The notes below the pieces were generated by a model. It did not search any database. It saw only the letters and a list, made by a program, of their open reading frames with translations, and was not told the DNA's origin. Position numbers and translations under genes: made by a program. A stretch of 54,826 nucleotides of DNA, from the IMG/VR virus record IMGVR_UViG_2687453585_000002. The stretch is one strand, 5' to 3'. Below are positions 1-54,826 of this stretch, in pieces. The stretch is from a virus. Taxonomy: Duplodnaviria > Heunggongvirae > Uroviricota > Caudoviricetes. The first letter of the stretch is position 1. Each line of letters opens with the position of its first letter.

Positions 1-1131
1 TCAAATGACCAGTTTTTTCCATTCCTTACCGCGTGCGTCGTTGTAAATATCGGTCATTTTTTGATTCGAATGGCCCAGCAAAATTTTGGTATCAACCCCC
101 TGCTCTCTGAACAATCGCTCTGATAAAGATCTCTGCTCATGGAAAGAGGGTGGGGTGCCATTAGCACGCCAGTTGTAATCCACAGAATCCCGGGCTTTTT
201 TAAATGCAACGGTTAATGTTGCTGGCTTAACCATCCCGCCGCGCTTAGCTGTCCCTTTCGCGTGATGGTGGTGCAATAGCCACGGACTAAGAACGCAATC
301 GCGGCAGGATGACACCACATCATCTAGGGTGAGATTTAATTTATCGCAACGCAGAGCCAGAGGGATGGCAATCCGGGTTCCTGTTTTTTGCTGTTCGACA
401 TGAAGATAACCATCCCGGATATCCGAAAATTGCATTTTGCAAATATCTGAAAGGCGCTGGCCTGTCATCAGTGCCAGCAGCATACCGCGCTGTAAAAAGT
501 AACCATCCTTTTCCGCTGCGTTATAAATCATCATCCACTCATCAAAAGTCAGTCGCTGTCTTGATATCCGCACCTGCGGTTTTTTTGCCGATTCTGCAGG
601 GTTAAAGCCTGGCGGGACATCGCCCGTTTGCTGAGCTTCCCGGAAAACATCGATCAGTACCTTCCTGAAAATTTGTCCCATTCTGTTATGTCCTCTGGCC
701 TTGTACTCTTCCAGTACTGATACCACATCTTTTACGGTTATGGCATCTAACGGTCTGGTGCCAAAACGTTCATCAAATACCCTGAGAGGGGCCGCTTTCT
801 GTTTCAGCGTGTTGAGTTTGATCTCGCCGTTTTCATATCTTTCCTGTTGAATTTTTCTGTAATTATTCAGAAAAATGGTAACGGTTGATGAACCGCCGGT
901 ATCACTAATAATTTTCTCCTGCAGACTGAGCATTTGTTCCATTTGCTGCCGGGCAAGACGGCTGTTCGCTTCTGCTGCAATAGTTTCTGCCAGTTTCTGG
1001 TCAATACTGCCGAGACCGTGATTTTTGCCTGTTATGGGATGCCTGTAACGCCAGTAAACTTTGTTATTTCTTTTGTCAAAATACGGAGATAATCCCGGAA
1101 CATTGGTTTTATATTTTCGCGGGCGCGCCAT
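1..1131 (-). CDS. int: phage integrase, tyrosine recombinase family
   Basis: 376-aa ORF; C-terminal LLGHSNQKMTDIY-type tail typical of tyrosine recombinases; GAGGA RBS upstream of ATG at 1131; sits at prophage edge with overlapping xis-like gene. Confidence 0.85.
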   Translation of the reverse strand: MARPRKYKTNVPGLSPYFDKRNNKVYWRYRHPITGKNHGLGSIDQKLAETIAAEANSRLARQQMEQMLSLQEKIISDTGGSSTVTIFLNNYRKIQQERYENGEIKLNTLKQKAAPLRVFDERFGTRPLDAITVKDVVSVLEEYKARGHNRMGQIFRKVLIDVFREAQQTGDVPPGFNPAESAKKPQVRISRQRLTFDEWMMIYNAAEKDGYFLQRGMLLALMTGQRLSDICKMQFSDIRDGYLHVEQQKTGTRIAIPLALRCDKLNLTLDDVVSSCRDCVLSPWLLHHHHAKGTAKRGGMVKPATLTVAFKKARDSVDYNWRANGTPPSFHEQRSLSERLFREQGVDTKILLGHSNQKMTDIYNDARGKEWKKLVI

Positions 1132-1357
1132 CTTCCAGTATCCTCTTCAAAGCAGGGTGATCTGTGGCGATCACCTCCGGCTTGTTTACCATTCCGACAA
1201 AGCGAGCTTGCGGATCCACTCGCCAGCGTCTTCCAACTTTTTTGGGGAGAGGAAATATCATTCCGGCTTTAGCGTATTTACTTAACGTACTCGGAGTTGG
1301 GACCGGTTCACTGAATTCCTCTTTTGCCCACTCAGTGAGCAGAATAAGTCTTGCCAT
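1109..1357 (-). CDS. excisionase-like small DNA-binding protein
   Basis: 82-aa ORF immediately upstream of and overlapping int start by 23 nt (classic xis-int arrangement); basic helix-rich sequence. Confidence 0.5.
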   Translation of the reverse strand: MARLILLTEWAKEEFSEPVPTPSTLSKYAKAGMIFPLPKKVGRRWRVDPQARFVGMVNKPEVIATDHPALKRILEDGAPAKI

Positions 1358-1421
1358 GAGCGTCGTTCGCTAATCATGGTCGCCGCCACTATAGCTGGTG
1401 GGCAACGACCGGGGTTGAACA

Positions 1422-3893
1422 TTAAAAATCAGCCTGATTCGGGATCAGTTTTTGCCAGATAACTGAAACGTATTTTGCCTGGTAACGGGCGTCATCAAGT
1501 GCATTATGGCGCTCACCTTCGAATGGAATAGCCGTTCTGGCATCGAAGTCTATGGCTTTCCCCAGCTCAACGATTGTGCGTACATCGCGATCGTTGTAGT
1601 AACGCCATGGGCAGGGGATCCCCTGCCGTTCGTATGAACGGCGCAAAATCGTGTTTTCGAAGTTGGCTCCATTTCCCCAGACCTGAACAAAAAATTCACC
1701 GGAGTTTTCGTCGATAAATTCCCGCAATTGTAACAGTGCATCATCTAACGGGATTTCATCGGTCATAATGGCAGACTGCGCTTCACGTGATTGCTTCAGC
1801 CACCTTTTAATGACGTCACGATCAATGACTCCGCCAGCAGTTTCCAGATCGATAGTCTTACTAAATTCCGGTCCCATATCTCCGGTTTGCGGATCGAAAA
1901 ATATTGCATCTATTGAGATAATCGGGGCATCAGGATTTTTTCCCATGGTTTCAAGGTCAATCATCAGATGGTGCCACAACCTGCTGGTGGATGTGCTTTT
2001 ACGATGACTGTTCACCTTAATTAAGGGATTTGCTGTCTCGCCTATTTCATTATTGTCATTGGCATGTTGATCGCCTTCGGTGCACTCCTTGTTCGGGAGT
2101 CCGGCATTTTCTATTTCCTCTGGATCTTTTTCCCGGGCTTCATCCTGGCTTTCTTCGTTGAATGTCTCCTGGTAGGTTGCGTCACCCATCACTGCGCCAC
2201 AATCAGGGCAGTTACCACCACCAGTCTGATTGCATGCGGTACAAACTTTTTCCTCTTCCTGTTGCACGACTGGTTCAGGTTGTTTCGTTTCTGGCTCGTT
2301 TTGTAACGCATTTTGGCTGTTTTGTTCCGCTTTTTGGTCGTACTGTTCCGTTTCTGACTGGTTCTGGTGCACAGAATCGCGGGTTTCAATCCCCTTCACC
2401 CATTTCGGATCATTCGGGTCGCTAATCCCTTCAACAAATTCACCACGTGATGCAGCGAGCAACTTATTAGCGTCAGGCTGGCTGATACTGGCTGCCTGCA
2501 TAATTTTGTTTACTTCGTCAGCGGTAACTTTTACCAGGTCTGGTTGTGCGGTCGTGTCAGATGCATCAGTATTTTGTTGTGAACCTGTGTATGTGCCGTT
2601 TTTGCGGGCAAAATATTCTTCTTTCGTGATTTCAGTTGCCCCGGCAGCCAGCGCCTTATCCAGACCAGAAAGTTTGTTTGCGCGACCGTATTTTTCGCCA
2701 TCCTTGTCGGTGAAGAGGAAGTAGAACGGCCCCTCACGCTCTACAGATGGTTCGACTTCCACTTTGCATTCGGTTTTTTCGTTGTCCGGAATTGCCGTTT
2801 CCACTGCATCAGTTTCTGGTACTGGCGACGAGAGAGTATCAGTTGCGCTCTGATTTCTTCCTTCATCTTCAAACACGCCCTTTGTAGTCAGGTATTCAGT
2901 AATGTATTTGTTCAGTGCCACAGGGTCTTTGTGAATGTCGATCGGACGTTCACGGACAAGGCCAAAAATAGTCTGGCGGTCGTAGCGAAGGGCATCAGGC
3001 TGTTTGCGCATTGATGCCGAGATACGCTTCCAGTCTTCGCGGTCGTTGTCGATAACTTCATTTTTTGCCCAGCGATGGATGCTGCCGTCAATGTTTCCGG
3101 CATCCACATCACCAGGCCAGAGAGCGTAGGCCAGTTCGTCATCCAGTGTTTTCCATGTCTGCTTGTATTCGCGATGAATGGCAGCAATGACCGGGCTGAT
3201 TTTTCCTGTTGAATTTTCAGTGTACTGTTGATTGGCTCTGGCGCGGGCGAGATCAACAACAGACGTGTATTTTCCGGTTTCCTTGCGTTCACCTTCACGA
3301 CGTTTTTTCCAGATGCGCATCTCTGCCTGAATTTCGGGCCATTTGGCACCAGGCTTACATTTATGCTTAACCCACCCGATGGCATGCAGCTTAAGCTCCG
3401 GATACATGGCGTTAACTTCTGGCATTTTCATCAACGCTTCAACGATATGTCCGTCGAATGTTGCCATGTCTTCCTGCAACAATTCCTGTGCGCTAATAAC
3501 CATATCAACGGTGATGTTTTCACATGTGTCGAACTTAACCATGACAGCGTTCTGTACTTCAGGGGCCAGCTTGTCAAAAGTGACGTTCATCGGATCGGAT
3601 TCAGTCTCAACCGGGACAAAGGAAGCAGACTCCTCATCCCAGCGGTTTTCCTGCATATATTCAGCATCCCAGGAATCGAGGGCAGGGCGGGGTATACCGG
3701 GTTTATCCTCGCAGACAAGAAATTTATAAGCGCAGTCCTGAGCAGCCGGATAATGTTCCAGGAATTGCCAGTGAAATTTTGCGCGGGCGCGACGTTCATC
3801 ACCGGCTTCAATGGCAGTGGCTACAGCGACGGCACCTTCTTCCTTTATTGCCTGTTCGTCCGGAATGGCGGCGCAAATAAAGACTTTACTCAT
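1422..3893 (-). CDS. putative exonuclease, C-terminal DnaQ-like (DEDDh) 3'-5' exonuclease domain with large N-terminal domain
   Basis: 823-aa ORF; C-terminal 'LMIDLETMG...' and '...HNALDDARYQAKY' motifs resemble DEDDh exonucleases; internal CxxC...CxxC zinc-ribbon-like motif (CTACNQTGGGNCPDCG). Confidence 0.6.
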   Translation of the reverse strand: MSKVFICAAIPDEQAIKEEGAVAVATAIEAGDERRARAKFHWQFLEHYPAAQDCAYKFLVCEDKPGIPRPALDSWDAEYMQENRWDEESASFVPVETESDPMNVTFDKLAPEVQNAVMVKFDTCENITVDMVISAQELLQEDMATFDGHIVEALMKMPEVNAMYPELKLHAIGWVKHKCKPGAKWPEIQAEMRIWKKRREGERKETGKYTSVVDLARARANQQYTENSTGKISPVIAAIHREYKQTWKTLDDELAYALWPGDVDAGNIDGSIHRWAKNEVIDNDREDWKRISASMRKQPDALRYDRQTIFGLVRERPIDIHKDPVALNKYITEYLTTKGVFEDEGRNQSATDTLSSPVPETDAVETAIPDNEKTECKVEVEPSVEREGPFYFLFTDKDGEKYGRANKLSGLDKALAAGATEITKEEYFARKNGTYTGSQQNTDASDTTAQPDLVKVTADEVNKIMQAASISQPDANKLLAASRGEFVEGISDPNDPKWVKGIETRDSVHQNQSETEQYDQKAEQNSQNALQNEPETKQPEPVVQQEEEKVCTACNQTGGGNCPDCGAVMGDATYQETFNEESQDEAREKDPEEIENAGLPNKECTEGDQHANDNNEIGETANPLIKVNSHRKSTSTSRLWHHLMIDLETMGKNPDAPIISIDAIFFDPQTGDMGPEFSKTIDLETAGGVIDRDVIKRWLKQSREAQSAIMTDEIPLDDALLQLREFIDENSGEFFVQVWGNGANFENTILRRSYERQGIPCPWRYYNDRDVRTIVELGKAIDFDARTAIPFEGERHNALDDARYQAKYVSVIWQKLIPNQADF

Positions 3894-3985
3894 TTTGTTT
3901 TACCTCATTACAGATTTAAGGGTGAACAAATCCCTGCCATTGCTGGCATATAAGAATGAAACCGGATATTTATTACGGAACTGTT

Positions 3986-4177
3986 TTAAAGACCTGCCGG
4001 GATTTCGTTATTATCCTGGTGAATAACTTTATCGACCGGGTAACAGTTACCGGGAATTTTCTGTTCGGTTGCTGCAGTCACACACTCCTGCATTGTCCTG
4101 TGAACACTGACTGCAATATCAACTGGCTCTCCGGAAACAAGAAAAACTGTCAGAACAAGTGCAAATGCTGTATTCAT
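3986..4177 (-). CDS. small membrane protein, YdfD-like (Qin-type lysis-associated protein)
   Basis: 63-aa product from internal Met (MNTAFALVLTVFLVSGEP...) with N-terminal hydrophobic segment; start codon overlaps dicB stop; position downstream of dicB as in dicBF operons. Confidence 0.45.
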   Translation of the reverse strand: MNTAFALVLTVFLVSGEPVDIAVSVHRTMQECVTAATEQKIPGNCYPVDKVIHQDNNEIPAGL

Positions 4178-4362
4178 TGCCAGCATCCTTTTTGTATCGG
4201 ACGTAAACGGGCCAGCATTGAAAGAATGCATATTTTATTTAATAGCTCCCGTTCGTGTTTTCTCTTGTTAATGGCATCTTCAGTAAATACAGGGTTACTG
4301 ATATTGACACCAATTTCAAAACAACCTTCAGACGTATTAACGTTTGGTAATAACGTTTCCAT
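4174..4362 (-). CDS. dicB: cell division inhibitor DicB
   Basis: 62-aa product METLLPNVNTSEGCFEIGVNISNPVFTEDAINKRKHERELLNKICILSMLARL... closely matches DicB as I recall it; preceded by DicF sRNA sequence. Confidence 0.8.
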   Translation of the reverse strand: METLLPNVNTSEGCFEIGVNISNPVFTEDAINKRKHERELLNKICILSMLARLRPIQKGCWQ

Positions 4363-4531
4363 TATCGCGTCCTCAACAATGAATTTTGTGATGCGGTGCC
4401 TGGTGCCTCCAGGTGACGTTAACCAGTTAACAATTAACGCCGGATACAGAGAATCCACCCATAACACTGTTTTTGGTTTTAACTGTTCCGCGTGCGCTCA
4501 GCCGCATTCACCACATCACAAAATTCACTTT

Positions 4532-4589
4532 AAAAAGGGCGGCAGAGCAGTCACGGAGTAAAACTGATACCGCCAAACGTCACCAGAAA
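4532..4589 (-). ncRNA. dicF: DicF small regulatory RNA (ftsZ-targeting)
   Basis: minus-strand sequence TTTCTGGTGACGTTTGGCGGTATCAGTTTTACTCCGTGACTGCTCUGCCGCCCTTTTT matches DicF as recalled; ends in GC hairpin plus T-run; located between ydfC-like and dicB as in Qin. Confidence 0.75.
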
Positions 4590-4927
4590 ATTGATAACAG
4601 AGGGCGTTGCAGCGGAGTTGTCACTTAAGCGTATGGTCAACCTGACAACCCGGTGTCCTCAACGGAGGAAGGAATAACCCCGCCATACTTACCGCCGCGC
4701 CATTTCGCGGAGTGCCACAACCGGAAGCGCACGGTCGAACTAAATTTAACGACACCGTACAGAGAGACCAATTTCGCCGTGCGCTTTCGCTTTATGCCCT
4801 GACTTTTCAGGGACATATCCTTTCAGTAAACTGTCAGTGCCGGATGTTCACCCGTGTCCGGCGCACGCACTCCACCTGACCCGTGGAGAACTCCTTAATT
4901 ACCAACCTTAGCTTCGTTGGTTAGCTA

Positions 4928-5146
4928 TTAACGCGGGTATGTAACCATTCTGGCAATGCTTAATGCCGCTGCTTTTTCCAGCCTGGTGATATCCTGCTCC
5001 AGAGCGGACAGATTTTCAGCCTGCTTAGTCCTGGCTTCATTGGCCCATTTCAGATCCTGCGCTGCATTAATTTTCTGGCGCATCCACTCATAAAGTTCAT
5101 CATCGGTATAGTCTGGCGCGATGATGACGGGTTCTCGTTTCTGCAT
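4928..5146 (-). CDS. hypothetical protein, YdfC-like
   Basis: 72-aa ORF in dicBF-type operon position upstream of dicF. Confidence 0.45.
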   Translation of the reverse strand: MQKREPVIIAPDYTDDELYEWMRQKINAAQDLKWANEARTKQAENLSALEQDITRLEKAAALSIARMVTYPR

Positions 5147-5175
5147 ACTGATTCCTCGCGGTGCTGCTTCGCTTA

Positions 5176-5304
5176 TCAGCCGTTAGATTTTGCCGAGCTG
5201 GAAAGCGCCTGTTTAAACTCACTGAAGCTGAGAGCTTCTTCGCCTTCGGCAAGGCCTTCGAAGTATTCTTCGTAAGCCTTTTCCATGATTGTGTCGAAAT
5301 CCAT
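5176..5304 (-). CDS. small acidic hypothetical protein, YdfB-like (42 aa)
   Basis: ORF below the 60-aa track cut-off, found by manual translation: MDFDTIMEKAYEEYFEGLAEGEEALSFSEFKQALSSSAKSNG; tightly packed between neighbouring ORFs. Confidence 0.4.
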   Translation of the reverse strand: MDFDTIMEKAYEEYFEGLAEGEEALSFSEFKQALSSSAKSNG

Positions 5305-5305
5305 A

Positions 5306-5461
5306 TCACTCACCTGAGTTTCTTTCCAGCCAGCGACGGGCACCATTTTCGGTTTTAAACGTTTTGCTTTTGGTATACGTCATTGCGGTGAACGTGCCGT
5401 CCTGGTTGGGGAACACGCCACATACCAGAGATTCGCTGTTGCCAAGATCGATAGTATCCAT
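5306..5461 (-). CDS. hypothetical protein, YdfA-like (51 aa)
   Basis: internal ATG at 5461 preceded by GAGG RBS; product MDTIDLGNSESLVCGVFPNQDGTFTAMTYTKSKTF...; first gene of leftward early operon. Confidence 0.45.
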   Translation of the reverse strand: MDTIDLGNSESLVCGVFPNQDGTFTAMTYTKSKTFKTENGARRWLERNSGE

Positions 5462-5645
5462 GCTGACCTCATTTCCCCTTAACGCCGGGGGAGCGGAACA
5501 AAAACCTGCTGCATAGTTATTAAAGTTGAACCCTGCCGTCATGTTCTTACGCCTCGGGCTGGCTACTTACCCCCTGACCACTGCTTGGTAACTCGAAGTA
5601 TTGCCCGGCGTTCTGTGGGGCGGGGTGGGTTGGTATGTTGTTAAG

Positions 5646-5659
5646 GTAACAAGAGTTAC
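5646..5659. promoter_or_regulatory. putative left operator (OL) palindrome GTAAC-AAGA-GTTAC
   Basis: perfect 5-bp inverted arms with 4-bp spacer, same architecture as the two palindromes between cI and cro; upstream of leftward early operon. Confidence 0.45.
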
Positions 5660-5702
5660 CTTTCGAGTCAATACAATGTTGCAAAAGGTACATTTGAGGG
5701 CA

Positions 5703-5726
5703 TAAAAAACCCGCAATGAATGCGGG
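5703..5726 (-). terminator. intrinsic terminator downstream of cI-like gene
   Basis: minus-strand hairpin CCCGCA-loop-TGCGGG followed by TTTTTTA, 8 nt after repressor stop. Confidence 0.6.
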
Positions 5727-5733
5727 TTCTGAC

Positions 5734-6408
5734 TCAGTCTAAGTATTGATGTATTTGTGAAACTTTACCTTTAATGGTGTAACCACCATTCAGTTCGATG
5801 GGTTTGTAAAGCGGATTCAGTGACAACAGATAGATGTTTGGTCCGTCAATCGCAACTTTTTTTAGTGTTACGTTTGGCGTTCCTTCCAATTGGATTAAGA
5901 TTATTTTTCCCACCAGTTCTCTAATGTTACTTGAGCATGGTGTGATCAGCACGGTAGATCCGTCGGGGATGGTTGGGAGGCCGTTAGAGTTTGTCATCGC
6001 ATCTCCCTCAACATGCAATAAAAAAGAGTTTTCAGCGGTTTTTGTCATGACATCAACCCAGTTCTTAATACCAGGAATCTTGGTTACTGGACAACTCATA
6101 TCCCAATAACCAGCCTGTTCCCACGTTAAAACGGGCAACCGGGCGATGTTGTCACTAATGTAAGGGTACTGATTCAGACGCAGATCATCGGTTTTATCGT
6201 GACCGTCCTTTCCATAAAGAATCCATTCAGGAGATTTGGAAAGCAATTTTGACAGTAGATACAAATTCTCACCGTCAGGTTTTGAAGAGCCATTTTCCCA
6301 TTTTGTTACGGATACACGAGATATGCCGATTGCTTTCGCAACCTGCTGTTGGGTTAATCCAACGTCTTTTCGACGATTCCGAATACGTTCGCTGATAGTG
6401 TTTTTCAT
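5734..6408 (-). CDS. CI-like prophage repressor (HTH_XRE + S24 LexA-like peptidase domain)
   Basis: N-terminal HTH (LTQQQVAKAIGISRVSVTKWENG) and C-terminal S24 domain; start placed at ATG 6408 because operator palindrome abuts it (leaderless, lambda PRM-like); in-frame alternatives at 6450 and 6507. Confidence 0.75.
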   Translation of the reverse strand: MKNTISERIRNRRKDVGLTQQQVAKAIGISRVSVTKWENGSSKPDGENLYLLSKLLSKSPEWILYGKDGHDKTDDLRLNQYPYISDNIARLPVLTWEQAGYWDMSCPVTKIPGIKNWVDVMTKTAENSFLLHVEGDAMTNSNGLPTIPDGSTVLITPCSSNIRELVGKIILIQLEGTPNVTLKKVAIDGPNIYLLSLNPLYKPIELNGGYTIKGKVSQIHQYLD

Positions 6409-6470
6409 GTAACCAATGTTACTACCAAGTGATGTTGCTATGGTTGACATTGTTATGTAACTATTGTTAC
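6409..6470. promoter_or_regulatory. OR-like operator region: palindromes GTAACCAATGTTAC (6409-6422) and GTAACTATTGTTAC (6457-6470); TTGACA at 6444-6449
   Basis: two 14-bp GTAAC-N4-GTTAC palindromes in the divergent cI/cro intergenic region. Confidence 0.55.
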
Positions 6471-6499
6471 CCTTCTGCTCGAAATAACAGGAGAGTTTT

Positions 6500-6715
6500 A
6501 TGTTCAAAGATGATGTTCTGCGCTATTTCAAAAAAAAGCGACTAGTAGCTGAGGCTCTTGGAATTTCACATGTGGCTGTTGTGCGGTGGAAAGCAGTTAT
6601 TCCCAAACTTCGCGCAATGGAACTGGATGAAATTACTAACGGTGAATTGAAATACAACCCAGAACTTTACAAGAAGCAGGATAGCACCTCGAACGAAGGA
6701 AAGAATGATTCATGA
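6500..6715 (+). CDS. Cro-like / YdaS-like HTH regulator
   Basis: 71-aa ORF divergent from repressor; AGGAGA RBS; HTH-like LVAEALGISHVAVVRWK. Confidence 0.65.
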   Translation: MFKDDVLRYFKKKRLVAEALGISHVAVVRWKAVIPKLRAMELDEITNGELKYNPELYKKQDSTSNEGKNDS

Positions 6716-7137
6716 AAATCAAGCATGAACACATCCGCATGGCGATGAATGCCTGGGCGCATCCGGACGGCGAAAAAGTGCCGGCTGCGAAAATTACCAA
6801 AGCGTATTTCGAGCTGGGAATGACGTTCCCGGAACTGTATGACGACAGCCATCCGGAAGCCCTGGCCCGTAATACCCAGAAAATTTTCCGTTGGCTGGAT
6901 AAAGACACCCCTGATGCTGTTGAAAAAATGCAGGCTCTGTTACCGGCGATCGAAAAGGCGATGCCGCCTTTGCTGGTGGCCCGTATGCGCAGCCACAGTT
7001 CTGAATATTACCGTGAGATCGTCGAACGGCGGGATCGGCTGGTGAAGGATGTCGATGATTTTGTTGCGTCAGCGGTTGTTTTGTATGACCAGATGAATCG
7101 CGGCGGCCCGGCAGGGAATGCTGTGGTGATGCACTAA
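6712..7137 (+). CDS. YdaT-like (CII-analog position) protein
   Basis: 141-aa ORF starting MKIKHEHI..., overlapping cro stop (ATGA); position and N-terminus resemble Rac YdaT family as recalled. Confidence 0.5.
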   Translation: MKIKHEHIRMAMNAWAHPDGEKVPAAKITKAYFELGMTFPELYDDSHPEALARNTQKIFRWLDKDTPDAVEKMQALLPAIEKAMPPLLVARMRSHSSEYYREIVERRDRLVKDVDDFVASAVVLYDQMNRGGPAGNAVVMH

Positions 7138-7159
7138 AAGCACGGTGTTCGGGGGTTTT

Positions 7160-8122
7160 ATGAGCAGCAAGCTTCATGGTCTTGTCTGGGAAGGGTGCGC
7201 CTTCACCGGCATGATCTTATCCAGGGTGGCGGTTATGGCCCGTCTTGCAGACTACAGCAATGACGAGGGCGTGTCATGGCCTGCCATTGAAACTATCCGG
7301 CGTCAGATCGGTGCAAGAAGTGAATCCACAGTGAAATCGGCTATTGCAGAACTGGCGAAAGAGGGCTGGCTGACGAAGGAAGAGCGTAAGGTCGGTGGGC
7401 GTAATGTAAGCAATATCTATCGGCTTAATGTGGAAAAACTCGAAGCAGCTGCGGCGGCGGCGCGTGAGTCATATAAACCGAAAAGAAAAATTAGCCCGGC
7501 AAAAAATGACCCGTTAACAGTTGACCCGTCAAATATTGACCCCTCAACGGTTGACCCGTCAAATTTTGATGGATCAACTGTTGATAAAAAACTGCCGATT
7601 AGGGGGCCGATGATTGACCCCGATCCGTCAGTATTAAAACCTGATCCGTCAGATAAAAGATCTTCTTGTCCGGACGCTTCGCAACCGGACCCGCAGACGG
7701 CTGAACAGGATTTTTTAACCCGACACCCTGACGCGGTTGTGTTCAGTGCGAAAAAACGCCAGTGGGGAAGTCAGGAAGATTTGGTGTGCGCACAGTGGAT
7801 CTGGGGACGAATCGTGAGTCTTTACGAGCAGGCGGCCAGCTATGATGGCGAGATCACTAGACCGAAAGAACCCAACTGGACAGCATGGGCCAATGACGTT
7901 CGCACAATGCGGATGCTGGATGGCAGAACTCACAGACAAATTTGTGAAATGTTTGGGCGTCTCCAGCGGGATTCGTTCTGGGTAAAAAACATCATGAGTC
8001 CGGCAAAACTCCGGGAAAAATGGGATGAACTGGTTATCCGCCTGGGGCGTTCGCCTGCGCAGCGTTGCGTGAATCACATTTCTGAACCGGACACTGAAAT
8101 ACCGCCGGGATTCAGGGGGTGA
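7160..8122 (+). CDS. replication initiation protein, O-like/YdaU-like
   Basis: N-terminal winged-helix-like region; central proline/aspartate-rich segment encoded by iteron-like DNA repeats; followed by DnaC-like loader; GTG at 7145 is an alternative start. Confidence 0.65.
   Translation: MSSKLHGLVWEGCAFTGMILSRVAVMARLADYSNDEGVSWPAIETIRRQIGARSESTVKSAIAELAKEGWLTKEERKVGGRNVSNIYRLNVEKLEAAAAAARESYKPKRKISPAKNDPLTVDPSNIDPSTVDPSNFDGSTVDKKLPIRGPMIDPDPSVLKPDPSDKRSSCPDASQPDPQTAEQDFLTRHPDAVVFSAKKRQWGSQEDLVCAQWIWGRIVSLYEQAASYDGEITRPKEPNWTAWANDVRTMRMLDGRTHRQICEMFGRLQRDSFWVKNIMSPAKLREKWDELVIRLGRSPAQRCVNHISEPDTEIPPGFRG
7505..7665. repeat. iteron-like direct repeats (putative ori) inside O-like gene
   Basis: repeated TTGACCCGTCAAAT / TTGACCCCTCAACGG / TGACCCGTTAACAG / TGATCCGTCAG units. 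Confidence 0.55.
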
Positions 8123-8128
8123 CGTGTC

Positions 8129-8875
8129 ATGAAAAACATTGCGGCAGTTGGGGTTCTTGAACGTATTCGCAGACTTGCACCACAGGGGTCGGTTCCACCG
8201 TACCGGACGGTGGAGGAGTGGCGGGAATGGCAACTTGCTGAAGGACGAAAACGCAGCGAGGAGATTAACCGCCAGAATCGCCAGTTGCGGGTGGAAAAAA
8301 TCCTGAATCGTTCGGGCATCCAGCCTCTGCACAGCAAATGCTCGTTTGCAAATTATCAGGTGCAGAACGACGGGCAAAAATACGCGCTGAGCCAGGCCAA
8401 ATCCATAGCTGACGAACTGATGACCGGGTGCACGAATTTTGTGTTCAGCGGTAAAACCGGCACCGGGAAAAATCACCTTGCAGCGGCGATGGGCAACCGG
8501 CTGATGGTGAAGGGGCGCAGCGTGATTATCGTCACCGTGTCTGACGTCATGAGCGTGTTGCATGACAGCTACGACAACGGCAAATCCGGGGAAAAATTTT
8601 TACAGGAGCTTTGCGGGGTTGATTTGCTGGTCCTGGATGAAATAGGCGTTCAGCGGGAGACGAAAAACGAGCAGGTGGTATTGCACCAGATAATTGATCG
8701 CCGGACAGCATCACTGTGCAGTGTCGGGATGTTAACAAACCTGAATCATGCCGCAATGAGTACGCTTCTTGGTGAGAGGATTATGGACCGCATGACCATG
8801 AACGGTGGTCGATGGGTGACGTTTAACTGGGATAGCTGGCGTCCAAATGTCAGCAATATGAGGGTTGTGAAGTAA
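8129..8875 (+). CDS. DnaC-like helicase loader (IstB-like AAA+ ATPase)
   Basis: Walker A FSGKTGTGKNHLAAAMG and Walker B LLVLDEIG; 248 aa. Confidence 0.8.
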   Translation: MKNIAAVGVLERIRRLAPQGSVPPYRTVEEWREWQLAEGRKRSEEINRQNRQLRVEKILNRSGIQPLHSKCSFANYQVQNDGQKYALSQAKSIADELMTGCTNFVFSGKTGTGKNHLAAAMGNRLMVKGRSVIIVTVSDVMSVLHDSYDNGKSGEKFLQELCGVDLLVLDEIGVQRETKNEQVVLHQIIDRRTASLCSVGMLTNLNHAAMSTLLGERIMDRMTMNGGRWVTFNWDSWRPNVSNMRVVK

Positions 8876-8896
8876 TTTTGTCCGGAGGAAATTTTA

Positions 8897-9667
8897 ATGG
8901 AAACCGTATCTGACGCACTGAAAGCACTGAAAAAAGCCTCTTCACATGTGGTGGCAGCTCGCCTTGGAATCAGTCGTGAAGAGGCTGTCAACGAGCTGTG
9001 GGAACTCAAAAGAAAAGGCGTCGTTGATAAAACTGGTCACACCTGGTTTCTGGCTGGCGAAGGTGAATCCCGGGTAACCGAAGAGCGGCCAGTAAAATCT
9101 GAAGCACAGGATATGCTGACCGGGGAGGTCGAACAAAAAGTTACCGCAGACATGATGATTGAGTTTATCGGTCAGGATGGGGCTAAAACGTGTGAGGAAC
9201 TGGCGGGTAAGTTCGGTGTCAGTACTCGCAAGGTTGCTTCCACGCTGGCGGTGGTAACCGCAACGGGGCGGCTGGCACGCGTTAATCAGAACGGTAAATT
9301 TCGTTACTGCATGCCGGGCGATAATTTACCAGCAGAGCCGAAAGCCGCGCTGGTAACGGAAAGTGATGGTAAGGCCTTTCCTCAGCCAGCAGGTGCTGCG
9401 TTACCAGTCCGGGAAGCCGCAACACAGGAAGAAATTAAAACAGAAACTGTGGCGGACATTGTGCAGCCGTTGCCATCGTTTACCGAAACGCAAGCAGATG
9501 AGCTGATTTTTCCGTCCCTTCGCAGGGCAAACCTGGCGCTGCGCAGGGCGAAAAGTGATGTTCAGAAGTGGGAGCGAGTCTGCGCCGCGCTGCGGGAGCT
9601 GAACAAGCACCGGGATATTGTTCGACAGATTACTGATTCTTCCCGCCGTGTTGTATCGGAAAAGTGA
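8897..9667 (+). CDS. hypothetical phage protein (nin-region)
   Basis: 256-aa ORF with GGAGG RBS; N-terminal winged-helix-like segment. Confidence 0.45.
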   Translation: METVSDALKALKKASSHVVAARLGISREEAVNELWELKRKGVVDKTGHTWFLAGEGESRVTEERPVKSEAQDMLTGEVEQKVTADMMIEFIGQDGAKTCEELAGKFGVSTRKVASTLAVVTATGRLARVNQNGKFRYCMPGDNLPAEPKAALVTESDGKAFPQPAGAALPVREAATQEEIKTETVADIVQPLPSFTETQADELIFPSLRRANLALRRAKSDVQKWERVCAALRELNKHRDIVRQITDSSRRVVSEK

Positions 9668-9682
9668 TTGCCGGAGGCGCTT

Positions 9683-10108
9683 ATGGCAAAAGTATTTACA
9701 CAAGAAGAGCGGGAAAAAATTAAAGGGCAGGTTGTTGAACTTGTACGTCTGAGCGGTCGCGAGACGTTGCGGCAACTGGAAGCCAAGACAGGTGCGACAA
9801 GATATCTGATGAGTGTTCTCGCCAGAGAGCTGGTTGCCAGTGGCGATGTATACAACTCTGGTTACGGGTTATTCCCGTCTGAACAGGCGCGTAAGGACTG
9901 GCAAAATGCTCGCAAAAAACTCTCAAGGGCAAAGGTGAAGAAACCTGCAGTGGTTGATCCGGACCTTATCTGGTCGTTACCAGACGGCGAAATACGCCGC
10001 TACGACAGGCGCCTGAATATAATCTGTCGCGAGTGCCGGAAGAGCGAAGCTATGCAGCGTGTACTGGCATTTTATCAAGGAAATGTTAGGTATTTTAGAC
10101 GTTACTAG
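9683..10108 (+). CDS. hypothetical phage protein
   Basis: ATG at 9683 preceded by GGAGG; 141 aa. Confidence 0.45.
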   Translation: MAKVFTQEEREKIKGQVVELVRLSGRETLRQLEAKTGATRYLMSVLARELVASGDVYNSGYGLFPSEQARKDWQNARKKLSRAKVKKPAVVDPDLIWSLPDGEIRRYDRRLNIICRECRKSEAMQRVLAFYQGNVRYFRRY

Positions 10109-10261
10109 ATTAAAGAGCATTAGTTCAGATGTGAATTGACATTTTCATGGCGCAGGGTAGAGCCAGCGTGGTTGTCCGCTTTGCGTCAAAACCAGATATT
10201 ACCAGATTTAGACATATATTCCCGATAGCCCTGCTCTGATGCTACACTCTGTGCTATTTTC

Positions 10262-10948
10262 ATGACCCCAATAAAAATATTTATGACTATTGCTGATTTC
10301 AAACGGCCTAAATTGGAGCTCCCAAACGGGGCAAACAAACTACTACTGCACTCTTGCTGTGCTCCATGTTCCGGTGAAGTGATGGAGGCGCTTCAGGCCT
10401 CGGGAATCGACTACACCATCTTTTTCTACAACCCGAACATTCATCCTCAGAAAGAGTATTTAATTCGTAAGGATGAAAATATTCGCTTTGCTGAACAACA
10501 CGGCGTGCCGTTTATCGATGCTGATTACGACACCGACAACTGGTTTGAACGTGCCAAAGGAATGGAATGGGAGCCTGAGAGGGGGATCCGTTGTACCATG
10601 TGTTTTGACATGCGTTTTGAGCGGACAGCGTTGTACGCTGCTGAAAATGGTTTCAGTGTGATCAGCAGTTCACTGGGCATTTCACGCTGGAAAAATATGC
10701 AGCAGGTTAACGAGTGTGGGCGGCGAGCTGTTGCGCATTATCCGGGTATGGTGTACTGGGATTATAACTGGCGCAAGCAGGGCGGCTCGTCCCGTATGAT
10801 TGAAATCAGCAAGCGCGAAAAATTCTATCAGCAGGAATATTGTGGCTGTGTGTATTCTCTGCGCGATACCAATCTACACCGCAAATCTCAGGGACGCCCT
10901 CTTATCAAAATTGGCCAACTCCACTACGGAAAAGAAGAGAAGGAGTGA
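10262..10948 (+). CDS. DUF208/QueH-like protein (putative epoxyqueuosine reductase)
   Basis: [11 protein letters not shown] motif near N-terminus plus CTMC and CGC cysteine motifs and ~220-aa size fit the QueH family; start 10262 or 10283. Confidence 0.55.
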
Positions 10949-11185
10949 TTTTATGGATCACCTTTCTGATTGATTTCATATTGGCGAGGTGACGTGAGTT
11001 AAGTAGAATGGCTGCGGGTGCTTGAGGCTATCTGTCTCAGGCATGAACACTGAAAGGCAGATAGAGAAAAGCCCCAGTTAACATTTCGCGTCCTGCAAGA
11101 CGCTTAACATTAATCTGAGGCCCAATCTATGTCTCACAAATGTAGGTTAGCCTCTTACGTGCCGAAAGGCAAGGGGAAGCAGGCT

Positions 11186-11341
11186 ATGAAGCAGCAAAAG
11201 GCGATGTTAATCGCCCTGATCGTCATCTGTTTAACCGTCATAGTGACGGCACTGGTAACGAGGAAAGACCTCTGCGAGGTACGACTCCGAACCGGCCAGA
11301 CGGAGGTCGCTGTCTTCACAGCTTACGAACCTGAGGAGTAA
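11186..11341 (+). CDS. hok: Hok/Gef-family type I toxin (HokD/RelF-like)
   Basis: 51-aa product MKQQKAMLIALIVICLTVIVTALVTRKDLCEVRLRTGQTEVAVFTAYEPEE matches HokD nearly exactly as recalled; single TM helix. Confidence 0.85.
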   Translation: MKQQKAMLIALIVICLTVIVTALVTRKDLCEVRLRTGQTEVAVFTAYEPEE

Positions 11342-11400
11342 GAGACCCGGCGGGGGAGAAATCCCTCGCCACCTCTGATGTGTCAGGCATCCTCAACGCA

Positions 11401-11437
11401 CCCGCACTTAACCCGGTTCGGCGGGTTTTGTTTTTTT
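11401..11437 (+). terminator. intrinsic terminator after hok
   Basis: CCCGC...GGCGGG hairpin followed by TTTTGTTTTTTT. Confidence 0.6.
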
Positions 11438-11508
11438 CTGGCATTCTGGTTTACAATTCGCACGTCAGCCTGAACACCTGACACCTGCTGCGCCAGCAGA
11501 GAAAACAG

Positions 11509-11781
11509 ATGGCGCACAAAACCAAATTTCACAATTCTGATACCGACCTTGCCATCCGGCATGGGCGGCGTTCACACGCATTTAAAACCGACTGGTACCA
11601 ACACCCACCATGTACTGAAGAACAGGCCGAATGGCTAATTCATAACTACCGCAGACGCGGATACGAGATTAAGAAAGCCCTCAGCCTCGATTATCGTCAC
11701 TGGATAATCTCCGTCAGGCTTCCTTACTCTGAACGCCCACCGCGTCCGTCCCGCACATTCCAGCAACGCATCTGGAGGTAA
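11509..11781 (+). CDS. hypothetical protein, Rem-like by position
   Basis: 90-aa ORF between hok and DUF968 gene, as in Qin hokD-rem-ydfU order. Confidence 0.4.
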   Translation: MAHKTKFHNSDTDLAIRHGRRSHAFKTDWYQHPPCTEEQAEWLIHNYRRRGYEIKKALSLDYRHWIISVRLPYSERPPRPSRTFQQRIWR

Positions 11782-11782
11782 C

Positions 11783-12838
11783 GTGCGGGTATTACTTCGA
11801 CCTGTTCTGGTACCGGAACTCGGGCTGGTGATCGTTAAGCCGGGCCGTGAATCCATGCCGGTATTCCACAATACCCGGGTACTGGTGGAGCCGGAACCGA
11901 AAAGCATGCGTAATCTGCCGTCCGGGGTCGTTCCTGCCGTTCGCCAGCCGCTGGCGGAGGATAAATCATTACTGCCATTTTTCAGCGACGAACGAGTGAT
12001 TCGTGCTGCTGGTGGCGCTGGCGCATTGTCTGACTGGTTACTGCGCCATGTTAAATCCTGCCAGTGGCCACACGGCGATTATCACCACAGTGAAACCGTC
12101 ATTCACCGTTATGGTACCGGCGCAATGGTGTTGTGCTGGCACTGCGACAACCAGCTGCGCGACCAGACCTCCGAATCACTCGGGCAACTTGCTCACCAAA
12201 ACCTGTTTGCATGGATGATTGACGTCATACGCCATGCAATGAATGGCTCGCAGGAACGGGAATTATCGCTGGCTGAATTATCCTGGTGGGCGGTCCGCAA
12301 TCAGGTGGCGGACGCGCTACCGGAAGCGGTATTACGTCGTTCGCTGGGGTTGCGTGCGGAAAAAATCCGCTCAATGTACCGTGAAAGCGACATCGTACCG
12401 GGAGAGCAGACCGCCACCAGCATACTGAAGCAGCGCACAAAAAATCTTGCGCCGCTGCCTCACGCCCACCAGCAAAACCCGCCACAGGAAAAGACGGTGG
12501 TCAGCATTGCCGTTGATCCGGAGTCACCGGCTCAGTATCTCCAGCGCCAGAAATCACAACGGGAAGAGATGCCTGTATACACGCGTTGGGTAAAAACGCA
12601 GAAATGCATGACGTGTGGCAATCAGGCAGATGATCCGCATCACATCATTGGTCATGGACTGGGAGGGATGGGAACAAAGGCTGATGATTTGTTTGTTATT
12701 CCGCTGTGCCGTAAATGCCATAGCGAACTACACGCCGGGGTAAAAGATTTTGAAGAAAAACACGGCAGCCAGCTGTTGTTGCTGATTCGTTTTTTAATGC
12801 ACGCGAGAAATTCGGGTGTTCTGAAGTGGAAAGCATAA
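11783..12838 (+). CDS. DUF968/YdfU-like protein with C-terminal HNH-like cysteine/histidine motif
   Basis: GTG start with GGAGG RBS; C-terminal CMTCG...HHIIGHGLGGMG...CRKCH motif; 351 aa. Confidence 0.55.
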   Translation: MRVLLRPVLVPELGLVIVKPGRESMPVFHNTRVLVEPEPKSMRNLPSGVVPAVRQPLAEDKSLLPFFSDERVIRAAGGAGALSDWLLRHVKSCQWPHGDYHHSETVIHRYGTGAMVLCWHCDNQLRDQTSESLGQLAHQNLFAWMIDVIRHAMNGSQERELSLAELSWWAVRNQVADALPEAVLRRSLGLRAEKIRSMYRESDIVPGEQTATSILKQRTKNLAPLPHAHQQNPPQEKTVVSIAVDPESPAQYLQRQKSQREEMPVYTRWVKTQKCMTCGNQADDPHHIIGHGLGGMGTKADDLFVIPLCRKCHSELHAGVKDFEEKHGSQLLLLIRFLMHARNSGVLKWKA

Positions 12839-13219
12839 ATGACTGAACGCATAGAATTTGTTTTGCCTTACCCGCCAACGGTGAACACTTACTGGCGTCG
12901 TCGTGGCAGCACATATTTTGTATCAAAAGCCGGGGAGCGTTATCGCCGGGCAGTGGCGCTTATTGTTCGCCAGCAGCGGCTGAAATTAAGCCTGTCCGGA
13001 AGGTTGGCAATAAAAATTATTGCAGAACCACCGGATAAGCGCCGCCGTGATCTGGACAATATTCTGAAAGCGCCGCTGGATGCGCTGACGCATGCGGGGT
13101 TGCTAATGGACGATGAGCAGTTTGATGAAATCAATATCGTTCGTGGTCAGCCAGTATCTGGTGGACGTCTGGGGGTGAAGATTTACCCCATAATGCATGA
13201 AGAGCAGGTCAAAAAATGA
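12839..13219 (+). CDS. rusA: Holliday junction resolvase RusA
   Basis: 126 aa; conserved PPxxNxYW N-terminus and DRRRRDLDN catalytic motif. Confidence 0.85.
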   Translation: MTERIEFVLPYPPTVNTYWRRRGSTYFVSKAGERYRRAVALIVRQQRLKLSLSGRLAIKIIAEPPDKRRRDLDNILKAPLDALTHAGLLMDDEQFDEINIVRGQPVSGGRLGVKIYPIMHEEQVKK

Positions 13220-14037
13220 AACTGGAAGATTTACCGAAATACTACTCCCCAAAATCCCCCGGCCTGACTGATGCATCGGCCTCAACGTCGAAAGATGCGC
13301 TGAGTATCACTGATGTGATGGCCGCGCAGGGCATGACACAGAATCGGGCTGAGATGGGGTTTTCTGCGTTCCTGGGGAAAATGGGCATCAGTATGAATGA
13401 CAGGGCGCGGGCAACAGAATTACTGGCAGATTATGCACTCAGTCGGTGCGATCGTGTGGCGGCGTTGAGAAAACTTCCGGCAGAAATAAAACCGGTAGTG
13501 ATGCGCATTATGGCTTCGTACGCTTTTGAGGATTATGCCCGCAGCGCAGCGAGTAAAAAGCAGTGCCCCTGTTGCCGAGGGGAAAAATTTATTGAAGGCG
13601 AAGTTTTTACAAACAAGGTTCAGTATCCGGATGGCAAGCCGCCAGTATGGGCAAAGTGTACGAAAGGTGTGTATCCGTCTTACTGGGAAGAATGGAAAAA
13701 AATTCGGGAGGTGGTGAAAGTTTCTTGTCCTGAATGTAAAGGGAAGGGGGAGATTTCCACTGCCTGTAAAGACTGCCGTGGGCGTGGTGTCGCCATTCAT
13801 CGTGAAGAGTCGGTAAAACGTGGTATGCCTGTTATCAGAGACTGCCAGCGTTGTGGTGGTCGTGGCTGTGAAAGACTACCATCAACGGAGGCATTTAATG
13901 CCATATGCAAAGTGACGAGTGCTATCACGCTTGATACGTGGAAAAAATCAGTGAAACGCTTTTACGATACGTTGGTGGTTCGGTTTGACATTGAAGAGGC
14001 ATGGGCGGAGCGGCAGTTAAAGAGGGTAACGCGATAG
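13216..14037 (+). CDS. late gene antiterminator Q-like protein
   Basis: 273 aa with multiple CxxC zinc motifs; last gene before a strong terminator and the late region. Confidence 0.7.
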   Translation: MKLEDLPKYYSPKSPGLTDASASTSKDALSITDVMAAQGMTQNRAEMGFSAFLGKMGISMNDRARATELLADYALSRCDRVAALRKLPAEIKPVVMRIMASYAFEDYARSAASKKQCPCCRGEKFIEGEVFTNKVQYPDGKPPVWAKCTKGVYPSYWEEWKKIREVVKVSCPECKGKGEISTACKDCRGRGVAIHREESVKRGMPVIRDCQRCGGRGCERLPSTEAFNAICKVTSAITLDTWKKSVKRFYDTLVVRFDIEEAWAERQLKRVTR

Positions 14038-14117
14038 TGTTGTTGATTTTTCCCGAATCTGTGGTAAATTTGCTCTAACGATGGGCGTTTTATGCCTGAC
14101 GTTAGAAGATTTTTTAC

Positions 14118-14143
14118 ACCCCGCCGCCTGGCGGGTTTTTTAT
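14118..14143 (+). terminator. intrinsic terminator (tR'-like) downstream of Q
   Basis: CCGCC-GCCT-GGCGG hairpin followed by GTTTTTTAT. Confidence 0.7.
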
Positions 14144-14263
14144 GACTGAAATCGCGTCAGTACAGTAAACGCGCTGGTGGCGGTGAATACCTGTCTTTCA
14201 GCTTGCTGGCTTTTTCGACAAGAGTTATTGGTGTGTCACGTTAACCGGAAAAGGGAAAAAGAC

Positions 14264-14461
14264 ATGCTGAAACAGCAGGATATGACAGAAACCGCCAGAG
14301 TGGTGTTTAATGAATTAAGCGTCACCGAACCGGCGACAGCCGGGGAGATTGCGCAGAATACTTACCTTTCACGCGAACGCTGCCAGTTAATACTGACCCA
14401 GCTGGTTATGGCGGGTCTGGCAGACTATCAGTTCGGTTGTTACAGACGCCTTCCGCAGTGA
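14264..14461 (+). CDS. hypothetical small protein
   Basis: ATG at 14264 with AAGGGA RBS; 65 aa. Confidence 0.4.
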   Translation: MLKQQDMTETARVVFNELSVTEPATAGEIAQNTYLSRERCQLILTQLVMAGLADYQFGCYRRLPQ

Positions 14462-14612
14462 AGGCTTTTTTATTTGTGGTAAATGGGCGGCTGGTGGGTG
14501 TTAGGGGCACCCACCAGCCATCTGCTCATGCGTTGGGGTCACAAGCAAACCTCAGGCCCATCTGCTTTGCGCAAAAGCGGTATGAGCCTATCAGAGAAGT
14601 GCTTATTGATCT

Positions 14613-15662
14613 ATGGCTAATACTGTAAAAATATCCAGTTGTGAGTTAATCAACGCCGACTGCCTGGAATTTATCCGGTCGTTACCCGAAAATTCTGTTG
14701 ACCTGATAGTCACGGACCCGCCGTACTTTAAAGTGAAGCCTGAGGGCTGGGATAACCAGTGGAAGGGCGACGATGATTACCTGAAGTGGCTGGACCAGTG
14801 TCTGGCGCAGTTCTGGCGGGTGCTGAAACCTGCCGGAAGTCTTTACCTGTTCTGTGGTCATCGCCTGGCATCTGATATCGAAATCATGATGCGTGAACGC
14901 TTCAGTGTGCTGAACCATATTATCTGGGCGAAGCCGTCCGGACGCTGGAACGGATGCAACAAGGAAAGCCTGCGGGCGTATTTCCCCGCCACAGAGCGCA
15001 TTCTGTTCGCGGAACATTATCAGGGGCCGTATCGTCCGAAAGATGCCGGGTATGCGGCGAAGGGCAGTGCACTGAAACAGCATGTGATGGCCCCGCTGAT
15101 TTCTTACTTTCGTGATGCGCGCGCGGCCCTGGGGATAACGGCAAAACAGATTGCAGATGCCACAGGAAAGAAAAACATGGTGTCGCACTGGTTCAGTGCC
15201 AGTCAGTGGCAGCTACCGAACGAAAGCGATTATCTGAAATTACAGTCGCTGTTTGCCCGGGTGGCAGAAGAGAAACATCAGCGCGGTGAACTGGAAAAGC
15301 CCCACCACCAGCTGGTGGATACGTATACGTCACTGAACCGGCAGTATGTGGAGCTGCAGAGTGAATATAAGCATCTGCGGCGGTATTTTGGTGTGACGGC
15401 GCAGGTGCCGTACACGGATGTGTGGACACATAAACCGGTGCAGTTCTATCCCGGGAAACATCCGTGCGAAAAACCGGCAGAAATGCTGCAGCAGATAATC
15501 AGCGCAAGCAGTCGTCCGGGTGACCTGGTTGCAGATTTTTTTATGGGCTCAGGTTCAACGGTAAAAGCGGCACTGGCGCTCGGGCGTCGTGCGATTGGCG
15601 TTGAGCTGGAGACCGGACGTTTTGAGCAGACAGTCAGGGAAGTTCAGGGTTTAATCGTTTGA
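14613..15662 (+). CDS. DNA N6-adenine (or N4-cytosine) methyltransferase, orphan
   Basis: motif IV DPPY (IVTDPPYF) near N-terminus and motif I FxGxG (DFFMGSGS) near C-terminus; no adjacent restriction gene. Confidence 0.8.
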   Translation: MANTVKISSCELINADCLEFIRSLPENSVDLIVTDPPYFKVKPEGWDNQWKGDDDYLKWLDQCLAQFWRVLKPAGSLYLFCGHRLASDIEIMMRERFSVLNHIIWAKPSGRWNGCNKESLRAYFPATERILFAEHYQGPYRPKDAGYAAKGSALKQHVMAPLISYFRDARAALGITAKQIADATGKKNMVSHWFSASQWQLPNESDYLKLQSLFARVAEEKHQRGELEKPHHQLVDTYTSLNRQYVELQSEYKHLRRYFGVTAQVPYTDVWTHKPVQFYPGKHPCEKPAEMLQQIISASSRPGDLVADFFMGSGSTVKAALALGRRAIGVELETGRFEQTVREVQGLIV

Positions 15663-15711
15663 AACGGATGAGATTGCAGAATTAATTACGCACCATTATT
15701 ATTCTGCTCCC

Positions 15712-15787
15712 GGCCCTTTAGCTCAGTGGTGAGAGCGAGCGACTCATAATCGCCAGGTCGCTGGTTCAAATCCAGCAAGGGCCACCA
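15712..15787 (+). tRNA. tRNA with CAU anticodon (Ile2/Met type)
   Basis: acceptor stem GGCCCTT/AAGGGCC, GTTCAAATCC T-loop, anticodon loop CTCATAA, 3' CCA. Confidence 0.8.
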
Positions 15788-15887
15788 TCACAAACCGCCA
15801 TTAGCTTATCAGGAAGAGCAGACGACACGATAACAGGGTTGTTGGTGCGGGGGCGGGTCCCCGATGGCGGTCCATTATCGGTATTCA

Positions 15888-15964
15888 GCGTTGTTAGCTC
15901 AGCCGGACAGAGCAATTGCCTTCTAAGCAATCGGTCACTGGTTCGAATCCAGTACAGCGCGCCA
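15888..15964 (+). tRNA. tRNA-Arg (UCU)
   Basis: acceptor stem GCGTTGT/ACAGCGC, T-loop GGTTCGAATCC, anticodon loop CTTCTAA, 3' GCCA. Confidence 0.8.
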
Positions 15965-16071
15965 TATTCATTCTTCCAGATTCCTTCCGGCAGAGCCTTA
16001 TACTGAAATATACCTGGCTCAGGATATTGTTGAAAATATTATATGTTTGTCAAAAATAAAAGTTCTGTTAA

Positions 16072-16428
16072 GTGTTGATTGAGTGTTTGTTATACGGTCT
16101 AATGGTTTTTTCAGCATTAAATATTTATCATTCATATGGTGTGGGTAGAGTGAATATTGATGAGGCGTCGGGGTGTTTCATCCTTAGGCAGCGTATTGAT
16201 ATAGTCAATGCAGCACGAGCAAAGGCCTTCAGCCGTTTGACAGTTTTGTTCTGTACTCCTGATCGTCTTTCGGGAAGAGACGTTATTATTCTGAATAGTG
16301 ATGCTATACAGAGGGTTTGCGATGAGTTCATGGTGGCTAATTCAGAATTATTTACTCTTGTTCAGGAGTACAACAGAATAGCCAGGACCTGTGGTATGGA
16401 TGAACTTCGGATTACTCATCTGGGGTAG
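16072..16428 (+). CDS. hypothetical protein (cargo locus, function unknown)
   Basis: 118-aa ORF from GTG (in-frame ATG 16102 and GTG 16150 alternatives); no recognisable motif; weak RBS. Confidence 0.3.
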   Translation: MLIECLLYGLMVFSALNIYHSYGVGRVNIDEASGCFILRQRIDIVNAARAKAFSRLTVLFCTPDRLSGRDVIILNSDAIQRVCDEFMVANSELFTLVQEYNRIARTCGMDELRITHLG

Positions 16429-16875
16429 ATACATATCTGGATTATCACCGGTTACGGTAAAAAGTGATTGCTTACTGTTTTTGTGAATGGCATTGCTGCA
16501 GCCGGATAATGTCAGTGCTGGCTGACGGTGTGCTGGTGGCGGGTGTGGTGGTTGTTGCTTTCCCGTTGCTGAAAAAGAAAACGCCAGACTGTTAGCCGGG
16601 TATCAGTTAGCGGGAGAAATTTTTAAATACTTCACAATTCAGGCGGTTGATTGTTGTCTGGTTTGCGGGGAGTTTGTTAAAAGAAACTGGCATGGTGAAT
16701 CCCCCTGTGCGGAGGGGCAATCAGCGAGTAGGTATATGGGATAATCGCGGATTCAGGTGCTGGTACTGAATTCACCGGGAGGCACCCGGCACCATGCAAT
16801 GGCACATAGCGCCACTCTCCAGCCCCTCTCCGGAGGGGCTGTTTATATTGATTTTGTCAGATGTGAGTAAACTCC

Positions 16876-17211
16876 TTATGGACTTTGTTGTTTTAGTCCA
16901 TAAGGACATATTTGCAGAGTGCAACGGTTATTAAAGCATTCATTCAATACGTTATCTGTATTTGTAGGGCATTCCTGGCTGTTTTTGATTAAATTCCAGA
17001 ATGTTTTATTGAATGGTACTACGTTGTAAATGGTTACAGGTAGCACTTTGTTATTGAGCATGATGCCTGTGTGAGTCAGTGTAAATATACTTTCAGGAGG
17101 TAAGAAAGCATCCGATTGATACCAGATTATTAATTTTATTTTACTCCATATGACTGAAAAAGATATTCCGCATGATGGCTGGATAACTGTATCAATCACA
17201 ATCCACTTCAT
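16876..17211 (-). CDS. hypothetical cysteine-containing protein (AT-rich cargo)
   Basis: 111-aa ORF with AAGGAA RBS 7 nt upstream of ATG; 4 Cys in C-terminal third; visibly AT-rich relative to flanks. Confidence 0.45.
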
Positions 17212-17471
17212 TTAGTTTCCTTGTTTATGCCTTGCTGGTGATGTTCTGAAAAGTATAAATGATATTTTTGATTGTAAACCATAGAGCAGAATTATTTTTC
17301 TGATGTTGTTTATTGTTTATTTAAATGCAGGGTGGTTTATATCTCGTCTTGTAGTTTATCCATGCATATCTGCTTGATGATGAGGTTTTTATTTAAGGTA
17401 TGGTTTTGTGTTTTTTCTGTATTACATGTCAGGTATTTTAAAGAATCATTTTTCAGATGGTGGAAAGAACC

Positions 17472-19325
17472 ATGGCATTTAAACACTATGATGTTGTCAG
17501 GGCGGCGTCGCCGTCAGATCTTGCGGAAAAGCTGACACATAAACTGAAAGAGGGCTGGCAGCCGTTTGGTAGTCCGGTGGCCATAACCCCTTATACCCTG
17601 ATGCAGGCGATTGCAGCAGAAGGTGATGTGGTCGTCAGTGGTGCAACTGAGCCGGAGTGGTACTACGTCATCGTACTGGCCGGGCAATCCAATGCCATGG
17701 CTTACGGTGAAGGGCTTCCGCTTCCGGATTCATACGATGCGCCCCATCCGCGCATTAAGCAACTGGCCCGTCGTAACACAGTGACTCCCGGTGGTGAAGT
17801 ATGCGTATTTAACGACATCATTCCTGCTGACCATTGTCTGCATGATGTTCAGGATATGAGTACGATTAACCATCCCCGGGCTGACCTGAGCAAAGGGCAG
17901 TACGGCTGTGTCGGACAGGGCTTACATATTGCCAAAAAACTGCTTCCGTATATCCCTAATAATGCGGGGATCCTGCTGGTACCATGCTGTCGTGGTGGTT
18001 CGGCATTCACCCAGGGCACGGAGGGGACATTCAGCGAGTCCACGGGGGCCAGTCAGGATTCGGCTCGCTGGGGAGTGGGTAAGCCGTTATATCAGGATCT
18101 GCTTTTCCGCACGAAGGCAGCATTGCAGAAAAACCCGAAAAACGTTTTGCTGGCGATATGCTGGATGCAGGGGGAATTCGATATGACGAATGCCAGTTAC
18201 GCCCAGCAGCCAGCAGCATTTCTTGCAATGGTACAGCAGTTCCGTGCTGACCTTGCCGGGCTGGCGGCGCAGTGTCACGGTGGAAGTCCGGCATCAGTCC
18301 CCTGGATTTGTGGCGACACGACATACGCGTGGAAACAAGAACACGGTACGCAATATGAAGTGGTATATGGTGCATATAAAGGTAAAGAATCCCAGCAGAT
18401 TTATTTTGTTCCCTTTATGACCGATGGTAGCGGAGTTAATACACCGACAAACAACCCGTCAGAAGATCCTGATATTGCCGGGTCTGGTTATTACGGTTCG
18501 GCATCCCGAACGAACAAAAACTGGGTATCATCAAATCGCCCGACGCATTTCAGCTCATGGGCGCGTCGTGGCATTATTCCCGATCGTATGGCAACTGCTA
18601 TTCTGAACGTAGCCGGTCGCACCTTAGCCTTCATTAGTGGTAAGGCACCGGAAATCAAACCCTCGCCCGGCGGCGACACGCCATCGGGGCCGTCTGAAGA
18701 TGCATCCGTACGCACAATCTCCCTGTTGCCGACAGCCGGAGATGCTGCTGCGCAGGGCTGGAGCATTAAGAATGGCGGAATTCAGTTGTCAGATGGTGTA
18801 TTTAAGATCACCAAGCAGAGCAATAAAGCCTGGTCCCTGACGCGCCCGGTGGATGACGCAGTCTCCCTGCTGACACGGGGTGGCAGACTGAGCTGTAAGT
18901 TTCGACTGTCAGGCGCACTGACCAACAATCAGTTCGGTCTGGGAATTTATCTGTATACCGATGTAGCGTTACCTGACGTCGTGGCGATGACCGGGACTGG
19001 TAACCCGTTCCTGATGTCGTTCTTCACCCAGACCACAGACGGCAAACTGAATCTGATGCATCACAAGAAAGCAGGAAACACAAAGTTGGGCGAGTTCGGG
19101 AATTACAGTAACGACTGGCAGACGCTGGAGCTGGTGTTCACCGCCGGCAGTGCCACGGTTACTCCGAAACTGAATGGAGTGGCTGGCCCGGCATTCCAGG
19201 TCATAAAAGACAGTCTGACACTGGGGCTGAATGCGCTGACGCTGACGGATATTACCAAAAATGCAACGTATGGCGTTGAGATAGAAAGTCTGGTGCTGGA
19301 GATAAATGCACCGGCATCATCATAA
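17472..19325 (+). CDS. NanS-p-like sialate O-acetylesterase family protein
   Basis: GQSN motif (VIVLAGQSNAMAYGEG) typical of SASA-type esterases; ~620 aa; sits between Q/tRNAs and lysis genes as in Stx phages; start at ATG 17472 preferred over 17457. Confidence 0.7.
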   Translation: MAFKHYDVVRAASPSDLAEKLTHKLKEGWQPFGSPVAITPYTLMQAIAAEGDVVVSGATEPEWYYVIVLAGQSNAMAYGEGLPLPDSYDAPHPRIKQLARRNTVTPGGEVCVFNDIIPADHCLHDVQDMSTINHPRADLSKGQYGCVGQGLHIAKKLLPYIPNNAGILLVPCCRGGSAFTQGTEGTFSESTGASQDSARWGVGKPLYQDLLFRTKAALQKNPKNVLLAICWMQGEFDMTNASYAQQPAAFLAMVQQFRADLAGLAAQCHGGSPASVPWICGDTTYAWKQEHGTQYEVVYGAYKGKESQQIYFVPFMTDGSGVNTPTNNPSEDPDIAGSGYYGSASRTNKNWVSSNRPTHFSSWARRGIIPDRMATAILNVAGRTLAFISGKAPEIKPSPGGDTPSGPSEDASVRTISLLPTAGDAAAQGWSIKNGGIQLSDGVFKITKQSNKAWSLTRPVDDAVSLLTRGGRLSCKFRLSGALTNNQFGLGIYLYTDVALPDVVAMTGTGNPFLMSFFTQTTDGKLNLMHHKKAGNTKLGEFGNYSNDWQTLELVFTAGSATVTPKLNGVAGPAFQVIKDSLTLGLNALTLTDITKNATYGVEIESLVLEINAPASS

Positions 19326-19475
19326 AAAGTGAGCCAGTCAAATGGAAGGTATCGTTAAACTCACCGGTAGTGTCAGTGGGTCGTCTGAGATGCCTGCATG
19401 AGTTATCAGAGCCATCAGTACTTAACTGGTGGCTTTTTTTATTGTTGTCAGCTTCCGGATAACGGGAGACGGGGT

Positions 19476-19691
19476 ATGTACCAGATGGAAAAAATCACAA
19501 CAGGTGTGTCATACACCACGTCAGCGGTGGGAACGGGCTACTGGTTCCTGCAGTTGCTGGACAGGGTTTCCCCGTCTCAGTGGGCGGCAATAGGCGTGCT
19601 GGGGAGTCTGCTGTTTGGGCTGCTGACATATCTGACTAACCTGTATTTCAAAATCAGAGAGGACCGTCGTAAGGCGGCACGGGGAGAGTAA
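19476..19691 (+). CDS. pinholin, phage 21 S-like (class II holin)
   Basis: 71 aa, dual-start MYQM, two TM segments, C-terminus [22 protein letters not shown] matching S21 as recalled. Confidence 0.85.
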
Positions 19692-19695
19692 TTCA

Positions 19696-20040
19696 ATGAC
19701 TCAAAACTATGAACTGATTGTGAAAGGGATCCGCAATTTTGAGAATAAAGTTACGGTAACTTTAGCGTTACGGGACAAAAAACGCTTTGACGGTGAAATT
19801 TTTGACCTGGACATCTCGCTGGACCGTGTTGAAGGTGCCGCGCTGGAGTTTTATGAGGCAGCAGCCAGAAGGAGCATCAGACAGGTCTTCCTGGATGTTG
19901 CTGCCGGGTTATGTGAAGGGGATGAGCAGTCGCCGGAAAAGCGCCCCGTAATTTTAGAGGCGCAGGATGTGTTGATAACCTACAGAGGAAAACTACCGGG
20001 AATAATTACGGGTTCTCTGAAGAGTCCGCCGAAATGGTAA
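19696..20040 (+). CDS. hypothetical protein (lysis-cassette insert)
   Basis: 114-aa ORF 4 nt after holin stop with GGAG RBS; no recognisable motif. Confidence 0.4.
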   Translation: MTQNYELIVKGIRNFENKVTVTLALRDKKRFDGEIFDLDISLDRVEGAALEFYEAAARRSIRQVFLDVAAGLCEGDEQSPEKRPVILEAQDVLITYRGKLPGIITGSLKSPPKW

Positions 20041-20278
20041 TTTTACCAGCATATTTTTCATCCAGTAATACAGCAAGCCGCCTGAAAGAGTCTTGTTGTT
20101 CCTGAGACCATTTGGGATTGCATGATTCAAACTGGATTGATGCCAGCGTTGATTGCATCTGTTCCCTTGGAATTGAGAATGCCAGATATGAGAAGGCGAC
20201 GGTAAGGGTATTCACGTCTTCCCGAAGCCTGGAAATGCTGTCGAGCAACTCCTGTAGAGAAATGGTGTTATTGTCCAT
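20006..20278 (-). CDS. hypothetical protein (lysis-cassette insert)
   Basis: 90-aa ORF, GAGGA RBS; convergent with and overlapping previous ORF by 35 nt; abuts IS left end. Confidence 0.4.
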   Translation of the reverse strand: MDNNTISLQELLDSISRLREDVNTLTVAFSYLAFSIPREQMQSTLASIQFESCNPKWSQEQQDSFRRLAVLLDEKYAGKITISADSSENP

Positions 20279-20343
20279 AAATAATCCTCATGATTGTATT
20301 GACCTGTTGAAGTGGTTTACTGAATTTGGCCACCTGAACAGAG

Positions 20344-21527
<1,184 letters not shown>

Positions 21528-21636
21528 CTCGGTGGCCAGTTTTTGTTGACCACTTCATGTTAGCAGCCTGAGGCAACAGGCTGGAACTGATAAACATATC
21601 CAGGGCTCAGAAACCGATAAATCCTGATAAATATCC

Positions 21637-22170
21637 ATGAACGCAAAAATCAGATACGGCCTGTCGGCTGCCGTTCTGGCGCTGATTGCCGCTGGTGCGC
21701 CTGCGCCTGACATTCTCGACCAGTTTCTGGATGAAAAGGAAGGTAACCACACCACGGCATACCGTGATGGCGCGGGTATCTGGACCATCTGCCGCGGTGC
21801 CATCCTGGTGGATGGCAAACCTGTCGTTCCGGGCATGAAGTTGTCGAAGGAAAAATGCGACCGGGTTAACGCCATTGAGCGTGATAAGGCGCTGGCATGG
21901 GTGGAGAAAAACATCAAAGTGCCATTGACCGAACCCCAGAAAGCGGGGATCGCGTCATTCTGTCCGTACAACATTGGTCCCGGTAAGTGTTTCCCGTCGA
22001 CGTTTTACAGACGAATTAATGCAGGTGATCGCAGGGGAGCATGCGAAGCGATTCGCTGGTGGATTAAGGACGGTGGCAGAGACTGCCGTATTCGCTCAAA
22101 TAACTGTTACGGTCAGGTATTCCGTCGTGACCAGGAGAGCGCGCTGGCGTGCTGGGGAATCGACAGATAA
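21637..22170 (+). CDS. SAR endolysin (lysozyme, GH24-like)
   Basis: 177 aa; N-terminal weakly hydrophobic signal-anchor-release segment LSAAVLALIAAGA; lysozyme-like core; pairs with pinholin. Confidence 0.8.
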   Translation: MNAKIRYGLSAAVLALIAAGAPAPDILDQFLDEKEGNHTTAYRDGAGIWTICRGAILVDGKPVVPGMKLSKEKCDRVNAIERDKALAWVEKNIKVPLTEPQKAGIASFCPYNIGPGKCFPSTFYRRINAGDRRGACEAIRWWIKDGGRDCRIRSNNCYGQVFRRDQESALACWGIDR

Positions 22171-22263
22171 GCAGAATATTTTGCTGAAAAATGAGGTTGG
22201 CCAACGCGGGCGGATAACACGAAGTCCTGTGAACTGGCAAAACCTAAGTGAATAAAAGTAAAA

Positions 22264-22299
22264 ACCCCGTTTGTTGGCAGCAAGCGGGGTTTTGTTTTT
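22264..22299 (+). terminator. terminator-like hairpin after endolysin
   Basis: CCCCG...CGGGG stem followed by TTTTGTTTTT. Confidence 0.45.
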
Positions 22300-22364
22300 A
22301 TGGCAGTAAGCTATGGGAGGCTGCCTTGATTGATTTTAGCAAACTGATTAGGGAGTTGCGACTC

Positions 22365-22460
22365 ATGATTAGTCAATTACCAAACTGGAAATTTTTGCTG
22401 GTCTGGAGCATCCCTTTTTTATGGGTAGTATCCCAGTTAATTGTGGCAATTAAGGGGTAG
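22365..22460 (+). CDS. small hydrophobic peptide (31 aa)
   Basis: MISQLPNWKFLLVWSIPFLWVVSQLIVAIKG; single predicted TM; found by manual translation. Confidence 0.3.
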   Translation: MISQLPNWKFLLVWSIPFLWVVSQLIVAIKG

Positions 22461-22462
22461 CT

Positions 22463-22594
22463 ATGTCAGACAAACTCATAACGCCGGCAAAGGTCCTGTG
22501 TGTGATTGTCGGTATTTCATTTTCACTAATGCTGGTTGCTCTTTTTCTGTCCCTCGCCTGGGTGATGTTGTCTTCGTCGGGGCTGCTGGGGTGA
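22463..22594 (+). CDS. small hydrophobic peptide (43 aa)
   Basis: MSDKLITPAKVLCVIVGISFSLMLVALFLSLAWVMLSSSGLLG; AAGGGG RBS 6 nt upstream. Confidence 0.4.
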   Translation: MSDKLITPAKVLCVIVGISFSLMLVALFLSLAWVMLSSSGLLG

Positions 22595-22713
22595 CAGTGA
22601 CTGATGACATCAGCAGAGCGCTGGCTTTTGCTATTAAGTGGGTGGCTGTTGGTATTGCTGTGTCTCCGATGCTGTATGGGCTGGCAAAACTGGTCATTGC
22701 GCTGAAATCGTGA
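22591..22713 (+). CDS. small hydrophobic peptide (~40 aa)
   Basis: GTG start overlapping previous stop (GTGA coupling); ...ISRALAFAIKWVAVGIAVSPMLYGLAKLVIALKS. Confidence 0.3.
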   Translation: MTVTDDISRALAFAIKWVAVGIAVSPMLYGLAKLVIALKS

Positions 22714-22724
22714 ACTTTAAAAAG

Positions 22725-22811
22725 ATGAGTGCTGAACTTATTCGGGCAATGGCATTTGCCATTCGTATTGTGGCCATTGCTGTTCTGGTCTGGGCAATCC
22801 GTTGGTGGTGA
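22725..22811 (+). CDS. small hydrophobic peptide (28 aa), paralog of preceding peptide
   Basis: [28 protein letters not shown]; similar to RALAFAIKWVAVGIAV of neighbour; stop 1 nt before Rz start. Confidence 0.3.
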
Positions 22812-22812
22812 T

Positions 22813-23307
22813 ATGAACCGTGTTCTGTGTGTGGTGATTATTGTCATGCTGGTAGCCTGTGGTGTGCTTAGTCTGGGGCTGAATCATTACCGCGATAACG
22901 CCATCACCTACAAAGCGCAGCGCGATAAAAAAGTCAGTGAGCTGAAACTGGCGAATGCCACTATTACTGACATGCAGCAGCGCCAGCGAGATGTCGCTGC
23001 GCTTGATGCCAGATACACGAAGGAATTAGCCGATGCGAGAGCTGAAAATGAAACTCTGCGCGCTGATGTTGCCGCTGGTCGTAAGCGCCTGCGGGTCAAC
23101 GCCACCTGCCCCGGTACCGTGCGTGAAGCCACCGGCACCTCCAGCGTGGATAATGCAACCGGCCCCCGACTGGCAGACACCGCTGAACGGGATTATTTCA
23201 TCCTCAGAGAACGGTTGATGACAATGCAGAAGCAGCTGGAAGGGGCGCAGGAATATATCCGCACTCAGTGCACTAAGCTGGCTTTTTATTATCCGGAGGA
23301 TACATGA
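22813..23307 (+). CDS. Rz: i-spanin Rz
   Basis: 164 aa from ATG 22813; N-terminal TM, coiled-coil rest; embedded Rz1 in +1 frame. Confidence 0.8.
23048..23218 (+). CDS. Rz1: o-spanin Rz1 (lipoprotein) embedded in Rz
   Basis: lipobox LVVSAC, proline-rich mature region; wholly within Rz in alternate frame. Confidence 0.75.
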
Positions 23308-23519
23308 AGAAATTACGGGTAACCGTAGAACCTTTTCAGGGAACAATTCCGTTCCGTATTTTGCAGCGTGGTCGTGTTCTTGTTGAAGGTTCGTTCAGTG
23401 GTAAATGTACGCAATTACACTCCCGGACCTTTCAGGTGAATGCCACGAATGAAGAGCTAACCGTGGAGTGTACGATGAATGCCGCTAAATGCCGCATGGT
23501 ATTACAGCCAGTGTGTTGA
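23304..23519 (+). CDS. hypothetical small protein
   Basis: 71-aa ORF; ATG overlaps Rz stop; GGAGGA RBS. Confidence 0.4.
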
Positions 23520-23717
23520 GCGACCTTATTATCCATGCGCGGTATTGTCGCCGTATTCCTGCATTAACAGAGACCGCAGCCCGACAGGGAGACTCCTCTG
23601 CGCGAGTGTGCGGGGATAATCAAAAACGATACACACCGGGGTTTACCGCGTTAACGGAGCGCGGCGTTGTCCCCTCATAGTCGCCTGTCCGGTGCGATGG
23701 TGGAAGAAACCGAACGT

Positions 23718-23918
23718 TCATTTCTCGTTATTTGTCATGCTGGCCGGGCGCAGATGCGTTGCATCTGTTGCCAGCCTTCTCCTGCAGGCTTCAATAACCC
23801 ACGCTGAAAAGTTACCGGACCCTTTATGCTCAAGGGCGATGTTGATCTGTTCAATTATGTGATTGGGGAAACGGATATTGCGGGTTGTGGTTCTGCGGGT
23901 CCGGTTTTTCGATGACAT
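23718..23918 (-). CDS. ribbon-helix-helix-like small protein (YlcI/DUF3950-like)
   Basis: 66 aa from internal ATG with AAGGA RBS; IRFPNHIIEQINIALEHKGSGNFSAWVIEACRRRL resembles RHH fold pattern. Confidence 0.45.
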   Translation of the reverse strand: MSSKNRTRRTTTRNIRFPNHIIEQINIALEHKGSGNFSAWVIEACRRRLATDATHLRPASMTNNEK

Positions 23919-23959
23919 ATTTATTTCCTTTACTGATTGCCATATGACGGGGATTTTAC

Positions 23960-24325
23960 ATGGCTGAGCTTCGTACACTCCAGAGCAGAATCAAAACACT
24001 GAATACCCGACGGGTGAATATTCTGAAGGGGGAGCAGCGTCGTGTCAGTGGCAGTGCACGTGTTTCCCTCAAGCGTCATATCTGGCTGAGGGACGCCGGG
24101 CAGTGCTGTATCTGTGGTCGTGTGGTTGACCTCTGTGACAGTGAACTCGATCACCGAATTGCACTTCAGTTCGGTGGTGGTAATGAGGAGACGAATCTTT
24201 GGACGCTCTGTGCCGAATGCCATCGACAAAAGTCTGCTCGTGAAGCGGCGAGTGGTATGCCGGACCCGACGCTGCCGGAGGTGTCCGGAGGTAGTGGCAG
24301 AGAGGACGACATCATCGGACTGTAA
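23960..24325 (+). CDS. HNH endonuclease (packaging-associated)
   Basis: CxxC...DH...N...CxxCH motif (CCICG...DHRIAL...NLWTLCAECH); directly upstream of cos-like region and terminase. Confidence 0.8.
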   Translation: MAELRTLQSRIKTLNTRRVNILKGEQRRVSGSARVSLKRHIWLRDAGQCCICGRVVDLCDSELDHRIALQFGGGNEETNLWTLCAECHRQKSAREAASGMPDPTLPEVSGGSGREDDIIGL

Positions 24326-24416
24326 CCCAACCCGGGGGGGGTATCATCCGGCGTAAAAAACGATCGCTTTGGACACCGCGCCCCCTCTCACGCAGAGAAA
24401 AAATTCCCGTTTCAGG

Positions 24417-24545
24417 GCAGTTAACATGTTAACTGGCTGCCCGGGCATTTTTGCGGTTTTTATCTTTATTATTCAGTTTGTTGTGCGGAAAAAATGTTAA
24501 CAGGCTTTTTCAGCAAATGTTAACCAGGCAGCAGTTAACATTTGC
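24417..24545. promoter_or_regulatory. putative cos / terminase-binding region with GTTAAC-containing repeats
   Basis: four copies of (A)TGTTAAC including palindrome GTTAACATGTTAAC in the non-coding gap between HNH and terminase small subunit. Confidence 0.4.
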
Positions 24546-24615
24546 GGCATGAGACGCCGGGAAAAATGGGCTGAACCATACCCGGCTGAGTGCGTTCTGG
24601 ACCCGGGAGGAGGCT

Positions 24616-25179
24616 GTGCTGACAACGCAAAAACGAAAATTTGCGCTGGCGCTCATGTCCGGGAAAAACAAAACAGCGTCAGCCATTGCCGCCGGTTATT
24701 CGGCGAAGACCGCCAGGGTTAAAGGCTCGCAGCTGGCAAAAGATCCTGAGGTGCTTGCGTTTATAGCCCGTAAACAATGCGAGACGGTGGAGGTGGATGA
24801 GGTTCCTGTTTACCGGCAGAAAAAATCAGAGCAGGAGGATAAACCCCGTCGCCGTGAGGCGGCTGCAATACCACAGCCGGACGAAAACAATCTGGAGATG
24901 CCACCGTCCGCGGTGATGTCTCCTGGTATTGAATATATGGAGGATGGTCTTCCCGATCCGGTGAAAGCCATGGGGCGGATCCTGGTGGAAAACCTCTGCA
25001 TTGATCCGAAACTGGCACTGGATGCGGCCTGGCGTCTGGCGCAGTTCACGCACCATAAAAAAGGGGATACCGGGAAAAAATCGGCAAAAGGTGATGCCGC
25101 GAAAAAAGCGGCTAACCGTTTTGCGGTGCCACCGCCCCCCCGACTGGTGGTGAATAACGATAATGAGGGCAACGGATGA
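24616..25179 (+). CDS. terminase small subunit (P27-like)
   Basis: GTG start with GGAGGAGG RBS; N-terminal AIAAGYSAKTA motif typical of P27-family small terminases. Confidence 0.7.
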   Translation: MLTTQKRKFALALMSGKNKTASAIAAGYSAKTARVKGSQLAKDPEVLAFIARKQCETVEVDEVPVYRQKKSEQEDKPRRREAAAIPQPDENNLEMPPSAVMSPGIEYMEDGLPDPVKAMGRILVENLCIDPKLALDAAWRLAQFTHHKKGDTGKKSAKGDAAKKAANRFAVPPPPRLVVNNDNEGNG

Positions 25180-26837
25180 TACCTGTATGGAGCACAGCCT
25201 GCCCGGACTGGGCAGAGCGCCTGAAAAAGGGGCTGTCGATTATTCCGGATCCGATTTATCCGGACGAGGCCGCACATGCCCTGGCGATTTTTAAACAACT
25301 GCGGATTGTGGATGCACCTGGTAGCCCTACGTTCGGGGAGTCCTGTGCACCGTGGGTGTTTGACCTGGTGGCGGCCCTGTTTGGCTCCTACGATGCGCAG
25401 ACCGGTGTACGCCATATCAAGGAAGTTTTTATCCTTATCCCCAAGAAAAACTCGAAGTCCACGCTGGCCGCGGGGATCATGATGACTGCACTGTTACTGA
25501 ACTGGCGGCAGGCGGCGGGTTACACGATTCTGGCCCCGACTGTGGAGGTGGCGGCCAACGCCTTCAACCCTGCCCGGGATATGGTACGACGTGACGATGA
25601 TCTGGATGACCTCTGCCAGGTACAGACCCATATCCGGACCATCACCCACCGAGTGACGGACACCACCCTGAAGGTGGTGGCAGCCGATCCGAATACGGTG
25701 TCCGGTATCAAGTCCGTGGGTACGCTGATTGATGAGTTGTGGCTGTTTGGCAAGCAGTGCAAGGCGGAGGACATGTTACGTGAAGCCATAGGCGGCCTTG
25801 CCTCCCGCCCGGAAGGGTTTGTGGTGTATACGACCACCCAGTCGAATGAACCGCCCGCCGGGGTGTTCAGACAGAAACTGCAGTACGCCCGGGATGTGCG
25901 CGACGGCAAAATTCATGATCCGCACTTTCTGCCGGTGATATTTGAACACCCTCCTGAAATGGTGGAAAGCGGGACTAACCTGCTGATGGAAAACCTCGCC
26001 ATGGTCAATCCGAATCTCGGCTATTCAGTGGATGAGGCCTTTCTGTACCGGGAGTACCGTAAAGCCCGGGAAGCCGGTGAAGAGACATTCCGGGGGTTCA
26101 TGTCAAAACACGCCAATGTGGAAATTGGTCTTGCCCTGCGCTCTGACCGCTGGGCGGGGGCTGATTTCTGGGAAGAGCAGGGCCGTTGTATCAGCCTGGA
26201 CGATATCCTGCGTCGTGCTGATGTGGTGACGGTGGGGATTGACGGCGGAGGGCTGGATGATCTGCTGGGGATGTATGTGATTGGGCGTGACCGGGAGACC
26301 CGCGAATGGCTGGGCTGGGGCCATGCCTGGGCGCATGAAACCGCGGTGGTCCGACGGAAGAGCGAGGCGTCCCGGTTTCAGGATCTTGTTGCCTGTGGAG
26401 ATATGACCATTGTCCGGCGTGTCGGGGATGACACGGCGGAAGTGGCGGAATATGTGCGTCGCATTCATGAGGCTGAGTTACTGGACCATATCGGTATTGA
26501 CCCGTCAGGGGTGGGGCAGATTCTGGATTCACTGGCGGAAGCCGGGATCCCCGACGGAATTGTGGTGGGGATAAGCCAGGGCTGGAAACTGGGCGGGGCC
26601 ATTAAAACCACCGAGCGCAAACTGGCTGAAGGGGTGCTGGTGCATGGTGACCAGCCCCTGATGGCCTGGTGTGTCGGCAATGCCCGGGTGGAGCCTAAAG
26701 GTAACGCCATTCTTATCACCAAACAGGCCAGTGGACGGGGAAAAATTGACCCGCTGATGGCGCTGTTCAATGCGGTCTCCCTGATGTCCCTTAACCCGGA
26801 ACCGAAAAAGAAAGAATATGCGGTTTTTTTCATATAA
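25176..26837 (+). CDS. terminase large subunit
   Basis: 553 aa; ATPase and nuclease regions typical of HK97-type large terminases; overlaps TerS stop. Confidence 0.85.
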   Translation: MIPVWSTACPDWAERLKKGLSIIPDPIYPDEAAHALAIFKQLRIVDAPGSPTFGESCAPWVFDLVAALFGSYDAQTGVRHIKEVFILIPKKNSKSTLAAGIMMTALLLNWRQAAGYTILAPTVEVAANAFNPARDMVRRDDDLDDLCQVQTHIRTITHRVTDTTLKVVAADPNTVSGIKSVGTLIDELWLFGKQCKAEDMLREAIGGLASRPEGFVVYTTTQSNEPPAGVFRQKLQYARDVRDGKIHDPHFLPVIFEHPPEMVESGTNLLMENLAMVNPNLGYSVDEAFLYREYRKAREAGEETFRGFMSKHANVEIGLALRSDRWAGADFWEEQGRCISLDDILRRADVVTVGIDGGGLDDLLGMYVIGRDRETREWLGWGHAWAHETAVVRRKSEASRFQDLVACGDMTIVRRVGDDTAEVAEYVRRIHEAELLDHIGIDPSGVGQILDSLAEAGIPDGIVVGISQGWKLGGAIKTTERKLAEGVLVHGDQPLMAWCVGNARVEPKGNAILITKQASGRGKIDPLMALFNAVSLMSLNPEPKKKEYAVFFI

Positions 26838-26900
26838 CCCTGTTCACACTGTAACCATCACGAACCGCTCCGGCGGTTTTTTTATTTTCAGGAGGCTGAT

Positions 26901-37600: not shown

Positions 37601-37869
37601 GGGCCGGGCTGATGGGGGAAGCCGGACCTGAAGCCATTATGCCCCTGACCCGGGCGGCGGATGGCTCGCTGGGCGTACGCGCGGTGGGCAGTATGAACGG
37701 CAGTGCCGGTCTGGTGTATTCCCCGGTCTACCACATCGCCATTCAGAATGACGGGGCTAACGGACAGATAGGGGCGGAGGCGGCAGGCAGTCTTGTGCAG
37801 CTGATTGACCAGCGGGTGCAGGCGGTGATGCTGTCCATGCGACGTGACGGAGGAATGCTGAGTGGCTGA
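34627..37869 (+). CDS. tail tape measure protein
   Basis: 1080 aa, long alpha-helical/coiled-coil protein between chaperone and minor tail genes. Confidence 0.85.
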   Translation: MATLRELIIKISANSQSFQSEIQRASRMGSEYYRTLQNGGRQAAAVARVQRRALAELNSQLTEIRASAAGTAGAFAGAFATGHLISLADEWSSVNARLKQASQSSDEFSSSQKVLMDISQRTGTAFSDNAALFARSAASMREYGYSADDVLKVTEAISTGLKISGASTAEAGSVITQFSQALAQGVLRGEEFNSVNESGDRIVRALAAGMGVARKDLKAMADDGKLTADKVVPALISQLGVLRDEYAAMPETVSDGITKVENAFMAWVGGANEASGATKTLSGVLNGVAGNIDNVATAAGALVAVGVARYFGNMASGAVSATAGLVTAARNEVALAEAQLRGTQIATARARAAVYRAQQAVAAARGTEMQIAAEARLAATQERLNRNIAARTAAQNELNSTTAVGSRLMTGALGLVGGVPGLVMLGAAAWYTLYQNQEQARESARQYALTIDEIAHKTPSMSLPEASDNEGRTRAALAEQNRLIDEQASRVKSLQEKIAGYQYVLANPGWTTGDGFMINHLTSVKTVTEGLSQATEQLAVEQSRLAQMQEKAQSIQDVLAGLEDRRVALIRQQAAEQNKVYQSMLVMNGQHTEFNRLLGLGNELLQQRQGLVNVPLRLPQATLDDKQQSALTKTERELALSRLKGEEKERARLGYAADDLGFVGDSYQEARQRYISNALEAWRNNEANKPKSRGGKSETEKAEDSFSRLLKQQKEQLALAGQNTELAKLKYQTAQGELKTLTEMQKQELLRNAALIDQQKIREQLRSREETLKNDNVAARASNEAELLGYGQGERARERMRELQQIRDSFRQKDADLQSQYQTGDISEDFYRQARAQNAQYLSERLKDQAAFYAESDAQRADWQKGLQEGLSNWVDNASDYASQAAQLATEGISGMVNNITEMLNGNKVEWRNWASSVLQEISKVLMNAAIVNGIKTAANGMSGAGGFIGSIGDWLGGAVANAKGGVYTSANLSAYSNSIVDTPTYFAFAKGAGLMGEAGPEAIMPLTRAADGSLGVRAVGSMNGSAGLVYSPVYHIAIQNDGANGQIGAEAAGSLVQLIDQRVQAVMLSMRRDGGMLSG

Positions 37870-38203
37870 GATAAAAACGCTGCATCTGGTCCCGCGTGAA
37901 GGGATGCAGGTGAGTGAGAAACCGTCGGTGGTGAGGGTTCGGTTTGGTGACGGTTATGAACAGCGCCGACCGACGGGACTTAATGCCAGACTGAAGACGT
38001 TTCAGGCGGTGTTCCGGGTGACGGATGAACCAACCCGGCGCTGGCTGGATGAATTTTTATCGTGGCATGGTGGTTACCGTGCCTTTTTGTGGCGACCGCC
38101 GAAACATAACCTGACGGTGAGGGTGGTGTGCCGGGAGTGGAGCGTCACAGATAACGCCAGGCACAGTGATTTCAGTTGTACGATTGAGCAGGTGGTGAAC
38201 TGA
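37862..38203 (+). CDS. M: minor tail protein M
   Basis: VRFGDGYEQR motif aligns with lambda M as recalled; GTG start. Confidence 0.75.
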   Translation: MAEIKTLHLVPREGMQVSEKPSVVRVRFGDGYEQRRPTGLNARLKTFQAVFRVTDEPTRRWLDEFLSWHGGYRAFLWRPPKHNLTVRVVCREWSVTDNARHSDFSCTIEQVVN

Positions 38204-38901
38204 TGCAGGATATTCGCGAAGAAAGTCTGAACGAGTCGGTTAAGTCAGAGCAGTCACCGCGGGTGGTACTCTGGGAAATCGACCTGACGGTACAGGGCGG
38301 TGAGCGGTATTTTTTCTGTAATGAGCTGAATGAAAAAGGGGAGCCGGTCACCTGGCAGGGGCGGCAATATCAGGCATACCCGATTGACGGCAGCGGTTTT
38401 GAGATGAGCGGGAAGGGCAGCAGTGCCAGACCGTCGCTGACGGTGTCCAATCTGTTCGGTCTGGTCACCGGGATGGCGGAAGACCTGCAGAGTCTGGTGG
38501 GGGCCACGGTGGTCCGCCGCCGGGTGTATGCCCGTTTTCTGGATGCGGTGAATTTCGTTGCGGGCAATCCGGAGGCGGACCCGGAGCAGGAGCTGAGTGA
38601 CCGCTGGGTGGTGGAGCAGATGTCGCAGCTGACAGCCATGACGGCCTCGTTTGTGCTGGCTACACCGACCGAGACGGATGGGGCGCTGTTTCCCGGTCGC
38701 ATCATGCTGGCGAACACCTGTATGTGGGATTACCGGGGAGATGAATGCGGGTATAACGGTCCTGCGGTGGCGGATGAGTTCGACAACCCCACCACGGATA
38801 TCCGTAAGGACAGATGCAGCAAGTGCATGCGCGGGTGTGAACTGCGCAGGAATGTCGGCAATTTTGGCGGTTTCCTTTCCATTAATAAACTTTCGCAGTA
38901 A
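38203..38901 (+). CDS. L: minor tail protein L
   Basis: 232 aa; C-terminal cysteine cluster CSKCMRGCEL; lambda L-like. Confidence 0.8.
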   Translation: MQDIREESLNESVKSEQSPRVVLWEIDLTVQGGERYFFCNELNEKGEPVTWQGRQYQAYPIDGSGFEMSGKGSSARPSLTVSNLFGLVTGMAEDLQSLVGATVVRRRVYARFLDAVNFVAGNPEADPEQELSDRWVVEQMSQLTAMTASFVLATPTETDGALFPGRIMLANTCMWDYRGDECGYNGPAVADEFDNPTTDIRKDRCSKCMRGCELRRNVGNFGGFLSINKLSQ

Positions 38902-38911
38902 ATCCCGGTTT

Positions 38912-39655
38912 ATGACACAGACTGAATCAGCGATTCTGGCGCATGCCCGGCGGTGTGCGCCTGCGGAGTCGTGCGGCTTCGTGATAAGCACGTCGGAGGG
39001 GGAGTGGTATATCCCTTGTGTGAATATTTCTGCAGAGCCGGAGGCGTATTTTCGTATCGCACCGGAAGACTGGCTGCGGGCAGAGATGCAGGGGGAGATT
39101 GTGGCACTGGTCCACAGTCATCCCGGTGGGCTGCCCTGGCTGAGCGAGGCTGACCGGCGGCTGCAGATAAAAAGCGCACTGCCCTGGTGGCTGGTCTGCC
39201 GGGGTGACATTCACAAATTCCGCTGTGTGCCACATCTGACAGGACGGCGCTTTGAGCACGGGGTGACGGACTGTTACACGCTGTTCCGGGATGCTTATCA
39301 TCTGGCGGGGACTGAAATGCCGGATTTTCATCGCGAGGATGACTGGTGGCGCAACGGTCAGAACCTTTACCTGGACAATATGGCGGTCACCGGCTTTTAC
39401 CGGGTGCCCCTGTCCTCTGCACAGGCGGGCGATATTCTGCTGTGCTGCTTTGGTGCTTCGGTACCGAACCATGCCGCCATTTACTGCGGCAACGGTGAGC
39501 TGCTTCACCATCTGCCTGAACAACTGAGTAAACGGGAGAGGTATTCCGAAAAATGGCAACGACGAACGCATTCTGTCTGGCGTCACCGCCACTGGCACGC
39601 ATCTGCCTTCACGGGGATTTACAACGATTTGGCCGCCGCCTCAGCCTGTATGTGA
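38912..39655 (+). CDS. K: tail assembly protein K (MPN/JAB + NlpC/P60-like)
   Basis: start at ATG 38912 just after L stop; HSHPGG JAB-type motif; C-terminal ~45 aa overlap I and may be over-extension. Confidence 0.75.
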   Translation: MTQTESAILAHARRCAPAESCGFVISTSEGEWYIPCVNISAEPEAYFRIAPEDWLRAEMQGEIVALVHSHPGGLPWLSEADRRLQIKSALPWWLVCRGDIHKFRCVPHLTGRRFEHGVTDCYTLFRDAYHLAGTEMPDFHREDDWWRNGQNLYLDNMAVTGFYRVPLSSAQAGDILLCCFGASVPNHAAIYCGNGELLHHLPEQLSKRERYSEKWQRRTHSVWRHRHWHASAFTGIYNDLAAASACM

Positions 39656-40233
39656 ACACGGCAGCGGAAGCCATCCGGGCGCTGTCGTTACAGGTGCCGG
39701 GCTTTCGCCGTCAGATGAACGAAGGCTGGTACCAGATACGTATTGCCGGTTATGACACGGCACCGGAGGCGGTGTACGCCCGTCTTCACGAACAGCTGGG
39801 TGAGGGAACGGTCATCCATATTGTGCCGCGACTGGCCGGGGCCGGAAAGGGTGGACTGCAGATTGTGCTGGGGGCGGCAGCCATCGTGGGCTCTTTCTTC
39901 ACTGCCGGGGCATCAATGGCGTTATGGGGTTCAGCCCTGGCAGCCGGTGGTTTTTCTGCCACCACGATGCTGTTTTCACTTGGAGCCAGCATGATTCTGG
40001 GCGGTGTGGCCCAGATGCTGGCCCCGAAGGCAAAAACACCGGATTACCGCGCAACGGATAACGGCAGACAGAACACGTACTTTTCCTCGCTGGATAACAT
40101 GATTGCCCAGGGGAACCCGATGCCGGTGCCTTACGGGGAAATGCTGGTTGGCTCCCGCCGTATATCCCAGGACATCAGCACCCGTGATGAAGGCGGGGGC
40201 GGAACGGTCGTGGTTATCGGGCGACAGGGATAA
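39553..40233 (+). CDS. I: tail assembly protein I
   Basis: N-terminus and hydrophobic glycine-rich middle resemble lambda I as recalled. Confidence 0.7.
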   Translation: MATTNAFCLASPPLARICLHGDLQRFGRRLSLYVNTAAEAIRALSLQVPGFRRQMNEGWYQIRIAGYDTAPEAVYARLHEQLGEGTVIHIVPRLAGAGKGGLQIVLGAAAIVGSFFTAGASMALWGSALAAGGFSATTMLFSLGASMILGGVAQMLAPKAKTPDYRATDNGRQNTYFSSLDNMIAQGNPMPVPYGEMLVGSRRISQDISTRDEGGGGTVVVIGRQG

Positions 40234-40575
40234 AACATAAAAAAATCCCGCAGTGATCGCGGAGCTGCGGGGACAGACAAATGAAGATCAATGTTAAGGA
40301 GTTGTTTTTGTTACTCGGGCAAAAAAACACTAACGCAGCGAAATTATAAGCGCCACAGTCAGTGTGTGAAAATGTGAAGATATTCAGAATTTTTATGCCA
40401 TTACCGGTTTTAACCAACAGGATTATCGGTGGGCATGAAAGAAAACCCCGGTATCTGCTGATACCGGGGTTTCTCTTTAGCATGGCAGAAATGTGTTTCA
40501 TGCTTTTCGGGCGAAGGATATCCGACTTCTGTACGGAATGGCAAGTGGCGGTTAATTTATTCAGGGGAAGGCTGT

Positions 40576-43500
40576 ATGGGAAAAGGTGGCGGTAAGGCAC
40601 ACACGCCTCGTGAGGCGAAGGATAATCTCAAATCCACGCAGATGATGAGCGTGATTGATGCGATTGGTGAGGGACCGATAGAAGGTCCGGTGAAGGGACT
40701 GCAGAGTATTCTGGTGAACAAAACCCCACTGACGGACACGGACGGCAATCCCGTGATACACGGTGTGACGGCGGTCTGGCGCGCCGGGGAGCAGGAGCAG
40801 ACACCACCGGAAGGCTTTGAGTCCTCCGGAGCTGAAACCGGACTGGGCGTGGAAGTGACGAAGGCAAAACCGGTGACGCGCACCATTACGTCCGCGAACA
40901 TTGACCGCCTGCGGGTTACCTTCGGGGTGCAGTCACTGGTGGAGACCACCTCAAAGGGTGACCGTAACCCGGCATCCGTCCGCCTGCTGATTCAGTTACA
41001 GCGTAACGGTAACTGGGTGACAGAAAAGGACGTCACCATTAACGGCAAGACCACCTCACAGTTCCTGGCCTCGGTGATTCTGGATAATCTGCCTCCCCGG
41101 CCCTTTAACATCCGGATGGTCAGGGAGACGGCGGACAGCACCACGGACCAGCTGCAGAATAAGACGCTGTGGTCGTCATACACCGAAATCATCGATGTGA
41201 AACAGTGCTACCCGAACACGGCCATTGTGGGGCTGCAGGTGGATGCGGAGCAGTTCGGCGGCCAGCAGATGACGGTGAACTACCATATCCGCGGTCGCAT
41301 CATCCAGGTGCCGTCAAACTATGACCCGGAAAAACGCACGTATAGTGGTATCTGGGACGGCAGTCTGAAACCGGCATACAGCAACAACCCGGCCTGGTGT
41401 CTGTGGGACATGCTGACTCACCCGCGCTACGGCATGGGAAAACGTCTGGGGGCGGCGGATGTGGACAAGTGGGCGCTGTATGCCATCGGGCAGTACTGCG
41501 ACCAGACGGTCCCGGATGGTTTCGGGGGGACCGAGCCGCGGATGACCTTTAATGCGTACCTGGCACAACAGCGTAAGGCGTGGGACGTTCTCAGTGATTT
41601 CTGCTCTGCGATGCGCTGTATGCCGGTATGGAACGGTCAGACGCTGACGTTCGTTCAGGACCGCCCGTCGGATGTGGTGTGGCCGTACACCAACAGCGAT
41701 GTGGTGGTGGATGATAACGGCGTGGGATTCCGCTACAGCTTCAGTGCCCTGAAGGACCGGCACACGGCGGTGGAGGTGAATTACACCGACCCGCAGAACG
41801 GCTGGCAGACCTCCACGGAACTGGTGGAAGACCCGGAAGCCATACTGCGCTACGGACGCAACCTGCTGAAGATGGACGCGTTCGGCTGTACCAGCCGCGG
41901 TCAGGCCCACCGTGCCGGACTGTGGGTGATAAAGACCGAACTGCTGGAAACGCAGACGGTGGATTTCACGCTCGGGTCTCAGGGGCTGCGGCACACACCC
42001 GGTGACATTATTGAAATCTGTGATAATGACTATGCCGGGACCCTGACCGGCGGACGTGTCCTGTCCATTGATGCTGCCACCCGCACCCTGACGCTGGACC
42101 GTGAGGTTACCCTGCCGGAGACAGGTACATCGGCGGTGAACCTGATTAACGGCAGCGGTAAGCCGGTGAGTGTGGACATCACCGCACACCCCGCGCCGGA
42201 CCGGATACAGGTCAGTACCCTGCCTGATGGTGTGGAGACATACGGGGTGTGGGGACTCTCCCTGCCGTCACTGCGCCGTCGCCTGTTCCGCTGTGTCTCC
42301 ATCCGGGAAAACACGGACGGCACCTTTGCCATCACGGCGGTGCAGCACGTACCGGAAAAAGAAGCCATCGTGGATAACGGTGCCCGCTTTGAGCCGCAGT
42401 CAGGTTCCCTGAACAGCGTCATCCCACCGGCAGTGCAGCACCTGACGGTGGAGGTGAGCGCAGCTGACGGCCAGTATCTGGCGCAGGCGAAATGGGACAC
42501 GCCGCGGGTGGTGAAGGGTGTGCGCTTCAGTCTGCGCCTGACCAGTGGTAAGGGAACGGATGCCAGACTGGTGACCACCGCCATCACCGCAGACACGGAG
42601 CACCGTTTCAGCGGCCTGCCGCTCGGGGAATACACCCTGACGGTGCGGGCGATAAACAGCTATGGCCAGCAGGGTGAACCTGCCACCACCACCTTCCGGA
42701 TTGCCGCACCGGCAGCACCGTCGCGGATTGAGCTGACGCCGGGCTATTTTCAGATAACCGCAACGCCACATCTTGCCGTTTATGACCCGACGGTACAGTT
42801 TGAGTTCTGGTTCTCGGAAAAGCGGATTGCGGATATCAGGCAGGTTGAAACCGCAGCCCGCTATCTTGGCTCGGCGCTGTACTGGATAGCTGCCAGTATC
42901 AATATCAAACCGGGCCATGATTATTATTTTTATATCCGCAGTGTGAATACTGTTGGCAAATCGGCATTCGTGGAGGCTGTCGGTCGGGCGAGCGATGATG
43001 CGGAAGGTTACCTGGATTTTTTCAAAGGAGAAATCGGGAAAACACATCTGGCCCAGGAGCTGTGGACGCAGATTGATAACGGTCAGCTTGCGCCGGACCT
43101 GGCTGAAATCAGGACGTCCATTACGAATGTCAGCAATGAAATCACGCAGACCGTCAATAAAAAACTGGAAAATCAGAGTGCGGCAATCCAGCAGATACAG
43201 AAAGTTCAGGTTGATACAAATAATAACCTGAACAGCATGTGGGCCGTGAAACTGCAGCAGATGCAGGACGGACGCCTTTATATTGCGGGTATCGGTGCCG
43301 GTATTGAGAATACGCCAGCAGGAATGCAGAGTCAGGTGCTGCTGGCGGCAGACAGGATTGCGATGATTAATCCTGCGAATGGCAACACAAAGCCGATGTT
43401 TGTTGGTCAGGGCGATCAGATATTTATGAATGAAGTGTTCCTGAAATATCTGACGGCTCCCACCATTACCAGCGGCGGTAATCCTCCGGCATTTTCCCTG

Positions 43501-44049
43501 ACACCGGACGGGCGGCTGACGGCGAAAAATGCCGATATCAGCGGTAACGTGAATGCGAACTCCGGGACGCTCAACAACGTCACGATTAACGAGAACTGTC
43601 GGGTTCTGGGAAAATTGTCCGCGAACCAGATTGAAGGCGATCTCGTTAAAACAGTGGGCAAAGCTTTCCCCCGGGACTCCCGTGCACCGGAGCGGTGGCC
43701 ATCAGGAACCATTACCGTCAGGGTTTATGACGATCAGCCGTTTGACCGGCAGATTGTTATTCCGGCGGTGGCATTCAGCGGCGCTAAACATGAGAAAGAG
43801 CATACTGATATTTACTCCTCATGCCGTCTGATAGTGCGGAAAAACGGTGCTGAAATTTATAACCGTACCGCGCTGGATAATACGCTGATTTACAGTGGTG
43901 TTATTGATATGCCTGCCGGTCACGGTCACATGACACTGGAGTTTTCGGTGTCAGCATGGCTGGTAAATAACTGGTATCCCACAGCAAGTATCAGCGATTT
44001 GCTGGTTGTGGTGATGAAGAAAGCCACTGCAGGCATCACGATTAGCTGA
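40576..44049 (+). CDS. J: host specificity / central tail fibre protein J
   Basis: 1157 aa; follows I; fibronectin-like central regions. Confidence 0.85.
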
Positions 44050-44116
44050 ATTTTATAACCCAGATACGGGCGCCAGAAATGGCGCCTTTTTTATTGCAGA
44101 AAAGCGAGAGGTAATT

Positions 44117-44496
44117 ATGCGTAAATTATGTGCTGTTATTTTGTCCGCAGTAGTCTGGCAGGTCGCCGCTGCTACGCCAGCGAGTGCAGCAGAACATCAG
44201 TCCACGCTGAGCGCGGGGTATCTCCATGCCTCGACGAACGTTCCCGGTAGTGATGATCTGAACGGGATTAACGTGAAATACCGTTATGAGTTTACGGACG
44301 CGCTGGGGCTGATTACGTCCTTCAGTTATGCCAATGCTGAGGATGAGCAAAAAACGCGCTACAGCGATACCCGCTGGCATGAAGATTCCGTGCGTAACCG
44401 CTGGTTCAGCGTGATGGCGGGGCCGTCTGTACGCGTGAATGAATGGTTCAGCGCGTATGCGATGGCGGGTGTGGCTTACAGCCGTGTGTCGACTTT
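44117..44496 (+). pseudogene. lom: lom-like outer membrane protein gene, 5' fragment (interrupted by IS)
   Basis: signal peptide plus Ail/Lom-family beta-barrel sequence up to ...AYSRVSTF, then IS terminal repeat. Confidence 0.75.
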
Positions 44497-44689
44497 TGCG
44501 TATTTTCATGAAAGGAGATCACTCAATAACTTCCATCGAGATCGGGTAATAACATTTGAACAGATCGCTGAATAACATCGATGGAGATCACTTTTGACTC
44601 ATTTTGTTATTCAGTGATCTCCATCAATGTTATTGGAACTTCACAGGTGTGTTGATCTGTATCTTTTGCCATTCCGGTAAAGGATACCT

Positions 44690-46231
44690 ATGCCAACAGT
44701 TCCAATTTCTATGAGAAAACTTAAAGAAATTCTTAGGCTTAAATACGGTGTTGGACTCAGCCATCGACAAATTGGTCGTAGTCTTGCAATCTCCCCTTCC
44801 GTTGTATCCAGATATGCTAATCGGGCGGCTCAACTTGGCATAAAGCAGTGGCCCTTACCTACAGGATGGGATGATACAAAACTAAAACATGCGTTCCTTC
44901 AGACCCAGGTTAAGATGAAGAAGCACTCTCTGCCTGACTGGGCTACAGTACACCGGGAACTGCGTAATAAATGCGTGACGCTGCAGCTACTCTGGGAAGA
45001 ATACTGTGAGCGTAATCCAGGCGGTTTTTACAGCTATAACCATTACTGCCGGATGTACCGTGAATGGCTCAAAACCACTTCACCATCAATGCGTCAGGTA
45101 CATAAAGCTGGCGAAAAACTTTTCGTTGATTACTGTGGACCTACCGTTGGCGTTACCGACCCTGAGACCGGAGAAATAAGAACTGCTCAGGTCATCGTAG
45201 CTGTTCTCGGGGCATCAAGTTACACATGGGCAGAGGCCACCTGGTCTCAGCAGCTTGAAGACTGGGTGATGAGTCATGTTCGCTGCTTCCAGTGGTTGGG
45301 TGGCGTTCCTGAACTTGTTGTTCCGGACAATCTGAAAAGCGCCACATCCAGGGCATGTAAGTATGATCCTGACGTTAACCCTACCTACCAGCAGATGCTT
45401 GAGCATTATAATGTCGCAGTTTTGCCTGCGCGGCCACGTAAACCGAAAGATAAAGCCAAAGCTGAAGTTGGCGTTCAGGTTGTTGAACGCTGGATCATGG
45501 CCCGAATCAGGCATGAGATCTTCTACAGCCTTGCATCGCTTAATCAGCGCATTCGGGAGTTGCTGGAAAGACTGAATAACAAAATAATGCAGAAGTTGGG
45601 TTATTCACGTGCAGAACTCTTCATCCAGCTTGATAAACCCGCACTGAAGCCTCTTCCTGAAGCCAGTTACAGTTACACCCTGGTGAAGAAAGTCAGAGTT
45701 CATGCCGATTACCACGTGGAAATCGACAAACATTACTACTCGGTTCCATGTTCGCTGTTAGGCCAGCAACTGGAAGCATGGATCTCCGGAGAACTGGTAA
45801 GACTCTTCAATCAGGGGCAGGAGGTTGCTGTGCACCCGCGCAAGCGTACTTATGGCTACAGTACCCGCAACGAGCACATGCCTGAAGCTCATCGACAGCA
45901 TGCCACCTGGACGCCAGAGCGTCTTCTGGAATGGGCGGGGCACATAGGCAGTGAAACTCATAGTTATGTGCTTCATATACTGAACTCTCGTCCACATCCG
46001 GAACAAAGCTATCGCTTCTGCCTTGGACTCCTGAACCTTCATAAAAAATACAGTAAAGCCAGACTTAATGCAGCATGTGCAAGAGCTCTGAAAACAAAGG
46101 TATGGCGTCTGTCAGGTATTAAATCGATCCTGGAAAAAGGTCTGGATAAACAACCTGTTCAGGATCCAAAACCAGATCTGTTATCCACGATGGAACACGA
46201 AAACGTACGCGGCAGTGAGTATTACCACTGA
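44690..46231 (+). CDS. istA: IS21-family transposase IstA
   Basis: 513 aa; N-terminal HTH; DDE core. Confidence 0.8.
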   Translation: MPTVPISMRKLKEILRLKYGVGLSHRQIGRSLAISPSVVSRYANRAAQLGIKQWPLPTGWDDTKLKHAFLQTQVKMKKHSLPDWATVHRELRNKCVTLQLLWEEYCERNPGGFYSYNHYCRMYREWLKTTSPSMRQVHKAGEKLFVDYCGPTVGVTDPETGEIRTAQVIVAVLGASSYTWAEATWSQQLEDWVMSHVRCFQWLGGVPELVVPDNLKSATSRACKYDPDVNPTYQQMLEHYNVAVLPARPRKPKDKAKAEVGVQVVERWIMARIRHEIFYSLASLNQRIRELLERLNNKIMQKLGYSRAELFIQLDKPALKPLPEASYSYTLVKKVRVHADYHVEIDKHYYSVPCSLLGQQLEAWISGELVRLFNQGQEVAVHPRKRTYGYSTRNEHMPEAHRQHATWTPERLLEWAGHIGSETHSYVLHILNSRPHPEQSYRFCLGLLNLHKKYSKARLNAACARALKTKVWRLSGIKSILEKGLDKQPVQDPKPDLLSTMEHENVRGSEYYH

Positions 46232-46242
46232 TACGGGATCCA

Positions 46243-46992
46243 ATGATGAATCATCTTTACGAACAACTGACCGCACTTAAACTCACCGGCTTCCGTGATG
46301 CGCTTAAAAAGCAACTTGCTCAACCGGGCACATACCAGGAGCTGGGCTTCGAAGAACGCCTGTCATTACTGACAGCAGAAGAACTAACCTGCCGTGAAAA
46401 CAGGAAGGCAGAGCGTCTGATCAAACATGCACGGTTCAGACTTAATGCTGAGTTATCAAAGCTGGATTATCGTAACAATAGAGGGCTGGACAGGGCCCTC
46501 ATCCGTTCACTCAGTCAGGGAAACTGGTTAACCCTGAAACAAAATATTTTACTGACCGGGGCCACCGGCAGCGGTAAAACGTTCCTGGCATGTGCACTTG
46601 GTCATAATGCCTGCCGACAGGGATACAAGGTCTACTATTATCGCCTTAAAGCGCTGATGGAACAGTGCTATCAGGGGCATGCTGATGGAAGATACAGCAA
46701 ACTTTTGACCAGGCTGAATAATAGCGATCTGCTGCTTCTGGATGACTGGGGGCTGGAACCTCTCTCATCAGAACAGCGTAGCGACCTGCTGGAAATAGTG
46801 GATCTGATGTACCAACGAGGCTCAATCATCGTAGTGAGCCAGTTGCCGGTGGAAAACTGGTACAAAATGATCGGAGACTCCACACATGCGGATGCCATCC
46901 TAGATCGACTGGTTCATGGCAGTATCAAGATCGAACTTAAAGGAGAATCAATGCGGAAAATACAATCTCCGTTGACCGAAGGAGATCAGTGA
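46243..46992 (+). CDS. istB: IS21-family helper ATPase IstB
   Basis: Walker A GATGSGKTFLA and Walker B LLLLDDWG. Confidence 0.85.
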   Translation: MMNHLYEQLTALKLTGFRDALKKQLAQPGTYQELGFEERLSLLTAEELTCRENRKAERLIKHARFRLNAELSKLDYRNNRGLDRALIRSLSQGNWLTLKQNILLTGATGSGKTFLACALGHNACRQGYKVYYYRLKALMEQCYQGHADGRYSKLLTRLNNSDLLLLDDWGLEPLSSEQRSDLLEIVDLMYQRGSIIVVSQLPVENWYKMIGDSTHADAILDRLVHGSIKIELKGESMRKIQSPLTEGDQ

Positions 46993-47078
46993 AGGTAATT
47001 TAAAAACGGTTCTGTGAAAGTGACACGAACCGATCTCCATCGATGTTACTCACCGATCTCCTTCACGGTAATACGCAA

Positions 47079-47302
47079 CTTTCTCCGGGGATTATCTCCG
47101 CGTAACTGACAACAAGGGGAAAACGCACGATGTGCTGACCGGAAGTGATGACGGTCGCCACAGCAACACGTCTCTGGCGTGGGGGGCTGGCGTGCAGTTT
47201 AACCCGACCGAATCCGTGACCATTGACCTTGCTTATGAAGGTTCCGGTAGTGGCGACTGGCGAACGGATGCATTTATTGTTGGTATCGGATACCGTTTCT
47301 GA
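47079..47302 (+). pseudogene. lom: lom-like gene, 3' fragment
   Basis: in-frame continuation ...SGDYLRVTDNKGKTHDVLTGSDDGRHSNTSLAWGAGVQFNPTESV...GIGYRF* after the IS. Confidence 0.75.
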
Positions 47303-47407
47303 CAACAGACGCCGATTTATCTTCTGTAAATATTGTTATGATACGCAGGTTCATCCACCTTATGGGGTGAACTGCGTTTGAGGAAACGTAAAGTTACACT
47401 GTCCTGA

Positions 47408-47440
47408 AGCCCGTGGCGTCACTGCTGCGGGCTTTTTTTA
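47408..47440 (+). terminator. terminator-like hairpin after lom
   Basis: GC-rich hairpin followed by TTTTTTATT. Confidence 0.45.
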
Positions 47441-47453
47441 TTGGTGGAAAAGT

Positions 47454-50360
47454 ATGACAGTAAAAATTTCTGGCGTGCTTAAAGATGGCACAGGAAAACC
47501 AGTACAGAACTGCACCATTGTGCTGAAGGCCAGACGAACCAGCAGCACGGTGGTGGTGAACACGGTGGCCTCTGAAAATCCGGATGAAGCCGGACGTTAC
47601 AGCATGGATGTTGAGCATGGTCAGTACAGCGTCACCCTGCTGGTTGAAGGTTTTCCGCCTTCACATGCCGGGACCATTACCGTCTATGAAGGTTCCAGAC
47701 CAGGTACGCTGAATGATTTTCTCGGTGCCATGACGGAGGATGATGTACGACCGGAGGCACTGCGCCGCTTTGAGCAGATGGTAGAAGAGGTGTCACGTAA
47801 CGCCTCCGCGGTTGCACAGAATACGGCAGCCGCGAAAAAATCAGCCAGCGATGCCAGTGCATCAGCCAGCGAGGCGGCAACTCATGCAACCGATGCTGCA
47901 GCCTCATCACGTGCCGCCAGCACGTCAGCCGGACAGGCCGCGTCGTCGGCTCAGTCAGCGTCTTCCAGCGCAGGAACGGCATCGACAAAGGCCCGTGAAG
48001 CAGCAAAAAGTGCTGCTGCTGCAGAGTCATCAAAAAGCGCGGCAGCTACCAGCGCCAGTGCCGCGAAAACGTCAGAAACGAATGCCGCAGCATCACAAAA
48101 ATCGGCAGCCACTTCTGCATCCACAGCGACCACGAAGGCGTCAGAAGCTGCCACCTCGGCACGGGGTGCGGCGGCCTCAAAAGAGGCAGCGAAATCTTCA
48201 GAAACGAATGCATCATCAAGTGCCAGTAGTGCAGCTTCCTCGGCAACGGCGGCAGGAAATTCCGCGAAGGCGGCAAAAACGTCCGAGACGAACGCTAAGT
48301 CTTCTGAAACAGCAGCGGGACAGAGCGCCTCAGCTGCGGCAGGTTCAAAAACAGCGGCTGCATTATCTGCCAGTGCCGCGTCAACAAGTGCCGGGCAGGC
48401 CTCAGCCAGTGCCACCGCCGCCGGAAAATCGGCAGAAAGCGCCGCATCATCCGCTTCAACAGCCACAACGAAGGCTGGCAAAGCCACTGAGCAAGCCACT
48501 GCAGCAGCGAGGTCTGCTTCTGCAGCAAAAACCTCTGAAACAAATGCAAAGACTTCAGCAGACAATGCTGCTTCCTCTAAGGCGGCAGCCGCATCGTCAG
48601 CCAGTTCAGCGGCGTCATCGGCATCATCTGCGTCTGCTTCAAAAGATGAGGCGACCAGACAGGCGTCAGCAGCAAAGGGCAGCGCCACGACGGCATCCAC
48701 GAAGGCGACAGAGGCAGCTGGCAGTGCGACGGCGGCAGCTCAGAGCAAAAGTACGGCGGAATCCGCGGCAACGCGCGCCGAGACAGCGGCAAAACGGGCA
48801 GAGGATATTGCATCCGCCGTGGCGCTTGAGGATGCGAGCACGACGAAAAAGGGGATAGTACAGCTCAGCAGTGCGACCAACAGCACTTCCGAGTCACTGG
48901 CGGCAACGCCAAAAGCGGTTAAGGCGGTAATGGGTGAAACGAACAAGAAAGCGCCCTTAAATAGTCCTGCACTGACCGGAACGCCAACAACACCAACTGC
49001 GCGACAGGGAACGAATAATACCCAAATCGCAAGCACGGCTTATGTTATGGCTGCGATCGCTGCCCTCGTGGACTCGTCGCCTGACGCACTGAATACGCTG
49101 AACGAGCTGGCTGCGGCGTTGGGCAACGACCCGAATTTTGCGACCACCATGACTAGCGCGCTTGCGGGTAAGCAACCGAAAGATGCCACCCTGACGGCGC
49201 TGGCCGGGCTTGCTACTGCGGCAGACAGGTTTCCGTATTTTACGGGGAATGATGTTGCCAGTCTGGCAACCCTGACAAAAGTTGGGCGGGATATTCTTGC
49301 GAAATCGACCGTTGCCGCCGTTATCGAATACCTCGGTTTACAGGAAACGGTAAACAAGGCTGGTAACGCCGTTCAGCGTTCCGGCGATAAAATGACCGGA
49401 GAACTGAAAATTGGCACGGTGAATGCGCTGCGAATTTTCAATGATGCCTTCGGTCTTATTTTCCGTCGTTCAGAAGATTTTCTTCATTTCATTCCGACGG
49501 CTGAAGGACAAGGCGAAAACGGTGATATCGGCCCATTAAGGCCATTCGCTATAAATCTGAGAACAGGTGCTATATCTGTCAGCCACGGGGCCAAAATTGA
49601 TGGTGGGCTGGCGCTTGGTACAGATAACGCACTGGGCGGTAATTCCATTACTCTCGGAGATAACGACACTGGTATTAAACAGGGCGGCGACGGTGTCCTT
49701 TTATTCTATTCAAATGGACAACTGGCATTTGGGCTTCAACCCGCATCTGCTGATTTTTATAAGCGGGTTGCATATATTCATCAGGGAATAATTCCTGATG
49801 GAAGTGGCGCATTTGCAGACCAGTTGAATAATGCCACCGCGCCTTTTGTTCAGACGCAGTTTGCCTGGAATCCCACTCCTGGTGGTCTTTACGTGCCGAT
49901 AGTTAAGGGCTTGTCCATTCGCAATGGACAGGGCTATCCCGGCGCGGTCAGCTTTGGGTATTTACTGACAGAACAGTATGGATTTCCGGTTCCATGTATT
50001 CATATGCGTGGCGATGGCGGTAATGATGCTTTATGGCAGTTTAACCCGAACGATAAATCCTTTATTTCACCGGGTGCTCTTATTGCGGGTGGCGTCCGTT
50101 ATAACACCGATGGAAATATATTTGGTGGGTGCTGGGGGTCAAACTTAAATGATTACCTGAATAGTTCTTTTATCAGAAATGTGCGTCTGGGAGGCAGACG
50201 TTCTGACACATTATATCGCGGAGGACTTTGCGAACCAGGTAATGGTCATGTGACAACAGGATTGCAAATTATTGGTGAGGTTGATGGAGATGACTGGATG
50301 GTGTCACGACCACTACAAAAATACATTTCTGGTAACTGGTATAACGTTGAACAGGCATAG
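47454..50360 (+). CDS. stf: side tail fibre protein (Stf-like) with Ala/Ser-rich repeat shaft
   Basis: 968 aa; long low-complexity A/S/T-rich region; C-terminal receptor-binding part lies within invertible segment. Confidence 0.8.
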   Translation: MTVKISGVLKDGTGKPVQNCTIVLKARRTSSTVVVNTVASENPDEAGRYSMDVEHGQYSVTLLVEGFPPSHAGTITVYEGSRPGTLNDFLGAMTEDDVRPEALRRFEQMVEEVSRNASAVAQNTAAAKKSASDASASASEAATHATDAAASSRAASTSAGQAASSAQSASSSAGTASTKAREAAKSAAAAESSKSAAATSASAAKTSETNAAASQKSAATSASTATTKASEAATSARGAAASKEAAKSSETNASSSASSAASSATAAGNSAKAAKTSETNAKSSETAAGQSASAAAGSKTAAALSASAASTSAGQASASATAAGKSAESAASSASTATTKAGKATEQATAAARSASAAKTSETNAKTSADNAASSKAAAASSASSAASSASSASASKDEATRQASAAKGSATTASTKATEAAGSATAAAQSKSTAESAATRAETAAKRAEDIASAVALEDASTTKKGIVQLSSATNSTSESLAATPKAVKAVMGETNKKAPLNSPALTGTPTTPTARQGTNNTQIASTAYVMAAIAALVDSSPDALNTLNELAAALGNDPNFATTMTSALAGKQPKDATLTALAGLATAADRFPYFTGNDVASLATLTKVGRDILAKSTVAAVIEYLGLQETVNKAGNAVQRSGDKMTGELKIGTVNALRIFNDAFGLIFRRSEDFLHFIPTAEGQGENGDIGPLRPFAINLRTGAISVSHGAKIDGGLALGTDNALGGNSITLGDNDTGIKQGGDGVLLFYSNGQLAFGLQPASADFYKRVAYIHQGIIPDGSGAFADQLNNATAPFVQTQFAWNPTPGGLYVPIVKGLSIRNGQGYPGAVSFGYLLTEQYGFPVPCIHMRGDGGNDALWQFNPNDKSFISPGALIAGGVRYNTDGNIFGGCWGSNLNDYLNSSFIRNVRLGGRRSDTLYRGGLCEPGNGHVTTGLQIIGEVDGDDWMVSRPLQKYISGNWYNVEQA
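49321..49346. repeat. DNA invertase crossover site (left inverted repeat) within stf
   Basis: TTATCGAATACCTCGGTTTACAGGAA is the near-perfect reverse complement (22/26) of the site at 52402-52427. Confidence 0.7.
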
Positions 50361-50375
50361 CCATCAGGAGAATAT

Positions 50376-50903
50376 ATGCAACATCTGAAAAATATTACCG
50401 CCGGAAACCCCAAAACCATTGAGCAGTATCAGCTTACGAAAAAAGCTGGCGTTATCTGGCTATATACAGAAGACGGTAAAAACTGGTATGACGAATTAAA
50501 AAACTTTCAGGATGATACTTTAAAAATAGCTTATGACCAGAAGGGGATTATTCGTTGTATTGAGAAAGACGTATCAACACTTAACCCTGACGGGTTAAGT
50601 GTTGTTGAGTTACCGAATATAACAGCCAACCGTCGCGCCGATATCTCGGGAAACTGGAAGTTTCTGGATGGTAAAGTAGTAAAGCGGGAATATACAAAAC
50701 AGGAACTGCAACAGCAGGCAGAGTTACAAAAAGCCGCTTTGCTTTCCGAAGCGGAGTCTGTGATTCAACCGCTGGAACGTGCTGTCAGACTGAATATGGC
50801 AACTGATGAGGAACGCACACGACTGGAATCATGGGAACGCTACAGCGTTATGGTCAGCCGTGTGGATACTGCAAAGCCTGAATGGCCACAGAAACCAGAA
50901 TAA
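50376..50903 (+). CDS. tfa: tail fibre assembly protein
   Basis: 175 aa; follows stf. Confidence 0.8.
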
Positions 50904-50933
50904 CAACAAATTAAGGCCCGTACGGGCCTTTTC

Positions 50934-51467
50934 TTATTCTGGTGGTTCCGGGAATGTTACAGGAAGAACCGAGGTATCAGTTGTCTCAACCTGTTGCACG
51001 TATCGCATCCAGTTCATCAGTTGCTGTCTGTCTGAATCAGTGATAATCCCCAAAGTAAGCTGTGTTTGCCAGAACTGCGTTTTTTCTCTGGCCTGCTGTA
51101 ATAATATTTTTTTCTGGTTTTCCGTCTGTAGGCGCAACTCTTCTTCGGTATATACACGTTTAATGACTGCGCCATCTTTAAACATCCATTTACCTGAGTC
51201 GTCAGCACGCCGGTTGGCGGTAATATCAGGAATCTCAACGACGCTATAACCTTCAGGGTTAAGTGTGGAGGCATCTTTGGTTATGGCAACAATAATATTA
51301 TTTTCATCGTAAACAATCTTTATGGTGTCTGGCTGAAAGTTTTTCACTTCCTCATACCAGTTTTTTCCGTCCTCAGAGTAAAGCCAGATAACTCCGTGTT
51401 TCTTTGTTAACTCATACTGTTCCAGTGTTTTAGCATTACCCGCTTTTATGTTCTTTAAGTGCATCAT
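50934..51467 (-). CDS. tfa: tail fibre assembly protein (alternative, inverted orientation)
   Basis: 177 aa paralogous to the plus-strand tfa ([30 protein letters not shown]...). Confidence 0.8.
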
Positions 51468-51468
51468 A

Positions 51469-52416
51469 TTAAACGCTCGCTACATTATACCAGGTGCCAT
51501 TTATATACTTTTGAACGGGTCTGTAATAAACGCCCGCTATATTATCGGCAGAGTTAGACCCTGTATCCTGAACATTAATACCAGACAATACATGACCTGA
51601 AGGGCACTGGAAATTCCATGTTTGCCAGTTGTTCACTCCATAATATTGCTGTGAACCAAGTCGAACATCTTTCACATAACGGGAATCAAAGTTACCGTAA
51701 TCCGAGGGGTTAACACGCCCTGTAATATTTATGGTTTTATTACTTTGAATGCTTCCGGAGACAAAGCGCATAACATGGACGTTATTAGCATAAACATCCA
51801 GATTACCATCGCCATTTTGTTTAAAGCCCGTGTCATTATCACCCAATACAATCGAATTACCGCCAAGAGCACTGGATGTTCCGATACCCAGTGCACCATT
51901 CAGTTGACCACCAGATAACGGCAGTGCACCAACATCTCCTGCTGAAGGCTTTCTGGTGGTGGTGTAAAATTCGGACCAGTCGGCTTCAAAACCATAACCA
52001 TCACGGGCTGAACGATAAAAAATACCGCCATTTTTATAATTAATCCGAAACTGAGCTGCAGGACAACTTCCTTCTCCCATATAAAAATGAATAATTAACG
52101 TTGATGCACCACTAATAGTTGCGTTATAGGCTCCGCTACTCCAGTTCCATCCAACTGCTTTATCATTCGCAACGGTGCTTCCTGTTTTCCCTAAGGCAAA
52201 CGCACCAACATGACTTGCTTTTAATGTGATATCGGAGGAACCATCAAAAGCCACATTGCTTATTTTCCTGGCAGTTTTTAATTTTGCAGCTGTAGAAGCA
52301 TTGCCGGATAGTTCACCAGAAAGGCCACCGCTGAATGTTTGTCGATTAGTCCAGGTATTCGCTGTACTGAGTAACGGTATTTTCTCCCCGCTTGTGCCGA
52401 GTTCTCGTAAACCGAG
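51469..52416 (-). CDS. alternative tail-fibre C-terminal segment (promoterless, fused to stf on inversion)
   Basis: frame open from the crossover site (stop TAA lies inside site at 52420-52422); shares ALGGNSIxLGDNDTG block with current stf C-terminus. Confidence 0.65.
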
Positions 52417-52427
52417 GTTTTAGATAA
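52402..52427. repeat. DNA invertase crossover site (right inverted repeat)
   Basis: TTCTCGTAAACCGAGGTTTTAGATAA; partner of 49321-49346; just upstream of pin remnant. Confidence 0.7.
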
Positions 52428-52481
52428 TGGCGGTTTCTGGCCTGCATGGCATGATTTGTGCTTTTGGACGGGAGATTCAGC

Positions 52482-52740
52482 GTGCTGATTGGCTATGTAA
52501 GGGTATCAACAAATGACCAGAATACAGATCTGCAACGAAACGCTCTTGTTTGTGCAGGATATGAACAAATATTTGAAGATAAATTAAGCGGAACAAGGAC
52601 AGGCCGACCTGGATTAAAACGTGCTTTAAAGCGCCTTCAAAAAGGTGACGCACTGGTTGTCTGAAAACTGGACTGACTGGTTCACTGTATGCGGCATCTT
52701 GTCGTGCTGGTGGTGGAAGCCTAGAAAAAGTATCGGGTGT
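52482..52740 (+). pseudogene. pin: Pin/Gin-family serine DNA invertase, decayed
   Basis: N-terminal LIGYVRVSTNDQNTDLQRNALVCAGYEQIFEDKLSGTRTGRPGLKRALKRLQKGDALVV intact, then TGA where Trp is expected and further stops; replaced after ~52728 by a tfa 3' fragment. Confidence 0.7.
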
Positions 52741-52860
52741 TACTGAACCGTGTTGATACATCAACTGCACCTGATATTGAGTGGCCTACGAACCCTGTCA
52801 GGGAGTAATCATTGGGATTATGCCGCAGCACGTCTTAAGCAAGAACGTGCTGCGGTTGGA
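52728..52860. repeat. ~130-bp direct repeat (copy 1), tfa 3' end plus hairpin
   Basis: about 88 percent identical to 53780-53910; encodes ...[26 protein letters not shown]. Confidence 0.7.
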
Positions 52861-52862
52861 TG

Positions 52863-53531
52863 CTATTTTTTCCCTGAAGCGGAAAACATTACTACAGTAC
52901 CTTGAACCTTGGTTTTAACATTCTCGAAATGCTCTGAGAGTATATGTGTTAAGCCTTCTTCGGAATCTTTTGTGTTTGAAAAGATGCCTTTCTGATTGTA
53001 AATGCGCATCAGTTTTTGACCGAAGCTATTGTGCACAACTCCATCGCCAAGAATTGTGGCTCCGTATAGAGTTCCATCGTCAGTTAAGGCCTGCGCCGCA
53101 TTGCGTATTACACAGCTTTTTGTAGATATATTTCCAGGCAGGCAGTGAAGAAGGTAAAACATGGAAATGGAATCAAATTGACCATGTAACGCCGCGGGAT
53201 AAGGTTCAAAAACATCATGGCTAATTTTATGTTTAATTTTTGATTCCCCAGCCCTTGTAGATGCCGCGTTCAGGCTAGCTTCGTTCAAATCCATTAAAGA
53301 TATCAGACTACTCTCAGGTACGTGAGTAAGGTAAAACCCAGTTCCAACACCAATATCCAGATGGTTGTTACCTACATGTTCCAGAAAGTGTGGAAGAAGG
53401 TGTTCCTTTGTAGGACATCCCCATGCAAGCCGATTTGATACTCCCAAAACCCACCAGTCATAAAGCTTTAGGGTAAGTGGTGTGTAAATTTTAGCCCCAT
53501 CATCTGTGTTTTTTTTCATTGATTTCACCAT
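52863..53531 (-). CDS. class I SAM-dependent methyltransferase
   Basis: 222 aa; motif I LDIGVGTGFY; AT-rich relative to neighbours; flanked by ~130-bp direct repeats. Confidence 0.6.
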   Translation of the reverse strand: MVKSMKKNTDDGAKIYTPLTLKLYDWWVLGVSNRLAWGCPTKEHLLPHFLEHVGNNHLDIGVGTGFYLTHVPESSLISLMDLNEASLNAASTRAGESKIKHKISHDVFEPYPAALHGQFDSISMFYLLHCLPGNISTKSCVIRNAAQALTDDGTLYGATILGDGVVHNSFGQKLMRIYNQKGIFSNTKDSEEGLTHILSEHFENVKTKVQGTVVMFSASGKK

Positions 53532-53587
53532 GTTATAGTTTTATTTGTGAATTAAATCAATTATGGCGATGAATTACAAGGGGTTAA

Positions 53588-53857
53588 ATGCTGCCGCAGC
53601 ATAGCGATATTGAAATAGCCTGGTATGCTTCGATACAGCAGGAGCCGAATGGCTGGAAGACCGTCACCACACAGTTCTACATCCAGGAATTCAGTGAGTA
53701 TATTGCGCCACTGCAGGATGCTGTAGATCTGGAAATCGCAACGGAGGAAGAAAGATCGTTGCTGGAGGCATGGAATAAATATCGGGTATTGTTGAATCGT
53801 GTTGATACATCAACTGCACCTGATATTGAGTGGCCTGCAAATCCTGTCAGGGAGTAA
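53588..53857 (+). pseudogene. tail fibre assembly gene fragment (C-terminal part only)
   Basis: 89-aa ORF ending ...[31 protein letters not shown]-terminal half of a Tfa-like protein without N-terminal half. Confidence 0.5.
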
Positions 53858-53910
53858 TCATTGGGATTATGCCGCAGACACGTCGTATGCAGGAACGTGC
53901 TGCGGTTAGT
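53780..53910. repeat. ~130-bp direct repeat (copy 2)
   Basis: partner of 52728-52860. Confidence 0.7.
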
Positions 53911-54268
53911 TTGTGAGCTTTCGATAGTGGTTGTTATTTTTGCCCTTATTTGTTCCGGAGGCCATGGTTCAATGGTCCGTCTGCCCCCTGTGGTGATGTC
54001 AGCAAAATCAGCCACTGCGCGAACCACAATAGCCCGGGAAGATGCTGAAGATCACCAGGTAAAGCTGTCAGCGCAGAAACTGGAAGAACTGCTCGCATCA
54101 ATGGTTAAGGATGAGGTTGATCGCAATGATGGGATTTATTGACGTCAGCGAGAGCAGAAGGAAGAACTGAATAACCTGAATGATTTACGCTCAATCAGAG
54201 CGATGGCGATTAGCGGCAATCACGCTCGATAAAATTAACCCCGGTGATCATCCGGGGTTTTGCATTCA

Positions 54269-54826
54269 TTAAAACCGCATCAACCTTTCCACCAATTGTT
54301 CTTTACGGGCAACGATCCACCCATGTTGCTCCAGATAAAATTTAAACCGTTCCAGCGTGCATACCATCGCATCGGCGGGGACTTTTTCTGTGAACTCGAC
54401 CTGACCGTGTTTATCGAAGTGGATCAGTAATGCGCATCCATTATTTGGGGCGGGGGAGTTTTGTGCTGCAGGAGGACGTTTGTGGAGTTCTTCTTCCATT
54501 GCGTTAAATTTTTCAATGTAAGCTTCTTTTAGTCTGGCTGCTTTTTTGCCAGTAAATCCCATTACGAGGAACATGAAGCCGTCTTTTGTGATCAGGTAGC
54601 ATCGTGATTCACGTTCTGCGCCGTTGCCAATTTCGACAGTCTGAACATCGGCCGAAAAGTTGGCTGATGTAAATTCGGGAGAGCAGTCGAGTGTGTCAAT
54701 CTTAGCTAAAACGTGTTTATGTTGTTTATCGAAGTAGTCGGCAACAGCTTGAGAGGTGGTAACCAGGCGACCATCTTTGAAAAAGACTTTTGGTGACTCG
54801 TTAGAAAAAGTTATAGCTGTATTCAT
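54269..54826 (-). CDS. Rha-family phage regulatory protein
   Basis: 185 aa; N-terminal VTTSQAVADYFDKQHKHVLAKIDTL resembles Rha N-terminal domain; start ATG is the last 3 nt of the window. Confidence 0.6.
   Translation of the reverse strand: MNTAITFSNESPKVFFKDGRLVTTSQAVADYFDKQHKHVLAKIDTLDCSPEFTSANFSADVQTVEIGNGAERESRCYLITKDGFMFLVMGFTGKKAARLKEAYIEKFNAMEEELHKRPPAAQNSPAPNNGCALLIHFDKHGQVEFTEKVPADAMVCTLERFKFYLEQHGWIVARKEQLVERLMRF

Follow-up and report, generated by a model that had tools for sequence, protein, structure and literature searches.

A dicBF division-inhibition operon beside a cI-like repressor lacking the S24 nucleophile serine in an ompW lambdoid prophage

The window considered in this study (the whole 54.8-kb stretch of DNA that was analysed) carries, on a single strand and downstream of an immunity repressor, the elements ydfA, ydfB, ydfC, dicF, dicB, and ydfD in that order, as judged from open reading frames, protein families, and alignment. 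It is probable that these constitute the standard pL-type dicBF operon of an ompW lambdoid prophage, repressed by the adjacent cI-like protein, and that the repressor is most likely non-cleaving. As a discovery, this matters little, since the dicBF operon was already known. The point worth keeping is the allele of the repressor, which has no nucleophile and is widespread, being carried by 682 of the 5426 complete E. coli genomes. Should the loss of cleavage prove correct, a common prophage would hold its division inhibitors in check while DNA is damaged, and this would bear on how one reads the filamentation seen after antibiotic treatment in those clinical lineages of E. coli that have the prophage.

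The agreement of the parts of the module (Table 1) with the dicBF families is far beyond chance. YdfB and YdfC fall into no family in a search of Pfam; both match PHROGs, and YdfB has the same protein accession as the K-12 protein (WP_000344964.1). On identical DNA in E. coli strain 4/1-1, RefSeq names ydfA, ydfB, ydfC, dicB, and ydfD, annotates no gene in the spacer between ydfC and dicF, and labels the upstream repressor "LexA family protein." The start of ydfA is given differently by different records: RefSeq has the 156-nt form and the record of phage Tritos the 237-nt form, the latter corresponding to an in-frame ATG further upstream, at 5542, and a protein of 78 aa. The preliminary description of this DNA, made from its letters, had proposed the Qin-type order YdfA, YdfB, YdfC, DicF, DicB, YdfD, and every element was indeed found within a few bases of the place assigned to it. 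The end it gave for the region, 5542, is the upstream ATG, above the usual start of ydfA.

Table 1. Features of the dicBF operon and its surroundings, by position in the window
Feature	Positions	Strand	Description
Integrase	1131-1	minus	RefSeq annotation
Excisionase	1357-1109	minus	RefSeq annotation
Exonuclease	3893-1422	minus	823 aa; Pfam Rv2179c-like, 1e-60
ydfD-like gene	4177-3986	minus	63 aa; Pfam DUF1482, 3.7e-25; small gene that closes the dicBF module
dicB	4362-4174	minus	62 aa; MinC-dependent division inhibitor; Pfam DicB, 9.9e-37
dicF-dicB spacer	4536-4363	minus	Structured; long closing stem around a multibranch structure
DicF sRNA	4588-4537	minus	Rfam RF00039; terminator T-run continues to ~4532
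ydfC-dicF spacer	4589-4927	minus	Untranslated, ~340 nt; precursor RNA upstream of DicF
ydfC	5146-4928	minus	72 aa; PHROG 1744, 2.9e-39; RefSeq "protein YdfC"
ydfB	5304-5176	minus	42 aa; PHROG 2061, 1.3e-27
ydfA	5461-5306	minus	51 aa, 156 nt; Pfam DUF1391, 8.8e-28
Leader	5462-5636	minus	~175 nt upstream of ydfA; no notable fold
Predicted pL-type promoter and OL	5643-5671	minus	TTGACT, 17 nt, TACCTT
Terminator-like hairpin and T-run	5702-5729	minus	Just past the repressor gene; read from the sequence: GAACCCGCATTCATTGCGGGTTTTTT
cI-like repressor	6450-5734	minus	238 aa; Pfam HTH_3, 3.5e-17, and Peptidase_S24, 9.8e-17
OR region	6409-6470		Exact operators, 6409-6422 and 6457-6470; spacing 48 nt
cro-like gene	6500-6715	plus	Pfam P22_Cro, 2.9e-16
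cII-like / YdaT-family gene	6712-7137	plus	YdaT_toxin, 2.8e-10; PHROG 163 "CII-like transcriptional activator," 3.2e-48

From just 5' of ydfA to past ydfD, the region is collinear with the Qin prophage of K-12 and with phage Tritos, and this includes the ydfC-dicF spacer, apart from one short divergent patch. The likeness to Qin covers gene order and strand logic, a DNA identity of ~96% from ydfA to ydfD, and the placement of an early-left operon that adjoins a cI/cro-type switch and is followed by an exonuclease gene. The two differ in what governs the operon: Qin has the 135-aa, HTH-only DicA together with DicC and Rem, whereas the window has a 238-aa repressor with HTH and S24 fold and a Cro of the P22_Cro type. 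They differ also in that the exonuclease, xis, and int genes, truncated by IS2 in Qin, are intact here.

Judged by their sequences, DicF and DicB are authentic. In an Rfam scan of the whole window, DicF matches RF00039 over its full length (1-52 of 52) with 76.7 bits (gathering score 48; E 3e-15), and alignment with K-12 Qin and phage Tritos shows it to be identical to K-12 dicF base for base, the 53-nt segment and the terminator being the same. DicB shares 54 of its 62 residues with K-12 DicB (87%), with no gaps and no stops, and covers the Pfam DicB model in full (positions 1-62 of 62); the eight substitutions lie mostly in the C-terminal tail. Inactivating changes were looked for in both by alignment to K-12, and none was seen. 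The two identifications made in the preliminary description thus survive comparison with dicF and dicB.

DicF is followed by a spacer that is nearly identical to that of K-12. A 246-nt stretch comprising DicF and the spacer (4600-4355) folds at -88.3 kcal/mol (z -4.79), and none of 200 shuffled versions folds as well. Such strong folding agrees with the RNase III cleavage described for K-12, where the processing of DicF by RNases III and E has been studied experimentally (PMC10448788), and the spacer is likely a substrate of RNase III whose cleavage would release the 3' end of DicF. A permissive Rfam scan of positions 3800-7200 gave a match to STnc100 at 4330-4539, below threshold at 38.7 bits.

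At the other end of the operon, the leader upstream of ydfA is common to dicBF operons that have different immunity regions. It is present in Tritos and replaced in K-12 Qin, and the matches in most genomes end at ~5637-5641, the upstream edge of the leader. A put- or nut-like antitermination RNA was considered for the leader and dropped, the 179-nt segment 5640-5462 folding with a z of +0.62. In the leader, the permissive scan (Rfam, 3800-7200) yielded no match; as for put-like RNA, Rfam gives nothing in phage HK022 either.

Upstream of the leader, and after the terminator-like hairpin that follows the repressor gene, lies the predicted pL. Its spacer and -10 hexamer are covered by a palindrome, GTAACAAGAGTTAC (5646-5659), that we take as the operator OL. 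Palindromes of this form, GTAAC-N4-GTTAC, occur exactly three times in the 54.8 kb, at 5646, 6409, and 6457, solely at two promoter regions, the second being the interval between the repressor and the cro-like gene. There, one of the two operators overlaps the predicted pR (TTGACA at 6444-6449, 18 nt, TACCCT). Both promoters were placed by eye; a generic promoter consensus scan called neither, and their matches to the consensus are weak.

A chance origin of the motif was rejected, since there are three exact sites at promoters when ~0.8 sites would be expected in 54.8 kb even with one mismatch allowed, and since the sites are kept in relatives. The same sites in the same arrangement are found beside repressors 87% and 65% identical to that of the window, in flanking DNA that has diverged. 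The OR pair, with its 48-nt spacing, recurs in five relatives (L007-L009, L013, and L018), and in the diverged L007 the promoter and OL are found at the matching place. There is a single operator at the predicted pL, as against three in lambda. The occurrence of one palindrome both at the predicted pL and in the cI/cro region argues in favour of the cI-like protein repressing the operon directly. It is plausible that the three palindromes mark pL and pR/pRM and that the protein represses directly from them, and likely that the adjacent repressor controls the dicBF operon through these shared operators. According to this scheme, the repressor in a lysogen would bind the three 14-bp palindromes (one at the predicted pL, two between cI and cro), and the operon would be silent.

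That a full-length cI-like repressor stands here in place of the short DicA had been recognized beforehand, and rightly so: the 238-residue protein joins an HTH to an S24 fold and aligns over its full length to lambda cI (PDB 3bdn; phmmer, E 3.7e-14). An alternative start lies at 6408. With lambda cI and LexA (MEROPS S24), it shares the two-domain layout, the Ala-Gly, the Lys, and palindromic operators at divergent promoters. Its EQAG aligns with A111-G112 of lambda, making residues 113-114 the Ala-Gly, and its Lys197 aligns with K192. It differs from them, however, at the nucleophile: S149 of lambda, within GNSM, is replaced by Ala151, within GDAM (codon GCG, plus-strand positions 5998-6000).

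The distribution of this substitution was followed at three scales. Among 18 aligned sequences (the repressor and 17 homologues), G(D/E)SM is found in 13 and GDAM in three, i.e., in the window repressor, a relative 88% identical to it, and a Salmonella relative 68% identical; one homologue is degenerate at the motif. The Ser is kept in a relative 87% identical (P0003), whose gene also adjoins ydfA. Complete E. coli genomes were searched with a 41-mer so chosen that the codon lies within each of its 28-nt seed words. With Ala, exact matches were found in 682 of the 5426 genomes; with Ser (TCG), the 41-mer matched none of the 5426. These counts led us to reject a sequencing error or a private mutation as the source of Ala151; the copy in an O111 strain is likewise GDAM. 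Finally, a wider set of 125 full-length relatives was assembled from the first set of hits and from a search across 1.8 billion cluster representatives. The nucleophile position is Ser in 104 of them, Ala in nine, and Thr in seven, while Ala-Gly is present in 76 and Lys in 117. By these alignments, loss of the nucleophile recurs among relatives and is a minority state. Most of the other relatives without a nucleophile have lost Ala-Gly; the window repressor keeps both Ala-Gly and Lys.

Replacing this Ser in LexA (S119A) or in lambda cI abolishes self-cleavage as well as RecA-stimulated cleavage. Since the repressor of the window has Ala at the same position, SOS inducibility by way of RecA-stimulated self-cleavage is unlikely, and the protein is most likely non-cleaving, or "ind-minus-like." The preliminary description had spoken of an S24 autoprotease and of functions aimed at FtsZ and MinC that are SOS-inducible on that account. 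The former is not supported, given the Ala in place of Ser149 and the genome counts for the two alleles (682 vs. 0), and the latter finds no support in a repressor without the nucleophile Ser. What is gained is a correction: a match to the Peptidase_S24 domain is no evidence of SOS inducibility. The repressor would appear to act in the manner of cI, but it should not be classed among the autoproteases.

One might nonetheless suppose that RecA-activated self-cleavage takes place, so that DNA damage directly derepresses pL and turns on DicF, DicB, and YdfD. The full-length architecture of HTH and Peptidase_S24 and the conserved Ala-Gly and Lys are what such a protein should have, P0003 retains Ser next to ydfA, and in the E. 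coli phage vB_EcoS-640R1 dicB, ydfC, and ydfD stand beside an S24 cI that bears the Ser. We consider self-cleavage quite improbable even so, as the place of the nucleophile is taken by Ala both in the window protein and in each of the 682 E. coli genomes that match, and cleavage is lost in Ser-to-Ala mutants of LexA and of lambda cI. Also, the immunity type is found in no sequenced phage: the phage collection holds no record more than 44% identical to this repressor, an absence that is consistent with poor inducibility but no proof of it. Finally, prophages inserted at ompW (the PPompW class) yielded no packaged DNA after mitomycin C (PMC8112680).

That Ala-Gly and Lys are conserved could mean either that the nucleophile was lost recently or that cleavage of the protein still takes place in trans. 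In the second case, a related S24 protein in the same cell, itself bearing Ser, would cut the repressor during SOS. Intermolecular cleavage by the C-terminal domains of LexA and cI is known, and the retention of Ala-Gly, unlike its loss in most relatives without a nucleophile, would suit a substrate of this kind. Cleavage in trans, however, is inefficient in the known cases, and a recent substitution explains the retained Ala-Gly equally well. We regard this route as exceedingly improbable.

A non-cleaving repressor might instead be disarmed by an antirepressor, a small protein that binds it and frees pL, as Rem does with DicA and GfoA with the Gifsy repressors. The source could be the prophage of the window (e.g., the Rha-like gene at its right end) or a co-resident prophage. 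Such control is documented for dicBF in Qin, and for Gifsy phages, and the Rha-like product (54826-54269) matches PHROG anti-repressor families with values of 1e-16 to 1e-28. Its best PHROG matches, however, are generic "transcriptional regulator" families. A Rem-type antirepressor was sought by tblastn with K-12 Rem, which found no rem homologue in the window, and the space that separates hokD from the DUF968 gene, the site of rem in K-12, is too short in the window. An antirepressor under LexA control at the right end was likewise discarded, there being no good LexA box 5' of the ash/Rha genes. Moreover, the repressors known to be controlled in this way, those of the DicA/GfoR type, are short (~135-150 aa) and HTH-only, without an S24 domain, and have a cognate Rem or GfoA, whereas the window repressor has 238 aa and an S24 domain. 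Relief by an antirepressor therefore seems improbable. The Rha-like gene lies at the right edge of the window, and in strain 4/1-1 an ash-like gene is found upstream of it.

Perhaps the substitution was selected as a lock blind to SOS: Ser alone would have been lost, with the fold, dimerization, Ala-Gly, and Lys kept, and dicBF and ydfD would remain silent during DNA damage. We offer this tentatively, as a possibility that is open to considerable doubt. If true, the ompW prophage and its toxic cargo would be silent in ~1/8 of complete E. coli genomes, with control handed over to rare Cro-type switching or to other inputs, and the loss of the nucleophile in ~15% of related HTH-S24 repressors would suggest that prophages are domesticated by this route in general.

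Whether or not it was selected, a repressor that is probably non-cleaving makes rare Cro-type switching, or some other input, a likelier trigger than SOS. A comparison may be drawn with DicA and DicC in Qin, which show bistable switching (PMC10448788). Once the cI-like protein no longer represses, a single transcript would be made leftward, comprising the leader, ydfA, ydfB, ydfC, the 340-nt spacer, DicF, the folded spacer, dicB, and ydfD. Judging from the shared strand and the lambda-like layout, the transcript probably runs on through positions 3893-1, that is, into the genes for exonuclease, excisionase, and integrase. DicF would be cut out of this single operon RNA, and DicB would bring MinC to the septum and thereby block FtsZ; both DicF and DicB would inhibit FtsZ, as they do in K-12.

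The prophage sits between ompW and trpA, which places it in the PPompW class. A survey of 767 complete genomes found prophages of this class in 44% of them and described them as apparently defective (PMC8112680). The window is the same as strain 4/1-1 apart from an IS911-like element of 1250 bp (20308-21557), which lies in the lysis cassette, with the holin/YdfR genes on one side and the endolysin gene on the other. The suggestion that the prophage is otherwise complete is borne out for the head, tail, terminase, replication, and Q genes, which are annotated as intact. It overstates the case with regard to the IS911-like element, to ISEc12, which splits lom, and to the tail-fibre region, with its several pseudogene fragments, and it is at odds with the description of PPompW prophages as defective.

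The dicBF operon has already been documented and annotated, as have its distribution over the prophages of E. coli and its location beside cI/cro-type switches. It is on record from several large prophages of the lambdoid kind (PMC5069750) and from mEp460_ev081, a functional phage (PMC10448788), and it is found in sequenced phages as well, DicF being annotated in Tritos. Over a 1861-bp stretch, the window shows 100% identity to RefSeq chromosomes that are annotated, among them that of strain 4/1-1. Matches to the stretch occur in 4770 of the 5426 complete E. coli genomes, in a median of two places per matching genome, and at least 80% of it is covered in 2137 genomes. The junction of ydfA with this exact repressor is found in 699 genomes. 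The juxtaposition of dicBF with an S24 repressor is thus real but ordinary: in sampled genomes, the module is joined variously to HTH-only repressors, repressors accompanied by RelE/ParE toxins, stand-alone S24 genes, and full-length S24 repressors. The other carriers of dicBF that were compared (PPompW, the CP-933 islands, Tritos, mEp460_ev081, vB_EcoS-640R1, and others) have the same module, and only the immunity allele differs.

The 175-nt leader 5' of ydfA is conserved among prophages whose immunity regions are unrelated, and its conservation ends almost exactly at the start site of the predicted leftward promoter pL. The Qin prophage of K-12 lacks the leader. No fold signal was found within the leader in the window.

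In some E. coli strains (loci L014, 3458-3796, and L017, 3455-3793), a gene encoding a stand-alone S24 domain of 112 amino acids lies upstream of ydfA. It retains the nucleophile serine (ESDSMS) and has no helix-turn-helix (HTH), and about 390 bp of unannotated DNA precedes cro. Splitting or decay of a repressor gene may account for it. In phage vB_EcoS-689R5 (locus L020, 3640-4284), the dicBF module is adjoined by a 214-amino-acid repressor with both HTH and S24 domains, in which threonine rather than serine occupies the nucleophile position (DDTM).

Further features of the window
Feature	Window coordinates	Remarks
STnc100 match in dicF-dicB spacer	4330-4539	below threshold, 38.7 bits, E 4e-6
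ydfA leader	5462-5640
QueH-like gene (epoxyqueuosine reductase)	10283-10948	cargo
hok/sok type I toxin-antitoxin	11016-11341	Rfam sok, 120.5 bits
hokD CDS	11186-11341	part of hok/sok
DNA methyltransferase gene	14613-15662	LexA-box-like site begins 8 nt within gene
LexA-box-like site	14621-14640	TACTGTAAAAATATCCAGTT
Two tRNA genes	15712-15964	cargo; anticodons CAT and TCT
STnc100 small RNA	16661-16850	full match, 132 bits
IraM-like anti-adapter gene	about 16876-17211	cargo
IS911-like element (IS3 family)	20308-21557	two transposase ORFs; 27-nt imperfect inverted ends
lom fragments	about 44117-44554 and 47075-47302	flank ISEc12
ISEc12 (IS21 family; istA/istB)	44690-46992	interrupts lom-like outer-membrane gene
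Rha-like gene	54269-54826	prophage right end; similar to anti-repressor families

Since the dicF-dicB spacer (sub-threshold) and the full STnc100 match belong to the same family model, a relationship between these two structured RNAs is possible. Upstream of the full match are the Q antiterminator gene and both tRNA genes.

Another candidate lies just beyond the window, upstream of the Rha-like gene in strain 4/1-1 (locus L005, 30289-30760). Here a near-consensus promoter (TTGACA, 17 nt, TATATT) is followed by hairpins and the terminator-like GCCGCGTTTGCGGTTTTTTTT, a stretch that might specify a small RNA or a leader. All of these elements fall within a CDS annotated as "ash family".

The LexA-box-like site is a good match (16 of 20 positions of the consensus, with CTG-N10-CAG), equaled in only 2 of 300 shuffles. 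From this site, SOS control of the phage methyltransferase is possible.

Cargo gene names were taken from the RefSeq annotation of identical sequence. In Qin, hokD is followed by rem, whereas the window carries hok/sok in the equivalent place but no rem.

The IS911-like element sits between the endolysin gene and the holin/YdfR-like genes. The prophage of strain 4/1-1, identical in other respects, has no such insertion, and the element may exert a polar effect on lysis genes. The ISEc12/lom region is followed by several pseudogene fragments, of tail-fibre and recombinase genes.

Follow-up and report, generated by a model that had tools for sequence, protein, structure and literature searches.

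A predicted epoxyqueuosine reductase gene of the QueH family as cargo of lambdoid prophages in Escherichia coli

The DNA analysed here, referred to below as the window, is the whole stretch of 54,826 nucleotides held in IMG/VR as viral record IMGVR_UViG_2687453585_000002, which comprises a lambda-like prophage of Escherichia coli. Its genes run from a CI-like repressor gene through YdaT-like, O-like, DnaC/IstB-like, DUF1627 and DUF977 genes to a QueH-family open reading frame of 228 amino acids (10262-10948, plus strand), and continue beyond it with sok/hok, DUF968, RusA and Q, a DNA methyltransferase gene, two tRNA genes and the lysis and morphogenesis genes (Table 1). As the original prediction had placed it, the queH gene thus lies in a nin-like region, between genes of the replication module on one side and hok/sok, DUF968, RusA and Q on the other. 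Its upstream neighbour, the DUF977 gene, is the last of a conserved early block and is also found at this place at the O104:H4, O157, E. coli B and WL164 loci.

Table 1. Positions of the features of the window that are discussed in the text
Feature	Coordinates	Strand	Basis or remark
O-like replication gene	7145-8122		
DnaC/IstB-like gene	8129-8875		
DUF977 gene, upstream neighbour of queH	9668-10108	+	Pfam PF06163, E = 7e-28
Intergenic region between the DUF977 gene and queH	10109-10282	+	Promoter/terminator and Rfam scans
Candidate extended -10-like element, TGCTACACT	10240-10248	+	Conserved, common with Erwinia queH
Upstream in-frame extension, 7 codons	10262-10282	+	ATG 10262 variable, orthologs start later
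queH coding sequence, 221 aa plus stop (most likely start)	10283-10948	+	Pfam, PDB, cysteine set, AF2, PGAP start
hok/sok type I toxin-antitoxin locus	11016-11341	+	Rfam sok and mok/hok ORF
sok	11016-11191		Rfam RF01794, 120.5 bits
mok/hok ORF	11129-11341		
DNA methyltransferase gene	14613-15662		Upstream of both tRNA genes
tRNA, anticodon CAU	15712-15787		tRNA-Met according to ARAGORN
tRNA-Arg, anticodon UCU	15888-15964		
IS3-family element	20344-21527		orfA 20344-20682, orfB 20709-21527
IS21-family element	44690-46992		Transposase 44690-46231, IstB 46243-46992
Tail-fibre-assembly gene	50376-50903	+	
Tail-fibre-assembly gene	50934-51467	-	
Tail-fibre C-terminal fragment	51469-52254	-	
Segment resembling an invertible host-range segment	50376-52254		
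SAM-dependent methyltransferase gene	52863-53531	-	Beyond the tail fibres
Rha-family phage regulator gene	54269-54826	-	Cut by the window end

Membership of the reading frame in the QueH family is real and far beyond chance. In a profile search its product matches Pfam PF02677 (QueH, formerly DUF208), the family to which it had been assigned from the sequence, with an E-value of 1.1e-65 and 221.5 bits against a curated cutoff of 23.5 bits, and the alignment is full-length, spanning positions 1-174 of the 175 of the profile; the QueH from Thermotoga maritima (PDB 7lc5) matches it with an E-value of 8e-22. No NCBIfam model matches the protein, and PHROGs assigns it to phrog_3217, of 'unknown function'. 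The reading frame proposed in the original prediction exists, with its start most likely at ATG 10283 (221 amino acids) and not at ATG 10262 as first given. The start is placed at 10283 because three observations agree there: the N-termini of the chromosomal orthologs align with this position, the PGAP/RefSeq start is its equivalent (WP_000150294.1, 221 amino acids), and ATG 10283 is invariant across four aligned prophage alleles while ATG 10262 is replaced by ATT in the allele of strain WL164. The seven codons between the two are probably a 5' leader rather than coding sequence. A Shine-Dalgarno sequence was found neither before ATG 10262 nor before ATG 10283.

All seven of the cysteines conserved in the family are retained in the prophage protein, in the motifs CCAPC (Cys32, Cys33 and Cys36), RCxxC (Cys111 and Cys114) and CGC (Cys194 and Cys196), numbered here on the 228-residue frame. 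They were checked in an alignment with close homologs and T. maritima QueH and in a second alignment to which 79 diverse family representatives were added; the seven columns hold cysteine in nearly all of these representatives and in T. maritima QueH, save for Asp13 of the latter. A cysteine at the position of this aspartate, the third in the first motif, is the family norm (68 of the 73 sequences that have no gap there). The deposition in the PDB of C9S and D13N mutants of the Thermotoga enzyme marks the first motif as functionally studied. Work by Li and coworkers from 2021 is said to have assigned the conserved cysteine set to a [4Fe-4S] cluster and an adjacent iron in QueH.

The fold leads to the same family. 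An AF2 model of the prophage protein (pLDDT 74.3, pTM 0.75) was searched with Foldseek, and the top five PDB matches were all T. maritima QueH (E = 2e-9, with TM-scores of 0.72-0.76 when normalized by target), the next being Fe-S tRNA thiolases of the adenine-nucleotide alpha-hydrolase superfamily. T. maritima QueH (PDB 7LC5, 7LC7 and 9DEU; PF02677/IPR003828) is about 31-33% identical to the prophage protein and shares with it the CCxPx, RCxxC and CGC motifs as well as the modelled fold. The two differ in that the prophage protein has a cysteine in place of Asp13 and a conserved basic C-terminal tail of ~25 residues, which is common to gammaproteobacterial orthologs, and in that its gene lies in a prophage and not in a chromosomal housekeeping locus. 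In silico, the prophage protein is a QueH by profile, cysteines and fold, and it is predicted to run the same reaction, the conversion of epoxyqueuosine (oQ34) to queuosine (Q34) on tRNA without cobalamin. As a separate observation, the WL164 allele (7001-7669 of its locus) carries C152S and I109R (228-residue numbering), at positions that are nearly invariant among close homologs, and keeps all seven of the metal-type cysteines.

What follows the DUF977 gene differs among related prophages. In the Qin prophage of E. coli K-12 the same slot is filled by relB-relE upstream of hokD, an equivalence that had been correctly anticipated, and hokD is also annotated in the O104:H4 locus that is identical to the window. 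Other prophages have queH in the slot, with or without hok/sok: in O157:H7 Z563 it is followed by a cytosine methyltransferase gene and an NgoMIV-type endonuclease gene (the two at 4851-6861 of its locus), and in strain W2-5 by a Kiwa KwaB-like gene (4875-6514 of its locus). Even among the 80 IMG/VR loci that have the identical queH allele, the spacing from queH to hok and to DUF968 varies by kilobases. This varying content of the slot argues that queH is cargo, apparently at the edge of an accessory and defence hotspot of lambdoid prophages, and the presence or absence of the gene at a fixed slot among related prophages is a polymorphism of the moron type. The Qin relBE/hokD, restriction-modification and Kiwa cargo occupies the same position as queH, from the replication module to DUF968-RusA-Q; it consists, however, of toxin-antitoxin or defence modules, whereas queH would encode a metabolic tRNA-modification enzyme.

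In the alleles of phage HannyBb, E. coli B and WL164, an additional segment of ~375 bp follows the queH stop codon, ahead of sok/hok (6782-7160, 7667-8045 and 7670-8050 of their own loci, respectively). This segment includes a long perfect hairpin (GAGCAGGTCAT...ATGACCTGCTC) and small open reading frames on the reverse strand. In the window allele this segment is cleanly deleted at 10949 and the hairpin is gone, and the deletion turns the last residues of QueH from KEGQE into KEEKE.

Upstream of queH, the candidate extended -10-like element TGCTACACT ends 35 nt before ATG 10283 and sits within a block, CTCTGATGCTACAC, that is invariant in the four prophage alleles, while the flanks further upstream differ. 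The same 9-mer is found 31 nt before the ATG of the chromosomal queH of Erwinia, where a TTGGAG sequence lies 17 nt upstream of the TACACT hexamer. In about 150 kb of compared loci the element was found only at sites upstream of queH, and the window has a single copy of it, against a chance expectation of 0.17. No good -35 was found for the proposed -10 element, a generic sigma-70 scan returned no consensus promoter or terminator flanking queH on the plus strand, and an Rfam scan showed no riboswitch upstream of the gene, its only match being the downstream sok. Judged from the conservation of its upstream sequence, queH may have been captured with a native promoter and may be transcribable in lysogens; a transcription of its own, in the manner of a moron gene, is putative. 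The gene is also co-oriented with the early rightward operon, with no terminator detected upstream of it, and hence should be transcribed after induction as well.

Prophage queH is present in 995 of 5426 complete E. coli genomes (~18%), and 985 of these 995 carriers hold at least 80% of the gene. It usually occurs as one copy per genome and is almost always chromosomal. Among the carriers are ST131-type strains, identical to the window, O104:H4, O157:H7 and a laboratory strain derived from E. coli B. In IMG/VR, QueH relatives are encoded by 191 viral contigs, the best 80 of the 191 being 100% identical. Carriage by deposited phages is rare: among 50,697 phage genomes, Escherichia phage HannyBb is the only isolated phage with queH, which bears out the description of the gene as unexpected phage cargo. 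A tblastn search of this collection gave 25 matching records; those besides HannyBb are either faecal 'Bacteriophage sp.' fragments that lack annotation or very large and doubtfully viral, and were not counted as phage carriage.

The further claim that such a gene is not routinely annotated stands for phage pipelines, PHROG 3217 being without a function and the product in HannyBb being a 'hypothetical protein', and fails for RefSeq, where PGAP gives the name 'epoxyqueuosine reductase QueH' in every E. coli record among the matches listed. Homologs of QueA, QueG and QueH were reported as absent from the viruses analysed by Hutinet et al. (2019; PMC6884629), and the impression left by this survey, that viruses lack genes specific to Q maturation, is corrected by prophage queH. 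No paper describing a prophage-borne queH in E. coli was found in the searchable literature, where the gain of QueH by E. coli via lambdoid prophages appears not to have been described. Since the family, the chemistry and the database name of the enzyme are known already, the advance is one of context, not of kind.

Between the four prophage alleles dS is 0.27-0.45 and dN is 0.013-0.022, giving dN/dS values of 0.044-0.065; a ratio of about 0.05 points to strong purifying selection on queH within the gene pool of the phages. The gene has stayed intact in visibly decayed prophages, namely in E. coli B, whose Qin-like remnant contains an IS3 insertion, a shortened gene for DUF968 and fragments of tail genes, and in a Rac-like remnant of strain WL164. 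It is likewise intact in the prophage of the window, which carries IS3-family and IS21-family elements and is probably defective.

A search of a 5.8-billion-protein database placed the nearest relatives of prophage QueH, with 78-90% identity and the source name 'epoxyqueuosine reductase QueH', in Erwinia, Gibbsiella, Photorhabdus, Providencia, Proteus, Ewingella, Rahnella, Dickeya, Serratia symbiotica, Arsenophonus and Sodalis. Three of them were inspected in their contigs (Erwinia, Providencia and Photorhabdus; 78-86% identity), and all lie in ordinary chromosomal surroundings: the Erwinia gene (86% identity) between purL and glrK-qseG-glrR-glnB-hmp-glyA, that of Providencia near tmcA and purC, and that of Photorhabdus adjoining benE. 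E. coli K-12 has the purL-glmY-glrK synteny without queH. The chromosomal proteins of Enterobacterales agree with the prophage protein in length and at both termini; their genes, in contrast, lie in core synteny, whereas in E. coli the gene resides in lambdoid prophages and is carried by some strains and missing from others. At this level of identity (78-86% to chromosomal housekeeping QueH) a divergent phage-specific homolog was rejected, and prophage queH is an orthology-level copy of what in sister lineages is a housekeeping gene. Between prophage queH and the chromosomal copies the synonymous sites are saturated, indicating that the capture was not recent. In the Erwinia locus (region 5345-6000), queH occupies the place between purL and glrK where K-12 has only the sRNA gene glmY, and a terminator-like hairpin (5829-5857), which may be the glmY terminator, stands ahead of the promoter-like element of queH.

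The presence of two tRNA genes in the same prophage had been rightly noted. The first, with anticodon CAU, has a homolog in O104:H4 annotated as tRNA-Ile and is probably a lysidine-type reader of AUA; both are rare-codon tRNAs. A connection between them and queH, suggested in the original prediction, was rejected: Q is received by GUN anticodons, and the anticodons CAU and UCU do not make these tRNAs Q substrates, so that they are not mechanistically tied to queH.

In queuosine biosynthesis, QueA makes oQ on tRNA, and either QueG or the non-orthologous QueH reduces oQ to Q (PMC5372724). QueG is a cobalamin/[4Fe-4S] enzyme (PMC4646009, PMC5175355), and the title of Frey et al. (1988), as cited in these two papers, describes the oQ-to-Q step in E. 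coli and Salmonella as cobamide-dependent, while QueH is iron-dependent and cobalamin-independent (PMC13443448). Neither tgt nor queA was found among the ~50 window reading frames scanned against Pfam; according to published work, the E. coli host supplies both for the oQ substrate (PMC5372724). The queG gene is present in all 5426 complete E. coli genomes, and hence in every queH carrier. As a consequence, prophage queH always duplicates a reaction already encoded by the host, and would change its cofactor requirement: the reaction of QueG is the one predicted for prophage QueH, but QueG is non-homologous to it, requires cobalamin and is the product of a core and not an accessory gene. E. coli is not known to synthesise cobalamin de novo, and oQ is reported to accumulate when B12 is absent. 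Since QueG needs this cofactor, prophage queH most likely frees the completion of Q from B12.

The interpretation that we favour is composed of several steps of unequal certainty. The prophage gene is proposed to encode QueH, an Fe-S epoxyqueuosine reductase with no need for cobalamin, and to derive from the chromosome of an Erwinia-like donor within the Enterobacterales, its own promoter probably having been taken along in the capture. It would travel as cargo in the variable accessory slot that separates the replication genes from the DUF968-RusA-Q block. Its product would convert oQ to Q at position 34 of host tRNA-Asp, tRNA-Asn, tRNA-His and tRNA-Tyr, and would make this completion independent of the B12 supply in lysogens and, queH being in the rightward early transcription unit, during lytic growth too. 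Action on host tRNA, one of the two roles originally offered, is the most likely role predicted for prophage QueH. As a whole, the reading in which captured queH cargo makes the oQ-to-Q step cobalamin-independent in lysogens is the best explanation of the data, with a probability of roughly 0.6.

That B12-independence is the selected benefit is conjectural, the gut often being replete with B12, and we know of no established difference in fitness between oQ- and Q-containing tRNA for E. coli. On the other hand, in a TnSeq data set queG insertions act like tgt insertions under nickel and cobalt stress (PMC9508795), and phage infection of Shewanella specifically induces the oQ-to-Q step (bioRxiv 10.64898/2026.03.05.709803). 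Both findings suggest that oQ is no full equivalent of Q.

The Shewanella result would also suit a purely lytic-phase role, in which queH is expressed from the early rightward promoter after induction and raises Q for phage translation with no benefit to the lysogen. The co-orientation of queH with the replication and Q genes, with no terminator detected between the DUF977 gene and queH, and its carriage by HannyBb, an isolated and viable phage, are likewise compatible with this role. It is nevertheless rather unlikely, given that queH is intact, and apparently under purifying selection, in decayed prophages that are past lytic growth (E. coli B, WL164 and the IS-disrupted window), and that the gene has a conserved promoter-like element in common with its chromosomal ortholog. 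Nor does the prophage show a bias towards NAU codons, the NAU fraction of its NAY codons being 0.54 compared with 0.53 in seven K-12 genes, and a codon-usage motive for queH was set aside as unsupported. The surroundings of queH could alternatively point to a part in, or support for, anti-phage defence or counter-defence, the slot being a hotspot for defence and addiction genes that holds hok/sok here, relBE in Qin, the NgoMIV-type restriction-modification pair in Z563 and the Kiwa KwaB-like gene in W2-5, with downstream content that varies among the 80 loci with the identical allele. This same variability leaves queH with no constant partner gene; PADLOC gives no match for QueH, and a protein with 78-86% identity to a tRNA enzyme of housekeeping function, and with no additional domain, makes an improbable defence component.

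The gene could also be a neutral hitch-hiker, captured with no selected function in phage or lysogen; in favour of this, queH is redundant with the core queG in every genome and confined to 18% of genomes. Against this, and making it a distinctly improbable account, stand the dN/dS of about 0.05 over a dS of 0.27-0.45 between prophage alleles, the retention of all of the catalytic-type cysteines and the preservation of at least 80% of the gene in nearly all carriers. The other role originally offered for QueH was action on 7-deazaguanine derivatives in phage DNA. Incorporation of such bases by phages into DNA is established (PMC6884629), and a DNA methyltransferase gene lies nearby in the window; however, the published phage deazaguanine systems lack QueA, QueG and QueH (PMC6884629), and the oQ substrate is made only on tRNA, by QueA (PMC5372724). 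A search for DpdA/TGT, FolE, QueA, QueC, QueD, QueE and QueF among the ~50 window reading frames scanned against Pfam returned none, neither a transglycosylase nor a gene of the preQ0 pathway. A role of prophage QueH in DNA modification is accordingly judged, on gene content, to be very unlikely, to the point of being scarcely tenable.

If prophage QueH is active in lysogens, about one in five E. coli strains would finish Q by a B12-independent route that K-12 lacks. This would be a clear case in which a temperate phage changes the tRNA modification state of its host, and a hidden variable in studies of tRNA modification and translation that compare E. coli backgrounds. A testable prediction is that carriers, including the E. 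coli B derivative, make Q without B12 and that K-12 does not. BtuB, besides its part in B12 uptake, is a receptor for phages and colicins. More tentatively, and with the odds rather against it, prophage QueH may create a strain-level difference in the tRNA epitranscriptome, carriers maturing Q without B12 and K-12-like non-carriers stalling at oQ when B12 or its uptake by BtuB is lacking. Translation quality would then be uncoupled from the B12 supply and the cost of repressing or losing BtuB would be lowered, which would amount to a lysogenic-conversion trait acting via tRNA modification.

The remainder of the window contains several other features (Table 1). The prophage is interrupted by two insertion sequences: the IS3-family element sits in the lysis cassette, with a DUF1327/YdfR-like gene on one side and the lysozyme gene on the other, and the IS21-family element lies between the tail-tip gene J and the tail-fibre gene. 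The opposed tail-fibre-assembly genes, together with the C-terminal tail-fibre fragment that follows them, look like a host-range segment of the invertible kind; the window showed no gene for an invertase. Beyond the tail fibres, the genes for a SAM-dependent methyltransferase and a Rha-family regulator may be right-end cargo of the prophage or the start of an adjacent element.

Follow-up and report, generated by a model that had tools for sequence, protein, structure and literature searches.

Genes and control elements of the late region

The segment at 13216-19325 of the window, meaning the whole stretch of 54,826 nucleotides that was analyzed, contains the features listed in Table 1, together with the downstream end of the same operon. 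The initial annotation had named Q, a terminator, an orphan DNA methyltransferase, tRNA(CAU), tRNA-Arg(UCU) and a NanS-p esterase, and each of these was found at or inside these coordinates. The 65-aa ORF, the decayed argN, the slot ORF with its TciB-like peptide, STnc100 and iraL had been missed.

Table 1. Features of the late region and the adjoining lysis genes, in window coordinates
Feature	Position	Strand	Evidence
Antiterminator Q	13216-14037	+	PF03589, E 6e-51
PR'-type late promoter with sigma-dependent pause element	14043-14085	+	alignment to lambda PR'
tR' intrinsic terminator	14120-14141	+	CCCGCCGCCTGGCGGG then T6; GC hairpin and U-run; terminator scan
65-aa winged-helix (TrmB-like) ORF	14264-14461	+	phrog_331, E 4e-42; RefSeq CDS
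Second terminator-like hairpin	14448-14471	+	terminator scan and fold
Orphan beta-class adenine DNA methyltransferase (N6/N4 type)	14613-15662	+	PF01555, E 2e-44
pT-like putative tRNA promoter, TTGCAG-17-TATTAT	15674-15702	+	aligns with 933W feature 'pT; putative tRNA promoter'
tRNA-Ile2 (anticodon CAU, ileZ type)	15712-15787	+	ARAGORN and Rfam; RefSeq name tRNA-Ile
Decayed argN tRNA	15794-15874	+	alignment to intact argN of Stx2_EH1910 and 933W
tRNA-Arg (anticodon UCU, argO type; decodes AGA)	15888-15964	+	ARAGORN and Rfam
Cargo slot (position of stx in Stx phages)	15975-16632	+	alignment boundaries
Slot ORF, conserved, 92 codons, unannotated	core 16150-16428; possible starts 16102 or 16150	+	phrog_2873, E 1e-69
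TciB-like membrane peptide, 43 aa	16464-16595	+	DUF3927, E 1e-26; phrog_1470 TciB-like
STnc100 small RNA	16661-16850	+	Rfam RF02076, 132.4 bits (gathering score 47)
iraL, IraM-family RssB anti-adaptor	16876-17211	-	NCBIfam NF007393, 162 bits (cutoff 121)
NanS-p sialate O-acetylesterase	17457-19325; likely start 17472 (617 aa, RefSeq start)	+	Pfam DUF1737, SASA and DUF6645
Downstream end of same late operon	19476-22170	+	Pfam PF04971 and PF07041; JJ1887 RefSeq annotation
Phage-21-type holin	19476-19691	+	
ydfR	19696-20040	+	
ISEc52 insertion	20309-21557		boundaries from alignment to JJ1887
Endolysin gene	21637-22170	+	

The Q protein belongs to the Q-lambda family and is of the QuuQ/YdfT type. 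It matches the structure of Q-lambda (PDB 7ubm, E 2e-38) with residues 1-113 and 183-273, and the intervening ~70 aa (residues ~114-182) form a CxxC zinc-ribbon insertion. The PR' element consists of a -35 box (TTGATT), an extended -10 box (TGgTAAATT, 14062-14070) and a predicted start and pause element, AACGATGGG, at 14077-14085. The -10 box and pause element are identical to those of lambda PR', while the spacer between the -35 and -10 boxes, which is the Q-binding region, differs. The PR' region is kept in all QuuQ-type loci and is replaced in PPyecE, whose Q is a different one; tR' is retained also in loci with a different Q/PR' module. The tR' leader folds with -21.9 kcal/mol (z -2.45), and the terminator is predicted to end a leader RNA of ~60-65 nt. 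A generic promoter scan did not call PR' and returned 6 sites versus 7.6 in shuffled sequence; because it performed no better than on shuffled sequence, our promoter calls are based on the alignments to lambda PR' and to pT of 933W.

The 65-aa ORF has a weak TrmB match (E 0.0015) and is called a TrmB family regulator in the sources; its linkage to the methylase is constant. The methylase carries DPPY at residues 35-38 and FxGxG at residues 310-314, and is regarded as an orphan because no restriction gene was found near it; PADLOC assigned it to MTase_II (E 2e-166) without a partner nuclease. Over 349 aa it shares 94% identity with M.EcoGII, as judged against a reference sequence printed in the supplement of PMC11551740 that was machine-read and has visible reading errors. 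The enzyme is assigned to the M.EcoGI/GII family of non-specific m6A methylases. M.EcoGII, from E. coli O104:H4 C227-11, is likewise prophage-borne, has 349 aa and shows the same beta-class motif order; the ~20 substitutions between the two fall mostly within the region presumed to recognize the target (residues ~148-275). M.EcoGII is a non-specific enzyme whose expression is harmful, and it is reported to be silent in the lysogen (PMC5778455).

The CAU tRNA is 100% identical to ileZ of 933W and decodes AUA after lysidine modification, and argO shows 97-100% identity to its counterparts in 933W, Stx2_EH1910 and mEp460. The decayed argN between them retains the acceptor stem, D arm and T stem, with the anticodon arm and T loop replaced; it was missed by ARAGORN and by the Rfam tRNA model at E<=1.

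The boundaries of the cargo slot were set by alignments with the empty site of ExPEC XM and with CFT073, mEp460 and Stx2_EH1910. The slot ORF has a dN/dS of 0.285 against a 68%-identical homolog, and its AlphaFold model is a two-helix hairpin (pLDDT 85). STnc100 has a strong terminator of its own at 16820-16841, with a fold of -20.3 kcal/mol (z -4.7), and in Stx2 phages the same RNA follows stx2 after 75 nt (PMC12370729; also in the Stx2_EH1910 alignment). The iraL gene is a moron of low GC content (34.5%), preceded by a promoter region of its own (17212-17456). Its product (RefSeq WP_000871291.1) is annotated in both JJ1887 and CFT073, and the gene with its upstream region (606 nt) is 98.8% identical to CFT073, in which IraL was demonstrated experimentally to block RssB and stabilize RpoS in growing cells (PMC4045071). 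The cargo of this late region is mostly characterized already, as IraL and STnc100, with the addition of a small unnamed protein. NanS-p has DUF1737 as its N-domain; the SASA esterase domain follows, with GQSN occupying residues 76-79, and the C-domain is lectin-like. The protein matches PDB 3pt5 (E 5e-122) and the NanS-p C-domain 6yp6 (E 9e-31). In phi24B, DUF1737 is a capsid-decoration domain (bioRxiv 10.64898/2026.04.10.717836).

Distribution and integrity of the prophage

The 6.1-kb region is 100% identical in many complete genomes, of which the named ones are ST131, and in JJ1887 the prophage site adjoins ompW. The prophage encodes integrase, excisionase, repressor and replication genes. 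Its structural module is 100% identical to that of vB_EcoS-783R2, a relative recovered as a phage; against long-tailed Stx1a/Stx2a phages and the non-Stx PPompW, the identity is 92-96%. The segment is very probably the late-control and moron region of a full-length temperate prophage of the Qin/lambda type that is conserved in E. coli ST131.

Several insertions were observed. ISEc52 separates ydfR from the endolysin gene and is fixed in 77 genomes, and the listed matches that name a lineage are ST131. ISEc12 is inserted in lom, and sister copies carry ISEcp1-blaCTX-M-15 inside the tape-measure gene. The position of ISEc52 upstream of the endolysin gene, together with ISEc12, may impose a polar block on the lytic program and leave the scaffold partly non-functional in the window copy. 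With one of the three tRNAs decayed as well, the scaffold might be a decaying, non-inducible remnant in which only the independently transcribed iraL, STnc100 and tRNAs still matter to the host. We regard this as possible but doubtful: every scaffold ORF is intact and is found at 100% identity in hundreds of genomes, the integration, repressor and replication genes are present, a phage with the identical structural module has been recovered, and the decayed argN allele occurs in viable phages too.

Relationship to Stx phages

The absence of stx reported in the initial annotation was confirmed. Searches of the whole 54.8 kb with Stx1A/B and Stx2A/B (tblastn) gave a best E-value of 0.64 and revealed no stx remnant, and there is no sign that this late region ever held toxin genes.

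The Stx2a phage Stx2_EH1910 (LC567834) shares with the window the order ydfU-rusA-QuuQ-PR'/tR'-ORF65-methylase-ileZ-argN-argO-[slot]-STnc100-like-iraM-like-nanS-p-holin-endolysin. Most of the segments in this shared order are 75-100% identical, and the likeness to Stx phages is not accidental. Identity to the window is 89-100% for Q, PR'-tR', ORF65, the methylase and the two tRNAs, but only 69-77% for iraM, STnc100 and the SASA part of nanS, and ydfU, the C-terminal part of nanS and ydfR have no match. Homology ends ~10 nt past argO and restarts just after stx2B, with stx2AB in the slot, so that the breakpoints flank exactly the stx2 promoter and operon. In 933W, the tRNAs, the position of nanS-p, the holin and R are in common, but stx2AB occupies the slot, and both 933W and the Stx1a phage Stx1_14040 have an unrelated Q that gives no match to the window Q, and no methylase.

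The same scaffold is found outside Stx phages. The potB-island prophage of uropathogenic E. coli CFT073 (the IraL locus) has the order hokD-ydfU-rusA-QuuQ-ileZ-argN-argO-slot cargo (ORF and DUF3927)-STnc100-iraL-DUF1737-holin-ydfR-lysozyme, but IS200C replaces the ORF65-methylase block, argN is intact, only a truncated DUF1737 stub is present instead of full NanS-p, and the integration site is another. The non-Stx temperate phage mEp460 (mEp460_ev081) and the induced phage vB_EcoS-640R1 carry a QuuQ-type Q, the same PR'/tR', and ileZ and decayed argN alleles identical (100% for argN) to those of the window. The slot cargo of mEp460 is that of the window (98.6-99%), and 640R1 has iraL (99%) and the holin (100%); both differ in lacking the ORF65-methylase block, and in place of iraL and nanS-p mEp460 has TolA-like genes, while 640R1 has only a DUF1737 stub. 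K-12 Qin shares the backbone (ydfD-dicB-dicF-ydfCBA-dicA/C ... hokD-rem-ydfU-ydfT(quuQ)-[slot]-essQ-ydfR-rrrQ-rzpQ), but it is a cryptic remnant of low nucleotide identity with cspF/cspB and small ORFs in the slot, and without the methylase, tRNAs, STnc100, iraL and nanS-p.

Segment by segment, the scaffold is no closer to Stx phages than to these elements, and the nearest relatives for nearly every segment are ExPEC XM, 640R1, mEp460 and the CFT073 prophage. Nucleotide identity for Q is 94% with ExPEC XM and 92% with mEp460 and 640R1 versus 89% with Stx2_EH1910; the nearest non-Stx element compared with the Stx phage gives 100% versus 95% for PR'-tR', 99-100% versus 69-72% for STnc100, and 99% versus 77% for iraL. 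The slot cargo, 99% identical to mEp460, was not found in any Stx phage record. The initial annotation had recognized a toxin-conversion architecture; the scaffold is indeed shared with Stx phages, but it is not specific to them.

A derivative that lost stx by deletion or by cassette replacement with the present cargo would explain why the gene order equals that of Stx2_EH1910 with exactly the cassette differing, and why both retain STnc100 and a gene of the iraM family. We consider this origin highly improbable. No stx remnant is present, almost all flanking segments are nearer to non-Stx elements, the same cargo with the same junctions occurs in mEp460 and CFT073 (and the slot content in 1183 of 5426 complete genomes), an empty site exists in ExPEC XM, and argN is the mEp460/640R1 allele rather than the intact one of Stx phages. 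The per-segment identities suggest that the window modules are not nested within Stx-phage sequences. It is also unlikely, if somewhat less so, that the prophage represents a progenitor state, in which a family scaffold with an empty or otherwise filled slot gained stx to yield the long-tailed Stx phages. Empty-slot and alternative-cargo versions are far commoner than stx versions, the structural module is close to that of long-tailed Stx phages as well as PPompW, and the QuuQ-methylase-tRNA scaffold is also present in an Stx2a phage. However, this holds for the family and not for the window prophage in particular, which is no closer to Stx phages than its other non-Stx relatives are, and in the present data mosaic recombination blurs any single-lineage ancestry. 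A specific progenitor or derivative, as initially proposed, is thus unsupported.

The other proposal, an alternative-cargo variant of the architecture, agrees with the breakpoints. With a probability of about 85%, there is a large family of lambdoid late regions that recombine freely, in which Stx phages and the window prophage represent two different cargo variants. Module boundaries fall at tR', the tRNAs and STnc100, and one backbone carries differing cargo from phage to phage: stx2AB in Stx2_EH1910 and 933W, stx1AB in Stx1_14040, a RelE/ParE pair and TciA in PPyecE, TolA-like, AraC-like and IS3 genes in L005, cspF/cspB in K-12 Qin, none in ExPEC XM, and the window cargo in CFT073 and mEp460. 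The variant is already known and widespread, both in ST131 and in many further strains that are non-toxigenic. Of the 5426 complete E. coli genomes, 1789 contain the tR'-methylase-tRNA block, versus 602 with stx2 and 349 with stx1.

Predicted expression in the lysogen and upon induction

By analogy with homologous systems, PR' would fire in the lysogen and transcripts would end at tR' after ~60 nt. Because of this halt, the toxic non-specific adenine methylase, NanS-p, and the lysis and virion genes would be silent, while the units with their own promoters (the tRNA pair, STnc100 and the reverse-strand iraL) would stay active. The iraL product would block RssB and stabilize RpoS in growing cells. 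Upon induction, Q is expected to load, as Q-lambda does, on RNA polymerase paused at AACGATGGG, and the modified polymerase would pass tR', the second hairpin, the tRNAs, the slot genes and the STnc100 terminator to reach nanS-p and the lysis and morphogenesis genes. From the work on M.EcoGII, the methylase would be made late and may methylate adenines of the progeny DNA as an anti-restriction coat. Anything in the slot after argO would be co-amplified, which is the toxin in Stx phages and here would be the 92-aa helical-hairpin protein and the TciB-like membrane peptide.

The tRNA pair would serve the rare AUA and AGA codons, which are enriched in the neighboring low-GC cargo. Overall codon demand is 8.1 ATA and 5.3 AGA per 1000 codons; the slot ORF has 25 of each per 1000, and iraL has 54 ATA per 1000.

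The late region and its cargo slot

The genes that had been described as a Shiga-toxin (Stx) phage-like late region without stx were recovered at 13216-19325. These comprise Q, a canonical intrinsic terminator, an N6/N4 DNA methyltransferase (methylase) whose annotated neighbourhood contains no nuclease partner, both tRNAs and a three-domain NanS-p esterase, all as proposed in the initial annotation, which had missed the 65-aa winged-helix ORF65, the decayed argN, the slot genes, the STnc100 sRNA and the iraM-family gene. The reported absence of stx also held: tblastn searches with Stx1A/B and Stx2A/B over the whole 54.8-kb window gave a best E of only 0.64, blastn with the stx2 region matched the STnc100 flank only, and the window does not contain the stxA-stxB operon that characterizes a Shiga-toxin-converting phage.

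Features of the late region and of the surrounding prophage
Feature	Position	Strand	Remarks
DicF sRNA	4537-4588	-	dicB, ydfABC nearby
QueH-like epoxyqueuosine reductase gene	10262-10948		nin-equivalent region
sok antisense RNA of hokD toxin locus	11016-11191	+	
Q	13216-14037		PF03589, E 6e-51
Intrinsic terminator tR'	14120-14141		
ORF65	14264-14461		65 aa, winged helix
Methylase	14613-15662		PF01555
tRNA(CAU), ileZ	15712-15787		
Decayed argN tRNA	15794-15874		81 nt, between ileZ and argO
tRNA-Arg(UCU), argO	15888-15964		
Slot ORF	16102/16150-16428		92-aa core
Slot ORF and TciB-like peptide	16102-16595		
STnc100 sRNA	16661-16850		RF02076, 132.4 bits (gathering 47), full-length model 1-206
iraL (iraM family)	16876-17211	-	NCBIfam 162 bits (cutoff 121)
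nanS-p	17457/17472-19325		
ISEc52	20309-21557		IS3 family, IS911-like
Tape-measure gene	34627-37869		1080 aa
ISEc12	44690-46992		IS21 family, istA/istB
Tail-fibre assembly genes	about 50376-52254	both	
Class I SAM-dependent methyltransferase gene	52863-53531	-	beyond tail fibres
Rha-family regulator gene	54269-54826	-	window edge

The order ydfU-rusA-quuQ-ORF-methylase-ileZ-argN-argO, and then iraM-nanS-p-holin-endolysin, is common to the window and the Stx2a phage Stx2_EH1910, whereas the stx2A-stx2B genes that lie between argO and iraM in Stx2_EH1910 are found only in the latter. In the pairwise alignment, homology spans the methylase and the tRNAs, ends approximately 10 nt past argO, and restarts at window position 16633 with TCACAATTCAG, the stretch immediately 3' of stx2B. 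The prophage of ExPEC strain XM represents the empty site, in which argO and its terminator are followed directly by TCACAATTCAGG and STnc100. Together, these breakpoints and the empty site indicate that the slot after argO is sharply bounded and that the likeness to Stx phages noted earlier is real. The reading of this prophage as an alternative-cargo variant of the Stx-phage architecture is right, and its slot holds cargo other than stx.

The 655-bp slot cargo is found with 98.6-99% identity in the non-Stx phage mEp460, is also present in CFT073, and occurs at a coverage of at least 80% in 1183 of 5426 genomes (about 22%), but in none of the Stx-phage records. Elsewhere the slot contains stx2AB, stx1AB, a RelE/ParE pair with TciA/TerB, TolA-like, AraC-like and IS3 genes, or cspF/cspB, or it is empty. 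The only mildly new point of the analysis is the conserved small gene in this toxin-equivalent position, which genome annotation has omitted (it is left out of the RefSeq annotation in both JJ1887 and CFT073); the other components are already characterized, or unchanged in hundreds of sequenced genomes. This slot ORF is a real gene: its alignment to a homologue of 68% nucleotide identity was free of gaps over 92 codons with a dN/dS of 0.285. The same homologue is found in another slot variant, where a DUF1737/nanS-p gene directly follows it. As the GTG at 16072 lacks conservation, the start is more likely at 16102 or 16150. The AlphaFold model is a confident two-helix hairpin (pLDDT 85). No family was matched in Pfam, NCBIfam or PADLOC, the homologues found were hypothetical proteins of E. 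coli and Shigella only, and Foldseek against PDB and BFVD returned generic helical hairpins only, every one with E > 0.2. The second slot ORF encodes a 43-aa membrane peptide that is DUF3927/TciB-like. It is conceivable but improbable that the ExPEC slot is an induction-coupled payload, in which the hairpin protein, under purifying selection, and the TciB-like peptide would be co-transcribed from the late promoter PR' as Stx is, and would act on the fitness of the host, on phage exclusion or on interaction with the host in extraintestinal E. coli.

Relationship to Shiga-toxin phages

The same architecture had also been taken to suggest a progenitor or a derivative of an Stx phage. Nearest relatives were judged for each segment by blastn, and for nearly every segment they were non-Stx elements, including phages mEp460 and vB_EcoS-640R1 (640R1).

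Identity of individual segments to their nearest non-Stx relatives and to Stx phages
Segment	Non-Stx	Stx
Q	94% ExPEC XM; 92% mEp460 and 640R1	89% Stx2_EH1910; no match in 933W, Stx1_14040
PR'-tR'	100%	95%
Methylase	97%	96%
Decayed argN allele	100% (mEp460, 640R1)	73-75%
STnc100	97-100%	69-72%
iraL	99% (640R1)	77%
Holin	100%	97%

For the distal two-thirds of nanS-p alone, the top match in the phage database was an Stx phage (Stx2 phage 86, 96.3%). That database is skewed toward such phages: of 373 records that matched, about 218 are Stx-converting by name. The block from tR' through ORF65 and the methylase to the tRNAs was present at a coverage of at least 80% in 1789 of 5426 complete genomes, an unbiased set in which 602 genomes carry stx2 and 349 carry stx1. 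These counts are set-wide totals, and even if the block were granted to all of the stx-positive genomes, at least about 840 genomes would have it without stx. No STEC labels were seen among the matches listed for block copies at 96-100% identity, while copies from O91:H21 and O111:H8, which are STEC-type serotypes, had 91-94% identity.

Judged from these comparisons, the scaffold is not Stx-specific. Its genes are no nearer to Stx phages than to unrelated lambdoid phages, the segments are closer to non-Stx elements, and the block is more common than stx, so descent from or toward an Stx phage is unsupported. A gene string that seems diagnostic of Shiga-toxin phages is instead the modular and generic late region of prophages of the Qin/lambda type, and roughly one in three complete E. 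coli genomes has it. Because most of these are non-toxigenic, its presence is uninformative about toxin history.

Regulation and function of the late-region genes

Q is a homologue of the lambda protein Q-lambda (PDB 7ubm/4mo1, E 2e-38, with both protein halves covered), and in the 7ubm alignment the two halves are separated by an inserted CxxC zinc ribbon. The late promoter has the -10 TAAATT and the pause element AACGATGGG of lambda PR', here with an extended TG at the -10, while the -35/-10 spacer that forms the Q-binding stretch is unlike that of lambda. The window has the layout of a lambda-type Q module: PR' carries a promoter-proximal pause element that depends on sigma70, and an intrinsic terminator lies behind it. 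The predicted leader of approximately 60-65 nt ends in the tR' hairpin. The Q/PR' unit assorts independently of everything past tR'. In PPyecE, Q and the promoter are of a different kind, but terminator, ORF65 and methylase are as in the window. The promoter calls are based on alignment to lambda PR' and to the annotated pT of 933W, to which a pT-like tRNA promoter was aligned. A generic promoter scan found no more sites than in shuffled sequence and was discarded as evidence.

The 349-aa methylase is 94% identical over 349 aa to M.EcoGII, for which the reference sequence was taken from the supplement of PMC11551740 with some machine-reading errors. Its translation has the beta-class motif order (DPPY, TRD, FxGxG), with DPPY at residues 35-38 and FMGSG at 310-314. 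Methylation of adenine in any sequence context is known for M.EcoGII itself only, and that enzyme is located on a prophage, does harm when produced, and stays silent in lysogens (PMC5778455); the position of the methylase directly behind tR' would explain this silence. ORF65 accompanies the M.EcoGII-type methylase in ExPEC XM, PPyecE, Stx2_EH1910 and the slot variant L005, and is missing wherever the methylase is missing. This constant pairing makes ORF65 a candidate that could control methylase expression.

In terms of the tRNAs, the CAU tRNA is identical to ileZ of 933W and argO has 97-100% identity to phage copies, but the three-tRNA cluster is incomplete, as argN has decayed and is undetectable as a tRNA. 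Its remnant retains the acceptor stem, D arm and T stem and has lost the anticodon and T loops. Two phages that are viable or were induced, mEp460_ev081 and vB_EcoS-640R1, carry this allele at 100% identity, so the variant is fixed and its decay is not peculiar to one strain. The remnant folds into a cloverleaf-like structure with a 3-nt 'anticodon' loop (z -1.7); a cryptic tRNA or known RNA was considered, and with no Rfam match at E<=1 it was taken as a pseudogene. Codon use per 1000 in the prophage is 8.1 for ATA and 5.3 for AGA, where E. coli averages roughly 4-5 and 2-3, respectively, with peaks in the low-GC cargo (25 each for ATA and AGA in the slot ORF, and 54 for ATA in iraL).

The reverse-strand gene was identified as iraL. 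A 606-nt stretch of CFT073 with iraL and its upstream region is 98.8% identical in the window, so that the identity of at least 95% and the conserved promoter region that define IraL (PMC4045071) are both present, and WP_000871291.1 is the RefSeq protein in both CFT073 and JJ1887, the latter matching the window at 100% across the 6.1-kb region. An assignment to IraM was rejected, as the K-12 protein shares only about two-thirds of the 77 solved residues. CFT073, which has iraL and no iraM (PMC4045071), carries the same scaffold at its 'potB island' locus. IraL, which serves RpoS stabilization in uropathogens, is expressed from a promoter of its own; it binds RssB and keeps RpoS stable during log phase (PMC4045071). 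In Stx2 phages STnc100 is located 75 nt downstream of stx2 (PMC12370729), and the prophage PasD sRNAs are its relatives (bioRxiv 10.64898/2026.05.13.724894).

The NanS-p protein consists of DUF1737, a SASA/SGNH esterase and a lectin-like C-terminal domain (PF08410, PF03629, PF20350), with structural matches to PDB 3pt5 (E 5e-122) and to the 'NanS-p' C-domain 6yp6 (E 9e-31) and a GQSN motif at residues 76-79. Neu5,9Ac2 esterase activity is known from other alleles (PMC8065619), the genes are documented from Stx and non-Stx prophages alike (PMC10462455, PMC8065619), and in phi24B the DUF1737 of the NanS-p-family esterase gp84 decorates the capsid (bioRxiv 10.64898/2026.04.10.717836).

Except where published experiments are cited, the following mechanism is inferred. 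In the lysogen, PR' transcripts would end at tR', which would keep the methylase, NanS-p, lysis and virion genes off, while the tRNAs (via the pT-like promoter), STnc100 and iraL would be independent units that act on the host. Upon induction, RNA polymerase paused at AACGATGGG would be modified by Q, pass every terminator of the region and reach the late genes. The methylase, once expressed, may coat the DNA of the progeny and so protect it from restriction. The slot genes would be co-expressed, as stx is in Stx phages. In the pandemic lineage ST131, IraL, the M.EcoGII-type methylase, STnc100 and NanS-p, which have been studied separately, would fall in one Q-controlled transcription unit.

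Prophage backbone, distribution and insertions

The 6.1-kb region is found with 100% identity in many complete E. coli genomes, of which the named ones are O25b:H4-ST131 (e.g., JJ1887). There are 468 records at an identity of at least 99%, and at least 80% of the region is found in 520 of 5426 complete genomes. In JJ1887 ompW directly adjoins the prophage. A literature search on the ST131 ompW prophage and on ileZ/argN/argO returned nothing usable.

The prophage carries integrase, excisionase, exonuclease, dicB/dicF/ydfABC, a LexA-type repressor, replication genes, hokD/sok, ydfU, rusA and Q. The presence of DicF and sok/hokD marks the early region as the Qin type, and the K-12 cryptic prophage Qin is a degraded form of the same backbone. 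The QueH-like gene is an unusual tRNA-modification cargo on a prophage. The head and long-tail module is complete and HK97/lambda-like. At the scale of the whole prophage the window has a mosaic composition. Its early region is nearest to the non-Stx phages vB_EcoS-640R1, mEp460 and PPompW. For the structural module, identity is 100% with vB_EcoS-783R2, which was recovered as a phage, 95.6% with PPompW (non-Stx), and 92-94% with Stx1a and Stx2a phages of the long-tailed kind.

The element named ISEc52 in RefSeq is inserted in the late operon, downstream of ydfR and ahead of the endolysin gene; its junction shows a 4-bp overlap. In the window copy it may block the distal late operon. The insertion is absent in JJ1887 and common to 77 complete genomes, where the lineage-named ones among the matches listed are ST131. 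ISEc12 interrupts a lom-like outer-membrane protein gene, likewise in JJ1887. The tape-measure ORF is intact in the window, and is split by ISEcp1-blaCTX-M-15 in JJ1887 (L010 14321-20809). The tail-fibre assembly genes in both orientations, together with a recombinase pseudogene at this location in JJ1887, suggest a formerly invertible host-range segment. Beyond these lies the class I SAM-dependent methyltransferase gene, and the regulator gene of the Rha family, which lies at the edge of the window, may be part of a neighbouring element.

Follow-up and report, generated by a model that had tools for sequence, protein, structure and literature searches.

The main cargo of the E. coli prophage slot analysed here is iraL, the gene for an RssB anti-adaptor that protects RpoS, and is not the new toxin or defence system to which a first-pass annotation had pointed. 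The window is a stretch of 54,826 nucleotides from a virus of the Caudoviricetes (IMG/VR record IMGVR_UViG_2687453585_000002). Its interval 15965-17471 is very probably a moron slot, mosaic in structure, in a lambdoid prophage and holds four independent and already catalogued elements. The known parts of the cargo are IraL, the small RNA STnc100 and a DUF3927 protein, leaving over one conserved small gene that is unannotated.

Gene order and borders of the cargo slot

The cargo interval is set in the late-regulatory region of a lambdoid prophage (Table 1). The order Q, terminator, methyltransferase, tRNAs, cargo, NanS-p and lysis genes, which the first-pass annotation had described, is present at the coordinates listed, and the slot between the phage tRNAs and nanS-p is indeed the moron site that holds stxAB in Stx phages. 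The accompanying statement that the cargo is not stx was also borne out, the RIP domain of the Shiga toxin A subunit and genes for the B subunit being absent among the ORFs and Pfam matches from the tRNAs to nanS-p. The tRNA with anticodon CAU, typed as Met by ARAGORN, is identical to a gene annotated by PGAP as tRNA-Ile of the lysidine type, which reads AUA.

Two features outside the cargo were recorded. The 94-aa ORF that precedes the methyltransferase gene matches phrog_331, a family of unknown function, and gives a weak TrmB-like HTH signal (E 0.004); the PGAP version of this ORF is 65 aa long. An IS3-family element of 1249 bp (20309-21557; orfA 20344-20682, orfB 20709-21527) interrupts the lysis region ahead of the lysozyme gene and is the sole difference from the prophage of E. 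coli strain 4/1-1, which is otherwise 100% identical over positions 12000-24000 of the window.

Table 1. Features of the cargo slot and its surroundings. Positions are those of the window except in the last two lines, which refer to two comparison loci.
Feature	Position	Strand	Remarks
Q-type antiterminator	13216-14037		
Terminator-like hairpins	14071-14135		
94-aa ORF	14177-14461		Between tR'-like terminators and methyltransferase
N6/N4 DNA methyltransferase	14613-15662		
tRNA, anticodon CAU	15712-15787	+	Met per ARAGORN
tRNA-Arg(UCU)	15888-15964	+	Left border of cargo slot
Cargo	15965-17456		
118-aa ORF	16072-16428	+	Frame of the 92-aa ORF, extended upstream to GTG 16072
92-aa protein, phrog_2873	16150-16428	+	Predicted antiparallel helical hairpin
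DUF3927/TciB-like small membrane protein (predicted), 43 aa	16464-16595	+	One hydrophobic helix
STnc100-family sRNA gene (RF02076)	16661-16850	+	Full length; Rfam
Intrinsic-terminator-like hairpin	16820-16841	+	9 pairs, 7 GC, then TTTATATTGA; 3' end of STnc100
iraL, RssB anti-adaptor of the IraM family, 111 aa	16876-17211	-	NF007393, 8twd, identity to CFT073
iraL 5' UTR	17212-17244	-	CFT073 5' RACE start at about 17244
iraL promoter and AT-rich (29% GC) upstream regulatory region	17245-17456	-	
NanS-p-type esterase (DUF1737 + SASA + DUF6645)	17457-19325	+	Right border of slot
Holin, YdfR-like gene, lysozyme, remaining lysis cassette	Downstream of the NanS-p-type esterase		
Duplicated STnc100, locus L004	2344-2556 and 5650-5839		
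Duplicated STnc100, locus L013	3663-3856 and 4132-4320		

Identity of the minus-strand gene

The cargo had been described as uncharacterised and its 111-aa minus-strand ORF as having no recognisable domains; neither description holds. The ORF matched the NCBIfam model NF007393 ("anti-adapter protein IraM") over residues 1-110 with 162 bits, above the cutoff of 121, and a comparison of sequences aligned residues 1-78 with IraM of the IraM-RssB complex (PDB 8twd_A) at an E value of 9.1e-32. The N-terminal ~78 residues appear homologous to the PmrD-like beta-barrel domain of IraM. Protein and coding DNA alike show 100% identity to IraL of UPEC CFT073 (WP_000871291.1), a protein characterised experimentally (PMC4045071) and encoded in that strain by a prophage adjoining potB. 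The 1507 nt of 15965-17471 align with the CFT073 locus ungapped at 98.7% identity, and megablast of the same interval returned many ST131-type genomes in which iraL is 100% identical. The gene together with its promoter was found in 1446 of 5426 complete E. coli genomes, where the annotation is always IraM. On identity of sequence, the ORF is IraL, an RpoS-protecting protein already studied in CFT073.

Other features that had been noted for this region were largely confirmed. The strong ribosome binding site is present as the Shine-Dalgarno sequence AAGGAA, 7 nt before the ATG. The cysteines number five and not four as first counted; four of them are in the C-terminal tail, and a four-Cys tail is common to K-12 IraM. 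The markedly AT-rich block is real (GC 0.29-0.36 over 16876-17456) and is the iraL gene with its promoter region; the GC content is 0.35 within the ORF and 0.29 in the upstream 245 nt.

The segment matching 16876-17456 is interrupted in ST131 strain 4224 (NZ_CP103592.1) by an IS1 insertion in iraL or its promoter, which could be a natural iraL knock-out or promoter mutant. The codon usage of the gene was also recorded: the rare codon ATA accounts for 6 of the 13 Ile codons of iraL, and the prophage tRNA(CAU) sits 1.1 kb upstream. A codon-supply link between the two, like that proposed for stx, is possible.

Transcription of iraL and activity of its product

[quoted passage not shown] In CFT073 the mRNA start was mapped by 5' RACE and the promoter assigned to sigma-70 (PMC4045071). 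Upstream of the equivalent start in the window, the hexamers TATACT (17257-17252) and TTTACA (17278-17273) were placed by reading the sequence, and the 245-nt upstream region has 7 mismatches relative to CFT073.

The gene was discovered in CFT073 in a genomic-library screen for raised RpoS-dependent reporter activity (Hryckowian et al. 2014, mBio, PMC4045071). The CFT073 protein binds RssB and stabilises RpoS in logarithmic growth (PMC4045071), and the function of IraL is also documented in PMC7157518 and PMC10948607. Based on its identity to the CFT073 protein, the prophage IraL would likewise bind the adaptor RssB and block delivery of RpoS to ClpXP, with higher RpoS in logarithmic phase as the predicted outcome.

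The orientation of iraL is antisense to the Q-dependent late transcript, and the gene has its own mapped start site. It had been argued that any cargo of this slot, being downstream of the Q-dependent late promoter, is strongly expressed on induction; the argument is not applicable to iraL because the gene is on the opposite strand with its own sigma-70 start. Transcription from this promoter, against the direction of the phage late operon, would mean that IraL is made in the lysogen during growth. We infer that iraL is a moron expressed by the lysogen rather than on induction, and that late transcription antiterminated by Q would oppose it. The 92-aa gene, the DUF3927 gene and STnc100 are predicted to be in the path of the late transcript, with iraL opposite. 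In the exact slot that stxAB occupies in Stx phages, and antisense to the late operon, the prophage carries a gene whose product raises RpoS in growing cells of ExPEC lineages, for example ST131 and CFT073.

STnc100 and its probable role in the exchange of cassettes

The two GC-rich hairpins noted in the cargo are present (about 16775-16790 and 16820-16841) but are not uncharacterised, since both lie inside STnc100, a known small RNA. The Rfam model was matched over its full length (positions 1-206 of 206) with 132.4 bits against a gathering score of 47, and the second hairpin is followed by a T-rich tail. STnc100 was seen in every E. coli or Shigella locus examined for this slot, and in Shigella phage 75/02 Stx it separates stx1B, which it follows directly, from the esterase gene. 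In Stx2 phages it is about 75 nt downstream of stx2 (PMC12370729). It is related to the PasD sRNAs (bioRxiv 10.64898/2026.05.13.724894), and for its targets the literature offers predictions only. A scan for promoters returned 6 sites where 6.3 are expected from shuffled sequence, and none is claimed for STnc100 or for the plus-strand ORFs. STnc100 is predicted to be a structured sRNA with a terminator end; in Stx phages it closes the cassette behind stxB, and here it would do the same for the plus-strand cargo.

Two observations concern the minus strand in and beside STnc100. In identical genomes PGAP places a partial 'hypothetical protein' pseudogene at ~16680-16805 of the minus strand, wholly within STnc100; this protein call is probably spurious. 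Shigella phage 75/02 Stx has a match to the AgvB (anti-GcvB) sRNA, at the gathering threshold, on the minus strand directly after STnc100 (positions 4166-4225 of that locus, L011), in the same place and orientation as iraL in the window.

Comparison with other phages revealed a mosaic. Positions 15965-16798 match phage mEp460_ev081 at 98.7% and positions 16632-17471 match vB_EcoS-640R1 at 96.9%, and the breakpoints (16632 and 16798) are at or inside STnc100. Each cargo cassette ends, on its 3' side, in STnc100, and the element is doubled where two cassettes are stacked, as in loci L004 and L013 (Table 1). Because it recurs at the ends of cassettes in the few loci compared, STnc100 probably provides the homology for cassette exchange, acting as a recombination linker. 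Its presence both at cassette ends and at breakpoints suggests a way in which cargo is swapped at this slot.

The plus-strand reading frames

The description of the 118-aa plus-strand ORF as without recognisable domains stands as far as Pfam, NCBIfam, the PDB (sequences and profiles) and PADLOC are concerned, none of which gave a significant match. A family was found nonetheless: the 92-aa core matches phrog_2873, a phage protein family of unknown function, with an E value of 1.7e-57 over profile positions 17-108 of 108. The true start is probably GTG 16150, giving 92 aa. This shorter form is favoured by the starts of homologs, by an alignment with a diverged E. coli allele that is gap-free only from GTG 16150 to the stop codon, and by the low confidence assigned to the additional residues (AF2 pLDDT under 55 for residues 1-27 of the 118-aa form). 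In distant relatives the position equivalent to 16150 holds an ATG start with a good Shine-Dalgarno sequence before it; alleles in E. coli start with GTG, and their Shine-Dalgarno sequence is weak.

The second plus-strand ORF had been noted as a possible hydrophobic peptide of 28 aa at 16509-16595. The reading frame exists but is not undescribed, being part of a 43-aa ORF from GTG 16464 (WP_023142244.1 in PGAP) that matches PF13064 (DUF3927) with 93.2 bits against a gathering score of 25 and also matches phrog_1470. The Kyte-Doolittle peak of 2.47 over residues 18-36 indicates a single hydrophobic helix, and the gene is predicted to encode a small membrane protein. A literature search on DUF3927 found no functional account. 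In phage JLK-2012 and in a Citrobacter prophage, the DUF3927 gene follows and overlaps tciA, a gene with a TerB domain; no TerB ORF is present within 15965-16464 of the window. The ORF, orphaned from its TerB-like partner and with a weak start context, may be a remnant.

It could be argued more broadly that both plus-strand ORFs are non-functional debris of cassette exchange and that only iraL and STnc100 matter. Consistent with this argument are the start context of the 92-aa ORF, the lack of PGAP annotation beneath it in the sampled RefSeq rows, frameshifted variants in the databases (P0013, P0021 and P0024), the DUF3927 gene without its TerB-like partner, and a counterpart ORF in locus L009 that is below DUF3927 scoring. 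The evolution of the 92-aa ORF makes the argument unlikely. Against the diverged E. coli allele (68% nucleotide identity), dN/dS was 0.28 over the 92 codons with dS of about 1, 42 of 88 differences were at third codon positions, neither allele contained a stop, and the alignment was free of gaps only inside the 92-aa ORF. Also against it are a family that extends to at least five enterobacterial genera with its length and its place, leading the late operon, conserved, the confident model of the 92-aa form, and a DUF3927 ORF that is intact and scores 93 bits. The antisense frame -1 gave a dN/dS of 0.24, which was rejected as a mirror artefact, this frame having its third positions in common with the sense frame and containing stops.

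Profile searches of protein databases extended the family, at 91-99 aa, to Citrobacter, Salmonella, Serratia, Morganella and Xenorhabdus. In the prophages of Citrobacter, Serratia and Morganella the gene is located between the holin gene and Q, the latter accompanied or not by a methyltransferase and tRNAs. A branch within E. coli is carried on a plasmid and adjoins fimbrial genes, and in a scan of GTDB species representatives only the E. coli representative matched. The region (16060-16430 of the window) was found in 1314 of 5426 complete E. coli genomes, and in RefSeq no feature was present beneath the ORF in 13 of 13 sampled rows covering it, which looks like a systematic annotation gap. 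RefSeq annotation has missed a conserved gene that about one in four complete E. coli genomes carries. A 727-aa repeat protein (P0029) matched in a library of representatives was rejected as a low-complexity or repeat artefact.

AF2, with an alignment of 20 sequences, modelled the 92-aa form as an antiparallel two-helix hairpin (predicted helices 3-34 and 50-81; pLDDT 88.9). The TPDR motif of the connecting loop is conserved among closer relatives and not family-wide. Fold searches returned generic hairpins only, and Foldseek with a first model (pLDDT 68) gave no match in the PDB at E <= 0.001. The best family matches of the ORF, to RHIM (E 0.096) and UPF0335 (E 0.054), were rejected as noise.

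Two arrangements around relatives of the gene were recorded. The diverged allele, in this same slot of other prophages, is located just downstream of a gene for a 241-aa AraC-family regulator (PF12833) in two loci (L009 164-889; L004 2933-3658). In L004 an IS3-family element takes the place of the N-terminal extension of the ORF, and the 92-aa core is intact.

Judged from sequence conservation, the 118-aa ORF is a real conserved gene and the sole element of the cargo truly without an assigned function. The fuller reading, in which the gene encodes a real protein of lambdoid phages that is expressed late and serves a so far undescribed function, is held at about even confidence. The 92-aa protein would most likely be co-transcribed with the late operon and, speculating from the predicted hairpin, would most likely act by protein-protein binding. 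It might control the timing of lysis, take part in host takeover or mediate superinfection exclusion.

Relation of IraL to K-12 IraM

RefSeq names the iraL gene 'anti-adapter protein IraM' and the ORF is 62% identical to K-12 IraM over 107 residues, results that might be taken to indicate a functional equivalent of K-12 IraM, the protein induced through PhoPQ on Mg2+ starvation, and not IraL. The residues that contact RssB, defined as clusters II and III of IraM (PMC10844676), are the same in both proteins at C14, F18, W30, I61 and Y62, and the substitutions from IraM to IraL (T13S, H63N, I64V and L75I) are conservative. Equivalence to IraM is nevertheless very unlikely. The complete identity is to CFT073 IraL and not to IraM, and the promoter region matches the iraL 5' RACE sequence. 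The gene is in a prophage late region whereas K-12 iraM adjoins e14. Finally, other inducing conditions and another pattern of interaction with RssB domains are given for IraL (PMC4045071). The minus-strand gene is best read as iraL.

Separate modules in one slot

The elements of the cargo occur apart in other phages: mEp460_ev081 has the block of the 92-aa ORF and DUF3927 without iraL, vB_EcoS-640R1 has iraL without the 92-aa ORF, and JLK-2012 has DUF3927 with tciA. The four elements are for this reason considered separable modules and not one system. Searches with the component models of PADLOC-DB 2.0 returned 0 families at E <= 0.1 for all four ORFs. What survives of the proposal of an undescribed toxin, defence or host-modulating system is host modulation, through IraL; the system is not undescribed, and no toxin or defence family was matched. 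A single undescribed system composed of two domain-less convergent ORFs and a peptide, for which could be cited the known moron site, the AT-rich and foreign-looking cargo and a 92/118-aa ORF without a match in Pfam, NCBIfam, the PDB or PADLOC, is extremely improbable, considering that named families account for three of the four elements, IraL among them being experimentally characterised, that the elements separate in the three phages above, that iraL is on the opposite strand with its own promoter, and that there were zero PADLOC matches.

Comparison with known systems

The closest known counterpart of the mosaic slot is the CFT073 locus, which has the same succession of tRNA-Arg, 500 unannotated nt, DUF3927, STnc100, iraL and a DUF1737 esterase gene, and the same sequence of the iraL 5' UTR and transcription start. 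The esterase gene is truncated in CFT073 whereas nanS-p is intact in the prophage described here. Upstream, CFT073 has an IS200 and a third tRNA and the methyltransferase is absent; in the prophage described here the methyltransferase precedes the tRNAs. The CFT073 site is named the 'potB genomic island' (PMC4045071) and not a moron slot equivalent to that of stx.

As in Stx phages, STnc100 occupies the place just ahead of the nanS-p esterase, and its terminator hairpin is the same. Unlike in those phages, it follows the DUF3927 gene and not stxB, and iraL is located between STnc100 and nanS-p. The tciA-tciB pair of phage JLK-2012 resembles the present DUF3927 gene in the family match, the single helix and the slot before STnc100 and nanS-p; the differences are the absence of tciA and a shorter N-terminus (43 aa compared with 50-54 aa). 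The phrog_2873 relatives in Citrobacter, Serratia and Morganella occupy the same Q-to-holin position as the 92-aa gene. Lastly, K-12 IraM (PDB 8twd; PMC10844676) shares with IraL the NF007393 family and RssB contacts that are conserved or conservatively replaced, and differs from it in the promoter, in the inducing signal (PhoPQ, low Mg2+) and in a locus that adjoins e14.

What the first reader, a model, noticed from the sequence alone, without database searches (positions are those of the whole stretch)
19692..20307. Two convergent, overlapping ORFs wedged between pinholin and endolysin
In phage-21-type lysis cassettes the SAR endolysin follows the pinholin directly. Here a ~600-bp block encoding a 114-aa plus-strand ORF (4 nt after holin stop) and a 90-aa minus-strand ORF with a strong RBS separates them, followed by an IS. 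The tail-to-tail overlap of 35 nt suggests a mutually regulating pair such as toxin-antitoxin, lysis-timing modulator or defence cargo. Neither protein has a motif I recognise.
Basis: partly seen in the sequence, partly recalled or inferred. Interest (0 to 1): 0.6.

Follow-up and report, generated by a model that had tools for sequence, protein, structure and literature searches.

The report
YdfR plus reverse moron gene
The two facing genes between the holin and the endolysin are a common prophage accessory gene (ydfR) and a small backwards-pointing add-on ("moron") gene of unknown function, not a toxin-antitoxin pair; this layout recurs in many related phages.

Summary
A 114-aa plus-strand ORF (19696-20040) and a 90-aa minus-strand ORF (20006-20278) overlap tail to tail by 35 nt. 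They lie between an S21-type holin and the endolysin, and a 1250-bp IS3-family element follows.

- ORF1 is YdfR (DUF1327). It sits routinely between holin and endolysin in E. coli prophages, including K-12 Qin.
- ORF2 is a real gene of a small uncharacterised family (phrog_2411, "Ybl58"). It lies on a low-GC ~270-bp insert present in about 1,200 of 5,426 E. coli genomes.
- Each gene occurs without the other. ORF2 relatives sit in tail operons, plasmids and chromosomes with unrelated neighbours.
- The overlap is a by-product: the last nine, non-conserved codons of ORF2 read into antisense ydfR.

The block fits a recurrent architecture also seen in HK022 (gp22/gp23), ES18 (gp24/gp25) and Stx2 phage 86. 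A forward small gene faces a reverse, hypervariable small gene. That reverse gene lies behind a conserved ~95-nt (up to ~170-nt) structured leader that Rfam does not list. The window keeps only a remnant of this leader, cut off from ORF2 by the IS.

Function remains inferred. YdfR may modulate RNase E. ORF2 is probably a lysogen-expressed accessory protein.

The parts
19476..19691 (+). S21-type class II holin (pinholin), 71 aa
   Evidence: Pfam PF04971 Phage_holin_2_1, 9e-33. PGAP annotates it 'class II holin family protein' in the identical record.
19696..20040 (+). ydfR (DUF1327), 114 aa. Residues 1-111 are conserved; the last 3 codons lie beyond a mosaic junction.
   Evidence: Pfam PF07041, 7e-43. 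81% identity to K-12 Qin YdfR over residues 1-74. All family variants diverge right after '...GSLKTPP'. AF2 model: three beta strands plus a long helix in residues 5-73, with a low-confidence C-terminus.
20006..20278 (-). ORF2: 90-aa small helical protein of the phrog_2411 / 'Ybl58' family (WP_000369850.1). It is the reverse-oriented moron cargo.
   Evidence: phrog_2411, 1e-58. Purifying selection and conserved length. Family alignment down to 24% identity. Only the sense frame is open family-wide. AF2 model: four helices, pLDDT 68, residues 78-90 disordered.
20006..20040 (.). 35-nt tail-to-tail overlap of ydfR and ORF2
   Evidence: Coordinates. ORF2 residues 82-90 are read from the antisense of ancestral ydfR sequence. 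They are non-conserved in the family and predicted disordered.
20036..20307 (.). Low-GC insert absent from ORF2-less prophages. It carries ORF2 codons 1-81, the SD (20289->20285) and a conserved TACAAT box (20298->20293).
   Evidence: Clean indel against L002. GC is 0.43, against 0.54-0.55 for holin and endolysin. SD and TACAAT are conserved in five alleles.
20308..21557 (+). IS3-family insertion sequence, annotated ISEc52 family; IS911-like from my own recall. 1250 bp, with TGT target duplications at 20305-20307 and 21558-21560.
   Evidence: Pfam HTH_Tnp_1 and rve. Ends and duplication read. The element is absent from the otherwise identical ST131 locus L001. PGAP name.
21564..21583 (-). Hairpin CAGCCTG-N6-CAGGCTG, read as a collapsed remnant of the leader's UCAGCC/GGCUGA helix. 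The IS now separates it from ORF2.
   Evidence: Sequence. The centroid fold keeps this hairpin. It aligns to the TCAGCC part of the leader. Other alleles keep a hairpin here with different sequence.
21574..21650 (-). Remnant of the 5' part of the conserved moron leader. It includes a putative ORF2 promoter (-35 TTTATC 21621->21616, -10 TATGTT 21598->21593) and lies back to back with the start of R.
   Evidence: nhmmer with a profile of 24 leaders gives window 21630->21579 at E=0.2 (weak). The equivalent position is hit in L001 and L004-L007 at E 0.15-0.38. The same slot scores E=1.6e-14 in Stx2 phage 86 and E=3.8e-5 in BP-4795. The promoter assignment is an inference; the consensus scan did not call it.
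21637..22170 (+). Endolysin R, 177 aa
   Evidence: Pfam Phage_lysozyme, 9e-24. Annotated 'lysozyme'.

Best explanation
The block is add-on ('moron') DNA in the late lysis operon of a complete lambdoid E. coli prophage. It has two independent parts.

(1) ydfR points forward and is co-transcribed with S and R from the Q-dependent late promoter. It encodes a cytoplasmic DUF1327 protein. Its N-terminal beta-beta-beta-alpha domain is 81% identical to the K-12 YdfR fragment reported to bind the catalytic half of RNase E and to co-purify RNA. The likeliest role (inferred) is to modulate RNase E action on RNA late in infection, not to form or time the membrane hole.

(2) ORF2 points backwards on a low-GC insert and has its own ribosome-binding site and upstream control region. 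Like other reverse-oriented morons, it is most likely made in the lysogen while the late operon is silent. Q-driven late transcription would then run over it head-on and switch it off (inferred). Its product is a small four-helix cytoplasmic protein from a fast-diverging family carried by prophages, plasmids and islands. I take it to be a lysogen-benefit protein, probably involved in phage-phage or host conflict; the biochemical activity is unknown.

The 35-nt overlap is a by-product of where the insert joins ydfR. In this window an IS sits 29 bp upstream of the ORF2 start. It cuts ORF2 off from its leader and promoter and separates S-ydfR from R-Rz, so ORF2 is probably poorly expressed here.
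For: Shown by tool results:
- Family assignments.
- The same block without the IS in ST131.
- A clean indel against ORF2-less prophages.
- The insert or its paralogues in 1,207 of 5,426 E. coli genomes.
- A mosaic junction after YdfR residue 111 in all variants.
- Low GC of the insert.
- Purifying selection on ORF2 and a family-wide open frame.
- ORF2 relatives reverse-oriented inside tail operons next to unrelated partners.
- The same slot in Stx2 phage 86 holds a different reverse gene behind the canonical leader, E=1.6e-14.
- HK022 gp22/gp23 and ES18 gp24(DUF1327)/gp25 are annotated as morons with the same convergent layout and leader.
- IS position and target duplication.

From the literature:
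- K-12 YdfR residues 1-72 bind RNase E 1-597 in two-hybrid and pull-down assays, RNA co-purifies, and overproduction gives no growth defect (PMC13232886).
- Window YdfR is 81% identical to K-12 YdfR over residues 1-74.
- The moron definition: own promoter and terminator, deviant GC, expression from the repressed prophage (PMC3594210).
Against: - No expression data exist for either gene in this prophage.
- The ORF2 promoter is only a weak consensus match (7 of 12) and the scan did not call it.
- No convincing terminator follows ORF2.
- The leader remnant in the window scores only E=0.2 on its own.
- The RNase E link comes from one study that used overproduced, tagged K-12 protein. Overproduction changed few transcripts.
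- ORF2 relatives beside adhesin genes and between dinI and bssS show the family is not restricted to phage late operons.
Confidence: 0.6

Rival explanations
1. The two ORFs are a cognate, mutually regulating pair (toxin-antitoxin or similar). The overlap would provide antisense control.
For: The convergent overlap is conserved in all five E. coli alleles examined. A DUF1327 gene also faces a reverse small gene in ES18 and Stx2 phage 86.
Against: Each gene occurs widely without the other. Partners of ORF2 relatives are unrelated. Cargo facing YdfR differs between phages. The overlap covers only the disordered, non-conserved tail of ORF2. Overproducing K-12 YdfR is not toxic. PADLOC has no hit.
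Confidence: 0.06
2. YdfR, possibly with ORF2, is a lysis accessory that tunes holin or endolysin action, that is, a lysis-timing modulator.
For: ydfR always sits between S and R and is co-oriented with them. A genetic screen cited in PMC13232886 linked ydfR to envelope integrity.
Against: YdfR is predicted to be a soluble beta/alpha protein; I saw no hydrophobic segment in the sequence, though no topology predictor was run. From my own knowledge, phage 21 lyses with S, R and Rz alone. A DUF1327 gene sits in the ES18 tail operon, far from the lysis genes. In phiSTEC1575-Stx2k the holin-ydfR-ORF2 block precedes an entirely different lysis cassette.
Confidence: 0.15
3. ORF2 is a superinfection-exclusion or anti-phage defence (or anti-defence) protein expressed from the prophage. 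This is a more specific version of the cargo role in the main explanation.
For: It is reverse-oriented and moron-like. It belongs to a set of hypervariable small proteins in the same cassette position: 31 cargo proteins fall into 19 BLASTP families. HK97 gp15 is a precedent for a tail-operon moron that excludes phages (PMC3594210).
Against: It has no PADLOC, Pfam or PDB match. I saw no membrane segment, unlike gp15-type exclusion proteins (by eye; no predictor run). Some relatives lie in non-phage contexts.
Confidence: 0.25
4. ORF2 is an antisense artefact; only ydfR is a gene.
For: The mirror plus-strand frame shows equally low dN/dS. No function or domain is known for ORF2.
Against: A conserved 90-aa frame, ATG and SD. 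Protein-level relatives at 24-40% identity in unrelated loci. The mirror frame is interrupted by 2-4 stops in most of those relatives.
Confidence: 0.03

Closest known systems
YdfR / DUF1327 (PF07041), e.g. K-12 Qin prophage ydfR between its holin (annotated essD) and rrrQ
   Same: ORF1 is a member: Pfam 7e-43, and 81% identity to K-12 YdfR over residues 1-74. It holds the same position between an S21-type holin and the endolysin.
   Different: The C-terminus differs. Residues 75-114 are unrelated to the K-12 protein, and the last three codons lie in the ORF2 insert. K-12 ydfR overlaps rrrQ directly and has no reverse gene.
Morons of lambdoid phages (Juhala et al. 2000; HK022 gp22/gp23 'srb', ES18 gp24/gp25)
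   Same: The DNA is extra relative to relatives, has deviant GC, and lies inside a late operon. A forward small gene converges on a reverse small gene. ES18 gp24 is itself DUF1327.
   Different: The slot differs: S-R here, I-J in HK022, M-L in ES18. The cargo family differs too. ORF2 versus the HK022 gp23 family gives hhalign probability 54% and E 1.3e-4, which is only suggestive. The window keeps just the 5' part of the leader that HK022 and ES18 have in full.
Stx2-converting phage 86 S - ydfR(268 aa) - gp06(reverse) - R
   Same: Identical slot and layout. The leader's 5' part is nearly the same sequence as in the window.
   Different: gp06 is unrelated to ORF2 (hhalign probability 0.2%). YdfR carries a long C-terminal extension. 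The leader is complete.
Type II toxin-antitoxin modules
   Same: Two small adjacent genes on a mobile element.
   Different: The genes converge rather than forming an operon. There is no co-occurrence, no toxicity of the YdfR homologue, and no family match.

Membership tests
DUF1327 / YdfR family (ORF1) | Match to Pfam PF07041 above the gathering score | tested here: met
   145.2 bits against a cut-off of 25, E 7e-43, covering residues 1-111.
DUF1327 / YdfR family (ORF1) | Binding to the RNase E N-terminal half and co-purifying RNA (reported for K-12 YdfR only) | not testable with these tools
   Only sequence identity to the binding fragment could be checked: 81% over residues 1-74 (PMC13232886).
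phrog_2411 / 'Ybl58' small-protein family (ORF2) | Full-length profile match and conserved core motif (..L.VAF.YLAF..P......L....ES.N..) | tested here: met
   phrog_2411 at 1e-58 over positions 1-90 of 90. Alignment A3 with 16 relatives; Y31, L32 and E51 are invariant.
Moron (Juhala et al. 2000) | Extra DNA absent from otherwise collinear relatives | tested here: met
   A ~270-bp indel against L002, with the flanks aligned. BP-4795 and K-12 Qin lack it.
Moron (Juhala et al. 2000) | Base composition different from the neighbours | tested here: met
   Insert GC is 0.43, against 0.537 for the holin and 0.551 for R.
Moron (Juhala et al. 2000) | Own promoter and terminator; expression from the repressed prophage | tested here: inconclusive
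   The SD is conserved. A TACAAT box and a TTTATC-17-TATGTT candidate exist, but neither passes the consensus scan. No clear terminator was found. Expression cannot be tested here.
Leader-driven reverse moron cassette (defined here from HK022, ES18, Stx2-86 and ~25 Enterobacterales prophage loci) | Conserved leader with UCAGCC/GGCUGA helix, inner covarying hairpin and the ATGGCTGATTA box upstream of the reverse gene | tested here: not met
   No ATGGCTGATTA box anywhere in the window at up to 3 mismatches. Only the 5' part aligns, at E=0.2. The window carries a reduced derivative at best. More distant ORF2-family members do have the full leader.
Toxin-antitoxin system | Obligate co-occurrence of the two genes | tested here: not met
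   Each gene is found without the other.
Toxin-antitoxin system | One component toxic when expressed alone | not testable with these tools
   The only evidence is indirect: overproducing K-12 YdfR gave no growth defect. ORF2 is untested.
Known anti-phage defence systems (PADLOC-DB 2.0) | Profile match to a defence protein | tested here: not met
   No family at E<=1 for either protein.

The most novel reading that the evidence does not exclude
ORF2 and ydfR would be one instance of a widespread class of two-gene 'convergent moron cassettes' in Enterobacterales siphophage late operons. I found no description of this class in Rfam or in the full-text searches I ran.

In this reading, a conserved outer frame flanks a hypervariable middle.
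- One side of the frame is the 5' part of a forward gene. This is either DUF1327 or an MTLEQRVxxLEK coiled coil.
- The other side is a ~95-170-nt structured leader RNA. It has an invariant UCAGCC/GGCUGA helix, a strongly covarying inner hairpin, a possible pseudoknot and a MADYL*/MAD* mini-ORF.
- The middle is the forward gene's C-terminus plus a reverse small helical protein.

The conserved ends would let phages swap cargo by homologous recombination. The leader would control cargo translation or stability in the lysogen. Head-on late transcription would couple cargo shut-off to induction. The cargo proteins would form one fast-evolving superfamily engaged in phage-phage or phage-host conflict.
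Probability: 0.3. Interest if true: 0.65.

Novelty: new member of a known kind. Interest (0 to 1): 0.35.

Why it matters
For the window itself the result is a clarification. The block is not a new lysis regulator or toxin-antitoxin system. It is a routinely annotated accessory gene (ydfR) plus a moron gene, and in this copy an IS has crippled the moron.

Two things make the locus worth remembering.
- YdfR sits in the lysis cassette of most E. coli lambdoid prophages. It now has a first biochemical lead, RNase E binding. Testing that in a phage context would address what a near-universal late gene of Stx and other prophages does.
- ORF2 led to a conserved structured leader and a cassette-like layout shared by HK022, ES18, Stx2 phage 86 and many Enterobacterales prophages. 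The leader is absent from Rfam. If it is a real cis-regulatory RNA in front of swappable lysogen-expressed proteins, it would be a compact handle for finding and studying prophage accessory functions.

Tried and rejected
- Pfam, NCBIfam, PADLOC and PDB sequence searches for ORF2 found nothing. The only blip was NCBIfam 'anti-silencing Mip' at E 0.037 over 15 residues, which I disregard.
- dN/dS alone could not pick the coding strand, because the mirror frame scores equally well. Stops in distant relatives settled it.
- A possible shared C-terminal motif between YdfR (..SLKSPPKW) and the L009 partner (..DLKKPPSY) was rejected. BLASTP and PHROGs found no similarity.
- I first read TTGCCT-19-TACAAT as the ORF2 promoter. 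I now prefer the leader-homologous TTTATC-17-TATGTT; neither is proven.
- A terminator downstream of ORF2 was not supported. The fold is no better than shuffled sequence, z -0.71.
- Rfam had no match for the window region or for four leader loci.
- The search for related loci with the diverse alignment failed for lack of a conserved stretch.
- Literature searches for ybl58, WP_000369850, phrog_2411 and HK022 srb found nothing relevant.

Full report
**1. What is in the sequence**

The window is a complete lambdoid prophage. Over its first 50 kb, the stretch compared, its coordinates coincide with E. coli AR_451, NZ_CP030337.1 from 1038519.

Around the finding the gene order is as follows.

| Feature | Coordinates | Strand | Note |
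|---|---|---|---|
| SASA/DUF1737 esterase | 17457-19325 | + | |
| S21-type holin | 19476-19691 | + | |
| ORF1 | 19696-20040 | + | 114 aa |
| ORF2 | 20006-20278 | - | 90 aa |
| IS3-family element | 20308-21557 | + | 1250 bp, 3-bp TGT target duplication |
| Endolysin | 21637-22170 | + | |
| Spanin region | downstream | + | |

The SD is GAGGA, 6 nt before the ATG.

**2. ORF1 is YdfR**

- ORF1 matches Pfam DUF1327 at 7e-43.
- It is 81% identical over residues 1-74 to YdfR of the K-12 Qin prophage. There the order is holin (annotated essD)-ydfR-rrrQ.
- A megablast of holin plus block finds a match in 4,750 of 5,426 complete E. coli genomes. Every record sampled down the ranking, apart from the four lowest rows that match only the IS end, carries a YdfR-family CDS, nearly always beside the holin.
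- The premise that the endolysin normally follows the pinholin directly is therefore true, as far as I recall, of phage 21 itself. It is not true of E. coli prophages in general.

All YdfR variants share residues 1-111 (...ITGSLKTPP). They diverge immediately afterwards into KW*, ESQP*, EF*, LA*, or extensions of 65-150 residues. This marks a fixed mosaic junction at about window position 20035.

The only functional study I found is PMC13232886.
- K-12 YdfR residues 1-72 bind the catalytic half of RNase E in two-hybrid and pull-down assays.
- RNA co-purifies with the protein.
- Overproduction changes few transcripts and causes no growth defect.

**3. ORF2 is a real gene on an insert**

- Compared with ORF2-less prophages (L002) there is a clean ~270-bp indel. 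It runs from the last codons of ydfR to about 50 nt upstream of R.
- The insert has GC 0.43, against 0.54-0.55 for its neighbours.
- Five alleles with dS up to 0.42 keep the 90-aa frame, ATG and SD, with dN/dS 0.24-0.43.
- The mirror plus-strand frame scores equally well, as expected when third positions coincide. That frame is broken by 2-4 stops in most distant relatives, while the ORF2 frame is always open.
- A profile search of 1.84 billion representatives found only 19 relatives. They align almost without gaps down to 24% identity.
- There is no Pfam, NCBIfam, PADLOC or PDB match.
- The AF2 model is a four-helix bundle at pLDDT 68 with a disordered tail at residues 78-90. Fold matches are generic helical hairpins.
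- The insert or its paralogues occur in 1,207 of 5,426 E. coli genomes, but in only 3 of 50,697 phage records.

**4. The overlap is a by-product**

The mosaic junction lies at about 20035, so ORF2 codons 1-81 are in the insert. Codons 82-90 are read from the antisense of pre-existing ydfR sequence until the first stop. Those residues are the non-conserved, disordered tail. Nothing suggests the overlap is itself a selected regulatory device. Convergent transcription will still make the two mRNAs complementary at their 3' ends.

**5. The two genes are not a cognate pair**

- ydfR occurs without ORF2 in L002, BP-4795, O157 prophages and K-12 Qin.
- ORF2-family genes occur without ydfR in several settings:
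  - reverse-oriented between tail genes M and L (L009, L020);
  - near the terminase genes (L015);
  - downstream of an AIDA-type autotransporter on 73 mostly conjugative plasmids, IncF in the one examined (L022);
  - beside iha (L023);
  - between dinI and bssS (L018);
  - in Sodalis ligni (L012).
- Their convergent neighbours are unrelated to YdfR and to one another.
- In Stx2 phage 86 the same ydfR-R slot holds an unrelated reverse gene.
- In phiSTEC1575-Stx2k the holin-ydfR-ORF2 block is followed by a different lysis cassette.

**6. A recurrent architecture**

The distant ORF2 relatives share a conserved sequence upstream of their start codons.

- An exact-pattern scan of one genome per species recovered it mixed with chance matches. 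About 28 of the first 120 stretches were leader-like (all Enterobacterales among the titles shown): Xenorhabdus, Photorhabdus, Yersinia, Pantoea, Citrobacter, Enterobacter, Serratia, Pectobacterium, Rahnella and Dryocola.
- Of 30 loci checked against the window's phage proteins, about two thirds place the leader and its gene on the opposite strand inside or beside lambda-like late genes. Positions are between M and L, between I and J, near Rz, or near terS.
- The genes behind the leader are diverse. 31 cargo proteins fall into 19 BLASTP families. Many share a '..ALK.AF..L' pattern. The HK022 gp23 family aligns to the ORF2 family with hhalign probability 54% and E 1.3e-4, which is suggestive only.
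- RNAalifold predicts an invariant long-range helix UCAGCC/GGCUGA enclosing a hairpin. In that hairpin, 6 of 8 pairs show compensatory double changes. Overall 92.7% of cells are paired, and 0 of 500 shuffles reach the observed covariation score. Slid controls are far lower.
- A third helix, GAGGG/CCUCU, would make a pseudoknot but does not vary.
- Rfam has no match.
- The element is present in HK022 upstream of gp23 'srb', which converges on and overlaps gp22; both are annotated as moron products. It is also in ES18 upstream of gp25, which converges on gp24, a DUF1327 protein (Pfam 3.8e-7). It occurs as well in mEp213, mEp043, HK633 and others.
- Forward partners often begin MTLEQRVxxLEK and have variable C-termini.

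**7. Link back to the window**

An nhmmer profile of 24 leaders was searched against the relevant loci.

| Target | Position | E-value |
|---|---|---|
| Stx2 phage 86 | ydfR-R slot, upstream of reverse gp06 | 1.6e-14 |
| BP-4795 | cargo-free ydfR-R spacer | 3.8e-5 |
| Window | 21630->21579 | 0.2 |
| L001, L004-L007 | equivalent position | 0.15-0.38 |

- The window hit lies just upstream of R, on the far side of the IS.
- The window sequence TTTATCAGGATTTATCGGTTTCTGAGCCCTGGATATGTT...TCCAGCC is nearly the same as the 5' part of the Stx2-86 leader.
- The hairpin CAGCCTG-N6-CAGGCTG (21564-21583) looks like a collapsed version of the long-range helix.
- The ATGGCTGATTA box is absent from the window.

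I therefore read ORF2 as cargo in a standard cassette slot with a reduced leader. By homology its promoter would be -35 TTTATC (21621->21616) and -10 TATGTT (21598->21593). This is an inference: the consensus scan does not call it.

The IS lies inside the presumed 5' UTR, 29 nt from the ATG. ORF2 is probably disconnected from its control region in this copy.

**8. Mechanism, with its status**

Shown:
- gene identities;
- the insert boundaries;
- independence of the two genes;
- the recurrent convergent layout;
- the IS disruption.

From the literature:
- RNase E and RNA binding by the K-12 homologue's conserved N-terminal domain;
- general moron behaviour (PMC3594210).

Inferred:
- YdfR acts late on RNase E-dependent RNA turnover rather than on the membrane.
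- ORF2 is expressed in lysogens and silenced by head-on late transcription.
- ORF2's product serves the lysogen, possibly in phage-phage or host conflict.

**9. Verdict**

The toxin-antitoxin and lysis-timing readings are largely not supported. The 'cargo' reading is the closest to what the evidence shows.

Both genes are already annotated in more than a thousand genomes, as 'YdfR family protein' and 'hypothetical protein'. The layout is a known kind (moron), so the finding itself is of modest interest. The conserved structured leader and the cassette-like exchange of small reverse genes, seen in related loci, are the most novel things encountered and deserve separate study.

Noticed in passing
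Related loci L009, L013, L015, L020, L040, L047, L052, L069, L076-L079, L084, L085, L089, L093, L094, L097, L100, L109, L114, L115, L117, L118, L122, L125, L130, L132, L134, L143; HK022 (L147 ~1830-1932), ES18 (L148 ~1830-1930), Stx2 phage 86 (L025 3961-4051, minus strand): A conserved structured leader of ~95 nt (up to ~170 nt) lies upstream of reverse-oriented small genes in prophage late operons. Its consensus is ..TATCAGGATGTT..CTGGTTATGTT..TTCAGCCC-[covarying hairpin]-..GAGGGATGGCTGATTACCTCTG..AAGGAAA..ATG. It has an invariant UCAGCC/GGCUGA helix, an inner hairpin with 6 of 8 compensatory pairs, a possible pseudoknot and a mini-ORF MADYL*/MAD*. It has no Rfam match.
   Followed up: partly
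Same related loci, forward strand of the late operon: Many forward genes that converge on the leader-driven cargo begin with a conserved MTLEQRVxxLEK coiled-coil motif and have variable C-termini. In ES18 the forward partner is instead DUF1327. In Xenorhabdus and Photorhabdus it is a ~92-105-aa protein whose sequence pattern looks YdfR-like by eye, next to the lysis genes.
   Followed up: partly
window 19408-19436 (+): A strong terminator-like hairpin (12-bp stem followed by a T-run) lies between the esterase gene and the holin, inside the late operon. Presumably Q-modified polymerase reads through it.
   Followed up: no
window 44117-47302: The lom/ail-family gene downstream of J is split by an IS21-family element (ISEc12, istA/istB). 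This is the second IS insertion in the prophage.
   Followed up: no
window 16876-17211 (-), 23718-23918 (-), 11186-11341 (+): Other accessory genes sit in the prophage. iraM (anti-adapter) and a YlcI/YnfO-family gene are reverse-oriented within the late region. The prophage also carries hokD, dicB-ydfABC, a YdaT-family gene, queH and a DNA methyltransferase, and tRNA-Ile and tRNA-Arg at 15712-15964.
   Followed up: no
L022 (IncF plasmid NZ_CP132984.1) and L023 (NZ_CP074701.1): Paralogues of ORF2 (about 64% protein identity on the plasmids, 72% DNA identity beside iha) sit directly downstream of a glycosylated AIDA-type autotransporter on 73 mostly conjugative E. coli plasmids (IncF in the one examined). 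Another sits next to the adhesin/siderophore receptor gene iha in an island.
   Followed up: partly
L004 (phiSTEC1575-Stx2k) 3051-5069: This Stx2k phage carries the S21-type holin, ydfR and ORF2, followed by a second, different lysis set: two holin-like genes and an M15 peptidase. The first holin may therefore be redundant or a relic.
   Followed up: no
window 22170-22813: Three very small annotated ORFs (28-51 aa, several with hydrophobic stretches) lie between the endolysin and the spanin gene. In Stx phages this slot holds ant.
   Followed up: no

What the first reader, a model, noticed from the sequence alone, without database searches (positions are those of the whole stretch)
22301..22812. 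Cluster of four small hydrophobic ORFs between endolysin and spanin genes
After a terminator-like hairpin following R, four short ORFs (31, 43, ~40 and 28 aa) each encode a single predicted transmembrane helix. Two are paralogous (RALAFAIKWVAVGIAV versus [16 protein letters not shown]), and stops and starts are coupled (GTGA overlap; stop 1 nt before Rz ATG). Such peptides could be antiholin-like lysis regulators, superinfection-exclusion proteins or type I-toxin-like membrane peptides. They are below the size cut-off of most annotation pipelines.
Basis: seen in the sequence. Interest (0 to 1): 0.5.

Follow-up and report, generated by a model that had tools for sequence, protein, structure and literature searches.

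The report
Small membrane-peptide genes in lysis cassette
Four tiny genes for membrane-spanning peptides sit between the cell-wall enzyme gene and the outer-membrane-disruption gene of an E. coli prophage; they are real, conserved and already catalogued as "hypothetical", but their function has never been tested.

Summary
Four same-strand ORFs lie between SAR-endolysin R and spanin Rz/Rz1: o1 22365-22460 (31 aa), o2 22463-22594 (43 aa), o3 22591-22713 (40 aa, GTG) and o4 22725-22811 (28 aa). A strong terminator hairpin (22261-22293) precedes them, and their stops and starts are coupled.

All four look like real genes:
- Each shows purifying selection in its own frame (dN/dS 0.10-0.37) and not in control frames.
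- Each matches a PHROG family of unknown function. o3 and o4 are paralogues.
- The o2 orthologue in O157 Sakai (ECs_1966 / XECs191) has published ribosome-profiling support.
- PGAP already annotates three of the four.

The ORFs behave as shuffled modules. Different lambdoid and Stx prophages carry different combinations, nearly always just upstream of Rz/Rz1 or of a small lipoprotein. The upstream lysis genes vary across four endolysin and at least four holin families.

No promoter of their own was found, so they are most likely late-operon inner-membrane microproteins that tune lysis. That function is inferred only. A lysogen-expressed "moron" role is nearly as plausible. A type I toxin reading is not supported.

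Interest is moderate: an uncharacterised but catalogued family, present in most Stx phages.

The parts
19476..19691 (+). S21-type class II (pin)holin, 71 aa, MYQM dual start
   Evidence: Pfam PF04971, E 9e-33; ORF list.
20309..21557 (+). IS3-family insertion sequence between the holin/DUF1327 genes and R. Context only, not part of the feature.
   Evidence: The window is 100% identical to strain 4/1-1 on both sides of this 1249-bp insert. Transposase ORFs are at 20344-20682 and 20709-21527.
21637..22170 (+). Endolysin R, 177 aa lysozyme. I read its weakly hydrophobic N-terminus as a SAR-type signal-anchor; this was not tested.
   Evidence: Pfam PF00959, E 9e-24. N-terminal KD 1.74.
22261..22293 (+). 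Intrinsic-terminator hairpin plus T-run after R. It is the 3' part of a structured 130-nt segment (22171-22300).
   Evidence: 15-pair stem. Fold z = -3.84. Stem kept by compensatory changes in Salmonella and other E. coli versions.
22365..22460 (+). o1: 31-aa single-TM peptide (MISQLPNWKFLLVWSIPFLWVVSQLIVAIKG)
   Evidence: phrog_6632, E 6e-5. dN/dS 0.17 against the PhiR5_1 allele, control frames 0.8 and 2.3, binomial P 0.018. SD TAGGGAG. Always found immediately upstream of o2.
22463..22594 (+). o2: 43-aa single-TM peptide (MSDKLITPAKVLCVIVGISFSLMLVALFLSLAWVMLSSSGLLG)
   Evidence: phrog_4906, E 4.5e-21. PGAP WP_001280935.1. 195 protein clusters, essentially all named E. coli or Shigella; almost all full-length alleles have a 43-residue core, with rare short indels. 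dN/dS 0.24-0.37 against 0.7-1.8 in control frames. Orthologue XECs191 = ECs_1966 has RIBOseq support.
22591..22713 (+). o3: 40-aa peptide. It is the conserved C-terminal core of a 48-60 aa family, here N-terminally truncated and coupled to the o2 stop (GTGA).
   Evidence: phrog_1115, E 6e-25. PGAP WP_042004856.1. dN/dS about 0.1 with dS above 1 against Salmonella copies. Variable sites by codon position 13/6/32. P 6e-6 to 1e-4.
22725..22811 (+). o4: 28-aa peptide (33 aa if started at GTG 22710), paralogue of o3 with an ...RWW C-terminus
   Evidence: phrog_4493, E 4e-6. PGAP WP_032140280.1. dN/dS 0.21-0.25 against L006 and against the independent short-form copy in L107, P 0.008-0.014.
22813..23307 (+). 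i-spanin Rz, with o-spanin Rz1 embedded at 23033-23218
   Evidence: Pfam PF03245, E 4e-51. The embedded 61-aa ORF carries a lipobox.

Best explanation
The four ORFs are genuine genes for very small inner-membrane proteins. They occupy a mosaic accessory slot inside the lysis cassette of lambdoid (including Shiga-toxin) prophages.

Shown here:
- They are protein-coding and under purifying selection.
- They belong to three catalogued families of unknown function: o1, o2, and o3/o4.
- They are tightly packed and start/stop-coupled with each other and with Rz.
- They lie downstream of a strong terminator, with no recognisable promoter of their own.

Inferred:
- They are transcribed only, or mainly, as part of the Q-antiterminated late transcript, together with holin, endolysin and spanin.
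- They are translated by SD-dependent initiation (o1, o2) and by coupling or re-initiation (o3, o4).
- They insert into the inner membrane shortly before lysis.
- There they act as dispensable modulators of the membrane step of lysis, through helix-helix contacts with the TM domains of the holin, the SAR endolysin or the i-spanin. This would adjust lysis timing or efficiency.

No experiment bears on the last step.
For: Coding:
- dN/dS is 0.10-0.37 in the annotated frames and 0.6-10 in control frames. Binomial P ranges from 6e-6 to 0.04.
- Almost all full-length o2 alleles keep a 43-residue core across 195 clusters.
- All four match PHROG families.
- RIBOseq supports the o2 orthologue XECs191 / ECs_1966.

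Late-operon membership:
- Same strand as the lysis genes.
- GTGA overlaps between ORFs and a stop 1 nt before the Rz ATG.
- In other phages the stops lie 1-10 nt before the Rz ATG, or overlap the antirepressor stop.
- A terminator lies upstream in the contexts scanned or read.
- In L005 the spacer between terminator and ORF is only 33 nt.
- The consensus scan found no plus-strand sigma-70 promoter.

Link to lysis:
- The o3/o4 family sits directly downstream of endolysins from four Pfam families: PF00959, GH19, GH108 and Peptidase_M15_4.
- The accompanying holins come from at least four families.
- The family lies directly upstream of Rz/Rz1, or of a 60-aa lipoprotein that occupies the Rz position.

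Precedents for small TM accessory lysis factors:
- LambdaSo Lcc6, a 65-aa TM protein required for pinholin/SAR lysis (bioRxiv 10.1101/2024.01.23.576932).
- Mu releasin, as cited in that preprint.
- P2 LysA, which also lies between endolysin and spanin genes (my own knowledge).
Against: - No functional data exist, and there is no homology to any holin, antiholin, releasin or spanin family.
- The slot is optional. K-12 Qin has rrrQ and rzpQ overlapping with nothing between them.
- One Stx1c phage has o3 frameshifted and o4 largely deleted.
- The o3 family also occurs after tail-fibre genes, far from lysis genes, in two Salmonella contexts. Both the post-lysis and post-tail regions are classic moron sites.
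- Association with many holin and endolysin types argues against a specific partner among them.
- RIBOseq signal for the o2 orthologue came from uninduced cultures. That could mean expression in lysogens.
- The promoter scan is a strict consensus scan and can miss weak or non-sigma-70 promoters.
Confidence: 0.4

Rival explanations
1. Moron-type lysogenic-conversion genes. The peptides are made in the lysogen and protect or modify the host membrane, for example by superinfection exclusion or by modulating a host membrane protein. They merely reside in a recombination-permissive slot of the late region.
For: - The modules are shuffled and optional.
- GC content is slightly lower than in R and Rz: 0.43-0.50 against 0.52-0.60.
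- The o3 family also occurs after tail-fibre genes at prophage ends, bracketed by terminators.
- The slot is shared with antirepressor cargo genes.
- The o2 orthologue shows RNA and ribosome footprints in uninduced Sakai cultures, in the lambda-like prophage Sp10.
- o2 alleles are highly diverse, as is common for exclusion or host-interaction genes.
Against: - No promoter was found between terminator and ORFs. The spacer is only 33 nt in L005.
- No terminator lies between the ORFs and Rz, so any such transcript would also express the spanins.
- There is no match to PADLOC defence models.
- The Sakai signal is low (ribosome RPKM 12.6) and could come from spontaneously induced cells.
Confidence: 0.3
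2. Partly debris. o1 and o2 are functional, but o3 and o4 in this particular arrangement are N-terminally truncated recombination remnants. They have lost their native start and leader, are not productively translated, and hitch-hike in a recently spread prophage.
For: - Full-length relatives are 48-60 aa (o3) and 37-57 aa (o4). They share an MK(N)G...AP N-terminus and a nucleotide-invariant leader that the window copies lack.
- o3 starts at GTG and o4 has no SD.
- L004 has a 1-bp deletion in o3 and a deletion of most of o4.
- Variation within this haplotype group is too low to show selection: 6 synonymous changes, 4 non-synonymous, 1 indel.
Against: - The conserved core of the family is exactly the 40 aa retained in o3.
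- The 28-aa short form of o4, with the same ATG, recurs in independent contexts (L103, L107, P0258). It shows dN/dS 0.25 against L107.
- GTGA start/stop overlaps are a standard coupling device.
- 74 of 75 full-length copies keep all frames intact.
Confidence: 0.15
3. Type I toxin-antitoxin-like membrane toxins controlled by antisense RNA.
For: The peptides are small and hydrophobic. One minus-strand promoter-like site lies at 22469-22440.
Against: - That single site is within chance expectation: 1 found against 2.1 expected.
- There is no Rfam match at gathering or E<=1 thresholds other than noise.
- There is no match to Hok, Ldr, Ibs or TisB type families in Pfam or NCBIfam.
- The ORFs are operon-packed and coupled to Rz rather than stand-alone loci.
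- A real hok/sok locus exists elsewhere in the window and is readily detected.
Confidence: 0.03
4. Chance ORFs in a T-rich non-coding spacer, or coding on the opposite strand (123-aa antisense ORF at 22476-22847).
For: Short ORFs are common by chance. A long antisense ORF does exist.
Against: - Shuffles: 0 of 2000 reach the observed count.
- Substitution patterns are frame-specific in three different plus-strand frames, which one antisense frame cannot mimic.
- The modules occur in other orders (L005), where the antisense ORF cannot exist.
- No pipeline annotates the antisense ORF.
Confidence: 0.02

Closest known systems
Lcc6 of Shewanella phage LambdaSo (bioRxiv 10.1101/2024.01.23.576932)
   Same: A very small (65 aa) single-TM phage protein in a lambda-like phage with a pinholin/SAR-endolysin/Rz-Rz1 system. 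It has no recognisable domain and acts at the inner-membrane (holin) step.
   Different: - Lcc6 is encoded near int/xis, not in the lysis cassette.
- Its TM is N-terminal, with a 43-aa cytoplasmic tail.
- It is essential for lysis, whereas the ORFs here are optional.
- Homology could not be tested because the Lcc6 sequence is not held.
Phage P2 LysA (putative antiholin; my own knowledge of Ziermann et al. 1994)
   Same: A non-essential membrane protein gene located between the endolysin gene (K) and the spanin genes (lysB/lysC), affecting lysis timing. This is the same gene position as o1-o4.
   Different: LysA is about 140 aa with several TM domains. No sequence relationship was detected: the four ORFs match no holin or lysis family in Pfam or PHROGs.
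Phage Mu releasin gp25 (DUF2730)
   Same: A small membrane protein accessory to a SAR endolysin.
   Different: No DUF2730 match. The o3 family also accompanies non-SAR endolysins (GH19, GH108, M15), so SAR release cannot be its general role.
Holin/antiholin pairs (lambda S105/S107, phage 21 S68/S71)
   Same: Small membrane proteins of the lysis cassette. The o3 TM shows a weak local resemblance to S21 TMD2 (KWVAVGIAVS against [10 protein letters not shown]). One database ORF is a holin-o3 chimera joined at that point.
   Different: The resemblance is not significant (hhalign probability 1.5%). There is no charged C-terminal tail and no holin-family match. The window already has its own dual-start S21 holin.
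Type I toxins (Hok, Ldr, Ibs, TisB)
   Same: Size and hydrophobicity.
   Different: No antisense RNA, no family match and no stand-alone locus architecture.
Lambdoid morons / exclusion proteins (lambda Bor and Lom, HK97 gp15, phi80 Cor; my own knowledge)
   Same: Optional cargo in the late region, of mosaic distribution. Some are small membrane proteins.
   Different: Those have their own promoters and are expressed in lysogens. No promoter was found here, and there is no sequence similarity.

Membership tests
PHROG families phrog_6632 (o1), phrog_4906 (o2), phrog_1115/4493/3246 (o3, o4) | Significant match to the family profile | tested here: met
   E values: o1 6e-5, o2 4.5e-21, o3 6.4e-25, o4 3.8e-6. 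All four families are labelled 'unknown function'.
Holin / antiholin | Match to a described holin family (Pfam Phage_holin_*, or PHROG lysis category) | tested here: not met
   No Pfam or NCBIfam hit at E<=1. PHROG hits are all to unknown-function families. The true holin of the window is PF04971 at 19476-19691.
Holin / antiholin | At least one TM domain plus a highly charged hydrophilic C-terminal tail | tested here: not met
   The TM segment is present. The C-termini are KG, SSSGLLG, LKS and RWW, so there is no charged tail.
Holin / antiholin | Timed lethal membrane permeabilisation, or inhibition of it | not testable with these tools
   Needs induction and expression experiments.
Type I toxin-antitoxin | Antisense or overlapping sRNA antitoxin with its own promoter | tested here: not met
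   No Rfam hit. One minus-strand promoter-like site against 2.1 expected by chance.
Type I toxin-antitoxin | Homology to a known toxin family (Hok/Gef, Ldr, Ibs, TisB, ShoB, Zor) | tested here: not met
   No Pfam or NCBIfam match. The sok RNA of a real hok/sok locus is detected elsewhere in the window, at 11016-11191.
Two-component spanin (Rz/Rz1) | i-spanin: N-terminal TM plus a periplasmic domain long enough to reach the outer membrane. o-spanin: lipobox. | tested here: not met
   The peptides have only 2-9 residues beyond the TM segment and no lipobox Cys. Rz/Rz1 are separate genes at 22813-23307.
Mu-type releasin (DUF2730) | DUF2730 domain | tested here: not met
   No Pfam hit.
Lcc6-like accessory lysis factor | Small TM protein required for holin-level membrane depolarisation | not testable with these tools
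   Known only from genetics in LambdaSo.
Anti-phage defence / superinfection exclusion | Match to a known defence or exclusion protein model | tested here: not met
   PADLOC: no family at E<=1 for any of the peptides.
Moron (lysogen-expressed cargo) | Own promoter upstream and terminator downstream; expression in the lysogen | tested here: inconclusive
   No consensus promoter was found. The terminator lies upstream, not downstream, in the lysis-cassette copies. One tail-fibre-context copy is bracketed by terminators. There is a low RIBOseq signal in uninduced Sakai.

The most novel reading that the evidence does not exclude
o2 is present in 276 phage records, most of them Stx-converting phages. 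Together with the o3/o4 family it may be a new class of accessory lysis-timing factors, acting as holin co-factors or anti-holins in the manner of LambdaSo Lcc6. They would help set when lambdoid and Stx prophages lyse the cell, and hence when Shiga toxin is released.

A more speculative extension concerns P27-like phages that lack Rz/Rz1. There, an o3/o4-family peptide plus the adjacent 60-aa lipoprotein (phrog_7528) might replace the spanin.
Probability: 0.2. Interest if true: 0.65.

Novelty: new member of a known kind. Interest (0 to 1): 0.38.

Why it matters
If these peptides tune lysis, the textbook holin-endolysin-spanin cassette of lambdoid phages has further, exchangeable membrane components.

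Reach of the families:
- The o2 family sits in most sequenced Stx phages, where lysis timing governs toxin release.
- 587 of 5426 complete E. coli genomes hold at least 80% of the 645-bp R-Rz segment queried, including ST131 strain EC958.

If instead they act in the lysogen, they are a widespread and fast-evolving set of prophage-encoded membrane microproteins. Either way they are easy to test by deletion and tagging in inducible lysogens.

As things stand, the finding is a well-supported but functionally uncharacterised gene set already present in databases.

Tried and rejected
1. The 123-aa antisense ORF (22476-22847) and the 90-aa extension of the o3 frame over o2 were both rejected. Substitution patterns favour the o2 frame. 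The modules also occur in other orders.
2. Similarity of the o3 TM to S21 holin TMD2, prompted by the chimeric ORF P0120, is not significant. hhalign probability is 1.5%.
3. Pfam, NCBIfam, PADLOC and PDB sequence searches gave no hits.
4. Rfam at gathering and E<=1 thresholds found nothing in 22100-22900.
5. The genome-contig scan for o2 found one 328-bp contig labelled Xanthomonas pisi, presumably contamination.
6. A profile search of the o3/o4 family against 1.84 billion representatives returned only 26 clusters, all small proteins of the same kind. It gave no link to a known family.
7. Literature searches for small ORFs between R and Rz, or in Stx lysis cassettes, found no functional study.
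8. The first related-loci run failed because the query was shorter than 48 aa.
9. No structure prediction was run. A single TM helix would not discriminate between the hypotheses.

Full report
**What is in the window**

The region belongs to a lambdoid prophage of E. coli. Over 19000-24500 it is 100% identical to strain 4/1-1, apart from a 1249-bp IS3-family insertion at 20309-21557. The lysis genes are:
- an S21-type class II holin at 19476-19691 (PF04971);
- a DUF1327 gene;
- the IS insertion;
- the 177-aa lysozyme R at 21637-22170 (PF00959), which I read as a SAR-type endolysin;
- Rz at 22813-23307 (PF03245), with Rz1 embedded at 23033-23218.

After the R stop comes a structured 130-nt segment (fold z = -3.84). 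It ends in a 15-pair hairpin plus T-run at 22261-22293. The four ORFs follow.

| ORF | Coordinates | Length | Start signal |
|---|---|---|---|
| o1 | 22365-22460 | 31 aa | ATG, SD TAGGGAG |
| o2 | 22463-22594 | 43 aa | ATG, SD AAGGGG |
| o3 | 22591-22713 | 40 aa | GTG, overlaps o2 stop as GTGA |
| o4 | 22725-22811 | 28 aa | ATG; alternative GTG 22710 overlaps o3 stop as GTGA |

The o4 stop lies one nucleotide before the Rz ATG. Each ORF has a 19-residue hydropathy window of 1.9-2.9. The segment has the T-rich skew expected of plus-strand membrane-protein coding. None of 2000 dinucleotide shuffles produced three or more such ORFs.

**Are they genes?**

- All four match PHROG families of unknown function: o1 phrog_6632, o2 phrog_4906, o3 phrog_1115/3246/4493, o4 phrog_4493/3246.
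- PGAP annotates o2, o3 and o4 as hypothetical proteins. The PhiR5_1 record annotates o1.
- Pfam, NCBIfam, PADLOC and PDB sequence searches give nothing.

Codon-level tests against diverged copies show purifying selection in each annotated frame and not in the control frames.

| ORF | Compared with | dN/dS | Control frames | Binomial P |
|---|---|---|---|---|
| o3 core | Salmonella copies (dS above 1) | about 0.10-0.13 | 0.6-10 | 6e-6 to 1e-4 |
| o2 | diverged E. coli alleles | 0.24-0.37 | 0.7-1.8 | 0.004-0.04 |
| o4 | L006, and the independent 28-aa copy in L107 | 0.21-0.25 | 0.7-1.15 (L006, L012) | 0.008-0.014 |
| o1 | PhiR5_1 allele | 0.17 | 0.8, 2.3 | 0.018 |

Variable sites in the o3 core fall 13/6/32 by codon position. 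The o2 family comprises 195 clusters at 90% identity. Essentially all named sources are E. coli or Shigella. Almost all full-length alleles keep a 43-residue core, with rare short indels.

Hücker et al. 2017 (PMC5597208) list XECs191 among translated novel small genes of O157:H7 Sakai. Its sequence is MMGWLMISDKLITLVKSLCVLVGISFLVMLVAIFFSTAWRVLTLSGLVG. Reported values are RNA RPKM 30, ribosome RPKM 12.6 and RCV 0.43 in the first of the three growth conditions tabulated. This is the o2 orthologue ECs_1966. It lies between the antirepressor and Rz of prophage Sp10.

**Architecture across phages**

The R-Rz gap is a mosaic slot.

| Example | Gene order |
|---|---|
| K-12 Qin | rrrQ and rzpQ overlap, nothing between |
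| Stx phages | R - terminator - antirepressor - o2 - Rz |
| L008 | R - KilAC antirepressor - o1 - o2 - Rz |
| PhiR5_2 and 60+ IMG/VR contigs | R - o3(long) - o2 - Rz |
| GER2, O157 prophages | R - o4(long) - Rz |
| The window | o1 - o2 - o3 - o4 |

At least 80% of the 645-bp R-Rz segment is present in 587 of 5426 complete E. coli genomes, including EC958.

Recombination joints fall inside ORF N-termini:
- o1 differs in its first seven codons between contexts.
- o3 and o4 here lack the MK(N)G..(D)AP N-terminus of their 48-60 aa and 37-57 aa relatives.
- The 40 residues kept in o3 are exactly the conserved core of the family.
- The 28-aa form of o4 recurs in independent contexts.

One Stx1c phage has o3 frameshifted and o4 mostly deleted, so these two are dispensable there.

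**Context of the o3/o4 family**

In E. coli and Salmonella the family follows endolysins of four Pfam families: PF00959, GH19, GH108+PG_binding_3 and Peptidase_M15_4. The accompanying holins come from at least four families. The family precedes Rz/Rz1. In P27-like phages that lack Rz/Rz1, it precedes a 60-aa lipoprotein (phrog_7528) that occupies the Rz position.

Two Salmonella contexts differ. There the family follows tail-fibre genes at the prophage end, once as a tandem paralogue pair.

A terminator precedes the small ORF in the contexts scanned or read. In L005 only 33 nt separate it from the start codon. No plus-strand consensus promoter was found.

**Mechanism**

Shown: the ORFs are coding, membrane-type and operon-packed. 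They are coupled to Rz, lie downstream of a terminator and have no detectable promoter.

Inferred: they are expressed from the Q-antiterminated late transcript and inserted into the inner membrane together with holin, endolysin and spanin.

From position and recurrent association with lysis cassettes, I favour an accessory, dispensable role in the membrane step of lysis (confidence about 0.4). Precedents are LambdaSo Lcc6, Mu releasin and P2 LysA.

The main rival is a moron or lysogen function such as superinfection exclusion (about 0.3). It is supported by the optional and mosaic distribution, the tail-fibre contexts, the high o2 allele diversity and the RIBOseq signal in uninduced cells.

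A further possibility is that o3 and o4 are inert truncated copies in this arrangement (about 0.15).

Type I toxin (about 0.03) and non-coding or antisense readings (about 0.02) are not supported.

**Novelty and verdict**

The ORFs are already in RefSeq and PHROGs as hypothetical or unknown-function entries, and one orthologue has translation evidence. I found no functional study. They are best described as new, uncharacterised members of the loose class of small accessory membrane proteins of phage lysis cassettes.

Interest is moderate at 0.38. The families are widespread, present in most Stx phages and cheaply testable. Nothing in the evidence is anomalous for lambdoid phage biology.

Noticed in passing
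window 20309-21557: A 1249-bp IS3-family element (orfA 20344-20682, orfB 20709-21527) is inserted 79 bp upstream of the R start. It separates the holin and DUF1327 genes from R. The flanks are 100% identical to an IS-free prophage in E. coli 4/1-1, with about 4 bp duplicated. It might be polar on R, the small ORFs and Rz.
   Followed up: partly
window 22171-22300: The 130 nt after the R stop fold unusually well (z = -3.84). The first 129 nt are 90-93% conserved in many E. coli genomes even where the downstream cargo differs (2068 genomes match some part of the 645-bp query). The terminator stem is maintained by compensatory changes in Salmonella versions. It could be a 3'UTR-derived sRNA or simply a conserved terminator. 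No Rfam match.
   Followed up: partly
L005 1640-1700; L095 about 3020-3075; L120, L114, L102 (not in window): In full-length o3-family genes, about 50 nt around the internal ATG (GAAGTATAAACGAATTCTGTTGAGGTTGACTATGAAAAACGGCCTTGAA) are nucleotide-identical between E. coli and Salmonella. The coding core just downstream has dS above 1. The upstream in-frame ATG is not conserved. This suggests the real start is the internal ATG (MKNG..., 48 aa) preceded by a constrained leader/RBS, or possibly a weak promoter (TATAAA).
   Followed up: partly
L120 3352-3534; L184 3182-3364; L114, L152, L166; L183 (phiP27) about 3100-3290: P27-like Stx2e/Stx2k phages and related prophages have two holins and a GH108 or M15 endolysin but no Rz/Rz1. 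In the Rz position lies a 60-aa lipoprotein (phrog_7528, MKRKHWTHR.PRTAAKWALVAILVPFFLVGC...). It is usually start/stop-coupled to an o3/o4-family ORF. It is unannotated in phiP27 itself. It might be part of an unrecognised outer-membrane disruption or exclusion module.
   Followed up: partly
protein P0120 (554-bp ENA contig): A 59-aa ORF fuses residues 1-36 of the S21-type holin to the C-terminal 23 residues of o3, at the shared W-(A/V)-A-(I/V)-G motif. It could be a deletion or recombination product, or an assembly artefact.
   Followed up: no
L100 2856-3168 and L101 165-528 (Salmonella): A tandem pair of o3-family paralogues with TGAcATG coupling lies after the tail-fibre and SASA-esterase genes and before a DUF1353 gene at a prophage end. 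It mirrors the o3-o4 tandem in the window but sits outside any lysis cassette.
   Followed up: partly
window 4537-4588 (-), 11016-11191 (+), 15712-15961 (+), 16661-16850 (+): Rfam gathering-level hits elsewhere in the prophage: DicF sRNA, sok antitoxin RNA (a hok/sok locus), two tRNAs and STnc100 sRNA.
   Followed up: no
window 23304-23519: A 71-aa ORF overlaps the Rz stop (ATGA) and matches phrog_2571 (unknown function). Homologues follow the phrog_7528 lipoprotein in P27-like cassettes, so it travels with the end of the lysis module.
   Followed up: no

Follow-up and report, generated by a model that had tools for sequence, protein, structure and literature searches.

Trans-driven tail-fibre inversion in the lambdoid prophage Phi4 of Escherichia coli ST131, whose own invertase gene is truncated

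Described invertible tail-fibre segments and the identity of the locus

The G segment of phage Mu consists of the constant 5' part of the S gene, a crossover site, Sv-U, U'-Sv', a second site and the invertase gene. In E. coli, the P segment of prophage e14 is an stf/tfa segment inverted by its own PinE; PinQ, encoded by prophage Qin, inverts it in trans as well, which demonstrates experimentally that inversion in trans occurs between prophages (Kirigo et al. 2025, PMC12529663). The segment closest to the one studied here belongs to prophage Phi4 of the E. coli ST131 strain EC958. Forde et al. (2014, PLoS One 9:e104400, PMC4134206) described it as an invertible segment of 3106 bp, found both orientations within one EC958 PacBio culture, with the alternative orientation as a contig of 12.7 kb, and reported that the Phi4 invertase is truncated (EC958_1582, no HTH). 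They inferred that inversion takes place in trans and proposed the Phi1 enzyme. In another study, on ST131 "Bone" isolates, PCR and XmnI restriction confirmed switching in a BP-4795-like prophage; the two prophages listed there as carrying an invertase do not include it.

The stretch of viral DNA analysed here, called the window, is 54,826 nucleotides long (IMG/VR record IMGVR_UViG_2687453585_000002). Its positions 46100-54826 were 100% identical to prophage Phi4 of EC958, and its crossover sites were exactly the Phi4 sites in Table 3 of Forde et al. (PMC4134206). The left site corresponds to EC958 1484784-1484809 (Phi4_5prime) and the right site to EC958 c1487865-1487890 (Phi4_3prime). The locus and the published Phi4 segment are one and the same; no difference was found, and the sites, the truncated invertase, the presence of both orientations and the proposal of a trans-acting enzyme are all shared. 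The switch is real, working and trans-driven, and has already been described as an instance of phase-variable tail fibres in the pandemic clone ST131, to which this study adds little. New in this study are the count of orientations across genomes, the exact match to the reference genome JJ1886 and a further assembly with both orientations. The study also adds the junction at which the deleted gene meets a tfa 3' end, the mosaic descent of the cassette and the enhancer region kept in the invertase stub.

Crossover sites, cassettes and invertase remnant

The features of the locus are as follows, with positions in the window.

47454-50360, plus strand: stf, the side tail-fibre gene in the present orientation, 968 aa; open reading frame, Pfam phage_tail_N (E=5e-70)
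47454-49334, plus strand: constant part of stf
49321-49346, plus strand: left 26-bp crossover site, inside stf; TTATCGAATACC-TC-GGTTTACAGGAA, core TC at 49333-49334
49335-50360, plus strand: variable C-terminal cassette 1 of stf
50376-50903, plus strand: tfa, tail-fibre assembly chaperone of cassette 1, 175 aa; Pfam Caudo_TAP (E=9e-35); WP_001164137.1, annotated as tail fiber assembly protein
50934-51467, minus strand: tfa', tail-fibre assembly chaperone of cassette 2, 177 aa; Pfam Caudo_TAP (E=6e-32); WP_000972097.1
51469-52413, minus strand: cassette 2, an alternative C-terminus of stf with 314 codons and a stop, without its own start; Pfam gp37_C
52402-52427, minus strand: right 26-bp crossover site; TTCTCGTAAACC-GA-GGTTTTAGATAA, core GA at 52414-52415
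52482-52712, plus strand: what is left of a Gin-type serine invertase gene; Pfam Resolvase match confined to profile positions 2-69 of 145
52500-52570, no strand assigned: candidate recombinational enhancer (Fis sites) in the invertase remnant, proposed from position and homology
52711-52857, plus strand: copy of a tfa 3' end, continuous with the invertase remnant at the deletion junction; direct repeat with 53760-53907 (89-90% identical), annotated as tfa fragment

When the Mu gix sequence was used as a probe with at most three mismatches, exactly two matches were obtained in the 54.8 kb, on opposite strands, and none in any of 100 shuffled sequences. The matches are the two crossover sites, with 2 and 3 mismatches to Mu gix, at the places where a preliminary description of this DNA had put them. 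The sites are inverted, have imperfect dyad symmetry and identical central dinucleotides (TC/GA), are complementary at 22 of 26 positions, and lie in an imperfect inverted repeat of 32-36 bp. The longest identical run between the repeats (49330-49341) includes the core, and the exchange maps within 49330-49340 by the differences between the half-sites.

Open reading frames and Pfam matches agreed with the preliminary description of two alternative stf C-termini and their tfa chaperones in opposite orientation, and all four cassettes were open reading frames. The in-frame fusion that it predicted was also obtained: inversion in silico at the core gave an open Stf of 941 aa, which is the annotated RefSeq protein WP_023363168.1 of JJ1886. 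Cassette 2 is part of intact WP_023363168.1 in both JJ1886 and record CP015087, and only an inversion allows its expression, as the C-terminal portion of the 941-aa Stf. The 968-aa stf of EC958 is open, yet it is flagged as a pseudogene by RefSeq.

The locus is a Gin/Pin-type invertible tail-fibre segment. It shares with the Din family the paired inverted 26-bp sites, the occurrence of the segment in both orientations with exchange at the core, and the alternative tail-fibre C-termini, which are accompanied by cognate assembly genes and joined in-frame to a constant N-terminal part. It lacks the adjacent functional invertase of about 190 aa with Resolvase and C-terminal HTH_7 domains, as no HTH_7 was found by Pfam in the stub. 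A shufflon, with the Rci tyrosine recombinase and multiple sfx repeats, was considered and rejected because there are two sites, one segment and a serine-type remnant (Pfam Resolvase).

The gene order is that of the Mu G segment, and at 528 and 534 bp the two tfa genes match Mu U and U' in length. About half of the segment (49314-51523) was 97% identical to the G segment of the Mu-like Yersinia phage vB_YpM_3. Unlike a Mu-type myovirus, Phi4 is lambdoid, with a phage_tail_N side tail fibre, and its cis invertase is dead. Like Phi4, e14 carries a segment that the invertase of another prophage can invert; unlike Phi4, e14 is cryptic, keeps its own intact pinE, and has sites with an AA core instead of TC/GA. 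The P2-like prophage Phi1 of EC958 was 96% identical to window positions 51148-52672 and 94% identical to the constant stf stretch upstream of the left site (49000-49341), and its crossover sites differ from those of Phi4 by only 2 and 1 mismatches. Phi1 is nevertheless a different element: its segment is 2773 bp long and lies inside a 508-bp imperfect inverted repeat, and in contrast to Phi4 it has an intact 199-aa invertase (WP_000905061.1).

The invertase remnant starts with GTG at 52482, is readable through codons 1-60 and keeps the catalytic Ser9. The first stop is a TGA at 52662-52664 where Trp61 is expected, followed by in-frame stops at 52674-52676 (TGA, at Arg65) and 52722-52724 (TAG). 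The decay of the gene, as given in the preliminary description, was right as to the readable codons and the stops; the stops are not the sole lesion, because the gene is deleted after about codon 78, including helix E and the HTH domain. Homology ends near 52712, where the stub is fused to the copy of the tfa 3' end, and position 52740, at which the preliminary description ended the element, is tfa-derived sequence. The stub was identical to Mu gin at 174 of 180 nt and to the Phi1 invertase gene at 171 of 180 nt; after position 52684 it has a 27-nt run identical to e14 pinE and is thus a mosaic. It is annotated as a pseudogene, a recombinase without its C-terminus. Translational read-through of the stub was rejected as a source of enzyme because no helix E or HTH sequence is left downstream.

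Occurrence of both orientations

The right junction was searched in 5426 complete E. coli genomes at an identity of at least 99%. The window orientation was found in 238 genomes and the flipped orientation in 152, a split of approximately 61:39, where each count is the majority orientation chosen by the assembler and the genomes are related and do not represent independent events. In all 152, the flipped form adjoins the same 5' part of the dead invertase stub. The flipped left junction was found in 139 records. Compared with the window flipped in silico, JJ1886 had 0 mismatches over 7300 nt, stub included. Assembly GCF_001874485.1 was mixed: its chromosome has the window orientation, and a redundant 32.7-kb record (CP015087) has the flipped orientation, with breakpoints inside the inverted repeats. 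The split across complete genomes shows that switching has continued despite the dead invertase.

The preliminary description had judged the switch to be probably locked in the present orientation. On such a reading, death of the phage's own invertase leaves the segment fixed as it stands in the window, with cassette 2 and tfa' silent and decaying. The state of the adjacent gene (60 codons, no helix E, no HTH) and the lack of any other serine recombinase encoded in the window speak for it. The genome counts, with the same stub beside both forms, the exact flipped copy in JJ1886, and the presence of both orientations in single cultures or assemblies, including that of EC958, contradict it, and cassette 2 and tfa' are intact reading frames. 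We regard a locked switch as extremely unlikely; it is refuted for the ST131 lineage and could hold in a strain lacking every other invertase. The database orientations might instead be assembly artefacts, in which a repeat-flanked segment was placed arbitrarily. Record CP015087 is redundant and rich in frameshifts, as is usual for contigs of low coverage, and short-read assemblies need junction-spanning reads to orient such segments. Against this, the repeats are only about 30 bp and easily spanned by reads, Forde et al. (2014, PMC4134206) checked for adapter and hairpin artefacts and excluded them, the other study verified switching with PCR and XmnI digests, and 390 complete genomes carry one form or the other with clean junctions at 99-100% identity. 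Such an origin of the counts is hardly credible.

Another way to obtain both orientations would be RecA-dependent homologous recombination at the short inverted repeat, with no site-specific invertase. The sites do lie in an imperfect inverted repeat, and the identical run between its arms contains the core, so the crossover position fits both mechanisms alike. On the other hand, the identical run is 12 bp, far below efficient RecA substrates; the minority orientation was assembled as a separate contig in two cultures, and the population is split 61:39; the repeats are canonical gix-type sites; and the same genome encodes intact invertases. We therefore consider RecA-dependent inversion highly unlikely.

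Orientation differences were also seen between isolate series (4/0 versus 4/1-1 and 4/4; U12A versus U13A-15A; 2019_APHA versus 2017_APHA). A literature search on the clonality of the series 1162C / 1162T7 / 1162invT2 returned only unrelated human-genetics papers, so these differences are only suggestive.

The enzyme in trans and the stub as a possible carrier of an enhancer

We are highly confident that the Gin/Pin-type host-range switch of the lambdoid prophage Phi4 still works and is driven in trans by the invertase of another prophage. A serine DNA invertase would cut both 26-bp sites at the central TC/GA dinucleotide and exchange the strands, and the DNA between the cores (49335-52413) would flip. 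The constant 5' part of stf would then read in-frame into either C-terminal receptor-binding cassette, for an Stf of 968 or 941 aa, and the matching tfa chaperone gene would end up downstream in either orientation. Since only a dead 5' stub is left of the phage's own invertase gene, the enzyme has to be supplied in trans by a co-resident prophage. In a tblastn search of the window with the Phi1 invertase for a second serine recombinase, only the stub was matched, which places the trans-acting enzyme outside the window.

The preliminary description had allowed for the Pin or Gin of another prophage acting in trans, and that explanation agrees with the data. Two intact invertases are encoded elsewhere in EC958, those of the P2-like Phi1 (199 aa; EC958_RS04620) and of Phi2 (190 aa; EC958_RS04895), both with Resolvase and HTH_7 domains, and these are its candidate enzymes. 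U12A has, at the same site, a P2-like prophage with a variant invertase that is divergent but intact. EC958 and U12A, the two genomes examined for this, both carry other invertases, so neither is a strain with both orientations and no other invertase. The number of matching places per record had been considered as a way to find genomes without Phi1; it was dropped as a test of a locked switch, since the U12A invertase shows that a single place does not imply the absence of an invertase. We infer that the acting enzyme is one of the Phi1, Phi2 or variant P2-like invertases, and the data fit each of them; Phi1 is the likely donor of the enzyme.

In Mu and Hin, the enhancer is inside the invertase gene, approximately 100 bp from the nearer site. 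The stub retains the stretch that holds the Fis-dependent enhancer in Mu gin and hin, and so it probably matters in cis. By a G-N13-C scan and homology, candidate 15-bp Fis cores were placed at 52503-52517 and 52552-52566, which are 95 and 144 bp from the core of the right site, a location in agreement with the published one. Between 52500 and 52570 there are 2 base differences from Mu gin, one of them inside a candidate Fis core. From this homology, the stub may contain a functional enhancer. The papers on Hin give the position and properties of the enhancer, not its sequence.

We tentatively suggest, as a possibility that we rate somewhat below even, that the 230-bp stub persists as the carrier of a cis-required Fis-dependent enhancer while the Phi4 switch rides on a P2-like, Phi1-type invertase. 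If so, another phage would determine the tail-fibre phase of Phi4, and the phase would become fixed wherever a lineage has lost all its invertases. For e14, the PinQ-driven flip has been reported to serve anti-phage defence via StfE2 (PMC12529663); a more remote possibility, by analogy, is that the trans-driven flip of Phi4 also serves defence of its host.

The locus is a clear natural case of the switch of one prophage being run by the enzyme of another. In practice, the segment causes assemblies to contain alternative contigs, falsely duplicated sequence and pseudogene calls that disagree. The annotation of Phi4 shows no pseudogenes between int and J except for an IS in lom.

The invertible segment and its published counterpart

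The E. coli O25b:H4-ST131 strain EC958 carries a sequence with 100% identity to window positions 46100-54826. Within it, positions 49321 and 52402 correspond to EC958 1484784 and 1487865, exactly the coordinates that Table 3 of Forde et al. 2014 (PMC4134206) lists as Phi4_5prime and Phi4_3prime, the crossover sites of the lambdoid EC958 prophage Phi4. The invertible locus is already known, since the same locus was published in 2014. In that study, the Phi4 invertible segment was 3106 bp, the opposite orientation was recovered as a separate 12.7-kb PacBio contig from one EC958 culture, and EC958_1582 was described as a truncated invertase without the HTH domain. It was concluded that Phi4 inversion must be mediated in trans, and the invertase of Phi1, a P2-like EC958 prophage, was proposed on the basis of the near identity between the crossover sites of Phi1 and Phi4 (PMC4134206). 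For ST131 'Bone' isolates, PCR and XmnI digestion in a subsequent preprint confirmed switching in a BP-4795-like prophage, which is absent from that preprint's list of two invertase-carrying prophages. To this picture we add a 238:152 population split, an exact match in JJ1886, a second mixed assembly, a deletion junction and a retained enhancer region.

Features of the segment
47454-50360, + strand: stf, lambdoid side tail-fibre gene (968 aa, Pfam phage_tail_N)
49321-49346: left crossover site, 26 bp, TTATCGAATACC-TC-GGTTTACAGGAA
50376-50903, + strand: tfa, 3' of stf
50934-51467, - strand (opposite to stf): second tfa (tfa')
51469-52413, - strand: cassette 2, the alternative tail-fibre C-terminus without a start, beyond tfa'
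52402-52427: right crossover site, 26 bp, inverted relative to the left, TTCTCGTAAACC-GA-GGTTTTAGATAA

The two sites are complementary at 22 of 26 positions, and both lie within a 32-nt imperfect inverted repeat. When the 54.8-kb window was probed with the Mu gix site (up to 3 mismatches), only these two sites were matched, and 100 shuffled sequences gave no match. The arrangement in the preliminary description, in which inverted 26-bp sites bracket two stf C-termini and two tfa genes, was thus upheld by the ORFs, the Pfam matches and the gix probe. Its predicted in-frame fusion was also reproduced: flipping the segment in silico between the cores joined the constant part of stf to cassette 2 in frame, giving a 941-aa protein with the expected 15-residue junction.

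The invertase remnant and the source of the enzyme

The 5' remnant of a Gin-type serine invertase gene (52482-52712, + strand) begins with a GTG at 52482 and keeps 60 good codons, including catalytic Ser9, followed by TGA in place of Trp61 (52662-52664), TGA in place of Arg65 (52674-52676) and TAG (52722-52724). Invertase homology ends near 52712 (about codon 78), and only positions 2-69 of the 145 in Pfam Resolvase were matched; Pfam found no HTH_7 in the remnant. No other serine recombinase was found in the 54.8-kb window. These results confirm the decay reported earlier, with its TGA at the expected Trp and further stops, and require one correction, the truncation near codon 78 with its tfa 3'-end junction, which had been missed.

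Up to 52672, the remnant was identical to Mu gin at 174 of 180 nt and to the EC958 Phi1 invertase at 171 of 180 nt; beyond this, 27 consecutive nt are identical to e14 pinE, and then comes tfa sequence. The remnant is itself a mosaic of Mu-gin-like, pinE-like and tfa sequence, which implies that recombination among invertase genes preceded the deletion.

Invertases of the Gin/Hin family require a Fis-bound enhancer in cis, which in Mu and hin is contained in the 5' part of the invertase gene itself, some 100 bp away from the nearer site. This region (about 52500-52570) is kept in the remnant and differs at only 2 bases both from Mu gin and from the sequence of a Mu-like Yersinia phage, and a G-N13-C scan gave candidate Fis cores at 52503-52517 and 52552-52566, which lie 95 and 144 bp away from the right-site core. 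The remnant may therefore still matter as the carrier of a putative cis enhancer.

Sequences relevant to the loss and supply of the enzyme
Window 52711-52857: copy of a tfa 3' end, continuing directly from the remnant and repeating 53760-53907
EC958 957668-958267: intact invertase of the P2-like prophage Phi1, 199 aa, Resolvase and HTH_7
EC958 1004913-1005485: intact invertase of the prophage Phi2, 190 aa, Resolvase and HTH_7

Gin, Cin, Pin and Hin can replace one another. Window 51148-52672, which runs from within tfa' through cassette 2 and the right site into the remnant, was 96% identical to Phi1. In U12A, which is without Phi1 sequence of the EC958 type, the same place is occupied by a P2-like prophage whose invertase is divergent but intact. 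The explanation that agrees with the data is inversion in trans by the enzyme of another prophage, with the Phi1 and Phi2 enzymes as candidates. The earlier proviso of a Pin or Gin acting from another prophage agrees with this, given the two intact invertases elsewhere in EC958. Trans inversion between prophages has an experimental precedent, in which PinQ of Qin inverts the e14 P segment (PMC12529663).

Orientation of the segment in E. coli genomes

The two junctions of the flipped window (500 nt each, the right one including 250 nt of the remnant) were used as queries on 5426 complete E. coli genomes. In 152 genomes, the flipped right junction was present at ≥99% identity with full coverage, and the flipped left junction in 139 records, whereas the right junction in window orientation was found in 238 genomes at ≥99% identity; in 230 genomes, the whole 6.9-kb region was collinear with the window. 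The ST131 reference genome JJ1886 had 0 mismatches over 7300 nt to the in silico flipped window, a match that extends over the remnant with its stop codons and over the deletion junction; WP_023363168.1 is the JJ1886 annotation of the 941-aa Stf. The left and right half-sites differ on either side of the core, and together with the 100% matches to the simulated junctions this confines strand exchange to positions 49330-49340, which surround the TC core.

In assembly GCF_001874485.1, the chromosome is in window orientation and a redundant 32.7-kb linear record, which duplicates the trp-to-tail region, is flipped, with only 49315-52433 reversed. This record resembles the EC958 contig of Forde et al. 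and bears the same signature of an alternative contig. Orientation also differed within series of similarly named isolates, grouped by name alone: 4/0 versus 4/1-1 and 4/4, 1162C versus 1162T7 and 1162invT2, and 2019_APHA versus 2017_APHA.

The preliminary description identified the element and its dead invertase correctly, but its view that the switch is probably locked in the current orientation was wrong: with 152 flipped and 238 unflipped genomes, the exact JJ1886 flip and the mixed GCF_001874485.1, the segment is not locked.

The redundant 32.7-kb record of GCF_001874485.1, NZ_CP015087.1, was deposited as 'extrachromosomal'. It contains many frameshifts and copies the trp-to-Phi4-tail region of the chromosome, NZ_CP015085.1, with the segment flipped; it represents a contig in the alternative orientation and not a replicon. 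NZ_CP082831.1 (strain SCAID WND1-2021) carries both orientations on one chromosome, at about 4.765 Mb and 2.245 Mb, which is either a true second prophage copy or an alternative contig that was joined to the assembly in error.

The prophage, its cassettes and flanks

From int to J, no gene other than lom carries a pseudogene flag in the annotation, which includes int, xis, the genes for the repressor and Cro, the replication genes, Q, the lysis, terminase, head and tail genes, and J; real virions could therefore have their host range altered by the Phi4 switch. The lom gene is split into an N-terminal and a C-terminal fragment, one on each side of an insertion:
44117-47302: lom (Ail/Lom) region with the IS21-family element ISEc12 inserted, istA at 44690-46231 and istB at 46243-46992

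The left part of the segment (49314-51523) shared 97% identity with the G segment of the Mu-like Yersinia phage vB_YpM_3, and the right part (51148-52672) was Phi1-like (96%). On this comparison, the invertible cassette (49314-52672) is a mosaic of widely exchanged modules, and the same cassettes move between Mu-like, P2-like and lambdoid phages.

In EC958, stf (1482917-1484413, window 47454-48950) is flagged by RefSeq as a pseudogene 'missing C-terminus', although in the window the reading frame stays open through all 968 aa and the flipped 941-aa form is intact in the JJ1886 annotation; this looks like an annotation inconsistency due to the invertible segment. A class I SAM-dependent methyltransferase gene (52863-53531, - strand) lies between the two direct tfa 3'-end copies (52711-52857, fused to the remnant, and 53760-53907; 89-90% identical) and looks like cargo flanked by tfa remnants. 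An intact ompW lies beside int and a 141-nt ompW fragment beside trpA at the opposite flank, an arrangement suggesting that the prophage integrated into the ompW 3' end, which was duplicated in the process.
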